Shown here: positions 1-32,000 of the stretch, piece after piece | Layout of the letters: the number at the start of each line of letters is the position of its first letter | Numbering within the stretch: position 1 is the stretch's first letter | Assembly: GCA_963843975.1 (NCBI GenBank) | Contig: CAWJMG010000003.1 | Span: 1,290,001-1,322,000 of the forward strand | Origin: an uncultured Actinomycetes bacterium | GTDB lineage: Bacteria > Actinomycetota > Actinomycetes > S36-B12 > CAIYMF01 | Length of the DNA stretch: 32,000 nucleotides | Direction of reading: 5' to 3' | The notes under the pieces: model-generated | Seen by the model: the letters and a program-made list of their open reading frames with translations, nothing else | Database searches by the model: none | What the model was told of the DNA's origin: nothing | Position numbers and translations under genes: made by a program

Positions 1-87
1 CGAGGGCTCCGCGCAGGACCGCCCACGGCACGCCGGACTGCTCGAGCGCGGTGAAGGCGGCGGAGAGGTCAAGGTGCACGGTGGACA
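1..87 (-). CDS. 5' end of a CDS running off the left edge (MSTVHLDLSAAFTALEQSGVPWAVLRGAL...), product unknown
   Basis: ATG at 87..85 on the minus strand. 29 codons to the window edge, 27 with G/C in the third position. No obvious SD. Absent from the ORF track because there is no stop in the window. Confidence 0.35.
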
Positions 88-138
88 TGGCGCTGGCGTC
101 CGCGGCAGTGCCGACCTCGTCCGAGGGGGACGTGACCA

Positions 139-2991
139 CTACGACAGGACCTCGATCGCGTTGACCTGCGGGTTGTCCGTCTTGCGACCGAAGGTGATGA
201 CGATCGGGCTGCCGGTCGTGACCGTGAACGTCTTCACGATTCCCCGCTTCGCACCGCCTGCCGCCGACACGATGTCGAAGCCGGTGAGGACCTTGGTGCC
301 GTTGATGGACACATCGAAGACCCGCTTGCCCGTGGCGGTCCAGTAGGTCTCGGCGAAGTAGAGCCGGACGGTGTACGTCTTCAGCCCGTTGACCGGCATG
401 GTCCAGATCATGTTCTTGCCGCCGGACAGGTCGTAGCGCGAGCTCTGGAAGAGCGCGGCCGGCGTCCCCGCGGGGATGGACGGGTCGGACACGTTGATGG
501 CCGAGGTCGTCGTCGCGACGCCCGTCTTGGTCGACCCGGAGTTGGACCAGGGCGACCGCGACGTGGCGGTGTCGACGAGCCAGCCGCCCGTGAGCGCGGC
601 GCCGCCGGCGTTGACGCGGTCGAGCGGCGTCAGTGCCGGAGCGGGGCTCACGACCACGGTGGTGCTCGCGGAGGTCGAGCCTCCCGCGTTGGTCGCGGTC
701 AGGGTCACGGTGTAGGTCCCTGCCGCCGTGAAGGTGTGCGACGGGCTCTGAGCCGTGCTGGTGCCGCCGTCGCCGAAGTCCCACGCCCACGACGTCGCAC
801 CGCCGGTCGAGGTGTTCGCGAACGTCACTGCGAGCGGCGCGCTGCCCGAGGTGGCCGACGCCGTGAACGACGCGGAGGGAGCCGCCGGGAGGCTGACGTC
901 CACGGTGGTGCTCGCGGAGGTCGAGCCGCCTGCGTTGGTCGCGGTGAGCGTGACGGTGTAGGACCCGACGGCCGTGAACGTGTGCGACGGGTTGCGCGAG
1001 GTGCTCGCGCCGCCGTCGCCGAAGTCCCACGCCCACGACGTCGCGCCGCCGGTCGAGGTGTCGGTGAACGACACCGCCAGGGGCACGGTGCCGGACGTGG
1101 CCGACGCCGTGAACGACGCGGTGGGTGCGACGGGGGCCGCTACGTCGACGGTGGTGGTGGCCGTGGTGGAGCCGCCGGCGTTGGTGGCGGTGAGCGTGAC
1201 GGTGTACGAGCCCGATGCTGAGAACGTGTGCGAGGGGCTGCGCGAGGTGCTGGTGCCGCCGTCGCCGAAGTCCCACGTCCATGAAGTGGGGGCACCGGTC
1301 GACGTATCGGTGAACGACACGGGGAGCGGTGCGGTGCCGGACGTGGTCGACGCCGTGAACGACGCAGTGGGCGCGACGGGCGCTCCCACCTGGATGACGG
1401 TGGTGGCCGTCGTCGAGCCGCCGTCGTTCGTCGCGGTGAGCGTGACGGTGTAGGCGCCGGACGCGCTGAACGTGTGCGACGGGTTGCGCGACGTGCTCGT
1501 GCCGCCGTCGCCGAAGTCCCACGCCCACGACGTCGCACCGCCGGTGGACGTGTCGCTGAACGACACGGGAAGCGGTGCCGTGCCGGACGTCGTCGACGAC
1601 GTGAACGACGCGGTGGGCGGCGTGACACCGCCGAAGTCGGCGAACCAGTAGCGGGGGCTCGTCTCCGTCGCCGCCAGCACGAGCACGCCCGATGCGGCGG
1701 TCGCCGGCAGCTTGGCCGACGTCGCGTTGTTCATCGAGGCGTTCGACGCCTCGCGCAGCACCGGCACGCCCGCGCCCGAGAACGACAGTGCCGAGAGGGA
1801 GCTCGACTTCTCGTAGACCGTGCCCTGGAACGCCACGATGCCGGCTGTCGAGGGACCGGTGTAGAAGGCGTGGAGCTGGTCGTCGGCCGGGTCTACGACC
1901 ACCATGGGCCGAGTGCCCGAGTCGGCGACGGTGGCGAACGGCGCGGTCGTCCAGGTGCCCGAGGCCGGGGTGTAGACGGCGGCGACGAGCAGCGGGTCGG
2001 TGGGCACGGACGGCGAGGCGTCGTTGCGGCTCGTCTTGAGCACCACGACGACGCGCTGGGCCGGGTCACCCGGGATCGCGCGCAGGTTGAGGTGGTCGTC
2101 GGACATCAGCGTGCCGGACACGATGGGTGTCGCCGTCCACGTGCTCGTGGTGTCCACCCGCCGGGCCGACCACACCTGCCCGGTGGCCTGGTTGCTCCAG
2201 GCCAGCGTCGTCACGCCGTCCGCCGAGACGATCGCGGAGATGTCGTCGGAGGTGAGCGACGTCGCGGTCGCGGAGTCGGTGGTGGTGAGGTTGTTCATCA
2301 ACGGGATGAAGCTCGTGCCGAACAGCACCGACGCGGCGTCGGCCGACGCCGTGGTCTGCGCGAGGTAGACGCGCTTGTTGAGGGTCCAGGTCGCCCAGAT
2401 CCTGCCGAGCGCGTTCTGCGCGATCGTGAGCGCCTCGACCGACGTGCCGGTGATGCTGATCGGGAACCCGGCGTCGGGAGTCCAGGTCGAGCCGTCCCAC
2501 GAGTAGCGGAACAGCCGCGCGGGCTCCAGCGCCGAGGTCGTCGTGGAGCTCGCAGCCACGGCGTGCGACGCGACGAACAGGTGCGTGCCGTTCCAGAGGA
2601 CGTCGGCCTGGGTGGCTCCGCGGGTGTCGAGATCGACGCCGGTGTCGACCCAGGTGCCGGCCGCACGGTCGAGGCGGTGGATGCGGTATCCGCCGGTGAC
2701 CGGTGATGCCATCGAGGCCCACCACGAGCCGAAGGCATACCAGAGCTTGCTCTCGGGCTTGGGCGCCGTCGGTGCAGCGGTGGCGAAGCCGGCCAGGCTC
2801 GCGCCGGGGGTGCCGATGTCGCCGGGTGCCGCGCTGGCGGCAGGGGCTGCGACGAAGGAGACCGCCACGAGGAGGGTGGCGGTGAGGCTGGCCACGAGCG
2901 AGGCGGCCACGAGGCGGGTGCTCCGGCGCGCGACGGGACCGCCCCCGGGCTTGCGCGCGGTGGTCCCCGTGGTCGTTCGTCGCCCGTTCAT
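139..2991 (-). CDS. Secreted multidomain protein, paralog 1: signal peptide + unassigned ~400-aa Asp-box-like domain + 4 PKD repeats + C-terminal malectin-like carbohydrate-binding module
   Basis: 950-codon ORF with strong GC3 bias. N-terminus has an Arg-rich n-region, a hydrophobic core (LVAASLVASLTATLLVAVSFVAA) and an AASA|AP cleavage-like site. aa ~56-447 is a domain shared with the three downstream paralogs (KPESKLWYAFGSWWASMAS..YRIHRLD..). aa 460-787 holds four 82-aa PKD units (SWAWDFGDGG..YTVTLTATN). aa 788-950 is malectin-like (RVNAGG..YTVRLYFAETYW..GKRVFDVSINGTKVLTGFDI). Confidence 0.9.
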   Translation of the reverse strand: MNGRRTTTGTTARKPGGGPVARRSTRLVAASLVASLTATLLVAVSFVAAPAASAAPGDIGTPGASLAGFATAAPTAPKPESKLWYAFGSWWASMASPVTGGYRIHRLDRAAGTWVDTGVDLDTRGATQADVLWNGTHLFVASHAVAASSTTTSALEPARLFRYSWDGSTWTPDAGFPISITGTSVEALTIAQNALGRIWATWTLNKRVYLAQTTASADAASVLFGTSFIPLMNNLTTTDSATATSLTSDDISAIVSADGVTTLAWSNQATGQVWSARRVDTTSTWTATPIVSGTLMSDDHLNLRAIPGDPAQRVVVVLKTSRNDASPSVPTDPLLVAAVYTPASGTWTTAPFATVADSGTRPMVVVDPADDQLHAFYTGPSTAGIVAFQGTVYEKSSSLSALSFSGAGVPVLREASNASMNNATSAKLPATAASGVLVLAATETSPRYWFADFGGVTPPTASFTSSTTSGTAPLPVSFSDTSTGGATSWAWDFGDGGTSTSRNPSHTFSASGAYTVTLTATNDGGSTTATTVIQVGAPVAPTASFTASTTSGTAPLPVSFTDTSTGAPTSWTWDFGDGGTSTSRSPSHTFSASGSYTVTLTATNAGGSTTATTTVDVAAPVAPTASFTASATSGTVPLAVSFTDTSTGGATSWAWDFGDGGASTSRNPSHTFTAVGSYTVTLTATNAGGSTSASTTVDVSLPAAPSASFTASATSGSAPLAVTFANTSTGGATSWAWDFGDGGTSTAQSPSHTFTAAGTYTVTLTATNAGGSTSASTTVVVSPAPALTPLDRVNAGGAALTGGWLVDTATSRSPWSNSGSTKTGVATTTSAINVSDPSIPAGTPAALFQSSRYDLSGGKNMIWTMPVNGLKTYTVRLYFAETYWTATGKRVFDVSINGTKVLTGFDIVSAAGGAKRGIVKTFTVTTGSPIVITFGRKTDNPQVNAIEVLS
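631..1614 (-). repeat. Four tandem 246-nt coding repeats (PKD units) inside paralog 1
   Basis: The string cgccgaagtc recurs at 771, 1017, 1263 and 1509, an exact 246-nt period. Long exact matches occur between units, e.g. ggtggtgctcgcggaggtcgagcc near 658 and 904. Confidence 0.9.
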
Positions 2992-3121
2992 CGCGATGAC
3001 AGACTAGGGGCGCGGAGGCTCGGCGAGGGTGGCCCGAAGGGGGGATTACCACGGTGAGTCACGGTTATTCAGCCGTTCGGACCACTCCAGGAGCCTCGAG
3101 GATGCTGATCGTGTGACGCCC

Positions 3122-4078
3122 ATGTTGCGCAGTGTGAGCGTGGTGATTCCGACCCGGAACCGCCGGATGAAGATCTCCGCCCTGCTCGACCGCCTGCTGG
3201 CCGATCCGGGCGACCACGAGATCGTGGTCGTGGACGACGGGAGCCTCGACGGCACCCCGGCGATGCTGGCGGAGTACGCCGCCCGCGACTCGCGCGTGCG
3301 ACCCGTCGTCGGCCCGTCAGGTGGCGCCTCCGCTGCGCGCCTCGAGGGCGCGCGCAGCGCCACCGGCGAGATCCTCGTCCTGCTGGACGACGACGTCATG
3401 CCCGAGCCCGGGCTCGTGGCGGCCCACGCCGCGCACCACGTCGGCACCGACGACGTCCTGGTGCTCGGCTACATGCCGACGACCGTCCCCGACCCGCTCC
3501 CCCGCGGTGCCTTCGCGACGCTGCTCTACGCGCAGGAGTACGAGAAGGCGTGCACCGGCTACGCGTCGGACCCCGACCTCGTCCTCACCGCGCTGTGGAT
3601 GGGCAACATCTCCATGTCGCGGCGCCGCTTCCTCGAGGCGAACGAGCCCGGGCGCGTCCCGCCCTTCACCTACCGGCACGAGGACCGCATCCTCGGCCTG
3701 GTGCTGCGCGACCTCGGCGTCCACGGGGTCTTCGACCGCTCGATCCTCGCGCGGCACGAGCACCACCGCCCGCTCGACGCGTTCCTGTCGGACTGCTTCG
3801 AGAACGGCCGCGGTCGCGAGGCGATCCACCGGCTGTACCCCGACGTCCTCCCCGAGGCGTCCGACGACGTCTACCTCGACGGCCTCCCCGGCCCGGCACG
3901 CTCGCTCGTCGCGGCGACCCGTCGCGAGCCGCTGCGGCGCGCCATGGTCGCGGCGCTGCGCGGCGGCATCGTCGCTGCGGGAGCGGTCGGCTCGCGCAAC
4001 GGCGAGATCCAGCTCGCGCGCGTGGTGCGCAAGGTCGAGCAGCTGCACGGTGCCCGCACGCTCGACGCCGCGGGCTAG
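3122..4078 (+). CDS. Family 2 glycosyltransferase (GT-A fold)
   Basis: MLRSVSVVIPTRNRR..EIVVVDDGSLDGT..ILVLLDDDV (DxD) are classic GT2 N-terminal motifs. ATG 3122 was chosen. In-frame GTG 3113 lies 10 nt after GAGGA (3098-3102) and is an alternative. The track ORF start 3029 adds an implausible leader. Confidence 0.85.
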   Translation: MLRSVSVVIPTRNRRMKISALLDRLLADPGDHEIVVVDDGSLDGTPAMLAEYAARDSRVRPVVGPSGGASAARLEGARSATGEILVLLDDDVMPEPGLVAAHAAHHVGTDDVLVLGYMPTTVPDPLPRGAFATLLYAQEYEKACTGYASDPDLVLTALWMGNISMSRRRFLEANEPGRVPPFTYRHEDRILGLVLRDLGVHGVFDRSILARHEHHRPLDAFLSDCFENGRGREAIHRLYPDVLPEASDDVYLDGLPGPARSLVAATRREPLRRAMVAALRGGIVAAGAVGSRNGEIQLARVVRKVEQLHGARTLDAAG

Positions 4079-4101
4079 ACCCGGTCTGGAGGTCGGGCGG
4101 G

Positions 4102-6765
4102 TCAGGCCCGCGCGGTGAAGGCGGACGTCGGGAGCGACGGCAGGTTCCACCCGAGCGGGCCGAACGCCTTCACCTGACAGGTGTAGCGCCGGCCAGGCAC
4201 CAGCCCCTTCACCGTGCCGGTGCGCAGGACCCCGACCTTCGACGCGCCGTCGACGACGCGGACGTACGCCACCGCCGACGTCGTACCCGCCCTGCAGAGC
4301 ACCTGGTACGTCGAGATGGGCTCGCCGTTCATCGACGGCACCCGCCACTGCACCCTGGCAGAACGCGGGCCGACCGTGCGCGTCGGCTTCGCGATGCGCG
4401 AGGCGGTGGCGGTGACCAGCACGCGCGATCCCGGGGCCGCCGTTCCGGCATGGTCGACCGTGTTCGTCCCCGCGCCGTTGGTCGCGGTCAGGCGGATCGC
4501 GTACGAGCCGGTCCGCGCGTAGACGTGGCGGACCGTCGTCCCCGGGGCCGCCTGCTGCGTCGTGCCGTCGCCGAAGTCCCACAGCAGCGACTCGGGCGAG
4601 CCGTTCGTCGTGTCGGTGAGGTCGACGGCGAGGAGGTCCTTGCTGGGCCGCGCCAGGGTGAAGCCGGCGGACGGCGGCCCGCCGACGATCAGGCTCGCCT
4701 CGCTGGTCGAGGTCGACCCCTGAGCGTTCTCGACGGTGAGGCGCACCACGACCGGCCCGGCGTGGGCGTAGGCGTGGACCGGACTCTGGTCGGTGCTGAT
4801 GGCGCCGTCGCCGAAGTCCCACAGCCACGAGGTCGGCGCGCCGGTCGAGGTGTCGGTGAAGGCGAGCGCGAGCGGCCCGGTCTCGACCGCCGAGCCCCAC
4901 TCGAACGCCGCCACGGCCGGTAGGTACGACGTGACGGTCGTCGACGACGTGGTCGAGCCGCCTGCGTTCGCCGCGGTCAGCGTGACCGTGAACGTCCCCG
5001 TCGAGGCGAACTCGTGCGTCGGGCTCTGCTCGGTGCTCGCGGCGCCGTCGCCGAAGTCCCACGCCCACGACGTCGCCGCTCCGGTCGTGGTGTCCGTGAA
5101 CGCGACCGTCATCGGCGCCGTACCGGTGGAGGTGGAGGTGGTGAACGAGGCGACCGGCGGCAGCGGCAGCACCACGATCGTCATGCTGGCCGACGTCGAT
5201 CCCCCGGCGCTGGTGGCCGTGAGGGTCACCGTGCGGCTTCCGACGTCGGTGAACGTGTGCGTGGCGCTCTGATCGGTGCTCGTGCCGCCGTCGCCGAAGT
5301 CCCACGCCCACGACGTCGGGCCACCCGTGGAGGTGTCGGCGAACGACACCGTCAGGGGCACCAGGCCGGTGGTGACCGTGGGCGTGAAGGACGCCGTGGG
5401 GGCGGCGGGCAGGCGCGGACCGGAATCGGCGAACCAGTACTGCGGCGCCGTGGCGGTGGCCGCCAGGACGACGACGCCGGACGCCGCCGTGGCCGGCTGC
5501 CTGGTCGAGGTCGCGTTGTTCATGGTCGCGTTCGCGACGTCGCGCAGAACCGGCGTCCCGTCTGCGGGGAAGTCCAGGGACGACAGGGACGACGTCTTCT
5601 CGTACACCGTGCCCTGGAACGCCACGATCCCCGGGGTCGAGGGTCCCGTGTAGAACACGTGCAGCTCGTCCGTGGCGGGCTCGACGACGGCCACGGGACG
5701 CGTTGCGGACTCCGCGACCGTGGCGATGGTCGCGAGCGACCACGTGCCCGACGCCGGCGTGAAGACCGCCGCGCGGAGCAGAGGATCCGTCGGCACCGGC
5801 AGCACGGCGTCGTTCAGCGAGGTCTTCACGACCGCGACGACGCGGCCGGCGGGATCGCCCGGGATGGCGCGCAGGTTGAGGTGGTCGTCGGACATGAGCG
5901 GCCCGGACATCACCGGCACCGCCGACCACGTGCTGCCCGCATCGGTGCGCCGCGCCGACCACGTCGTGCCTGTCAGCTGGTTGCTCCACAGCAGGGTCGT
6001 GGCGCCGTCCGCGGACACGATCGTCGAGATGTCGTCGGCCTCGAGCGTCGTCGCCGCGAGCGAGTCGGCCGGTGCGAGGTTGTCCATCAGCGGGATGAAG
6101 GCCGTCCCGAACGTCACGACGTCGGCGTCGGCGGACCCCGTCGTCTGCGCGAGGTACAGCCGCCGGTTCAGCGTCCACGTCGCCCACAGCCGGCCGGTCC
6201 CCGTCTGCGCGATGGTGAGCGACTCGGACGACGTGCCGGTGATGTCCACCGGGAAGCCGGCGTCCGGGGTCCAGGCCGATCCGTCCCACGAGTACCGGAA
6301 CAGCCGCGACGGCTCGAGCGCCGACGTGGTCGTCGAGCTCGCGGCGACCGCGTGGGATGCGACGAGGAGGTGGGTGCCGTTCCAGAGGACGTCGGCCTGC
6401 GTGGCCGGGCGCGGGTCGAGAGCCACTCCGCTGTCGACCCACGAGCTCGTGCCGCGGTCGAGCCGGTGGATCGAGTAGCCGCCGGACGTCGCGGAGGCCA
6501 TCGACGCCCACCACGAGCCCTGCGCGAACCAGAGCTTGCTCTCGGGCTTGGTGGCGGTGGGAGCCGCGCTCGCGAAGCCGACGAGGGAGCTGCCCGGCGT
6601 GCCGAAGTCTCCGGTGGCCGCGCTCGCCGGGGCGGCGGCCGGCACCGAGAGCCCGACGAGCAGCGTCGTGAGCAGCGACGTCGCCAGCACCGGCACCAGG
6701 GCGCGCGCACGCGCACGACGTGGCCGCAGCCGCGCCGTGGCGTCTGCTCCCCGTTGGCCGCCCAT
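4102..6765 (-). CDS. Secreted multidomain protein, paralog 2: signal peptide + shared N-terminal domain + 4 PKD repeats + C-terminal FN3-like domain
   Basis: Start moved to ATG 6765 (MGGQRGADATARLRPRRARARALVPVLATSLLTTLLVGLSVPAAAPASA|ATGD). The upstream 286 codons of the 1173-aa track ORF are Arg-rich and overlap paralog 3. Contains KPESKLWFAQGSWWASMAS..YSIHRLD, PKD units at roughly nt 4425-5403, and an FN3-like tail at 4105-4401 (AKPTRT..VQWRVPS..YTCQVKAFGPLGW..FTARA). Confidence 0.88.
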   Translation of the reverse strand: MGGQRGADATARLRPRRARARALVPVLATSLLTTLLVGLSVPAAAPASAATGDFGTPGSSLVGFASAAPTATKPESKLWFAQGSWWASMASATSGGYSIHRLDRGTSSWVDSGVALDPRPATQADVLWNGTHLLVASHAVAASSTTTSALEPSRLFRYSWDGSAWTPDAGFPVDITGTSSESLTIAQTGTGRLWATWTLNRRLYLAQTTGSADADVVTFGTAFIPLMDNLAPADSLAATTLEADDISTIVSADGATTLLWSNQLTGTTWSARRTDAGSTWSAVPVMSGPLMSDDHLNLRAIPGDPAGRVVAVVKTSLNDAVLPVPTDPLLRAAVFTPASGTWSLATIATVAESATRPVAVVEPATDELHVFYTGPSTPGIVAFQGTVYEKTSSLSSLDFPADGTPVLRDVANATMNNATSTRQPATAASGVVVLAATATAPQYWFADSGPRLPAAPTASFTPTVTTGLVPLTVSFADTSTGGPTSWAWDFGDGGTSTDQSATHTFTDVGSRTVTLTATSAGGSTSASMTIVVLPLPPVASFTTSTSTGTAPMTVAFTDTTTGAATSWAWDFGDGAASTEQSPTHEFASTGTFTVTLTAANAGGSTTSSTTVTSYLPAVAAFEWGSAVETGPLALAFTDTSTGAPTSWLWDFGDGAISTDQSPVHAYAHAGPVVVRLTVENAQGSTSTSEASLIVGGPPSAGFTLARPSKDLLAVDLTDTTNGSPESLLWDFGDGTTQQAAPGTTVRHVYARTGSYAIRLTATNGAGTNTVDHAGTAAPGSRVLVTATASRIAKPTRTVGPRSARVQWRVPSMNGEPISTYQVLCRAGTTSAVAYVRVVDGASKVGVLRTGTVKGLVPGRRYTCQVKAFGPLGWNLPSLPTSAFTARA

Positions 6766-6893
6766 AGCCACACCACGGTACGAGGCGCAACGGCGAGGCC
6801 CTGACGGCTGGCCCCCCGTACGCACGAGGCGTGAGCAGGTTTCATCCGTTCGGCCCATGCGGGCCGGGCCGGACAGCGCCGAGCGTGACCGGC

Positions 6894-9077
6894 TCAGGCG
6901 CGGGCGGTGAAGGCCGTCGACGCGACGGACGGAACGTTCCAGCCGAGCGGCCCGAACGCCTTGACGACGCAGGCGTAACGGCTCCCCGCCGTGAGGCCCT
7001 TGACGGTCCCCTGCCGCGCGGCGCCCACGGTGCCGGCACCGTCGGCGACCTTGACGTACGCCGCCTTGAACGACGTACCCGTCCGGCACAGCACCTGGTA
7101 GGTGGTGATGGGCGCGCCGTTGGCGGCGGGAGCCCGCCACCTCACGGTGACGGCTCGCGGGCCGGGCAGCGTCCTCGTGGGCTTGGCGATCTTCGCCGCC
7201 GTCGCGTGGACGACGACCCCGAGGTCGACCGAGGAGGTCGGGCGGTCGACCGTGCTCGATCCCACCCCGTTCGTGGCCGTCAGGGTCACGACGTACGAGC
7301 CGGCGACGGCGTAGTCGTGGTGCACCGTGGCTCCGACGGCGGCCGCGACGGGTCCGGAACCGTCGCCGAAGTCCCACGTGACCGACTCGGGAGCGCCGGT
7401 GGACGTGTCCGTCACGTCGACGGCGAGGAGCTGCCTGCTGGGCTGGGTCACGGTGTAGCTCGCGACCGGGGGGATGCCGACGACGATGCTGCGCGAGAAG
7501 GTCGAGGGCGGCCCGCTCGCGTTGTCGACCGTCAGCCTCACGACCACCGGGCCGGACGTGGCGTACGTGTGCGTCGGGCTCTGCGACGTGCTCGTCGTGC
7601 CGTCGCCGAACGACCACTGCCACGATGTGGGCCGCCCGGCCGAGGTGTCGGTGAAGCGCACCGACAGGGGATCCGCGCCGGCCGCGGTCGAGAACGCCGC
7701 GAGCGCCGGCGCGCCCGCCGCTCCGCCGGAGGTGGCGAACCAGTAGCGCGGCGCGGCCTCGGTTGCGGCGAGCACCACCACGCCCGAGGCCCCGCTGACC
7801 GCCTGCTTGGTCGAGGTCGCGTTGTTCATCGTGGCGTTCGTGGCGTCGCGCAGCGCAGGCGTTCCCGAGGCGGGGAAGACCAGCGTGCCGAGGGGCGCCG
7901 ACTTCTCGTACACGGTGCCCTCAGCCGCAACGCCGCCGGCCGACGACGGGCCGGTGTAGTAGACGCGCAGCACGTCGCTCGCCGGATCCACCACGGCGAT
8001 CGGCCGCGTCGCCGACTCGGCCACGGTCGCGATCGTGCCCGCGGACCAGGTGCCGAGGCTCGGCGTGAACACGGCAGCCACGAGCAGCGGGTCGGTCGGC
8101 AACGACAGCGCAGAGTCGTTGAGGCTCGTCTTGAGGACGGCGACCACGCGGCGGCCCGGGTCGCCAGGGATCGCACGCACGTTGAGGTGGTCGTCCGACA
8201 TCAGGGGCCCGGACAGGATGGGCAGGGCGGTCCAGGTGCTGCCGGCATCCGCGCGCCGCGCGGACCAGGTCTGGCCTGTGACCTGGTTGCTCCATACCAG
8301 CGTCGTCACGCCGTCGGCGGACACCACCGTGGAGACGTCGTCCGCGTCGAGGGTGGTCGCTGCGGTCGAGTCGGCGGCGAGGAGGTTGCCCATCGTCGGG
8401 ATGCCGGCGCTGCCGAACGCGACCGCTGCGGCGTCCGCCGACCCGGTGGTCTGGGCGACGTACACCCGGCGGTTCTTGGTCCAGGTGGCCCAGATCCGGC
8501 CGGCCGAGGTCTGCGCGATCGTGAGCGACTCGGCCGACGTGTCGGTGATCGTCACCGGGAACCCGGCGTCGAGCGTCCAGGTCGTGCCGGTCCAGGAGTA
8601 GCGCAGCAGCCGAGCCGGCTCCACGGTCGAGGTGGCCGTGGAGCTCGAGGCCACGGCGTGCGAGGCGACGAACAGGTGCGCCCCGTTCCACAGCGTGTCC
8701 GACTGCGTGGCGCCGCGGGCGTCCAGGACGACGCCGGTGTCCACCCAGGTGCGGGTCGGACGGTCGAGCCGGTGGATCGTGTAGCCGGTCGCCGATGCCA
8801 TCGACGCCCACCACCAGCCGTTGGCGAACCAGAGCTTGCTCTCGGGCTTCGCCGCAGTGGGGGTCGTGCTCGCGAAGCCTGCGAGCGAGGCCCCGCGGGT
8901 GCCGGCGTCCCCGGTGGCGGCCTGAGCGGCAGGGGCCGTCACGACCGACACGGCCACGAGCGCCCCCGCGACGAGCGCCGTGACCACGGCGGGAACCGTC
9001 GCTCTCCGCAGTCCGCGGGCGACGGAGAGTGGTTGCGGCGCAGGGGAAATCGGCGCCCTGCCCACCCTCTGGCTCAT
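6894..9077 (-). CDS. Secreted multidomain protein, paralog 3: signal peptide + shared N-terminal domain + 2 PKD repeats + FN3-like domain
   Basis: 727-codon ORF. Signal peptide ..VTALVAGALVAVSVVTAPAAQA|ATGD. Contains KPESKLWFANGWWWASMAS..YTIHRLD. Two PKD units at roughly nt 7210-7700. FN3-like tail at 6897-7193 ending TAFTARA. Confidence 0.88.
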   Translation of the reverse strand: MSQRVGRAPISPAPQPLSVARGLRRATVPAVVTALVAGALVAVSVVTAPAAQAATGDAGTRGASLAGFASTTPTAAKPESKLWFANGWWWASMASATGYTIHRLDRPTRTWVDTGVVLDARGATQSDTLWNGAHLFVASHAVASSSTATSTVEPARLLRYSWTGTTWTLDAGFPVTITDTSAESLTIAQTSAGRIWATWTKNRRVYVAQTTGSADAAAVAFGSAGIPTMGNLLAADSTAATTLDADDVSTVVSADGVTTLVWSNQVTGQTWSARRADAGSTWTALPILSGPLMSDDHLNVRAIPGDPGRRVVAVLKTSLNDSALSLPTDPLLVAAVFTPSLGTWSAGTIATVAESATRPIAVVDPASDVLRVYYTGPSSAGGVAAEGTVYEKSAPLGTLVFPASGTPALRDATNATMNNATSTKQAVSGASGVVVLAATEAAPRYWFATSGGAAGAPALAAFSTAAGADPLSVRFTDTSAGRPTSWQWSFGDGTTSTSQSPTHTYATSGPVVVRLTVDNASGPPSTFSRSIVVGIPPVASYTVTQPSRQLLAVDVTDTSTGAPESVTWDFGDGSGPVAAAVGATVHHDYAVAGSYVVTLTATNGVGSSTVDRPTSSVDLGVVVHATAAKIAKPTRTLPGPRAVTVRWRAPAANGAPITTYQVLCRTGTSFKAAYVKVADGAGTVGAARQGTVKGLTAGSRYACVVKAFGPLGWNVPSVASTAFTARA

Positions 9078-9136
9078 GCGGGCAGAGCGTACGTCACCGG
9101 GGCTCGCGGTGCAGGTGCCACCCCTGCATCACGCGC

Positions 9137-9170
9137 GAAGGGGCGCCCTCCGCGAGGAGAGCGCCCCTTC
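9137..9170 (-). terminator. GC-rich hairpin downstream of paralog 4 (intrinsic-terminator-like, no U tract)
   Basis: gaaggggcgc (9137-9146) and gcgccccttc (9161-9170) are exact reverse complements, giving a 10-bp stem and 14-nt loop. It lies 44 nt past the paralog 4 stop (9214) on the minus strand. Confidence 0.5.
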
Positions 9171-9213
9171 GTGCTGTCGAGCGGTCGAGCGGTCGAGCCG
9201 TCGATCTAGCTGA

Positions 9214-11550
9214 TCAGGCGCGGGCCTTGAACGGCGACGACGGGATCGACGGGAGGCTCCAGCCCTTGGCGTTGAACGCCTTCACGCTGCAGGTGTAGGT
9301 CTTGCCGGCTGCCAGGCCGACGACCGTGCCCTTGCGGACCCGACCGATCTGGACGGTGCCGTCCTTGGCCTTGACGACCACGGACTTGATGCTGCCCGGA
9401 GCGCGGCAGATCACCCAGTACTTGGTGATGACGAGACCACGGGCGCTCGGAACCTTCCAGCTCACGATCGCCTTGCGGCCGGTCGGCACCAGGCGGGAGG
9501 GCTTGGCGACGCGGTTCGGCGTGGCGTTGACGATGAAGAAGAACGTCGTCGTCTTGATCGTCGGGTGGTCGACGGACGTGCTGCCCGCGCCGTTGGTGGC
9601 CGTCAGCGTGACCTTGTACTTGCCGGCCTTCTTGTACGGGTGACGGACGACGGCACCCGGGGTGGTCACCGTGCGCGCCGTGCCGTCGCCGAACGTCCAG
9701 CGCACCGAGTCGGGCGCACCGGTCGAGAGGTCGGTGAGCTCGAGGAGGAGCAGCTGCTTGTTCGGGGCCTTGCCCGAGAAGCGGGCCACCGGCGGCTGGC
9801 CGACGCTGACCGTCTTGGTGATGGTCGAGGCCGGGCCCGTGCCGTTGTTGACGGTGAGCGTCACGGTCTTGGCGCCGCCCGCGGCGTAGGTGTGCACGGG
9901 GTTGGCGGTGTTGTCGACCGGCGAGCCGTCACCGAAGTTCCACGCCCAGCTGGTCGGACGACCGAGCGACGTGTCGGTGAAGTTGACCCGGAGACCGGCG
10001 GTGTTGTCGCCCGCGACCGGGATCTCCGCGGTGAACGCGGCGGACGGCGCGCGGAACAGGTCGTTCCACCAGTAGCGGCGCGTCATCTGCAGCGGGTTCG
10101 CGTTGAGGTTGGCCACCGTGGTGTCGGTCGCGAGGACGACCGTGCCCGAGGTCGAGTTCACGATCTGGGCCGAGACGGACGGGTCGGACATGCCCTCGGG
10201 CTTGCTGGGCGTGTCACCGGCGGAGTTCGCGGAGTTCGCGGCGACGACGGTCGGCGCGCCCGGCACGAAGGTGCTGATCGGCAGCGACACGCGCTTGATG
10301 ACGCCGATGACGTTGGTGGTCAGCGACGGGTCGTTGGCGACCGCGTAGAAGACGTCGAGGGTGCGGCGGGTGTTGTCGAGCGACAGCACCGGACGCGTGC
10401 CCTTGTCGCCCACCGTGGTGAGGGTGGCCGCGTCGGAGACCGTGACGTACCCGGCGTTGGTGCTGTTGAGCACCGTGCCGCCGGAACCCGGCTGCAGCTT
10501 GAGCACACGCAGCAGCGGAGCGCCGTTGTCGATCGGGTCGGCCGCGTCGTTCGAGGTCTTGATCGCGGCGTACACCGGCGAGGTCGCGCCACCGGCGGGG
10601 TCGGTCACGAGGGAGATGTGGTTGTCGGCGATCAGGTCGCCCGAGGCGATCTGGGTGCCGAAGAAGTTGCCCGTGCCGAACGAGTCGCTGACACGGTGAC
10701 GGGCGGCGTAGAAGCCCGGGGCCGGGGTCGGGTCGCCGACCGCTGAGTTCAGCGCTGTGCGCTGGTTGCTGAAGACGATGGTGACGTAGCCGTCGGCGGC
10801 GGTGATGGCCGAGACGTCGTCGCCGGTGAGCGTCGTCGCCGCGAGGTCGTCGGCGAACAGCGCGGTGTTCTTGGTCCAGCGCACGACGAAGTTGTTGACG
10901 AACGTCGCCGGGTTGACGCCGTTCGCGGTCGCCGAGGTGTTGGTGGCGTACGGGCGACGGTTGTAGACGTAGGTCGCCATGATCTTGCCGTCGGTCAGCT
11001 GCGCGATGGACAGCGACGACAGGCCGCGGCTCGCGACGATCGTGATCGGCCAGCCCTCGTCCTTGACCCACGCGCCGTCGACCAGCGAGTAGCGGGTGAG
11101 GATCGCGTCGGCGTTCGCGGTGACGACGTCGGTGTTGCGGGCGGTCAGCACGTGGCTCGCGATGAAGAGCTTGTTCGCGGAGGCGTTGTACAGCGCGTCG
11201 GACGAGGTGCCGTTGCGCGAGTCGATGACGACGTTGGTGTCGGTCCACACGGGCGAGCCGGTCTCACGGCCGTCGAGGCGGTGGATGCTGTAGCCGGTCG
11301 ATCCGGCGTTGCGCATCGAGGCCCACCAGGTGCCGCCTGCGTACCAGACCTTGTGCTGGGTCTTGGTGGCGGTGGGCGCAGTACCCAGCGAGGACAGGGT
11401 GCCGCTGAACGTCCCCTGCACCTGCCCGCTGAATCCGACGCTCGCGACCGCCTGGGCGGCGGTGGGGACGGCGACGACGAGGCTTGCGGCGAGGGCGCTC
11501 GTGACGCCCAGGGCCGCGAGCGCGCGTCCGCGCCTCATGACTGACTTCAT
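9214..11550 (-). CDS. Secreted multidomain protein, paralog 4 (divergent): signal peptide + longer version of the shared domain + 2 PKD repeats + FN3-like domain
   Basis: ATG 11550 (MKSVMRRGRALAALGVTSALAASLVVAVPTAAQA|VAS) is preceded by GGAGGA (reverse complement of tcctcc at 11559-11564) 8 nt upstream. Contains KTQHKVWYAGGTWWASM..YSIHRLD. Two PKD units at roughly nt 9530-10040. FN3-like tail at 9217-9513 ending SPFKARA. Confidence 0.88.
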   Translation of the reverse strand: MKSVMRRGRALAALGVTSALAASLVVAVPTAAQAVASVGFSGQVQGTFSGTLSSLGTAPTATKTQHKVWYAGGTWWASMRNAGSTGYSIHRLDGRETGSPVWTDTNVVIDSRNGTSSDALYNASANKLFIASHVLTARNTDVVTANADAILTRYSLVDGAWVKDEGWPITIVASRGLSSLSIAQLTDGKIMATYVYNRRPYATNTSATANGVNPATFVNNFVVRWTKNTALFADDLAATTLTGDDVSAITAADGYVTIVFSNQRTALNSAVGDPTPAPGFYAARHRVSDSFGTGNFFGTQIASGDLIADNHISLVTDPAGGATSPVYAAIKTSNDAADPIDNGAPLLRVLKLQPGSGGTVLNSTNAGYVTVSDAATLTTVGDKGTRPVLSLDNTRRTLDVFYAVANDPSLTTNVIGVIKRVSLPISTFVPGAPTVVAANSANSAGDTPSKPEGMSDPSVSAQIVNSTSGTVVLATDTTVANLNANPLQMTRRYWWNDLFRAPSAAFTAEIPVAGDNTAGLRVNFTDTSLGRPTSWAWNFGDGSPVDNTANPVHTYAAGGAKTVTLTVNNGTGPASTITKTVSVGQPPVARFSGKAPNKQLLLLELTDLSTGAPDSVRWTFGDGTARTVTTPGAVVRHPYKKAGKYKVTLTATNGAGSTSVDHPTIKTTTFFFIVNATPNRVAKPSRLVPTGRKAIVSWKVPSARGLVITKYWVICRAPGSIKSVVVKAKDGTVQIGRVRKGTVVGLAAGKTYTCSVKAFNAKGWSLPSIPSSPFKARA

Positions 11551-11704
11551 GGGGGGATCCTCCGTGGTGTGGCTCGCCCGCACGACCACGGACGTGGGCA
11601 CGATGCTAAGCGGCGAATTCACCGGGTGTTCACCCCGTCACCCGTTCGTCGCAAAGGTTGACCCATTCGTCACTCACTCTGAGCGAGGCCCGGACGTGCC
11701 GGAC

Positions 11705-11731
11705 GGCCCCCGCGACGCTCGCGCGGGGGCC
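11705..11731 (-). terminator. GC hairpin downstream of the beta-helix gene
   Basis: ggcccccgcg (11705-11714) and cgcgggggcc (11722-11731) are exact reverse complements with a 7-nt loop. It lies 30 nt past the stop at 11761 on the minus strand. Confidence 0.5.
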
Positions 11732-11760
11732 GCCCTGGGGGCCTTGAGGGAGCTGAGGGC

Positions 11761-12675
11761 CTAGAGGTACCCGGGCGACCGGTAGCCGAAGCCGGCGGAG
11801 CTGCCGAACGCGTGCGTGGGCCGGGTGGTCTTGACGAAGGGCCAGGACGAGCGGTTGGGCCACAGGCCGGAGTACTGCCGGGTGGACCCGGTGATGTGGA
11901 CCTCGCTGGTCCGGACGGGGAAGCTGCCCGTGCGCCAGAGGAGGTAGGCCGCGCCCCGGCCGTCGATCCACACCCGACGCAGGTCGTACAGGCCGACCGA
12001 GGACGAGCTGTGCTGCTGCGGGGTCAGGAACATCCCCTGGTACTGCGTCGAGGCGGTGAGTCCGTCGACCAGCAGCGACTTCGGCCCGGACCAGGCCTGG
12101 ATGACGTCGGCGTGGTTGGTGCCCTGCGAGCCGGTGAGCAGCGAGCTGATGCGCACGTTGAACAGGCGGACGTAGGCGCCCGGGAGCGAGATGTCGATGC
12201 CCTCGGTCAGGCGCTGGGTCGTGCTCGAGATGAAGCGGACGCCCTCGACGTGCACGATGCCGGTCGAGTCGCGGAAGTAGGCCGCACGCTTGACGACCTT
12301 GCCGCTGCCGTCCTTCCAGCCGCCACGGACGTCGACCGTGCCGCCCATCACGACGACGTTGTGGCCGCCGGTGATGAACAGGCCACGGGCGTTCTTCCAG
12401 GTGCGGGTCGACGGCAGCACGATCCTGTAGTCGCGGGAGGTGCTGAGCTTGATCTCGCCCATCTCGTCCGTGACGCGGATCGTGATGGGCTTGGTGAGCG
12501 TCGGGGGCCGGCGCGGGAGCTTGGCGCTGGTGATCGTCACCGGAGTGAGCGAGACCGCGGTGGCGGCGGAGGCCTCGGGGAGCGCGGGGGTGGCGGGCCC
12601 GGCGACGACGATGCCTGCGGCGAGGAGCGAGAGGGCTCCGGCGAATGCTGCGGCGCGTGCGGTCGTCCTGGTCAT
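11761..12675 (-). CDS. Secreted hypothetical protein, possibly a right-handed beta-helix (pectate-lyase-like) fold
   Basis: ATG 12675 is preceded by AAGGAGGAG (reverse complement of ctcctcctt at 12678-12686). Signal peptide MTRTTARAAAFAGALSLLAAGIVVAGPA. Short repetitive beta-strand segments are present (GGHNVVVMGGTVDVRG, VHVEGVRFIS, GIDISLPGAYVRLFNVRIS). The fold assignment is by eye only. Confidence 0.7.
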   Translation of the reverse strand: MTRTTARAAAFAGALSLLAAGIVVAGPATPALPEASAATAVSLTPVTITSAKLPRRPPTLTKPITIRVTDEMGEIKLSTSRDYRIVLPSTRTWKNARGLFITGGHNVVVMGGTVDVRGGWKDGSGKVVKRAAYFRDSTGIVHVEGVRFISSTTQRLTEGIDISLPGAYVRLFNVRISSLLTGSQGTNHADVIQAWSGPKSLLVDGLTASTQYQGMFLTPQQHSSSSVGLYDLRRVWIDGRGAAYLLWRTGSFPVRTSEVHITGSTRQYSGLWPNRSSWPFVKTTRPTHAFGSSAGFGYRSPGYL

Positions 12676-12943
12676 GCTCCTCCTTAGCCAGGCGGGGCCC
12701 CGCGCGGATACGCGGCCCGTCACCTGCTGGATCGGCGTACGACGTGGGCGACCCGAGTCGTTCGCCTGCTCGTTACCGTTCCGTGATCAGTCGACAGCCC
12801 ATCACGGACCGCCGAGCGGCGTCCATAGCCCTGTCCGCTCAGCGAGACGCGGCGCTCTCACCTGCGGTGATATGTGCCCTCTCGCAGCTGTGCCGGCGCA
12901 GCAGGTCGCTGGACGGAGGTGAAGGGCGGCCGGTCTCCCAGGA

Positions 12944-13702
12944 TCAGACGTACTGCTGCAGCAGCAGCATCCGCACGACCCCGATCACGAGGATCGCCAA
13001 CGAGACCAGGGTGAGCAGCACCTGCACCTTCGGCCGCGTGAACTTCAGCGCGATGCTCGCGAAGAACAGGACGAGCGCGAGGAGCACGGCGACGAGGACG
13101 AACCGGGTCGAGGTGGTCGCGGCGACGTCGGCCTCCGCAAGCAGCGCCTCGGCGCGATCCGCCTCGGTGTCGGACGTGACCTGGGCGGGCACGACGTACG
13201 CCGGGAGGTCGAGCGGTGTGCCGGGCGGGATCGTGACGGGCACGCCGTCGGCGTCCAGCGTCACGCCGCCCACCCACTCCGCCTGAGCGGCCTTGAGCGG
13301 TGCGGAGAACCGGTCGTCGAGGAAGCCGGCCTTGCGACGGTCGCCCGCGTTGACGGCGTCGATCCACGACAGCCACATCTGCGAGTCGATGATCACCTGC
13401 TGGTTGGCCTCGGTCGCCGCCCGCCCCGAGTCGGCGCGCGCGATCGAGGACGCCGACTGCGCGTCGGACTGCGCACCGCTCCACTGGCTGGCCTGGAAGG
13501 ACGCCCACGCGGTCGCCACCGCCGCGATCGCGAGGATCATCGCCGTCCAGGAGTCGAGGATCCGCTGGCGGCGCTCCCACGGGTCCTCGGGGTCCGGCGG
13601 CGCGAGGTCCTCGCCGAGCACGACGTCGACGACCTCGGACAGGTCCTCGAGCATCGAGCCGTCGTCCACCTCGGTGGACGCGGCGGGAGGCGTCTCGCTC
13701 AT
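12944..13702 (-). CDS. Hypothetical membrane protein (acidic N-terminus, three predicted TM helices)
   Basis: 252-codon ORF with good GC3 bias. Hydrophobic segments are WTAMILAIAAVATAWASF, FVLVAVLLALVLFFASIAL and VLLTLVSLAILVIGVV. No family recognised. Confidence 0.7.
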   Translation of the reverse strand: MSETPPAASTEVDDGSMLEDLSEVVDVVLGEDLAPPDPEDPWERRQRILDSWTAMILAIAAVATAWASFQASQWSGAQSDAQSASSIARADSGRAATEANQQVIIDSQMWLSWIDAVNAGDRRKAGFLDDRFSAPLKAAQAEWVGGVTLDADGVPVTIPPGTPLDLPAYVVPAQVTSDTEADRAEALLAEADVAATTSTRFVLVAVLLALVLFFASIALKFTRPKVQVLLTLVSLAILVIGVVRMLLLQQYV

Positions 13703-13773
13703 GCGGGCTCCGTCAGGGTCGGCGGTCTGGCGGCATCGTGCCGCATCGACGCCGGAGCGCGCGGGTTATCGCG

Positions 13774-15162
13774 TCAGACGCGGGCCTTGGCCCGGCGCGC
13801 TGCCGACCCCTCCGCCGCTGACGGTGCCACGGGCAGCACGGGCGCGGACGCGAGACCAGCGGCGGCGAGCGCCAGGGTCATCGCCTCGAGCGCGCGGGCG
13901 TCGTCGCCGAGCGCCCGGTAGACCTCGGCCAGCTGCCGCCAGGCCAGGGCCGAGTACCGCGAGGCCTCGACCGCGCCCAGTGCCGTGGCCGCCTCCTCCA
14001 GCAACGAGACGCCGATGGCGGCATCGCCGACCGCCACCGATGCGGCACCGAGCAGCACCAGCGAGTGCGCGCGCTCCATGACGCGGCTCTCGTCGAGCTT
14101 GTCGAGAGATGCCTTCGCGTGCCGCCGCGCGACCTCGGGGCGCCCGAGGAACAGCTCGGCACGGGCGAGCTCGGACAGGACCGGGCCGACGAGCATCGCA
14201 CCCGCGTGCTGGCGCACCTCCGGGAGGAGTGCGCGCAGCTCACGCCGTGCCTCTTCCGCACGAGGAGGGTCCTGGTGCAGCAGGATCCAGGCTCTCGAGT
14301 AGCGCAGTCGTGCCCGCACGAGGAGGTCGCTGCCGCTCTCAGCCCTGGCGGTTGCCTCGTCGGCGAGGCGCATCCCCTCCCCCGCGTGGCCGCGCTCGGT
14401 CGCGTTGATGGCGGCGTTCCAGAGCGCCTTGGCACGGTCGTCGTCGCTGCCCTCGGCCTCGAGCCGCTCGATGAGGTCGTCCAGGATCCCTTGCGCCCGC
14501 ATCAGATCGCCGCGTTCGTCGTACACGCCGGCGACCGTGACCACGAGAGGCGCGAACCCGGGCACGCCGTCGATGCGCAGGTCGGCGCCTCGACGCAGGG
14601 CGCGCTCCCCGAGGTCGACGGCGCGACCGAGGTCGCCCGCCTCCCGGTAGATGCGCACGAGGGACACGGTGACGGGGACCCAGGGCAGCAGCTCCGGCGC
14701 GGACTCGGCCGCCAGCAGCAGCCGCTCCAGCTGACGGGCGGCATCGGACGGCCGGCCGTCGCGCTCGAGGGCGGCGGCGCGCACCTCGCCTGCGCGGAAG
14801 AGCACCGGGTCGGCTGCAAGCGACTCGACGTCGGTCAGCCGCTCGTGCCACGGCTCGAGGAGGGCGACCGCCTCGGTCGGGCTGCCGAGCCCGAGCGCGG
14901 CCTCGGCGAGCACGAGGTCGTGGGTCGGCGCCGCCGGGGCGGGGGGCTCCAGGTCGGAGACCGGGACTCCCAGGCGCTGCGCCAGGACCGCCACGACGGC
15001 GGGGGTGGGCTCGCGACGGCCGGCCTCGAGGTGGCTGACGTAGCTGGGCGACAGGTCCTCGCCGGCGAGCGCGGTCTGGGACAGGCCGGCCCGCGTGCGG
15101 GCATGGCGCAGCCGAGCGCCGAAGGTGCTCGGCGCCCCGGTGTCCGCGCCTTCGCGAGCCAC
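13774..15162 (-). CDS. XRE-family HTH transcriptional regulator with a long C-terminal TPR-like domain
   Basis: GTG 15162 lies 4 nt after GGAAGGA (reverse complement of tccttcc at 15167-15173). The 22 codons upstream in the track ORF have poorer GC3. HTH segment: FGARLRHARTRAGLSQTALAGEDLSPSYVSHLEAGRREPT. About 400 aa of TPR-like helical pairs follow (YREAGDLGRAVDLGERAL, YDERGDLMRAQGILDDLI, YRALGDDARALEAMTLAL). Confidence 0.85.
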   Translation of the reverse strand: MAREGADTGAPSTFGARLRHARTRAGLSQTALAGEDLSPSYVSHLEAGRREPTPAVVAVLAQRLGVPVSDLEPPAPAAPTHDLVLAEAALGLGSPTEAVALLEPWHERLTDVESLAADPVLFRAGEVRAAALERDGRPSDAARQLERLLLAAESAPELLPWVPVTVSLVRIYREAGDLGRAVDLGERALRRGADLRIDGVPGFAPLVVTVAGVYDERGDLMRAQGILDDLIERLEAEGSDDDRAKALWNAAINATERGHAGEGMRLADEATARAESGSDLLVRARLRYSRAWILLHQDPPRAEEARRELRALLPEVRQHAGAMLVGPVLSELARAELFLGRPEVARRHAKASLDKLDESRVMERAHSLVLLGAASVAVGDAAIGVSLLEEAATALGAVEASRYSALAWRQLAEVYRALGDDARALEAMTLALAAAGLASAPVLPVAPSAAEGSAARRAKARV

Positions 15163-15199
15163 GTCGTCCTTCCGACCGCAGGGGCCGCCATCACACCAC

Positions 15200-15236
15200 G
15201 GGTCTGCGTGCCGACCCCCGTGCGGCACGCAGACCC
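15200..15236. promoter_or_regulatory. Perfect 14-bp inverted repeat in the divergent regulator/peptide intergenic region (operator or 5'-UTR hairpin)
   Basis: gggtctgcgtgccg (15200-15213) and cggcacgcagaccc (15223-15236) are exact reverse complements with a 9-nt spacer. It sits 38 nt upstream of the regulator start codon. Confidence 0.5.
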
Positions 15237-15336
15237 ATGGCCTCTCTCGAACTCTGACTGATTCTATGACTGACTTGTCACGTTACGTGTCACGACTCGC
15301 CCGATCGGGTGAGCCGATCTTCTTCAGGAGGACGTC

Positions 15337-15519
15337 ATGACCAGCACCGCCGCCGCCCGCTCCGCCGCTCGCACCGTCCGCCCGTCGGGCGCCCCTCGAC
15401 GCCGCGGTGCCGTCGCGGTCCTGCTCGCCCTCGCCCTCACCGCCCTGCTGGGAGCCGGGGGCACCTCGGCCTCCAGCACGCCCGTCACGGTCGCCGGTGG
15501 GCCCGGCCACTGCTGCTGA
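15337..15519 (+). CDS. Small secreted pro-peptide (60 aa) ending in GGPGHCC
   Basis: ATG 15337 lies 4 nt after AGGAGGA (15326-15332). Nearly all third positions are G/C. Organisation: Arg-rich n-region, h-region AVAVLLALALTALLGAGG, TSA|SS cleavage-like site, and a 13-15 aa tail (S)STPVTVAGGPGHCC. A perfect hairpin follows the ORF. Confidence 0.65.
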   Translation: MTSTAAARSAARTVRPSGAPRRRGAVAVLLALALTALLGAGGTSASSTPVTVAGGPGHCC

Positions 15520-15539
15520 TCCCGCGTGGCGCCGGCACC

Positions 15540-15570
15540 GGCGTCGCCCCGACCGGCCCGGGGCGACGCC
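15540..15570 (+). terminator. Perfect 12-bp GC hairpin after the small ORF (terminator or attenuator upstream of the MFS gene)
   Basis: ggcgtcgccccg (15540-15551) and cggggcgacgcc (15559-15570) are exact reverse complements with a 7-nt loop (accggcc). No U tract follows. Confidence 0.55.
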
Positions 15571-15649
15571 GTCCGACCGCCTGCGCCGAGTCAGGGCCAT
15601 ACCCCGGATATCGGGGTGCAGCACTGCTCGGCGGTCCATCATCTGCGCC

Positions 15650-17122
15650 ATGAGCAGCACGGTGCCCGAGCCAGGAACGTCCGCCGCGCCGTCGGGGCGG
15701 GAGGGCAGCGGGCGGGTGATCGCGGTCGCCGCGGTCGCCGCCCTCGGCGGTTTCCTCTTCGGCTTCGACTCCTCGGTCATCAACGCAGCGGTGCCCGGGA
15801 TCGTGGCGCAGTTCGGCACCTCGCCGGGCCAGACCGGCTTCATCGTGTCGATCGCTCTCATCGGCTGCGCCGTGGGCGCCTGGTACGCCGGTCGCGTCGC
15901 CAACAGGCTCGGTCGCCCCCGCACGATGCAGGTCGCGGCGATCGTCTTCATCGTGTCCGCCGTCGGGTCTGCGTTCCCCGGCGGCGTGGCCGGCCTCATG
16001 CTCTGGCGCTTCGTCGGCGGCCTCGCGATCGGAGCGGCGTCGGTCATCGCACCGACCTACATCGCGGAGGTCGCGCCCGCCCACCTGCGCGGCAGGCTCG
16101 GGTCGCTCCAGCAGCTCGCGATCGTGTCGGGCATCTTCGTCGCCCTGCTCTCGGGCTGGGCGATCGCTTCGGCCGCGGGCGGCGCGAGCCAGGACTGGCT
16201 GCTCGGCTTCGAGGCGTGGCGCTGGATGTTCCTCGTCGAGGTGCTCCCCGCGATCGTCTACCTGCTCGCCGCGCGCACGATTCCGGAGAGTCCGCGCTAC
16301 CTCGTCGCGGTGGGCCGCACGGAGGAGGCCCGCGAGGTCATGGCGAGCATCGGCCAGCCGGTGACCGACGCCGAGCTCGCCACGATGCGCACGCAGCTCG
16401 AGGGCGAGTCGGCGCAGAAGGTGTCGGACCTCAAGGGCCCGAGATTCGGGCTCCTGCCCGTGGTGTGGGTCGCGATCGCCCTGTCCGCGCTGCAGCAGCT
16501 CGTCGGCATCAACGTGATCTTCTACTACAGCAGCATGCTCTGGCAGGCCGTGGGCTTCACCGAGGACGACTCCCTGAAGATCTCGGTCATCTCGGGCGGC
16601 ATCAACATCGTGGCCACGCTCATCGCCATCGCCTGCATCGACCGGTTCGGCCGCCGCCCCCTCCTGCTGCTGGGCTCCGCCGGCATGTCGGTCTCCCTGC
16701 TGCTGCTCGCGTACCTCTTCGGCACTGCACCCGTCGTCGAGGTGGCTGCGACGGCGACCTGCGAGGCGCCGTGCATGCAGCCGACTCTCGCGGGAGGCGC
16801 CGCCACGCTCGCACTGTTCGCCGCCAACGGCTTCGTCGTGTTCTTCGGCTTCTCGTGGGGCCCGGTCGTCTGGGTGCTGCTCGGCGAGATGTTCCCCAAC
16901 CGCATCCGGGCGATCGCGCTGTCGGTCGCTGCCGCCGCGCAGTGGCTCGCGAACTTCCTGGTGTCCACGACGTTCCCGCCGCTCGCCGCGCGCGGGCTCG
17001 GCCTGGCCTACGGCATCTACGCGTTCTTCGCCGTCGTCTCGCTCGTCTTCGTCTGGAAGGTGGTCCGCGAGACCAAGGGGCGTTCGCTCGAGTCGATGGA
17101 CGCCGAGTACGCCTCCACCTGA
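15650..17122 (+). CDS. MFS transporter, sugar porter family
   Basis: ATG 15650 (MSSTVPEP..). Motifs GGFLFGFDSSVINAA, GRVANRLGRPRTM, PESPRYL and PETKGRSLE-like (RETKGRSLESMD) are typical of sugar/inositol:H+ symporters. The upstream part of the track ORF (15407-15649) is Arg/Pro-rich and was rejected. Confidence 0.9.
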   Translation: MSSTVPEPGTSAAPSGREGSGRVIAVAAVAALGGFLFGFDSSVINAAVPGIVAQFGTSPGQTGFIVSIALIGCAVGAWYAGRVANRLGRPRTMQVAAIVFIVSAVGSAFPGGVAGLMLWRFVGGLAIGAASVIAPTYIAEVAPAHLRGRLGSLQQLAIVSGIFVALLSGWAIASAAGGASQDWLLGFEAWRWMFLVEVLPAIVYLLAARTIPESPRYLVAVGRTEEAREVMASIGQPVTDAELATMRTQLEGESAQKVSDLKGPRFGLLPVVWVAIALSALQQLVGINVIFYYSSMLWQAVGFTEDDSLKISVISGGINIVATLIAIACIDRFGRRPLLLLGSAGMSVSLLLLAYLFGTAPVVEVAATATCEAPCMQPTLAGGAATLALFAANGFVVFFGFSWGPVVWVLLGEMFPNRIRAIALSVAAAAQWLANFLVSTTFPPLAARGLGLAYGIYAFFAVVSLVFVWKVVRETKGRSLESMDAEYAST

Positions 17123-17222
17123 CCGGTCAGACTTCGTTGGTATCGCTCAGATCCTGGCCGGATGCACGTGCGCTCGGCCCCTCCCCCGTGCGACGGTGAC
17201 CGCGGGGAAAGGGAGGGTCCAG

Positions 17223-17538
17223 ATGCCCATGCACCGTGTGATCGCCGACGAGCCGTTCACCGTCGAGCTGCCGACCACCACGGGCGGCGCCCTCTACGTC
17301 CGCGCGTCGATCGGCGAGATCGAGCACATCACCGCCGTGCACCCGCTGGTGCAGAAGACCGGGCGCACGCTGCTGCTCGTGTCCACGCACGCAGGGTTCG
17401 CCGAGCAGGTCGAGTTCTTCCGCAGCAGCCTCGACGACGCCGAGCCTCGACGGCATGGACGGCGGGCTCGAGGCCGCCGTCACCGACGTCCTGTGCCGCG
17501 CGCTGCTGGACAGCACCGCGCTGGTAGACGGCGCCTAG
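17223..17538 (+). pseudogene. Small hypothetical gene requiring a +1 frame change near 17445 (frameshifted gene or sequencing error)
   Basis: ATG 17223 lies 5 nt after AGGGAGGG. Frame 0 has high GC3 through ..FFRSSLDDAE (gag at 17442-17444), then becomes Arg-rich with low GC3. The +1 frame from 17446 reads LDGMDGGLEAAVTDVLCRALLDSTALVDGA with high GC3 and stops at TAG 17536-17538, abutting the convergent gene. Confidence 0.55.
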
Positions 17539-18756
17539 CTAGATCGCGCGGAAGGCGACGGCGTCCACGACGTCGCGCTCGTAGTCGTCGCCGCGACGGT
17601 CGAGGCGCACGAGCGGCCCACCGATCGTCTTGCGCACCCACAGCGTCGTCGACGTCCCGCTGTCGAGACGGATCGCGGTCACGGCGCCGAGCTGCTTGAG
17701 CAGGCCGGCGAACTGGTGGACCGAGACACCGCCCCACGAGCTGCCGAACTGCTTGCCGGCGATCGCGACCACGAGCATGTTGCCCTGGGCGTCCCAGGCG
17801 ATCGCCGAGCGCGGGCGCGGGTTCTCGTCGCGCGAACTGCACGGGGCGTCGACAGCGCCGTCGCGCACGATGGCGCCGCCGCTGCCGGTCGCGCCGGACG
17901 GACGGCTGAACGGCGTGGCCGGGTATCCGGCGTAGCGCGTGGTGCCGTTGGCGCCGTACCAGACGTTCGCGGCGTCGCCGACCCGCACCTTGGCGAGCAT
18001 CGACGCGGCGGCCGTGCCGCTGCGGGCGGTGAGGTACTTCTCCCACGTCGCCGGGCGGCGGGTGGCCGCAGCGCCGGTGAGGATCTTCGTGACCTTGGTG
18101 CCCGCCACGACCACGACGCGGGTGCCCGCCGGGTGCGAACGGTTGCCCCACGCGTACGTGTAGACGGCGACGCCCTGGCTCGGCAGCGTCTGCCAGTTGA
18201 CCGAGCCGATGATCGCGCTGCCCGCGCGGGTGCTGACGCTGCCGGCCAGGTCGAAGGCGGCACCGGTGATGGTCTTGTTGACCGAGTCGACGGCGATGCC
18301 GCCGTACAGGCCGTTGGAGTACGACTGGCGCACGAGCTTGCGCACGACGCCCTTCGAGATCTGCACGCGGTCCGGGATGCCGGGGACGCTCGGGTTGAAG
18401 GTGCCGCCGTTGATGACCACCACGGCGTTCGGGTCGCCCTTCACCATCGACGACACATGGCCGGCGCGCGCGACGGTCGGCGAGGTCACGACCCCCGGGG
18501 TCAGCGACCCCTTCGGGATGCGCACGACGGCGAGGCGGCGGTCGCTCTCGGTGAACGAGCGCAGGTTGGTGTCCCAGATCCGTACCGTCGCGCCGCCGGG
18601 CAGCGAGTACGACGCGACCGGGGCCGAGGCGAGGATCGCCGGCGTGGGCTTGCAGACCACGGCCGCTGCCGGGTTCGCGGGCGTCGCCGTCAGCATCGTG
18701 ACGGACAGCGCGGAGACGGCGAGGACGACTCCGCTCTGGCGGGTGCTGGGACGCAT
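17539..18756 (-). CDS. Secreted phosphodiester glycosidase family protein (NAGPA/DUF2233-like)
   Basis: ATG 18756 lies 6 nt after GAGG. Signal peptide MRPSTRQSGVVLAVSALSVTMLTATPANPAAA. Family-like C-terminal core: AIAWDAQGNMLVVAIAGK..GVSVHQFAGLLKQLGAVTAIRLDSGTSTTLWV, plus VVINGGTFN. Confidence 0.8.
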   Translation of the reverse strand: MRPSTRQSGVVLAVSALSVTMLTATPANPAAAVVCKPTPAILASAPVASYSLPGGATVRIWDTNLRSFTESDRRLAVVRIPKGSLTPGVVTSPTVARAGHVSSMVKGDPNAVVVINGGTFNPSVPGIPDRVQISKGVVRKLVRQSYSNGLYGGIAVDSVNKTITGAAFDLAGSVSTRAGSAIIGSVNWQTLPSQGVAVYTYAWGNRSHPAGTRVVVVAGTKVTKILTGAAATRRPATWEKYLTARSGTAAASMLAKVRVGDAANVWYGANGTTRYAGYPATPFSRPSGATGSGGAIVRDGAVDAPCSSRDENPRPRSAIAWDAQGNMLVVAIAGKQFGSSWGGVSVHQFAGLLKQLGAVTAIRLDSGTSTTLWVRKTIGGPLVRLDRRGDDYERDVVDAVAFRAI

Positions 18757-18898
18757 TGCTGACCTCTGCTCGGTGGACGTGCGGCCGCCGCCCGGTCGGA
18801 CGGTGCCACGAGAGATATCGACCCTAGGCAGGCCCGCCTGAAGGGCGCCCCACCCGTCCGGACCAGCGGACGCCACGAGCGCGCAATGTTAAGAACAT

Positions 18899-18952
18899 TT
18901 GACATGGAGTACGTCCTGCTTTACCTTTGCCATGTCAAGCATTCTTGACATG
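18899..18952 (+). promoter_or_regulatory. Sigma-70-type promoter plus palindromic operator for the membrane-protein/HTH/dehydrogenase operon
   Basis: -35 TTGACA (18899-18904), 17-nt spacer, -10 TACCTT (18922-18927, TAnnnT). Palindrome CATGTCAA-N6-TTGACATG (18931-18952) lies at the expected transcription start. A third TTGACATG copy at 18899-18906 overlaps the -35. The region is locally AT-richer. Confidence 0.6.
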
Positions 18953-18970
18953 AGCGAACGAGGAGGAGCC

Positions 18971-19411
18971 GTGGGCTTCGAGGAGCGCAACACCTGGGCC
19001 TTCCTGGGCATCACGGTCGTGACCTATGCGACGTACGTCGTGCTCGTGCTGCGGTCCGCCGCCGGCGGCCCGCTCGTGGACGCGCCGTACCAGCAGTACC
19101 TGCTGGGCACGATCGGCGCGGCGATCCTCGTGGCGATCGTGGTCAGCATCGGCATCCGCGTCTCGATCGCCGTCCGCGACAAGGACGCCCCGCAGGGGGC
19201 CGACCAGCGCGACCGCGAGATCTCGGCGTTCGGCTCGCGGATGGGCCAGTCGTTCATGGTCATCGGCGGCATCGCCGCGATGCTCATGGCGCTCGCCGAG
19301 TGGGACTGGTTCTGGATCGCGAACGTCATCTACCTCTGCTTCATGCTCTCGGCGCTCACCGAGTCGATCGCACGCATCGCCGCCTACCGAGGCGGGCTCC
19401 CCCAGTGGTGA
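18971..19411 (+). CDS. Four-TM membrane protein (DUF2178-like)
   Basis: GTG 18971 lies 4 nt after AGGAGG (18961-18966). ATG 18950 and 18899 are alternatives. Four hydrophobic helices with a charged loop (DKDAPQGADQRDREISAFG). Stop overlaps the start of the next gene. Confidence 0.7.
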   Translation: MGFEERNTWAFLGITVVTYATYVVLVLRSAAGGPLVDAPYQQYLLGTIGAAILVAIVVSIGIRVSIAVRDKDAPQGADQRDREISAFGSRMGQSFMVIGGIAAMLMALAEWDWFWIANVIYLCFMLSALTESIARIAAYRGGLPQW

Positions 19412-19638
19412 GGCCGACGCGGGTCACCAACCGCATCCGCACGCTGCGCTTCGAGCACGGCGAGATGACCCAGGCCGACCTCGCCAAGAGCATCGGCGCC
19501 ACCCGCCAGACCGTCATCGCCATCGAGCAGGGCAAGTACTCCCCCACCCTCGAGATGGCCTTCCAGATCGCAGCCGTCTTCGGCGTACCGCTCGACGACG
19601 TCTTCCAGTACCCCACCAGCGTGGAGAACCACTCATGA
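19405..19638 (+). CDS. Small XRE-family HTH transcriptional regulator (YozG-like)
   Basis: NRIRTLRFEHGEMTQADLAKSIGATRQTVIAIEQGKYSPTLEMAFQIAAVFGVPLDDVFQY. GTG at 19405 or 19408 overlaps the upstream stop (GTGA). This type of HTH is commonly paired with a small membrane protein. Confidence 0.85.
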   Translation: MVRPTRVTNRIRTLRFEHGEMTQADLAKSIGATRQTVIAIEQGKYSPTLEMAFQIAAVFGVPLDDVFQYPTSVENHS

Positions 19639-20672
19639 AGGCCCTGACCCAGAGCGCGTACGGCGCGCCCGACACGTTCGTCGTCCGAGAGATCCCCGCC
19701 CCCACCGCCGCTGCCGACGAGGTCGTCGTCCGCGTCGAGGCCGTGGGCCTCAACGCCGCCGACTGGCACCTGTTCCGCGGCAAGCCCTACGCCGCCCGGG
19801 CCGCGTTCGGCCTGACCCGTCCGAAGAACCCGGTGATGGGGTCGGACGTCGCGGGCGTCGTCGTGCAGGTCGGGTCCGAGGTCACGTCGTTCGCCGTGGG
19901 CGACGAGGTGATGGCCGAGGCTCAGCGCGGCGGCCTCGCCGAGCTCGTCGCGGTGAAGGCGAAGCACACGGCACTGAAGCCGGCGTCGTTCACGTTCCTC
20001 GAGGCGGCCACGCTGCCGCTGGCCGGCGGCACCGCGCTGCAGGCGCTGCGCGACCACGGCAAGGTCGCGGACGGCGATCGCGTGCTCGTGATCGGCGCGT
20101 CCGGCGGTGTCGGCACCTGGGCGGTGCAGATCGCCGTCGCGCTCGGTGCGGAGGTCACCGGCGTCTGCAGCACGCGCAACGTCTCGCTGGTGCAGTCGCT
20201 CGGAGCGACGCACGTTGTCGACTACACCGCGACCGACGTCCTCACCGCGGGCACGACGTACGACGTCGTGATCGACATGATCGGCGACATCCCTCTGCGA
20301 GAGTGCCGTCGTCTGCTCGCTCCCGGCGGCCGGTACGTGATGGTCGGCGGCGGTGAGGGCGGTCGGATCCTCGGCCCGGTCTTCGGGCCGATGGGCCGGA
20401 CCTTCGGCACGTTCGTCCTCGGCGGCGGTGGCGAGAAGCGCTCGCTGAACGCCGCGATCGCCAAGCGCAACGGCGCCGACGTCGAGGTGCTGCGGCAGCT
20501 GGCCGAGGCCGGCTCGCTGAAGCCGTCGATCGAGCGGGTCTACTCCTTCGATGACGCCCGCGAGGCCCTCGCCCAGATCGAGACCGGCCGAGTCGCCGGC
20601 AAGCTCGCCGTCGCCGTCGGTTCGTACGCCGCCCAGCAGCACGCCACAGCTACCGAGGCGACCAACGGCTGA
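19635..20672 (+). CDS. NAD(P)-dependent medium-chain dehydrogenase/reductase (quinone-oxidoreductase-like)
   Basis: ATG 19635 overlaps the upstream stop (ATGA). Motifs: EVVVRVEAVGLNAADWHLFRG, GSDVAGVVVQVG, and nucleotide-binding VLVIGASGGVGTWAVQIA. Confidence 0.88.
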   Translation: MKALTQSAYGAPDTFVVREIPAPTAAADEVVVRVEAVGLNAADWHLFRGKPYAARAAFGLTRPKNPVMGSDVAGVVVQVGSEVTSFAVGDEVMAEAQRGGLAELVAVKAKHTALKPASFTFLEAATLPLAGGTALQALRDHGKVADGDRVLVIGASGGVGTWAVQIAVALGAEVTGVCSTRNVSLVQSLGATHVVDYTATDVLTAGTTYDVVIDMIGDIPLRECRRLLAPGGRYVMVGGGEGGRILGPVFGPMGRTFGTFVLGGGGEKRSLNAAIAKRNGADVEVLRQLAEAGSLKPSIERVYSFDDAREALAQIETGRVAGKLAVAVGSYAAQQHATATEATNG

Positions 20673-20841
20673 ACCCGCGGCCCCGTCCCTGCTCCAGTGC
20701 ACTGGCCGCGAAGCGAGGCGGCGGCCAGCACGCTGATGGCCCGAAGCGGGTCGTCGCGCGCTGAGTTCCGGGCATGACTGTGGGACCGCGCCCTCTCGGG
20801 TGGTGCGGTCTCTCGGTCGTGCCGGTGGATCCCGTGTGCGG

Positions 20842-20862
20842 CCGGCCCTTCTTCAGGGCCGG
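20842..20862. terminator. Short hairpin spanning the HNH gene stop between convergent genes
   Basis: ccggccc (20842-20848) and gggccgg (20856-20862) form a 7-bp stem with a 7-nt loop that contains the stop codon (tca at 20853-20855). Confidence 0.3.
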
Positions 20863-22379
20863 GTTCGTGGGGGTGCGGGGTCGGGGGGTTCGAAGGTGAG
20901 CCAGGTCGGGCAGCCCGGGTCGATGCCGGGGTTCGTCACGATGGTCCAGCCGCCCTCGTGCACGGCGTGGTGATGGCGGGGGCAGAGCAGGGTCAGGTTG
21001 TCGAGGTTGGTTTCCCCGCCCGCCTCCCACTCGTGGAGGTGGTGGGCCTCGCACCAGCCGACCCCGGTCCGGCAGCCGGGGAAGGCGCAGTGCCGGTCCC
21101 GGATCTCCAACGCCCGACGCAGCCGCGGTGGGACGGTGCGGTAGCGGCGTCCCTCGTCCCACACGTGCGCGCGACGGCGCAGCAGCCGGGCGGAGTCCGG
21201 ATCGAGGTCGCAGCCCGCGACCGGGTGCAGCAGACCCAGGCCGTGGTGGGCCTGGGTGTGCGCCGACCGGCGTGCGTCGCCGTGGTGGGCGGGGCCGTGG
21301 TGGGCGGGGCCGTGGCACGGGACACCGTCGTGGTGGTGGGCGTGCCGATCCGCGACCGACCCGACGGTGGACAGCTCGGTGACATCGGCGTCGCAGAGCA
21401 TCCGCTTGACGGTCTCCCCGTTGACCAGGACGGGGTTGGCGTAGCCGGGGACGGTCAGCTCGCCGGGGAACCCGGCGGTGACGTCGTCGACAGTCGTGGT
21501 CAGGGTGATGTGCGGCTTGACCCCGTGGGACTGGCCGACCAGGCCGTTGCCCAGCCACAGCTGCACCAGGTGGTTCAAGGACAACGCGTCCTGGTGCGCG
21601 GACGCGTTGCGGCGCCGCCGCTCATCGACCGCAGCGTCACCGGTGGGCTGCTCCTCGGGGGTCAGGGACCCCTCTCGGTACTGCGCATCCCGCATCCGGT
21701 CCAGCAGCACCTTGAGCGCTGCCCCGTTCTCGAGCGTGAGCGCGCCCTTGATCACGAACTGGTCCCCGACCTGGGTGACCGTCAGGAACTGGGAGGCCAT
21801 CGCCTCCTCCGCCCGACGCGACGCCGCCTCAGGATCCAGGATCTCCTTCAAGACCGCGGCGGCGCCGACGACCTCCTCCACCGAGCCCTGCTCGGCGATC
21901 GGGAGCAGGTAGCCCTCGCAGAACGTGCGCCAGGCGATCCGGTCGGCGTCGACCTTGTCCGCGATCGCGGCCTCGCTGCCCCGCACCACCGCAGCGGCCA
22001 GGTCCGGGGTGATGCGGCCGGCGACCTGCGCGACCCGAGTCGCGGCATACGAGCGCTGCGTGCGGGCCGCGGACACCACCGACCCCGCCCTGCCCGGCGC
22101 CATCCCGGTGCGCTGGGCCAGGAACGCCTTCGTCGACCCGAACCCCTGCGACAGCAGAACACCCGACGAATCGAGGCGATCCACCGCAACCATCCCGAGG
22201 GACTGCGCCGCATCGCGCACCGCGAACAGCTCCGCCGCCAGCTCAGGCAGACCCACCAGCGGCACCTCGGACACCGCACCCGACCCGGCCAGCGCGCACG
22301 CCTCCGTCAGCATCCCCCGCACCCCGGCGACCAGGCGCGCGAACTCACGCCCCACGTCGAGGGAGGTGGCCTGACTCAT
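20853..22379 (-). CDS. DUF222 / HNH endonuclease domain protein (13E12-repeat-type)
   Basis: ATG 22379 (MSQATSLDVGREFARLVAG..). C-terminal HNH motif: CAFPGCRTGVGWCEAHHLHEWEAGGETNLDNLTLLCPRHHHAVHEGGW. A His-rich insert (HHGPAHHGPAHHG) precedes it. Confidence 0.85.
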   Translation of the reverse strand: MSQATSLDVGREFARLVAGVRGMLTEACALAGSGAVSEVPLVGLPELAAELFAVRDAAQSLGMVAVDRLDSSGVLLSQGFGSTKAFLAQRTGMAPGRAGSVVSAARTQRSYAATRVAQVAGRITPDLAAAVVRGSEAAIADKVDADRIAWRTFCEGYLLPIAEQGSVEEVVGAAAVLKEILDPEAASRRAEEAMASQFLTVTQVGDQFVIKGALTLENGAALKVLLDRMRDAQYREGSLTPEEQPTGDAAVDERRRRNASAHQDALSLNHLVQLWLGNGLVGQSHGVKPHITLTTTVDDVTAGFPGELTVPGYANPVLVNGETVKRMLCDADVTELSTVGSVADRHAHHHDGVPCHGPAHHGPAHHGDARRSAHTQAHHGLGLLHPVAGCDLDPDSARLLRRRAHVWDEGRRYRTVPPRLRRALEIRDRHCAFPGCRTGVGWCEAHHLHEWEAGGETNLDNLTLLCPRHHHAVHEGGWTIVTNPGIDPGCPTWLTFEPPDPAPPRTRP

Positions 22380-22521
22380 GGCGTAATCGTACACCTGTAC
22401 TACTAACCATGGAAGCCCTGGAGCCAGCAATCTTCAGCAATCCCAACCAATCCCGCCGATCACCCTGCGCCAGTCGACACCTCCACACACCGACACGGAC
22501 CTCGAGCGCGGCCGCCGATTC

Positions 22522-22561
22522 GGTAGTGGCAAGGCGTCACATGTGGCGCCTTGCCACTACC
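22522..22561 (-). terminator. 40-nt near-perfect palindrome downstream of the VOC/AraC transcription unit
   Basis: ggtagtggcaaggcg (22522-22536) and cgccttgccactacc (22547-22561) are exact reverse complements. The centre tcacatgtgg is itself nearly palindromic. It lies 48 nt past the VOC stop (22609) on the minus strand. Confidence 0.55.
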
Positions 22562-22608
22562 AGATCCGCGACGCCGACCTCCGACGCCGCGTCAGGCGCT
22601 GCGAGTCG

Positions 22609-23043
22609 TTACGCGTGATCGAACTCCTGCCCCATGTACTCGCGCTGCTCGACCAGCACCATCCAGTTGCCGGAGTTGTCCCGGCACACCGCCTCGACGC
22701 CGTAGGGGCGCTCGGCGGGCTCCTGGAGGAACACCACCCCCTTGGCCGAGAGCTCCTCGAAGGTCGCGCGGCAGTCGTCCACCGCCATCCCGAGCCCGTT
22801 CATGCCGCCCTCGTCCAGCGAGCGGTTGATCGCGGCGACCATGTCCGGGGAGAACGGTGGCCCGGGAGTGGTGAGGTGCACCTGGAGCTCGGGCTGGCTC
22901 GGGTGCTTGACGGTGCACCAGCGGTAGCCGTCACCCATCGTGATGTCGGTGTGCTCCTCGAAGCCGAGCACGTCGACGTAGAACGCCTTGGACGCGTCGA
23001 CGTCCTTCACGAAGACCGACGCGAGAGAGATGTTGGTGATCAT
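22609..23043 (-). CDS. VOC family protein (glyoxalase/bleomycin-resistance/dioxygenase fold)
   Basis: MITNISLASVFVKDVDASKAFYVDVLGFEE.. and ..GVVFLQEPAERPYGVEAVCRDNSGNWMVLVE are typical VOC beta-alpha-beta-beta-beta modules. Confidence 0.85.
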   Translation of the reverse strand: MITNISLASVFVKDVDASKAFYVDVLGFEEHTDITMGDGYRWCTVKHPSQPELQVHLTTPGPPFSPDMVAAINRSLDEGGMNGLGMAVDDCRATFEELSAKGVVFLQEPAERPYGVEAVCRDNSGNWMVLVEQREYMGQEFDHA

Positions 23044-23082
23044 GCTCGCGACGCTACGGCCGCACTCCCGCGAGCGCTTCTC

Positions 23083-23496
23083 CTAGGTTGCGGAGCTCCG
23101 CTCGACCAGTCCCCACATGAAGAGGTAGCACCCGGGGATGTGCGGGGCGCCCTCGGCGTAACGACGCTGGTACTCGCTCGGCGAGCACCCCACCAGCTCC
23201 CGGAACCGGCTGCTGAACGACCCGACGCTGGAGAACCCGACCGCGTGGCAGACCTCGGTCACCGTCAGGTTGGTGGCCCGGAGGAGGTCCTGGGCGCGCT
23301 CGATCCGGCGCTGCGAGAGGTGCGCGGCCGGGCTGATCCCGTACGTAGCCGTGAACAATCGCTGGAAGTGGTACTTGCTCAGGCCGGCGATGGCGGCGAG
23401 CGTCTCGAGGTCGAGCCCGTCCGCATAGTGCCGATCCACGTGATCGCGCGCCCGACGCAGGTGCGGGCGCACGTCGTCCGGGACCCCGACCGTCAT
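23083..23496 (-). CDS. AraC-family HTH transcriptional regulator (DNA-binding domain only)
   Basis: LDLETLAAIAGLSKYHFQRLFTATYGISPAAHLSQRRIERAQDLLRATNLTVTEVCHAVGFSSVGSFSSRFRELVGCSPSEY is a double HTH of AraC/XylS type. It lies 39 nt upstream of the VOC gene on the same strand. Confidence 0.88.
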   Translation of the reverse strand: MTVGVPDDVRPHLRRARDHVDRHYADGLDLETLAAIAGLSKYHFQRLFTATYGISPAAHLSQRRIERAQDLLRATNLTVTEVCHAVGFSSVGSFSSRFRELVGCSPSEYQRRYAEGAPHIPGCYLFMWGLVERSSAT

Positions 23497-23720
23497 CGCG
23501 GCACCCGGAGGGCGCGACTCGTCGCTGCGGTCATCGCGCCCCTCCCGAGATCGGATCGGGCGAGCATAGGCACGAGAGCGCTCACGCGGTCGACCCCCTC
23601 CCTCGGCGCCGGCTCCGACGACCGGCCGCGACAGGCAGGGCTCGAGCGGGCCCGACGTGGGACGACGTCGCGGGCGCGCGAACCGGTCGGCGCGGGCGTC
23701 GGAACGTGTCCGAACTACAT

Positions 23721-23750
23721 TTGGCGTATCAGGGTTGGCTCACCTATTCT
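23721..23750 (+). promoter_or_regulatory. Candidate promoter for the 23815-26917 operon
   Basis: TTGGCG (23721-23726), 18-nt spacer, TATTCT (23745-23750, TAnnnT), in a locally AT-richer patch of a 318-nt divergent intergenic region. Confidence 0.35.
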
Positions 23751-23814
23751 TGCTGCTCATCCCGAGTCGGACAGCGATTCTTCCTGTCTGGCTCCCGATA
23801 CGCCGGAGGATCTG

Positions 23815-25149
23815 TTGACCACGACGTACGCCGCACCCGTCTCGGAGCTCGCGACCCGCGAGGCCTGGCTCTCGCTGAAGGCCGCCGTGGAGGACATCCG
23901 CGCCCACCAGGCCGCCGACGGCTCGATCCCCGACGCCGCCGCGCACGCGGGTGCCGCGCAGGCGATCGCGACGGTGGTCGCCGGCGTCGAGGCCCTCTCC
24001 CCCGAGCTCCCGCACGACAAGGCGTACCACGCGGCCCTCGTCGAGGACCTGCGTCGCTGGGTCGCGAGCGGCTTCGGCACGCCCGACTTCCTCGACTCGC
24101 TCGTCGCGTTCGACTCGATGGCGCAGCGCGTCGACGGGCTCGAGCACCTCGTTCTCTTCCCGATGCTCACCCAGAACGGCAGCGCCGAGCGCAGGCTCGA
24201 GGCCGTGCTGCTCAGCGTGTTCTGGCCCGAGTGGGTCGCGCGCATCGAGGCCGAGCAGTACCGCAACGACAAGTTCGTCCCCGTCGCGTTCACCGACTTC
24301 ACCGCCGGCTACGACACCCACAGCGCGGTGCTCTTCCCCGAGACCGTCGCCGTGCGCGAGGTGCCGTCGTTCGAGTGGGGCGCGATCTTCTGCGACCGCG
24401 AGGCCGCACGCTTCCGCCGCGTGATCGGTGCGGCCGTCGACGGGCTCCGCATCGAGATGCCCGCCGACGCCGCTCCCCTGTTCACCGACCAGCGCGTCGC
24501 GCAGGAGACCTTCGTCCTCTGGGACCTCGTCCACGACCGCGCCCACATGCGCGGCGATCTGCCATTCGACCCGTTCCTCGTGAAGCAGCGACTTCCCTAC
24601 TGGCTGTATGCCATCGAGGAGCTGCGCTGCGACCTCACGGCGTTCCGTGCCGCCGTCGCTCTCGCGAAGCAGGGCGTCACCGGCGCGCGGCTCGTGCAGT
24701 ACGCCGTGATCCTCGACCGCTGCCTGCGCTTCCCCGTGAGCGGCAACCGCCACCGCAACTACGACAGCGTCGGCGGCCAGCTGCTGTTCGCGGCGCTGCG
24801 CCGCGAGGGCGCGCTCACCTGGTCCGACGCAGCGCTCACGATCGACTGGGACGCCGTCGCCGTCGTCGCGCAGGAGCTGCTGGGCCGGATCGAGGAGCTC
24901 TACCGCACGAGCATCGACCGCAACAAGGTGAGCCACTGGCAGGCCACGTACGACCTCGTGAGCGAGTACGTCGAGCCGCACGTGGCCTCCACCTGGCAGC
25001 ACGGACTTGCCGCGATGGGCCCGCAGGCCACCACGAAGGAGTACAACGACTCCGTGCTCCCTGACGAGTTCCCCCTCAGCATGTTCTTCGAGATCCTGGC
25101 CAAGAAGGTCTCCCCCGTCGTCGAGTCCGCACGCGGGATCCGCGCATGA
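23815..25149 (+). CDS. Conserved hypothetical protein (I recall this family as DUF6421; unverified)
   Basis: TTG 23815 lies 4 nt after GGAGGA (23805-23810). The earlier 424 codons of the 868-aa track ORF are antisense to the VOC/AraC genes. About 444 aa with high GC3. Notable segment: WDLVHDRAHMRGDLPFDPF..YAIEELRCDLTAF. Stop overlaps the next start (ATGA). Confidence 0.75.
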   Translation: MTTTYAAPVSELATREAWLSLKAAVEDIRAHQAADGSIPDAAAHAGAAQAIATVVAGVEALSPELPHDKAYHAALVEDLRRWVASGFGTPDFLDSLVAFDSMAQRVDGLEHLVLFPMLTQNGSAERRLEAVLLSVFWPEWVARIEAEQYRNDKFVPVAFTDFTAGYDTHSAVLFPETVAVREVPSFEWGAIFCDREAARFRRVIGAAVDGLRIEMPADAAPLFTDQRVAQETFVLWDLVHDRAHMRGDLPFDPFLVKQRLPYWLYAIEELRCDLTAFRAAVALAKQGVTGARLVQYAVILDRCLRFPVSGNRHRNYDSVGGQLLFAALRREGALTWSDAALTIDWDAVAVVAQELLGRIEELYRTSIDRNKVSHWQATYDLVSEYVEPHVASTWQHGLAAMGPQATTKEYNDSVLPDEFPLSMFFEILAKKVSPVVESARGIRA

Positions 25150-25880
25150 GCGCCGTCGGCAGTGGCTCGCTCGTCGTCGTCACCGGCGCAGGCGGCCCCG
25201 CGGGCATGGCGATGGTGCAGGCGCTGATCGCGACCGGCGCGAACGTCGTCGGCGCCGACCGCGACCAAACCAAGCTCGACGACGTCGCAGCCCTCCTCGG
25301 CGACGACGCGTCGCGCTTCAGCGGCCAGGTCGTCGACCTCCTCGACGCAGAAGCCGTCACGGCCTGGGCCGACGCGGTCGCCGACGCTCACCCGGGCGGC
25401 ACGCCGCGCGTGGACGGCGTCGTGCACCTCGTCGGCGGCTGGCGCGGCGGCAAGACCTTCCTCGACAACACCGTCGCCGACGCCGAGCTCATGCTGGACC
25501 TGCTCGTCCGCACCCTGCAGCACGTGTCGATCGCCTACCACGACCACCTGGTCGCCTCGCCGCGCAGCGAGTTCGTCATCGTGTCGGCCGCCGCCGCCGA
25601 GAAGCCCACCGCGGGCAACGCCGCCTACGCCACGGCGAAGTCCGCGGCCGAGGCGTGGACCGCTGCGCTCGCCGACTCGTTCGGCAAGGTCGCCCCCGAC
25701 CGCGCCGCCGCCACCACCCTCGTGGTCAAGGCGCTCGTGCACGACGCGATGCGCGCCGCCGACCCCAGCAAGACGTTCCCCGGCTACACCGACGTGAGGG
25801 ACCTCGCCGCCGAGACGGTGGCGCTGTGGGATCTCGACGCCGCCACCGCCAACGGCCTCCGGAAGGTGCTCGTCCCGTGA
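25146..25880 (+). CDS. Short-chain dehydrogenase/reductase (SDR) family oxidoreductase
   Basis: VVVTGAGGPAGMAMVQAL (TGxxGxxG Rossmann motif) and catalytic YATAKSAAE (YxxxK). Start and stop are both coupled to neighbouring genes. Confidence 0.85.
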   Translation: MSAVGSGSLVVVTGAGGPAGMAMVQALIATGANVVGADRDQTKLDDVAALLGDDASRFSGQVVDLLDAEAVTAWADAVADAHPGGTPRVDGVVHLVGGWRGGKTFLDNTVADAELMLDLLVRTLQHVSIAYHDHLVASPRSEFVIVSAAAAEKPTAGNAAYATAKSAAEAWTAALADSFGKVAPDRAAATTLVVKALVHDAMRAADPSKTFPGYTDVRDLAAETVALWDLDAATANGLRKVLVP

Positions 25881-26917
25881 CCAGCTTCGCCAGCGACAAC
25901 TACAGCGGCGTCCATCCCGCCGTCCTCGACGCGATCGCCGCGGCCAACACCGGCCGCGAGCCGGCGTACGGCCGGGACACCACCACCCTGCGCCTGCAGG
26001 AGACGTTCCGCCGCCACTTCGGCGAGCAGGCCGAGGCGTTCCCGGTCTTCAACGGCACCGGCGCCAACGTCGTCGCGCTCGCCGCGATGACGACGCGCTA
26101 CGGCTCGGTCGTCTGCACGTCGACGGCGCACATCCACGTCGACGAGTGCGGCGCGCCGGAGAAGGTCGGCGGCGTCAAGCTGCTGACCATCCCGACGTAC
26201 GACGGCAAGCTGACGCCCGAGCTGATCGACCTCGAGGCCCGCGGCATGGACGACGTGCACCGCGCGCAGCCGCAGGTCGTGAGCATCACGCAGACCACCG
26301 AGCTCGGCACGGCGTACACGGTCGAGGAGATCCGCGCGATCTGCGACCACGCGCACTCGCTCGACCTCGCCGTGCACCTCGACGGCGCCCGCATCGCCAA
26401 CGCGGCCGCGCACCTCGACGTGCCGCTGCGCGCATTCACCACCGACGCCGGGGTCGACGTCGTGTCGTTCGGCGGCACCAAGAACGGGCTCATGCTCGGC
26501 GAGGCCGTCGTCGTCCTGAACCCCTCTGCCGCACCGCATCTCGACTACATCCGCAAGTCCAGCACACAGCTCGCGTCGAAGATGCGCTTCGTGTCGGCGC
26601 AGCTCGAGGCCCTGCTCGGCACCGACCTCTGGATCGACAACGCCCGCCACGCCAACGCGATGGCGCAGCGCCTGGCGAACGGGCTCGAGGGTCTCGTCGA
26701 GATCCCGCGCCCGGTGCAGGCCAACGCCGTGTTCGTCCGTCTCCCGCAGGCGGTCATCGACGACCTGCGTGCGACGTACGAGTTCTACGACTGGGACGAG
26801 ACGGTCGGCGAGGTGCGCTGGATGACGGCGTGGGACCACACGCCCGAGGAGGTCGACGCGTTCGTCGCCGACGTCCGCACCGCACTCGCTCGCGCAGGCG
26901 CACCCGTCCCGGCCTGA
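25877..26917 (+). CDS. ltaE: Low-specificity L-threonine aldolase (PLP-dependent, beta-eliminating lyase family)
   Basis: GTG 25877 overlaps the SDR stop (GTGA). Motifs: FASDNYSGVHPAVLDAI.., FNGTGANVVAL, HLDGARIANAA, and SFGGTKNG (PLP lysine). Confidence 0.85.
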   Translation: MTSFASDNYSGVHPAVLDAIAAANTGREPAYGRDTTTLRLQETFRRHFGEQAEAFPVFNGTGANVVALAAMTTRYGSVVCTSTAHIHVDECGAPEKVGGVKLLTIPTYDGKLTPELIDLEARGMDDVHRAQPQVVSITQTTELGTAYTVEEIRAICDHAHSLDLAVHLDGARIANAAAHLDVPLRAFTTDAGVDVVSFGGTKNGLMLGEAVVVLNPSAAPHLDYIRKSSTQLASKMRFVSAQLEALLGTDLWIDNARHANAMAQRLANGLEGLVEIPRPVQANAVFVRLPQAVIDDLRATYEFYDWDETVGEVRWMTAWDHTPEEVDAFVADVRTALARAGAPVPA

Positions 26918-26921
26918 CGCG

Positions 26922-27425
26922 TCAGGAGCCCTCGGTCATCGGGCCCGTGACGCGTCGCTCGGGGTCGACGTTCTCCAGGACCGAGTCGGCGATCGCGACC
27001 AGCTGCGCCAGCTGCTCGCGGCTGAGCCCGTCGATCACGTAGTGCCGTACGGCGTCGAGGTGGCCGGGCGCCGACTCGACGACCTTGTCCCAGCCCTCGG
27101 GCGTGAGGCGGGCGTTGGTGGCCCGGCGGTCCTCCGGGCACGGGAACCGCTCGATGAGCCCGCGCGACTCCAGGCGCGAGGCGACGTGCGACAGCCGCGA
27201 CAGCGACGCGCTCGCGCGCTCGGCGAGCGCGGTCATGCGCAGCGTGCCGCCCTCGGCCTCGGACAGCATCGAGAGCACCCAGTACTCGAAGTGCGTGAGG
27301 TCGGAGTCGCGGCGCAGCTGGGCGTCGAGCGCCGCGGGCAGCAGCTCGGTGAGTGCGGCGAGGCGCACCCAGGCCGCGCGCTCCGCCGCGTCCAGCCACC
27401 TCGGCTCGTCCGACCCGCTGCTCAT
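26922..27425 (-). CDS. MarR-family transcriptional regulator
   Basis: ATG 27425 (MSSGSDEPRWLDAAERAAW..). Winged-helix core: LTHFEYWVLSMLSEAEGGTLRMTALAERASASLSRLSHVASRLESRGLIERFPCPEDRRATNARLTPEG. Confidence 0.88.
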   Translation of the reverse strand: MSSGSDEPRWLDAAERAAWVRLAALTELLPAALDAQLRRDSDLTHFEYWVLSMLSEAEGGTLRMTALAERASASLSRLSHVASRLESRGLIERFPCPEDRRATNARLTPEGWDKVVESAPGHLDAVRHYVIDGLSREQLAQLVAIADSVLENVDPERRVTGPMTEGS

Positions 27426-27441
27426 GGGCCCATCGTAGCAA

Positions 27442-27492
27442 TTACTTGACGGAACAACCATTACCTCCTACGTTGTTACTTGAAACGTCAAG
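27442..27492 (+). promoter_or_regulatory. Promoter/operator between the MarR gene and the F420-reductase gene
   Basis: -35 TTGACG (27446-27451), 17-nt spacer, -10 TACGTT (27469-27474). Direct repeat TTACTTGA at 27442-27449 and 27476-27483. Inverted elements: TTGACG/CGTCAA (27446-51 / 27486-91), AACAAC/GTTGTT (27453-58 / 27472-77) and CTTGA-N4-TCAAG (27479-27492). Confidence 0.5.
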
Positions 27493-27521
27493 CAATCACC
27501 CGCAGACTCAGGGAGAACCCC

Positions 27522-28097
27522 ATGGCCACCGTCACCATCATCGGCAAGGGCAACATCGGCTCGGCCGTCGCCGCGATCGCCGCCAAGGGCGGCAACGACG
27601 TCCAGATCCTCGACACCACCACCCCCGACACCGCCATCATCGGCGACGTCGTCGTCCTGGCCGTGCCCCACCCGGCCGTGGCCGAGATCGTCGCCGCCCG
27701 TGGCGAGCAGCTCGCCGGCAAGATCGTCGTCGACCCCACCAACCCGGTGGACTTCGAGACCTTCGACGGCCTCGTCGTGCCGGCCGACTCCTCCAAGGCC
27801 GCCGAGATCGCCGCCGCCCTTCCCGACTCCAGGGTCGTGAAGGCGTTCAACACGAACTTCGCCGCGACGCTGGTGGCCGGCACCGTCGGCATCAACCCGA
27901 CGACAGTCCTGCTCGCCGGCGACGACGCCGACGCGAAGGCCACGGTCGCCGCGATCGTCGCCGACGGCGGCCTCGCCGTGATCGACGCCGGATCGCTCAA
28001 GCGCGCACGTGAGCTCGAGGCCATCGGCTTCCTGCAGATCACCCTGGCCGCGGCCGAGAAGACCAGCTGGGTCGGCGGGTTCGCCGTCATCGCCTGA
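27522..28097 (+). CDS. NADPH-dependent F420 reductase-like oxidoreductase
   Basis: ATG 27522 follows GGGAGAA (27511-27517). N-terminal Rossmann motif: MATVTIIGKGNIGSAVAAIAAKGGNDVQILD. ..VVKAFNT.. and ..DDADAKATV.. are typical of this family. Confidence 0.8.
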   Translation: MATVTIIGKGNIGSAVAAIAAKGGNDVQILDTTTPDTAIIGDVVVLAVPHPAVAEIVAARGEQLAGKIVVDPTNPVDFETFDGLVVPADSSKAAEIAAALPDSRVVKAFNTNFAATLVAGTVGINPTTVLLAGDDADAKATVAAIVADGGLAVIDAGSLKRARELEAIGFLQITLAAAEKTSWVGGFAVIA

Positions 28098-28111
28098 CGC
28101 ACCCCACTCCC

Positions 28112-28146
28112 CGAGGGGCGCCGACCGTCGCGGTCGGCGCCCCTCG
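28112..28146 (+). terminator. Perfect 16-bp GC hairpin, terminator of the F420-reductase gene
   Basis: cgaggggcgccgaccg (28112-28127) and cggtcggcgcccctcg (28131-28146) are exact reverse complements with a 3-nt loop. It starts 15 nt after the stop codon. Confidence 0.7.
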
Positions 28147-28355
28147 TCGTGCGCCCGGACGGAGTACGCCGATCGGGCGCCCCGATGCCGCGGGACACGC
28201 TTCGTGACCGGCATCCGGAGCGTGACGACGGATGACCGGTCAACCGGCACCACCGGGCCACGGAGAGTCACCCGCTCGGCCGATGCGTCGCCACGCACGG
28301 TGACGGCACCCTGGTCGGACCACGGTCGTGTGAGGGCTCGACCGGAGTACCAGGG

Positions 28356-28853
28356 GTGGGGTGTGCCATGGCGTCGACGCTCATCGCCGTCCCCCTCGTC
28401 GGTGTCGACCTGGTCCGCGTGCAGGACGTCGCCGACTCCGTCGAGCGCTTCGGAGCCCGCTACCTGGACCGCGTCTTCACCCCGGCCGAGCAGTCCTACT
28501 GCGCCGCCGAGCCCTCCGTCCGCATCCAGCGACTGGCCGCCCGGTTCGCGGCCAAGGAGGCCGTGGTCAAGGTGCTACGGCCCGAGGGCGCACGCCCGGA
28601 GTGGACCAGCATCGAGGTCGTGCGGCTCGACTCGGGCGCGTGCGACCTGCGCCTCACCGGCACCGCCGCCGCTCTCGCCGCCGAGGCCGGTATCACCGCC
28701 CTCGCCGTCTCGCTCACCCACGAGCACGACCACGCGGCCGCCGCCGTCGTAGGCCTCTGCGCGCCCGGGAGCGACCCCGACTACCTGCTCGACGATCTTC
28801 GTCGCGCGGCATCAGGCGCCCTCACGGCGCCGTCCTGGAAGGAACTCCCGTGA
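28356..28853 (+). CDS. acpS: Holo-[acyl-carrier-protein] synthase (AcpS-type 4'-phosphopantetheinyl transferase) with a C-terminal extension
   Basis: GVDLVRVQDV..RVFTPAEQSYC..RLAARFAAKEAVVKVL..IEVVRLDSGACDLRLTG..LAVSLTHEHDHAAAAVV matches the AcpS core. GTG 28356 lies 8 nt after GGAG; ATG 28368 is an alternative. About 35 extra C-terminal residues. Stop overlaps the ACP start. Confidence 0.85.
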   Translation: MGCAMASTLIAVPLVGVDLVRVQDVADSVERFGARYLDRVFTPAEQSYCAAEPSVRIQRLAARFAAKEAVVKVLRPEGARPEWTSIEVVRLDSGACDLRLTGTAAALAAEAGITALAVSLTHEHDHAAAAVVGLCAPGSDPDYLLDDLRRAASGALTAPSWKELP

Positions 28854-29101
28854 GCGACACGTCCACGATCGTCCGCACCGTCCTCGAGGAGCACGGCCGC
28901 CTTGCGGTTCCCGTCACGGGCCTCGACACCGAGACCGACCTGTACGCCGCCGGCCTCACCTCGCACGCGAGCGTCAACGTGATGCTCGCGCTCGAGGATG
29001 CGTTCGACCTCGAGTTCCCGGAACGGCTCCTCAAGAAGGCCACCTTCGGCAGCCTCGGCGCGATCGTCGAGGCCGTCGACGAGATCCGGGTCGACGCATG
29101 A
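28850..29101 (+). CDS. Stand-alone acyl/aminoacyl carrier protein
   Basis: GTG 28850 overlaps the acpS stop (GTGA), with GGAAGGAA upstream. 83 aa four-helix-type ACP. Putative phosphopantetheine attachment Ser is in DLYAAGLTSHASVNVMLALE (tcg at 28961-28963). Confidence 0.8.
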   Translation: MSDTSTIVRTVLEEHGRLAVPVTGLDTETDLYAAGLTSHASVNVMLALEDAFDLEFPERLLKKATFGSLGAIVEAVDEIRVDA

Positions 29102-30255
29102 CCGTCGTGGCCACCGACCGCTCGCTCTCCGAGCGCGTCGCCGAGATCGCCCGCGACGTCGTGGGCCCTGCAGCAGCCGACGTCGACGCCAAGGCGCGCT
29201 TCCCGCACGAGGCGTTCGCCGCGCTCAAGGAGATCGGCGCGATGTCGGCGCTGGTCAGCGTCGAGGAGGGCGGCGGGGGCGCCAGTCTCGCCGAGGTCGG
29301 GCGCGCGACCGAGGAGCTCGGCCGCTACTGCGCCTCGACCGCGATGATCTTCGCGATGCACCAGATCCAGGCCGCGTGCCTGGTGCGGCACGGCCGCTCG
29401 CCGGTGTTCGCCGAGCTTCGCCGCCGCCTCGTGGAGGAGCAGCTCATCCTCGCGTCCGCGACCACCGAGCTCGGCATCGGCGGCGACGTCCGCACGAGCT
29501 CGTGCGCCGTCGAGACCGTGGGCGACCGCTACCGCCTCGAGAAGAACGCGCCCGTCATCTCGTACGCCCTCCACGCCGACGCCATCTTCGTCACCGCCCG
29601 CGCGACGCCCGACAGCCCGCCGAGCGACCAGTCGCTCGTCGTGTGCCTGAAGGACGACCTCGAGCTCGAGCCCACGGGCGTCTGGGACACCCTCGGGTTC
29701 CGCGGCACCTGCTCCCCCGGCTTCGTCCTGCGCTCCGAAGGCCCGATCACGCACGTCCTCGACGACCCGTACGGCGACATGTCCGCGCGCACGATGCTCC
29801 CGGTCTCGCACTCGCTGTGGGGCCACGTGTGGCTCGGCATCGCCGATGCCGCTGTCGAGAACGCGCGCCGCTTCGTGCGCAAGGCCGCTCGCTCCAAGCC
29901 GGGCACCACGCCCCCCGGCGCGCTGCGCCTCGTCGAGGTCGTCACTCAGCACCAGGAGCTCGCCGAGCTCGTGCACGGCGCTGCCGCCCGCTTCGACGCC
30001 GTCGCCACCGACGACGACGTCCTGACCTCGGTGGGCTTCGCGATCGCGATGAACAACGTGAAGCTCTCGGCGTCCACGCAGGTCATCGACATCGTCACGA
30101 AGTCGCTGCTCGTCGTGGGCATCGCGGGCTACCGCGAGGACGGACCGTTCGCCATGGGCCGCCTCGTCCGCGATGCGTACGGCGGCGCGCTCATGGTCAA
30201 CAACGACCGCATCGCGGCCAACACGGCGCAGCTCCTCCTCGTCCACAAGGACTGA
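29098..30255 (+). CDS. Acyl-CoA dehydrogenase family flavoprotein (probably acting on a carrier-protein-bound substrate)
   Basis: ATG 29098 overlaps the ACP stop (ATGA). ACAD-like segments: ASATTELGIGGDV, DTLGFRGTCSPGFVL, GIAGYREDGPFAMGRLVRDA. Confidence 0.85.
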   Translation: MTVVATDRSLSERVAEIARDVVGPAAADVDAKARFPHEAFAALKEIGAMSALVSVEEGGGGASLAEVGRATEELGRYCASTAMIFAMHQIQAACLVRHGRSPVFAELRRRLVEEQLILASATTELGIGGDVRTSSCAVETVGDRYRLEKNAPVISYALHADAIFVTARATPDSPPSDQSLVVCLKDDLELEPTGVWDTLGFRGTCSPGFVLRSEGPITHVLDDPYGDMSARTMLPVSHSLWGHVWLGIADAAVENARRFVRKAARSKPGTTPPGALRLVEVVTQHQELAELVHGAAARFDAVATDDDVLTSVGFAIAMNNVKLSASTQVIDIVTKSLLVVGIAGYREDGPFAMGRLVRDAYGGALMVNNDRIAANTAQLLLVHKD

Positions 30256-30259
30256 CGCC

Positions 30260-31183
30260 ATGACCGTCATCGACGACACCAACCTGCGCGCTGCCTTCCG
30301 CGACGAGCTGCTCGAGGCAGGGCTGCTCGTGCGGACCGACGTCGAGGGTCTGTACGGCCGGTCCGGAGTGTTCGAGGACGTCGTCGACGGGATCGACCGC
30401 GTCGTGGTCGCCGCCGGCTCGTACCTCGGGGCCCGGCGCCTGCGCTTCCCGCCGGTGCTGCCGCGCACGGTGTTCGCCCGCACCGACTACCTCGCGTCGT
30501 TCCCCAACCTGACCGGCTCGATCCACACGTTCACCGGTGACGACAAGGGTCACGCGCGTCTGCTGGCGCTGCACGAGAGCGGCGCCGACTGGACGGTCGA
30601 GCTCGAGCCGAGCGAGGTCGTGCTGGTCCCTGCCGCCTGCCACCCGGTCTACCCCACACTCACCGGCACGCTGCCCGACGGTGGCGACGTCATCGACGTC
30701 TACTCCTACTGCTTCCGGCACGAGCCGTCCGCGGACCCGGCACGCATGCAGGCGTTCCGGATGCACGAGTTCGTCCGCGTGGGGACGCCGGACGACGCGA
30801 TCGAGCACCGCGAGGCGTGGATCGAGCGGGGCCTCGACGTGCTCTCCACGCTCGGCCTCACCGCCGAGGCGGAGATCGCGAACGACCCGTTCTTCGGCCG
30901 CGCCGGCCGCATGCTCAAGGTCAACCAGCGCGACCAGGCGCTCAAGTTCGAGCTCGTCGTGCGGCTGTACGGCGACGACGTGCCGGGCACCGCGGTCGTG
31001 TCGGCCAACTGCCACCAGGACCACTTCGGCACGCCGTTCGGCATCCGCACCGCCGACGGCGAGGTGGCGCACTCCGCCTGCGTCGGCTTCGGCATGGAGC
31101 GGATCGCGCTCGCGCTCCTGCGCCACCACGGCCTCGACCCGGCCGCGTGGCCCGCCTCGGTGCGGGCGGCGATGTGGCCGTGA
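30260..31183 (+). CDS. Amino acid--[acyl-carrier-protein] ligase (truncated seryl-tRNA-synthetase-like class II enzyme)
   Basis: ATG 30260 lies 4 nt after the ACAD stop. 307 aa with class II aaRS motif 2 (YCFRHEPS) and motif 3 (GFGMERIALALL), and no SerRS N-terminal tRNA-binding arm. It sits next to an ACP and a PPTase. Confidence 0.8.
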   Translation: MTVIDDTNLRAAFRDELLEAGLLVRTDVEGLYGRSGVFEDVVDGIDRVVVAAGSYLGARRLRFPPVLPRTVFARTDYLASFPNLTGSIHTFTGDDKGHARLLALHESGADWTVELEPSEVVLVPAACHPVYPTLTGTLPDGGDVIDVYSYCFRHEPSADPARMQAFRMHEFVRVGTPDDAIEHREAWIERGLDVLSTLGLTAEAEIANDPFFGRAGRMLKVNQRDQALKFELVVRLYGDDVPGTAVVSANCHQDHFGTPFGIRTADGEVAHSACVGFGMERIALALLRHHGLDPAAWPASVRAAMWP

Positions 31184-32000
31184 CGACGACCTCGGTCTCG
31201 CTGCTGCCGGTGACCGCCGCGTCGTTCGTGCCCGACCCGCTGCACGCCGCGGACCGCGACTGGACCGAGACCAACTGCTACGTCGACCTCTGGATCGAGG
31301 TGCTGCACGCCCTCGGCCTCGACGCCGGCGCGGCGGGCGCATGCACCCTCAGCACGCGGTTCGAGGGCGACCAGTGGACCTTCCTCAAATACCCGCCCGA
31401 GGACCTGCGCGCCCTGTACGGCATCGAGGTGTCCGAGCTCAACGTCTGGCGCCCAGTGCTCGACCACGTCGTCGAGCACCTCGCCCTCGGCAACCTGCTC
31501 ACGGTCGAGGTGGACGGCTGGTACCTGCCCGACACCGCCGGGGCGTCGTACCGCACCGAGCACGTGAAGACCACGATCGTGCCGCAGGACGTCGACACAG
31601 TCGGGCGCCGTCTCGGCTACTTCCACAACGCAGGCTACTTCGAGCTCGAGGGCGACGACTTCGACGGCGCTTTCCGCCTCGGACGGCGCTTCGACGACGA
31701 CGTGCTGCCGCCGTACGTCGAGCTCGTACGCCTCGACCGACTGCGCAAGGACACCGACCTCGTCGGCCAGGCGGTCGCGCTCGTCGGCGACCACCTCGCG
31801 CGGCGCCCGGCGGGCAACCCTGTCGCCGACCTCGGCGCCCGCCTCCGTGCCGACGCCCCGTGGATCGCGGCCGAGGGCCTCGAGGCGTTCCACAAGTACG
31901 CGTTCGGCACGCTGCGGCAGTGCGGCGCGACCGCGGAGCTCGCCGCCGACCTGTGCACGTGGCTCGGCCGCAACGCCGGAGCCCCGCTCGACTCCGCCGC
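31180..32000 (+). CDS. Conserved hypothetical protein, 3'-truncated by the window (I recall this family as DUF1839; unverified)
   Basis: GTG 31180 overlaps the ligase stop (GTGA). My translation is open to the window end with high GC3: VTTTSVSLLPVTAASFVPDPLHAADRDWTETNCYVDLWIEVLHALGLD..TVEVDGWYLPDT..HVKTTIVPQ..GYFHNAGYFELEG... Absent from the ORF track because there is no stop in the window. Confidence 0.7.
   Translation, partial: MTTTSVSLLPVTAASFVPDPLHAADRDWTETNCYVDLWIEVLHALGLDAGAAGACTLSTRFEGDQWTFLKYPPEDLRALYGIEVSELNVWRPVLDHVVEHLALGNLLTVEVDGWYLPDTAGASYRTEHVKTTIVPQDVDTVGRRLGYFHNAGYFELEGDDFDGAFRLGRRFDDDVLPPYVELVRLDRLRKDTDLVGQAVALVGDHLARRPAGNPVADLGARLRADAPWIAAEGLEAFHKYAFGTLRQCGATAELAADLCTWLGRNAGAPLDSA

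Follow-up and report, generated by a model that had tools for sequence, protein, structure and literature searches.

Four paralogous genes clustered in the DNA analysed here (the window, one stretch of 32,000 nucleotides from an uncultured Actinomycetes bacterium) encode probable exported proteins that share an N-terminal domain of ~400 residues, and from a structure model we are confident in predicting that this domain is a seven-bladed beta-propeller. The propeller belongs to a large family that is new: there is no database model for it, and a full-text search of the literature turned up no description of it. We tentatively favor the possibility that its members are extracellular enzymes that would process the exopolysaccharide of the cell that makes them.

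A preliminary description had reported a same-strand array of four such genes interrupted by a gene for a GT2 glycosyltransferase. All four open reading frames were recovered where it had placed them, on the minus strand; the GT2 gene does sit between paralogs 1 and 2 but is on the plus strand and so does not share their orientation. The features are as follows.

1..145, minus strand: start (~48 codons) of the gene that follows paralog 1 on its downstream side and overlaps its stop codon
139..2991, minus strand: paralog 1, type A, 950 aa; signal-like N-terminus, propeller, four PKD domains, C-terminal malectin
1627..2829, minus strand: propeller of paralog 1 (aa 55-455, the portion modelled; AF2 pLDDT 95.1)
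622..1614, minus strand: the four PKD domains of paralog 1 (about aa 460-790; Pfam PKD_4 and PKD)
148..549, minus strand: malectin or malectin-like carbohydrate-binding module of paralog 1 (about aa 815-948; PF11721 E 1.5e-18, PF12819 E 1.4e-6)
3029..4078, plus strand: GT2 glycosyltransferase (Pfam Glycos_transf_2, E 1.3e-23), divergent from paralog 1 and convergent with paralog 2
4102..6765, minus strand: paralog 2, type A, 887 aa; propeller (about 5398-6603), four PKD domains, FN3
6894..9077, minus strand: paralog 3, type A, 727 aa; propeller (about 7716-8915), two PKD domains, FN3
9214..11550, minus strand: paralog 4, type B, 778 aa; divergent propeller with insertions (about 10063-11394), two PKD domains, FN3
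11761..12723, minus strand: secreted 320-aa protein with a beta-helix-like model, from a small lineage-restricted family (22 homologs)
13774..15228, minus strand: regulator with an XRE-type HTH and TPRs (Pfam HTH_31, TPR_MalT)

Paralogy is supported by identity to paralog 1, which for paralogs 2, 3 and 4 is 58, 55 and 36% over the full length and 74, 69 and 37% over the N-terminal domain alone, and by DNA repeat families D4-D6, which occur in three copies at 72-76% nucleotide identity with spacings of 3789 and 2306 nt, well above chance. The PKD region of paralog 1 corresponds to a further, 246-nt DNA repeat family (D1). The layout reported for each gene (signal peptide, unassigned domain, PKD repeats and a C-terminal module) agrees with Pfam matches that all exceed the gathering score (PKD_4 99.7-253 bits, fn3 30.7-34.3, Malectin 67.8, Glycos_transf_2 84.2) and with signal features read from the sequence by eye and with a hydropathy script: each of the four N-termini combines an Arg-Arg n-region with a hydrophobic stretch of ~15 residues and an AxA site, from which we infer that the propeller proteins are exported. 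The longest open reading frame of paralog 4 begins with a GTG at 11622; the ATG at 11550, whose Met would lie immediately 5' of the signal-like segment, is a reasonable and acceptable start. Promoter/terminator, Rfam and tRNA scans of the region found nothing.

The shared domain had been called unassignable to any named family, and this held up. The first ~450 residues of each paralog gave no Pfam or NCBIfam match; when 18 family members were compared with Pfam at E<=10 there was no match in the domain, either to a BNR-type model or to phytase; and PDB sequence searches with the single domain and with a family profile returned only noise (ExoIII, E 1.9; Sialidase-1, E 0.38). The earlier hint of a beta-propeller, by contrast with any family name, was borne out by structure prediction. 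The AF2 model of paralog 1 (aa 55-455; pLDDT 95.1, pTM 0.94) has 28 strands arranged as seven four-stranded blades, with closure by the N-terminal strand. Its best PDB matches in Foldseek are generic (TM ~0.6, ~10% identity; GH145/PL42 enzymes and the PLL2 lectin), so that the AlphaFold/Foldseek check proposed earlier yields a propeller with no confident placement in a characterised family.

Several motifs singled out earlier can now be located in this model or in the family. The KPESKLW...WWASM signature was confirmed, and no other motif is as strongly conserved across the whole family; the G-[ST]-x-W and G-T-W motifs lie in the hairpin between strands 3 and 4 in blades 1, 2, 4 and 5. The claimed Asp-box core (D-x-G-x-T-W) stands for paralogs 2 and 3, as RTDAGSTW and RADAGSTW, but it is a single occurrence, absent from paralogs 1 and 4; in those two, as in the family consensus, the Asp-box-like hairpin is degenerate. 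The profile match to human Sialidase-1 (E 0.38) falls on this Asp-box-like turn.

Family searches, which the preliminary description had also suggested, revealed 3082 clusters at 50% identity with E<=1e-3 and 1717 with E<=1e-30, and, among species-representative genomes, at least 584 confirmed loci, most of them from Actinomycetota. Hosts include Arthrobacter, Pseudarthrobacter, Geodermatophilus, Micromonospora, Nocardioides, Longivirga and Chloroflexota MAGs. No match was found by tblastn against a phage collection, which gives no support for an origin as a phage depolymerase. Across 268 members, K78, S81, K82, D122, R124, D130, R162, D173, E186, D249, D250, Q268, D298, D299, H300, K319, T320, R361, K395, N421, K427 and Y448 are each conserved in 93-100%. 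Some 20 polar residues are thus near-invariant even though members are less than 50% identical and their hosts' glycosyltransferase sets are very different.

A DSSP map of the model places K82, D130, D249/D250, D298-H300, R361 and N421 immediately before or in inner strand A of blades 1, 2, 4, 5, 6 and 7, D173 five residues ahead of inner strand A in blade 3, and Q268 and K319/T320 at B-C turns. The face at which inner strand A enters is the one used by most propeller enzymes (PMC8377490), and the conserved residues would accordingly share a single, anterior face in a propeller-enzyme-like manner, an assignment made from strand topology and not from distances between coordinates; E186, D367, K395 and K427 are probably on the opposite face. 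Blade-versus-blade alignments (all z <= 1.8) and a self-BLAST without off-diagonal matches detected no sequence repeat among the blades, which argues for a single asymmetric site and against a multivalent lectin. The pattern of conservation, as far as sequence comparison can tell, favors an enzyme over a module that only binds.

The split between type A and type B copies is also long-standing. Of 65 conserved positions, paralog 4 differs from the consensus of the family at 20, and type B orthologs 52-77% identical to it are found in four relatives (L001, L002, L003 and L081), each of which has one type B copy and one to three type A copies; L003, from Longivirga aurantiaca CGMCC 4.7317, has three copies in all. 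All of the orthologs have S81H, D299N and K427A, most have E186S and N421S, and the invariant core is kept. Type B is an old, conserved subtype, and the paralogs are under selection.

The genomic setting of the family is repeatedly one of polysaccharide synthesis. Among the annotated contigs examined, genes for Wzx (Polysacc_synt) and/or Wzy_C are present in L080, L081/L082, L084, L085 and L088, accompanied by genes for GT2/GT4, Bac_transf, Wzz, polysaccharide deacetylase, UDP-glucose dehydrogenase or sulfotransferase; in L086 and L089, GT4 is the only type represented. By ORF clustering, at least one polysaccharide-synthesis category was found within 10 kb in 46 of 83 loci and at least two in 33 of 83, and GT2 is the commonest identified immediate neighbor, flanking the 94 propeller genes 33 times. 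These counts are lower bounds because the ORF caller, through its GC3 filter, overlooks a number of genes in Arthrobacter loci of lower GC. Synteny links the window to L081, L001, L002 and L003, and its genes run in the order regulator, beta-helix-like protein, propellers, GT2, propeller-malectin protein and cytoplasmic gene; in the relatives a Wzx flippase and further glycosyltransferases come next. The best reading of the window is that it is the upstream edge of a Wzx/Wzy-type extracellular polysaccharide locus. The glycan-related company noticed earlier is extended from PKD, malectin and GT2 to CBM96, LamG and Wzx/Wzy genes.

A plausible scenario is that the seven-bladed propeller is exported to the cell surface as the functional core of each protein, and that it acts outside the membrane on a probably anionic polymer made by the same cell, which it would cleave, trim, release or modify. 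Nearly all partner domains in 25 multidomain members scanned are non-catalytic (PKD, CBM96, LamG_3, Ig/cadherin, TIG and FN3), which makes the propeller the candidate functional core; the PKD/FN3 spacers and malectin (elsewhere CBM96, LamG or Ig-like domains) may serve as positioning or glycan-binding parts. The candidate site would be a single asymmetric pocket at the center of one face, formed by near-invariant Lys, Arg, Asp, Asp-Asp and Asp-Asp-His residues from different blades, and the tandem copies and type A/type B split could reflect related activities or specificities on one polymer. There is precedent for such a role. Accessory glycanases (PslG, PelA, BcsZ, AlgL, ExoK/ExsH) occur within exopolysaccharide synthesis loci; they are secreted or periplasmic, are encoded among synthesis, flippase and polymerase genes and are expected to trim or release the polymer that the locus produces. 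The likeness is one of role only and implies no homology: those enzymes are TIM barrels, alpha/alpha toroids or beta-jelly rolls with proven activities, whereas ours is a propeller.

A bolder version of this scenario, which we consider unlikely as it stands, is that the propeller founds a new class of carbohydrate- or phospho-glycan-active enzymes for a dedicated extracellular step in Wzx/Wzy assembly in monoderm Actinomycetota, for example release or trimming from the lipid-pyrophosphate carrier or the setting of chain length. The Lys/Arg/Asp-Asp/His pocket, constant despite differing glycosyltransferase sets, might then recognize a chemical feature common to the polymers and not a sugar sequence.

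Among characterised enzymes, the GH145/PL42 group (BT3686, BACINT_00347, BACCELL_00856, BACOVA_03493; FoRham1) resembles our propeller in having seven blades. These enzymes, which are related to the PL24/PL25 ulvan lyases, act outside the cell on polysaccharides that contain uronic acids; they have a hairpin motif of the Asp-box type and are among the best fold matches (5mum, 4irt, 5mul and 5mvh; TM 0.57-0.61, E ~5e-8 to 7e-7), at ~10% identity and an rmsd of about 6 A. The matches to this group are no better than that to the lectin PLL2. In the lyases, a His base/acid and an Arg neutralizer are situated on the anterior face; the catalytic residues are a posterior His48 in GH145 and an anterior His85 and Arg166 in PL42 (PMC8377490). 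The new family has invariant His300 and Arg124/Arg361, which are predicted to be on the anterior face. FoRham1 belongs to Pfam BNR_4, PF15892 (PMC8377490), a model that gave no match in the four paralogs (E<=0.1) or in the 18 members (E<=10). The settings differ as well: polysaccharide synthesis clusters of Actinomycetota here, gut and fungal degradation loci for GH145/PL42.

The alternative that fares best is that the propeller is a non-catalytic glycan-binding module, or a matrix or adhesin module, that anchors or cross-links exopolysaccharide, as in Vibrio matrix proteins, which combine propeller and lectin domains. Such a function is rather unlikely in our estimation, even though it has several points in its favor. 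The Photorhabdus lectin PLL2 (6rg2), with seven blades and a similar size, gives the best target coverage of the fold matches (TM 0.60/0.69, the latter normalized on the target; rmsd 4.1 A), the partner modules are binding or spacer domains, secreted PKD/FN3 proteins in multiple tandem copies are typical of surface proteins, and none of the catalytic motifs of known families was recognized. However, binding sites for variable polymers usually vary, whereas here the polar residues stay near-invariant across divergent members and varied glycosyltransferase sets. PLL lectins have repeated blades and several equivalent sugar sites; our propeller, by contrast, has no blade repeats, and its conserved residues differ from blade to blade and make up one asymmetric set. 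Separate carbohydrate-binding modules are, moreover, already attached, malectin in paralog 1 and CBM96 in about 50 of the best 120 matches (hand count). Alginate was the ligand first shown for the CBM96 module (PMC9971899).

It is less likely still, and on present evidence distinctly improbable, that the propeller is a catabolic exo-enzyme for foreign polymers or organophosphates, such as a phosphodiesterase or phosphatase with phosphorylated glycans, teichoic-acid-like polymers or phytate-like compounds as its substrates, with the link to synthesis being secondary. Two phosphoesterase fusions are genuine (P0227, Metallophos and propeller; P0177, propeller, PKD, CBM96 and a beta-propeller phytase), and on the Arthrobacter plasmid pAD51 a family member is divergent from a CBM96-carrying phytase gene. 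A substrate that is anionic or metal-bound would fit the many Lys/Arg residues and paired Asp, the window encodes a secreted NAGPA phosphodiester glycosidase 6 kb away that is conserved in L001, and many Arthrobacter and Pseudarthrobacter loci have no polysaccharide-synthesis genes within 10 kb. Against this, the fusions amount to 2 of the 25 proteins scanned, only 1 locus of about 90 has a phytase domain next to the family, and the propeller has no sequence similarity to phytase or Metallophos; we therefore rejected a phytase link. (The family HMM did not match the phytase domains of L090 and P0177, and the Pfam scans of the propeller gave no match to the phytase model PF02333.) Nor do sugar or phosphate uptake genes recur beside the family, unlike GT2, Wzx and Wzy. 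A third apparent fusion, of Wzy_C to the propeller in P0203, was rejected because an Arg/Pro-rich junction precedes a fresh Met and signal peptide; from its sequence, P0203 is probably a pair of neighboring genes that a frameshift or the ORF call has joined.

Finally, the sialidase/BNR-like label of the preliminary description, and with it a divergent GH33-like exo-glycosidase, is largely refuted and extremely improbable: GH33 sialidases do share a beta-propeller, an Asp-box-like strand 3-4 turn and polar residues at inner-strand starts with our domain, which has one such hairpin in paralogs 2 and 3, the weak Sialidase-1 profile match and sialidases in its Foldseek list, but they have six blades and repeated Asp-boxes where ours has seven and one degenerate, unrepeated copy, the Pfam models for BNR and sialidase give no match at E<=10, the structural fits (TM 0.44-0.50, rmsd 6-7 A) fall below those of GH145/PL42 and PLL2, and inspection of the sequences by eye revealed no RIP/Arg-triad-like pattern.

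Little is understood of the extracellular polysaccharides that actinobacteria of soil and freshwater make, or of the post-membrane steps in bacteria that lack an outer membrane. With ~3000 clusters at 50% identity, members in cultured genera (Arthrobacter, Micromonospora and Geodermatophilus among them), a confident structure model, candidate active-site residues and neither a database model nor a literature, the family makes a concrete target for enzyme discovery. If it is an enzyme, the propeller could serve polysaccharide tailoring; if it does no more than bind, it would still give an annotation to thousands of proteins that now carry the label 'PKD', 'DNRLRE' or hypothetical.

With regard to the other genes of the window, the GT2 protein fits EPS_EpsD best among NCBIfam models (E 9e-35, a score under that family's cutoff), its translation may really begin with the Met at residue 32 of the ORF given here, and the gene is found at the same position in L001, L002, L003 and L081. 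The translation of 1..145 on the minus strand resembles, by eye, the N-terminus of a gene at 12082-13335 of L081 (L..AF.AL......W.VLRG). That gene, which we call gene X, is cytoplasmic, follows a propeller gene and has only a weak AAA_16 match; a related cluster (c3) has a weak, sub-threshold match to Pfam NTP_transf_5. Counterparts of the regulator (cluster c29) also lie upstream of the array in L001 and L003. The secreted 320-aa protein had been described as a possible beta-helix protein. It has no Pfam match above threshold; its model has a core with pLDDT >90 and forms a stack of short strands, and right-handed beta-helix proteins, enzymes among them, make up nearly all of its top 50 Foldseek matches, which agrees with that description but at non-significant scores (E 0.25-2, TM 0.15-0.35). 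Its family (cluster c10) is syntenic with propeller genes in L001-L003, L081 and L082, and some of its homologs bear malectin (P0280; the gene at 16738-18225 of L081).

The four secreted-type proteins of the array (paralogs 1-4) share an N-terminal domain of about 400 aa, which is securely placed as a beta-propeller and as a family of its own. The array was as the preliminary description had it, with long ORFs, a full-length alignment, DNA repeats, Pfam modules and signal-like N-termini all found, with the correction that the GT2 gene lies opposite the paralogs on the plus strand.

139-2991, minus strand: paralog 1, long ORF; four PKD and malectin (Pfam)
3029-4078, plus strand: GT2 gene, 349-codon ORF between paralogs 1 and 2 (Pfam E 1.3e-23)
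4102-6765, minus strand: paralog 2, long ORF; four PKD and FN3 (Pfam)
6894-9077, minus strand: paralog 3, long ORF; two PKD and FN3 (Pfam)
9214-11550, minus strand: paralog 4, long ORF (longest version up to 11622); two PKD and FN3 (Pfam)

In a whole-length protein alignment paralogs 2, 3 and 4 were 58, 55 and 36% identical to paralog 1, and the array DNA contains 300-nt repeat families (72-76% identity) spaced like the genes; G+C is 69-75% across the whole window. All four N-termini combine a charged, Arg-Arg-containing stretch, a core of hydrophobic residues and an AxA site, a pattern compatible with export, perhaps via Tat. The top NCBIfam match of the GT2 gene was the exopolysaccharide enzyme EpsD, under the family cutoff.

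Residues ~55-455 of paralog 1 had no match in Pfam or NCBIfam, no Pfam model matched the domain in 18 family members scanned at E<=10, and neither a single-sequence nor a profile query found a match among PDB sequences. A highly confident AlphaFold2 model of the domain built from 76 sequences (mean pLDDT 95.1, pTM 0.94) has 28 strands arranged as seven four-stranded blades, with blade 7 closed by the N-terminal strand. Foldseek against the PDB gave generic propeller matches, all at ~10% identity; among the best were seven-bladed GH145/PL42 proteins (5mum, 4irt, 5mul, 5mvh; TM 0.57-0.61) and the lectin PLL2 (TM 0.60/0.69), whereas six-bladed sialidases aligned more poorly (TM 0.44-0.50). A sialidase/BNR-like beta-propeller had been suggested earlier. 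The propeller stands, but the domain is not sialidase/BNR-like in a testable sense because: (i) it has seven blades; (ii) sialidases fit it more poorly; (iii) the G-S/T-W motifs, which form strand 3-4 turns of blades 1, 2, 4 and 5 in the model, resemble an Asp-box at one turn only, in paralogs 2 and 3 only; and (iv) blade-versus-blade comparison found no sequence repeat.

Word-indexed searching gave 149 relatives, and exhaustive profile searching of 1.84 billion cluster representatives gave 3082 clusters at E<=1e-3 (1717 at E<=1e-30). When one genome per species was scanned, no fewer than 584 loci were confirmed. Cultured genera (Arthrobacter, Pseudarthrobacter, Geodermatophilus, Micromonospora, Nocardioides and Georgenia) account for many of these loci, and others are in Chloroflexota MAGs; the window's nearest relatives come from a Nanopelagicales MAG, at 81%, and from the Sporichthyaceae member Longivirga aurantiaca, at 75%. 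Source annotations call members hypothetical or name them after accessory modules ('PKD', 'DNRLRE/CBM96 domain-containing'). Some members (P0121, P0122) carry two tandem propeller domains in a single protein, and P0122 weakly matches (E 6e-4, under cutoff) a type IX secretion sorting domain, a hint that the family may extend beyond Actinomycetota and Chloroflexota. The group is a new family inside a known fold, with a known kind of genomic role, and is not categorically new.

That the family is associated with polysaccharide synthesis is, in our judgment, probable. Five settings on annotated contigs (L080, L081/L082, L084, L085 and L088) contain a Wzx flippase and/or Wzy_C polymerase/ligase gene, together with GT2/GT4, priming transferase, Wzz, polysaccharide deacetylase, UDP-glucose dehydrogenase or sulfotransferase genes; L086 and L089 have GT4 genes only, and L079, L083 and L087 have nothing relevant to polysaccharide synthesis. 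In our own ORF clustering of 83 loci, 46 had at least one polysaccharide-synthesis category within 10 kb and 33 at least two, GT2 was the most frequent identified immediate neighbor, and 24 flanks of propeller genes were another family copy. Many Arthrobacter-type loci lack synthesis genes nearby, some having a two-component system or subtilase instead. L081, L001, L002 and L003 share synteny with the window, in the common order regulator, beta-helix-like protein, type B propeller (paralog 4 and orthologs), type A propeller(s), GT2 (opposite strand), propeller-malectin and a cytoplasmic gene X, whose first ~48 codons can be seen at the window's left edge. In L081, an annotated relative, gene X overlaps the stop codon of the propeller gene; after it come genes for a Wzx flippase and a further beta-helix-like/malectin protein, along with GT28 and GT4. 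Two further neighbors without clear annotation recur: a ~720-aa protein (cluster c4; L024 4895-7069 and 13 other loci) that looks rich in hydrophobic, membrane-spanning-like stretches and has no Pfam match, and a ~450-aa protein (cluster c3; L054 12295-13647 and 16 other loci) with only weak nucleotidyltransferase (NTP_transf_5) and thymidylate-kinase-like matches. Considered with the ATP-grasp, deacetylase and sulfotransferase genes, they point to an actinobacterial polysaccharide pathway that would be conserved and undescribed. The core of the earlier proposal, an undescribed glycan-related module, is retained; its sialidase label is not.

We favor, tentatively and at a little under even chances, the possibility that the protein is a seven-bladed propeller enzyme, exported to act on its locus's own extracellular polysaccharide; this is the best-supported mechanism. 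Conservation reaches 90% or more at 65 positions in a set of 268 members; many of these are polar (numbered as in paralog 1: K78, S81, K82, D122, R124, D130, R162, D173, E186, D249, D250, Q268, D298, D299, H300, K319, T320, R361, K395, N421, K427 and Y448). On the secondary structure of the model, K82, D130, D249/D250, D298-D299-H300, R361 and N421 fall immediately before or inside the inner strands of blades 1, 2, 4, 5, 6 and 7, D173 lies 5 residues ahead of that of blade 3, and D122/R124, Q268 and K319/T320 are in D-A or B-C turns. Judged from the topology of propellers, residues so placed would face the same 'anterior' side round the central channel. Propeller enzymes usually have their active site on this face, as do the PL42, PL24 and PL25 lyases, which use His and Arg there (PMC8377490). 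A single asymmetric, strongly charged set, invariant across hosts with differing neighbor glycosyltransferases, is more suggestive of an enzyme than of a lectin. A non-catalytic matrix or binding role is unlikely, though the strongest alternative. Partners in 25 multidomain members scanned are nearly all non-catalytic (PKD, CBM96, LamG_3, Ig/cadherin, TIG and FN3). CBM96, present in ~50 of the 120 best word-indexed matches (hand count) and first shown, by the account in PMC9971899, as an alginate-binding module, may be a mere tether for varied secreted enzymes.

A scavenging or phosphoesterase-type enzyme is less probable still. A phosphorylated polymer as substrate is kept alive as a minority reading by two fusions that look genuine, Metallophos with propeller (P0227) and propeller with beta-propeller phytase (P0177), and by the Arthrobacter sp. 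D5-1 conjugative plasmid pAD51 (L090, 9015-14904), where a member is divergent from a phytase with a CBM96-like N-terminus. Phytase adjacency was found nowhere else in ~90 loci, and the family HMM showed no similarity to these enzymes. A true sialidase is highly improbable, given seven blades rather than six, the low TM scores and the lone Asp-box-like turn. The family merits experimental follow-up.

A further apparent fusion by Pfam, P0203 (Wzy_C, propeller, PKD and CBM96), was rejected: at its junction (residues ~420-560) Arg/Pro-rich junk precedes a Met and signal peptide, so it is probably two neighboring genes merged by an ORF-calling or frameshift artefact, evidence of adjacency only. 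Fusion-based inference from high-GC metagenome proteins needs such a junction check.

The propellers of paralogs 1-3 (type A) share 69-74% identity, and position 193 is the only conserved polar site at which they deviate. Of the 65 conserved positions, 20 carry a non-consensus residue in paralog 4, including the changes S81H, E186S, D299N, K395V, N421S and K427A. This is not a decaying copy: exactly one type B copy is present in each relative (52-77% identity with paralog 4), with S81H, D299N and K427A common to all and E186S and N421S to most; type A copies number 1 to 3. Both types keep an invariant core (K78, K82, D122, R124, D130, D173, D249, D250, D298, H300, K319, T320, R361 and Y448). 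This pattern would fit two old, related functions with recent duplication of one.

The window also holds the following.

11761-12723, minus strand: secreted beta-helix-like protein, 320 aa; no Pfam match
12944-13702, minus strand: 252-aa ORF between the beta-helix-like gene and the regulator; no Pfam match
17539-18876, minus strand: secreted NAGPA phosphodiester glycosidase-domain protein (Pfam E 1.9e-18), ~6 kb from the array
20853-22430, minus strand: DUF222 and HNH endonuclease ORF between the two gene groups
22543-31183, plus strand: separate gene group with DUF6421 protein (E 4e-200), short-chain dehydrogenase, Beta_elim_lyase-type enzyme, PP-binding small carrier protein, acyl-CoA dehydrogenase-like protein, truncated class II aminoacyl-tRNA-synthetase-like protein

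Only 22 homologs of the 320-aa protein could be detected, every one a close relative; they form a small family restricted to this lineage. Its model (core pLDDT >90) has stacked short strands, and its Foldseek list, nearly all right-handed beta-helix enzymes and tailspikes, is non-significant (E 0.25-2, TM 0.15-0.35); it may be called 'beta-helix-like' at most. Its family flanks propeller genes in every close relative, at times in 2-3 copies or malectin-fused (L001 5082-6080, 16951-18660, 18775-19899; L003 2729-3922, 17157-18911; L081 16738-18225). The 252-aa ORF is acidic in its N-terminal half, with hydrophobic segments toward its C-terminus. The NAGPA protein is 90% identical to an L001 gene in the matching relative position and could be part of one surface-polymer system with the array. 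Genes of the combined DUF222-HNH endonuclease type are common in actinobacteria, and the plus-strand group presumably resembles amino-acid:carrier-protein ligase systems.

Follow-up and report, generated by a model that had tools for sequence, protein, structure and literature searches.

A conserved Cys-Cys peptide gene beside an HTH-TPR regulator in Actinomycetota looks like peptide signalling so far known only from Firmicutes

Introduction

Cell-cell signalling in Actinomycetota has been described as based on small molecules, e.g., butyrolactones. Peptide signalling through cytoplasmic receptors (RRNPP, or RRNPPA) has been described as a trait of Bacillota (PMC10075063, PMC12700828). The computational signature of RRNPP systems (Bernard et al. 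2023, PMC10075063) has five elements: a pro-peptide of 10-100 aa, a Sec/SPI signal, a receptor of 250-500 aa, TPRs in the receptor, and genes that are direct neighbours. The SHP and PrgQ peptides have no Sec signal; their exporter is PptAB (PMC10075063). According to the authors of PMC12700828, rooting the RRNPPA tree calls for a remote outgroup, which is also needed to decide between an ancestor with 9 TPRs and one with 5.

Here we analyse a 32,000-nucleotide stretch of actinobacterial DNA (the window) in which the gene of an HTH-TPR regulator lies next to that of a small peptide with a signal-peptide-like N-terminus and a Cys-Cys end. The original prediction had read this arrangement as an RRNPP layout and had called RRNPP a Firmicutes paradigm; the searchable literature does treat RRNPP as a Firmicutes/Bacillota feature, and nothing similar to an actinobacterial XRE-TPR/peptide system was found in it for Actinomycetota. 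The layout reading also fits the five-element signature of PMC10075063, with secretion judged by heuristics only: the peptide (60 aa in the window, 37-60 aa in the family) and the regulator (462 aa) fall within the published size ranges, and the two genes are separated by 174 bp in the window and adjacent in 62 of 90 related loci. Overall, the pair looks similar to peptide signalling so far known only from Firmicutes.

Results

A cytoplasmic HTH-TPR regulator

The regulator gene, recognised from the ORF list and the sequence, occupies 13774-15162 on the minus strand (stop codon included) and encodes 462 aa, with an XRE-type HTH followed by a TPR superhelix. Direct reading of the sequence gives a GTG start codon with a Shine-Dalgarno-like GGAAGGA 5 nt upstream (15167-15173, minus strand), and for a homolog 95% identical to the regulator (P0001), gene callers likewise arrived at 462 aa. 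A longer start at 15228 was rejected because a stop interrupts the extension in one ortholog (L001) and because the extension coincides with a covarying hairpin (see below). Pfam detects HTH and TPR families only (HTH_31, 3e-14; TPR_MalT, 4e-13; other TPR families), with TPR_MalT and TPR_14 at or above their curated cut-offs and TPR_12 and TPR_2 below theirs. The helix-turn-helix DNA-binding domain (residues 14-71; 14950-15123, minus strand; Pfam HTH_31/HTH_3) carries residues that are invariant across the regulator family (R17, R19, R22, Q29, Y41, S43, E46 and R50), and its profile matches in the PDB are C.AhdI, SinR, ClgR and the N-terminus of PlcR. The TPR domain (residues 80-434; 13861-14925, minus strand) comprises 18-19 helices in about nine helix pairs, as assigned by DSSP on an AF2 model (mean pLDDT 91) that contains the HTH and repeats only. 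Family-invariant residues of this domain include R217, G218, D219, W248, R402 and W408, and N249 is conserved in at least 90%. As modelled, the regulator is a cytoplasmic HTH and nine-TPR protein; its repeats form an ordinary nine-repeat superhelix, and the adverse outcome named in the original prediction, a scaffold with a different known ligand, did not appear. Homologs are numerous: 138 were found, nearly all of the 120 matches listed being full-length at 32-95% identity, and clustering at 50% identity leaves 1,159 family representatives at E<=1e-30.

Similarity of the TPR domain to RRNPP receptors

Foldseek with the regulator model returned LGN, PlcR (3u3w_A) and NprR (5dbk_A), with PlcR and NprR ranking below LGN and designed TPRs, and superposition on the whole NprR TPR domain gave a TM of 0.70 over 366 columns. 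A giant-virus repeat protein reached a TM of 0.74, so the similarity to the RRNPP fold is no better than that. Against viral structures, Foldseek found generic giant-virus TPR proteins only, and no arbitrium-like match stood out. A TPR-only profile (HTH removed) searched against PDB sequences retrieved generic or designed TPR proteins, with no RRNPP receptor among the best 60; because it returned just generic TPR proteins, an earlier PlcR sequence match is attributed to the HTH. These comparisons gave no specific kinship of the TPR domain to Rap, Rgg, NprR, PlcR, PrgX or AimR that goes further than generic TPR similarity, and its homology to RRNPP receptors is generic only. In the comparison with RRNPP receptors that had been proposed earlier, matches to PlcR and NprR were obtained, but sequence kinship beyond generic TPR was not.

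A conserved gene for a small Cys-Cys peptide

Divergent from the regulator, across 174 bp of intergenic DNA, lies the pro-peptide gene (15337-15519, plus strand; 60 aa, MTSTAAARSAARTVRPSGAPRRRGAVAVLLALALTALLGAGGTSASSTPVTVAGGPGHCC), recognised from the ORF list, the sequence and its conservation in orthologs. Its Shine-Dalgarno sequence, AGGAGGA by direct reading (15326-15332, plus strand), stands 4 nt before the ATG and is kept in orthologs as AGGAGGA or GGAGG, and the ORF has a coding-like GC of 0.73/0.78/0.90 at codon positions 1/2/3. By sequence heuristics, residues 1-45 (15337-15471, plus strand) form a predicted Sec-type signal peptide with a basic, Arg-rich n-region, a hydrophobic core and a TSA cleavage motif followed by SS; what remains is a 15-aa tail, the predicted released peptide SSTPVTVAGGPGHCC (15472-15516, plus strand), with the conserved core VAGGPGHCC at 15490-15516. 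No other ORF in the window has both a hydrophobic stretch and a CC near its end. Independent pipelines call the small ORF as a gene on related contigs, public collections hold the exact 60-aa sequence without a name, and Pfam and NCBIfam contain no family for it. The features on which the original prediction was built (HTH-TPR regulator, divergent small ORF, Shine-Dalgarno sequence, GC3, signal-like sequence and tail) are all in the sequence.

Seven orthologs (68-100% regulator identity) keep the small ORF with the tail [VL]AGG[PAS]GHCC, and the ORF occupies the same position in 6 of 6 close orthologous loci. Over 9 codons of the tail, the seven orthologs show purifying selection (pS 0.41, pN 0.04). 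The n-region is the least conserved part of the peptide, and in the window's clade the tail is conserved, with no diversification into pherotypes. Both the conserved position and the selection on the C-terminal tail that had been proposed as checks were found; on this pattern the small ORF is a real, conserved gene, and from the selection we infer that it is translated.

A wider actinobacterial peptide-regulator family

The family was sampled at 90 related loci with 32-100% regulator identity, 67 of them with both flanks available. An adjacent ORF of 37-60 aa with a signal-peptide-like N-terminus and a Cys-Cys tail is present at 62 of the 90 loci and at 52 of the 67 fully flanked ones; in Streptomyces the peptide is 71 aa long. 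Peptides are missing from the remaining 15 fully flanked loci, among them an entire clade at 50-57% identity. Signal-like CC-tailed ORFs number 60 in 73 kb flanking the regulators versus 2 in 267 kb elsewhere, i.e., they are about 110-fold denser, and among dipeptides in the final six residues of regulator-adjacent ORFs, CC is by far the most enriched (59 of 90 loci; next dipeptide, 22).

Among 59 distinct family peptides, the Cys-Cys singled out in the original prediction is the one invariant feature, placed at the C-terminus or a few residues before it; a G at -4 is found in 46 and exactly two Cys in 54. Despite sequence divergence, heuristics recover the n-h-c organisation in 58 of the 59, with a net-positive n-region in 58 and a hydrophobic core and a small-x-small site in all; an obvious A-x-A cleavage site is missing in some members, e.g., the GCCKQ class. 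Tail classes (AGGxGHCC, GPxRCC, PPxCC, GGGxWCC, GCC[KR]Q and GCC[KR]xxx) follow the regulator tree, and the pair persists through changes of orientation, being divergent, convergent or co-directional with the peptide gene on either side. When the neighbour ORFs of 87 loci were clustered, the regulator was the only universal neighbour; these loci have no third gene common to clades, and no gene for processing, immunity, export or modification is conserved beside the pair.

Among cultured bacteria, the carriers belong to Longivirga, Cellulomonas, Thalassiella and Streptomyces (linear plasmids). The family peptides whose annotation was looked up are "hypothetical protein", and ten of them compared with Pfam and NCBIfam at E<=10 gave no family. 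A tblastn search of phage genomes returned one unannotated faecal phage fragment only and no actinophage system. As predicted, a small ORF whose N-terminus is signal-peptide-like adjoins orthologous regulators, and much more distant ones as well. By these sequence comparisons, the pair is part of a large actinobacterial family that had no name before, and the observation is far more general than one window, recurring across many actinobacteria.

Intergenic DNA, hairpins and candidate operators

The regulator leader contains a stem-loop with 18-nt arms and the conserved loop CACGGGGGU (15196-15240, minus strand; inverted repeat I2). In seven orthologs, 97% of cells are paired, compensatory changes occur in 9 of 18 pairs, and the covariation score is 0.52 versus 0.22 in shuffles (0/500); folding energies are -44.3 kcal/mol for the regulator-sense strand versus -36.2 for the other strand. 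An Rfam scan of 15000-15750 gave no match. Upstream of the peptide gene, a putative regulatory block (15245-15320; repeats D1, D2 and I5) is nearly invariant in seven orthologs, next to signal-peptide codons that diverge. Within the block are TGAC-containing repeats with 12-bp spacing (15252-15294), a TGAC-N6-GTCA (15267-15280) and the palindrome CTCGCCCG-NN-CGGGTGAG (15296-15313). Counted over 58 family peptide genes, the upstream 120 bp contain 250 TGAC/GTCA 4-mers in total versus 60 expected, a 4-fold excess. A second TGAC-N6-GTCA (11659-11672), upstream of a PKD-domain gene, was dropped as a further operator because its occurrence does not exceed what chance predicts and neither L091 nor L092 conserves it.

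Beginning 20 nt after the peptide stop codon is a GC-rich, terminator-like hairpin with perfect 13-nt arms and no U-tract (15539-15571, plus strand; inverted repeat I4; fold z-score -3.4). GC-rich hairpin-forming sequence is found at the same place in at least three orthologs (L090, L001 and L091 examined), two of which differ in sequence. A consensus promoter and terminator scan, which is unsuited to high-GC actinobacteria and requires a T-run for terminators, returned nothing.

Discussion

A proposed signalling loop

Our working model, to which we give an even chance, is that the module forms an RRNPP-like loop of exported peptide and cytoplasmic receptor; for it we infer export, re-import and peptide-regulator binding. 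The pre-peptide would be exported by Sec and cut after TSA, which would free about 15 residues, with further trimming possible. The peptide would accumulate outside the cell, where its two adjacent thiols may oxidise or bind metal, and would be taken back up by an oligopeptide permease. Inside, it would bind the TPR superhelix in its concave groove, where the inner (A) helices carry family-conserved polar and aromatic residues, and binding would alter occupancy of the TGAC repeats between the two genes by the HTH dimer. The outcome would be an autoregulatory loop that also controls further targets.

Several observations count for such a loop: the conserved gene with its selected tail, the specific adjacency, the orientation-independent pairing without a shared third gene, the match between tail and clade, the confident HTH and TPR model, the RRNPP signature, and the TGAC/GTCA enrichment together with the conservation of the block. 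Others count against it, namely the generic TPR similarity, no better than that to the giant-virus protein, the 15 of 67 loci without a peptide, the G-x-x-x-C-C kept throughout the family, and the tail of the window's clade, which is conserved rather than diversifying into pherotypes. A broader proposal, which we put forward tentatively and hold to be somewhat less probable than the loop, is that Actinomycetota possess an unrecognised, phylum-wide set of Sec-exported Cys-Cys pheromones with cytoplasmic HTH-9TPR receptors, either an independent invention or a deep RRNPP(A) outgroup, in which the vicinal thiols would report extracellular redox state or metal as well as density.

Alternative explanations

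The peptide could be a mere target of the regulator, with the HTH-TPR protein sensing another signal and controlling an adjacent gene for an exported effector. We consider this unlikely, though a serious contender, and judge in the same way the corresponding role of the Cys-Cys end, which would act extracellularly by binding metal, by redox activity, by surface attachment or as an antimicrobial, and would never return to the TPR. Regulators commonly adjoin their targets, the upstream TGAC repeats indicate at most a regulated peptide gene, the TPR domain lacks specific homology to peptide-sensing receptors, and one regulator clade has no peptide. Moreover, the G-x-x-x-C-C kept throughout the family suggests shared chemistry (redox or metal) over a purely specificity-coding pheromone, and together with the number of Cys, exactly two in 54 of the 59 peptides, it points to a common chemical function. 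An effector is less easily squared with a tail class that tracks the regulator clade, with a pair that stays intact through several orientation rearrangements and is accompanied by no conserved gene for processing, immunity, export or modification, and with a very short product conserved at its C-terminus, as RRNPP pro-peptides are (PMC10075063).

It is improbable, more so than an effector, that the peptide makes no round trip and that the TPR binds an unexported precursor or a membrane-retained form, the module reporting secretion capacity, envelope or thiol stress rather than density. The layout of a peptide and a cytoplasmic TPR protein is equally compatible with such binding, and the GCCKQ class and others may remain membrane-anchored, since they have no obvious A-x-A site. 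However, the positive-inside rule places the conserved tail outside the cell, and conservation is lowest in the n-region, the part that would remain in the cytoplasm.

Very improbable is a cysteine-sensing leader, in which ribosome pausing at TGC TGC would modulate hairpin 15539-15571 and read-through into an MFS transporter gene. The short ORF closes with two consecutive Cys codons, a strong hairpin follows 20 nt on and a co-directional gene starts at 15650, a layout that resembles amino-acid-sensing leader peptides, which end in tandem codons for the same amino acid with a hairpin after them. However, the downstream gene is not conserved but varies or is missing (the MFS gene is a remnant in L001 and is split off by an inserted PAS-GGDEF gene in L092), and the peptide is kept; many family peptide genes are convergent with or downstream of the regulator, with nothing to attenuate. 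Unlike leader-peptide attenuators, the family conserves the signal-peptide organisation and the residues around the Cys pair, and has no conserved downstream operon; attenuation leaves unexplained both that organisation and the conserved residues before CC. Finally, spurious ORFs abound in high-GC genomes, but a chance open frame has a next to negligible probability here and is already refuted by the conservation data, i.e., position and tail kept in seven orthologs with synonymous and almost no non-synonymous change, alongside the strong Shine-Dalgarno sequence, a GC3 of 0.90, the roughly 110-fold density of CC-tailed ORFs beside regulators and the independent gene calls.

Implications

The pair challenges the textbook split between small molecules in Actinomycetota and RRNPP/RRNPPA in Bacillota, and with an adjacent Cys-Cys peptide for about two thirds of the regulators in the 90 sampled loci it is widespread. 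A signalling role, if true, would extend peptide communication to a phylum that matters for antibiotics and carbon turnover, and a vicinal dithiol pheromone, if true, would be a new kind of signal chemistry. The actinobacterial regulators may also be a candidate outgroup for rooting the RRNPPA tree.

Comparison with known systems

The closest resemblance is to NprR-NprX and PlcR-PapR of the Bacillus cereus group, which likewise have a cytoplasmic receptor that joins an N-terminal XRE-type HTH to a TPR superhelix (about nine repeats in NprR, as in our regulator) and an adjoining ORF, here of 60 aa, with a signal-peptide-like N-terminus and a conserved C-terminal end. The window pair differs in belonging to Actinomycetota rather than Bacillota and in its divergent genes, the peptide gene lying downstream in those systems. 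To our knowledge, the invariant Cys-Cys has no counterpart in RRNPP pheromones. The divergent peptide gene and the short intergenic region with presumed operator sites are shared with Rgg-SHP and PrgX-PrgQ; in contrast to SHP and PrgQ, the window peptide has a predicted classical n-h-c signal peptide, and Rgg and PrgX have 5 TPR-like repeats where the window regulator has about nine. As in MalT-type TPR sensors, the C-terminal repeats match TPR_MalT (4e-13) and MalT domain III (1hz4, 2e-8), a match that spans only about 110 residues of generic repeats; unlike MalT/STAND regulators, the window regulator has no NTPase (NB-ARC/STAND) module, and its HTH is an N-terminal XRE domain, whereas MalT carries a C-terminal LuxR-type domain. 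Bufferins are cysteine RiPPs that bear a Sec signal and are encoded beside MNIO/DUF692-type modifying enzymes. The family peptides resemble them as small exported (here predicted) products, and the cysteines of bufferins are functional residues; unlike bufferins and other RiPPs with an adjacent maturase, the pair has no conserved modifying enzyme, and across the 87 loci its only constant neighbour is the HTH-TPR regulator.

Conservation of the peptide gene beside its regulator

The window has a G+C content of 71.7%, and its regulator ORF (13774-15162, minus strand) begins with GTG, with GGAAGGA upstream, and encodes 462 aa, the same length that the contig's gene call gives for P0001, a homolog at 95% identity. 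Pfam matches in this protein are HTH_31 (3e-14), HTH_3 and TPR families including TPR_MalT; because the NTPase is absent, it is not a STAND/MalT regulator. The peptide ORF (15337-15519, plus strand), divergent from the regulator and 174 bp apart, encodes MTSTAAARSAARTVRPSGAPRRRGAVAVLLALALTALLGAGGTSASSTPVTVAGGPGHCC and has an AGGAGGA Shine-Dalgarno (SD) sequence 4 nt 5' of its ATG and a GC3 of 0.90. No other ORF in the 32 kb window has both a hydrophobic stretch and a Cys-Cys near the C-terminus. The features of the original prediction (HTH and TPR regulator, divergent small ORF, SD, coding-type GC3) are all present in the sequence.

Two Nanopelagicales MAGs and Longivirga aurantiaca (Sporichthyales), found by scanning genomes, supplied the close-ortholog loci L001-L003, and look-ups of near homologs added L090-L092. 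Regulator identity across these six loci is 68-95%, and the small ORF occupies the same divergent position in all six; independent gene callers had previously called it as a gene on related contigs. The n-region and hydrophobic core of the ortholog peptides diverge freely. The C-terminal tail reads [VL]AGG[PAS]GHCC in every ortholog, and pairwise Nei-Gojobori counts over the last nine codons give pS = 0.41 and pN = 0.04. Amino acids held while third positions drift are the signature of a translated, selected peptide, so that both the predicted conservation of the small ORF and purifying selection on its tail are borne out and a chance ORF is excluded.

Gene order around the pair (NAGPA, MFS sugar porter, peptide, regulator, 252-aa membrane protein, 320-aa protein, PKD/fn3 protein) is largely preserved in the orthologs. 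The peptide is retained where the MFS gene is reduced to a remnant (L001) and where a PAS-GGDEF gene lies between MFS and peptide (L092). The predicted 252-aa membrane protein (12944-13702, minus strand), which has no Pfam or NCBIfam match, is encoded on the regulator's strand, 72 bp past the end of the regulator gene, and is possibly co-transcribed with it; it is found in L090, L092 and L001 and missing from L091, L002 and L003, and gene calling in L090 gives a second 252-aa ORF after it. Elsewhere in the window, a DUF222 and HNH endonuclease gene (20853-22430, minus strand), of a type common in actinobacterial genomes, is unrelated to the pair.

Predicted structure of the regulator

When 1.84 billion cluster representatives were searched with the regulator profile, 1,159 scored E <= 1e-30, the best 150 being mostly full-length. 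Another protein from this search, P0142 (1,125 aa), has three separate stretches that match the profile and results from either a tandem fusion or the merging of gene calls. A phage contig from human faeces (MT836207.1, 251-1069), which carries no annotation, encodes an HTH and TPR protein with 35.6% identity to regulator residues 14-287.

In the AlphaFold2 model (mean pLDDT 91, from a 41-sequence alignment), the HTH spans residues 14-71, and residues 80-434 make up 18-19 helices arranged as about nine TPR-like pairs. Conserved residues outside the HTH include E216, R217, G218, D219, W248, N249, R334, R402 and W408. Judging from helix order, most of these residues would sit inside odd-numbered helices or at their termini, and it is these helices that form the lining of the concave ligand groove in TPR proteins.

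In Foldseek comparisons of the model with the PDB, LGN/Pins and designed TPRs rank first; the PlcR-PapR-DNA complex (3u3w_A) is also returned (E 5e-6), and apo NprR (5dbk_A) has the highest target-normalised TM in the list (0.70 over 366 columns). A profile search of PDB sequences matches PlcR at 1.4e-11 over residues 10-197. The predicted resemblance to RRNPP receptors holds for architecture, which in the model is that of NprR or PlcR, but not for specific TPR homology. The fold similarity is non-specific, because a profile without the HTH returns no RRNPP receptor among its best 60 matches to PDB sequences and a giant-virus repeat protein reaches a TM of 0.74 to the model; neither this search nor the fold comparison gives specific support for common descent with NprR or PlcR.

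A Cys-Cys peptide family accompanies related regulators

A metagenome scan with the regulator alignment yielded 80 further loci at 32-57% identity. Adjacency was assessed with six-frame ORFs having a hydrophobic stretch and a Cys-Cys (CC) at most four residues from the stop: the 73 kb lying no more than 450 bp from a regulator end contains 60, versus 2 in the other 267 kb. CC is also the dipeptide seen most often among the six C-terminal residues of ORFs next to regulators (59 of 90 loci, with 2 occurrences elsewhere), the second, RR, being found at 22 loci next to regulators and 40 times elsewhere. Including three peptides that escaped the search filters, a CC peptide is present at 62 of the 90 loci (52 of the 67 with both flanks), and the expected adjacency of a small signal-like ORF extends well beyond the close orthologs.

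Orientation differs by clade, and the regulator tree and peptide tail class agree. Peptide genes are divergent upstream of the regulator (AGGxGHCC, GPxRCC, PPxCC), convergent downstream (GGGxWCC, GVIGCC), co-directional downstream (GPPHCCR), or co-directional upstream between holA and the regulator (GCC[KR]Q, GCC[KR]xxx). No third gene common to all clades was found among locus neighbours. A CC peptide is absent within 2.5-3 kb in one clade at 50-57% identity and at a few isolated loci. Regulators of this clade (L004, L010-L020, L022) retain the family-invariant TPR residues and are orphan receptors unless a peptide gene for them lies at another site.

The 59 distinct peptide sequences span 37-60 aa (median 44). 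The n-region carries a net positive charge in 58 of them, and a hydrophobic core and a small-x-small site, cleavage sites being assigned heuristically, are present in all. Exactly two cysteines occur in 54, and Gly stands four residues ahead of CC in 46; CC is the very C-terminus in 30, whereas 28 peptides have 1-4 further residues after it and one has six. These shared traits define a family signature of signal peptide, variable linker and G-x-x-x-C-C.

Cultured carriers include Thalassiella azotivora, Longivirga aurantiaca and Cellulomonas sp. APG4, the last with the order holA, MNRFAKALAAAVLSLGIAVVGLPLDDTASVTAIGSSGCCKQ, regulator, rpsT. In the GCC[KR]Q clade the pair sits in a fixed core-genome slot, after comEC and holA (seen in L058, 7-2002) and, in Cellulomonas locus L093 (1-988; 3006-3266), between holA and rpsT, which implies vertical inheritance and not mobile-element carriage. 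In the remaining cultured carriers, Streptomyces goshikiensis, Streptomyces sp. Mg1 and Streptomyces sp. ADI95-16, the pair, with tail ...TKDIPLCC, is on giant linear plasmids and adjoins a BTAD regulator; here it may be part of a regulatory island that serves secondary metabolism. On two such plasmids (L096 3340-3552, L097 3384-3596), a second small ORF of 70 aa, signal-peptide-like and cysteine-free, lies directly 3' of the ...PLCC peptide gene, and a large BTAD-domain regulator is next.

Conserved elements flanking the peptide gene

The block formed by the 75 bp ahead of the peptide SD (15245-15320) is almost invariant in seven orthologs, above the conservation of the signal-peptide codons. 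It contains direct repeats that include TGAC and are spaced at 12 bp, a TGAC-N6-GTCA element and the palindrome CTCGCCCG-NN-CGGGTGAG. Across the family, the 120 bp preceding 58 peptide genes show a 4-fold enrichment of TGAC/GTCA (250 observed versus 60 expected), and these repeats, assigned heuristically, are likely HTH operator sites. Another TGAC-N6-GTCA, at 11659-11672, 37 bp upstream of the PKD/fn3 gene, is no more than expected by chance and shows no conservation in L091 or L092.

On the regulator side of this block, some 30 nt ahead of the regulator's start codon, lies a very stable stem-loop (15196-15240, minus strand) with 18-bp arms, a conserved loop CACGGGGGU, nine pairs showing compensatory changes among the seven orthologs, and no match in Rfam. 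Its greater stability on the regulator-sense strand points to an RNA element within the leader of the regulator gene, possibly one that controls the regulator. A perfect 13-bp hairpin (15539-15571, plus strand) 3' of the peptide stop fits a monocistronic peptide transcript; GC-rich hairpin-forming sequence is at the same place in at least three orthologs, two of which differ in sequence.

A proposed signalling loop and its alternatives

From the observed genetic anatomy and its conservation, we infer each biochemical step of the best-supported reading, an RRNPP-like signalling loop, to which we give an even chance. The peptide would be exported via Sec, cleaved after TSA, accumulate extracellularly and be taken up again; its binding in the TPR groove would then alter HTH occupancy of the TGAC repeats. 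The main rival, in which the peptide is no more than an exported effector under the regulator's control, with a dithiol that works extracellularly, we regard as possible though rather unlikely, and a variant in which the regulator senses an unexported or membrane-held precursor as quite improbable. Cys-codon attenuation, suggested by TGC TGC TGA and a subsequent hairpin ahead of the MFS gene, is rejected as the identity of the peptide ORF and has a very slim chance, given a downstream gene that is not conserved, convergent arrangements in the family and a conserved signal peptide.

Comparison with known systems

With no maturase conserved beside the peptide gene, the locus is not a RiPP cluster. 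The peptide family is undescribed in searchable sequence libraries and literature: its members in RefSeq, GenBank or UniRef are named "hypothetical protein", and ten representatives have no family match in Pfam or NCBIfam, even at E = 10. According to the RRNPP_detector paper (PMC10075063), Actinomycetota typically signal with enzyme-made small molecules, and a structural phylogeny from 2025 (PMC12700828) confines RRNPPA to Bacillota and calls for a remote outgroup. This agrees with the view that RRNPP is a Firmicutes paradigm and an actinobacterial pair new, as does the finding of no actinobacterial RRNPP-type or XRE-TPR/peptide system in bioRxiv and 7.7 million PMC papers, a scope outside which most subscription journals fall. 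The pair fits the five-point RRNPP signature (Bernard et al. 2023, PMC10075063) in its small pro-peptide, its receptor length (250-500 aa), the presence of TPRs and the direct neighbourhood of the two genes; the fifth point, a Sec signal, is predicted by heuristics only. Unlike the RRNPP systems, the pair belongs to another phylum, Actinomycetota, its TPR domain is without specific homology to theirs, and its peptides carry an invariant Cys-Cys.
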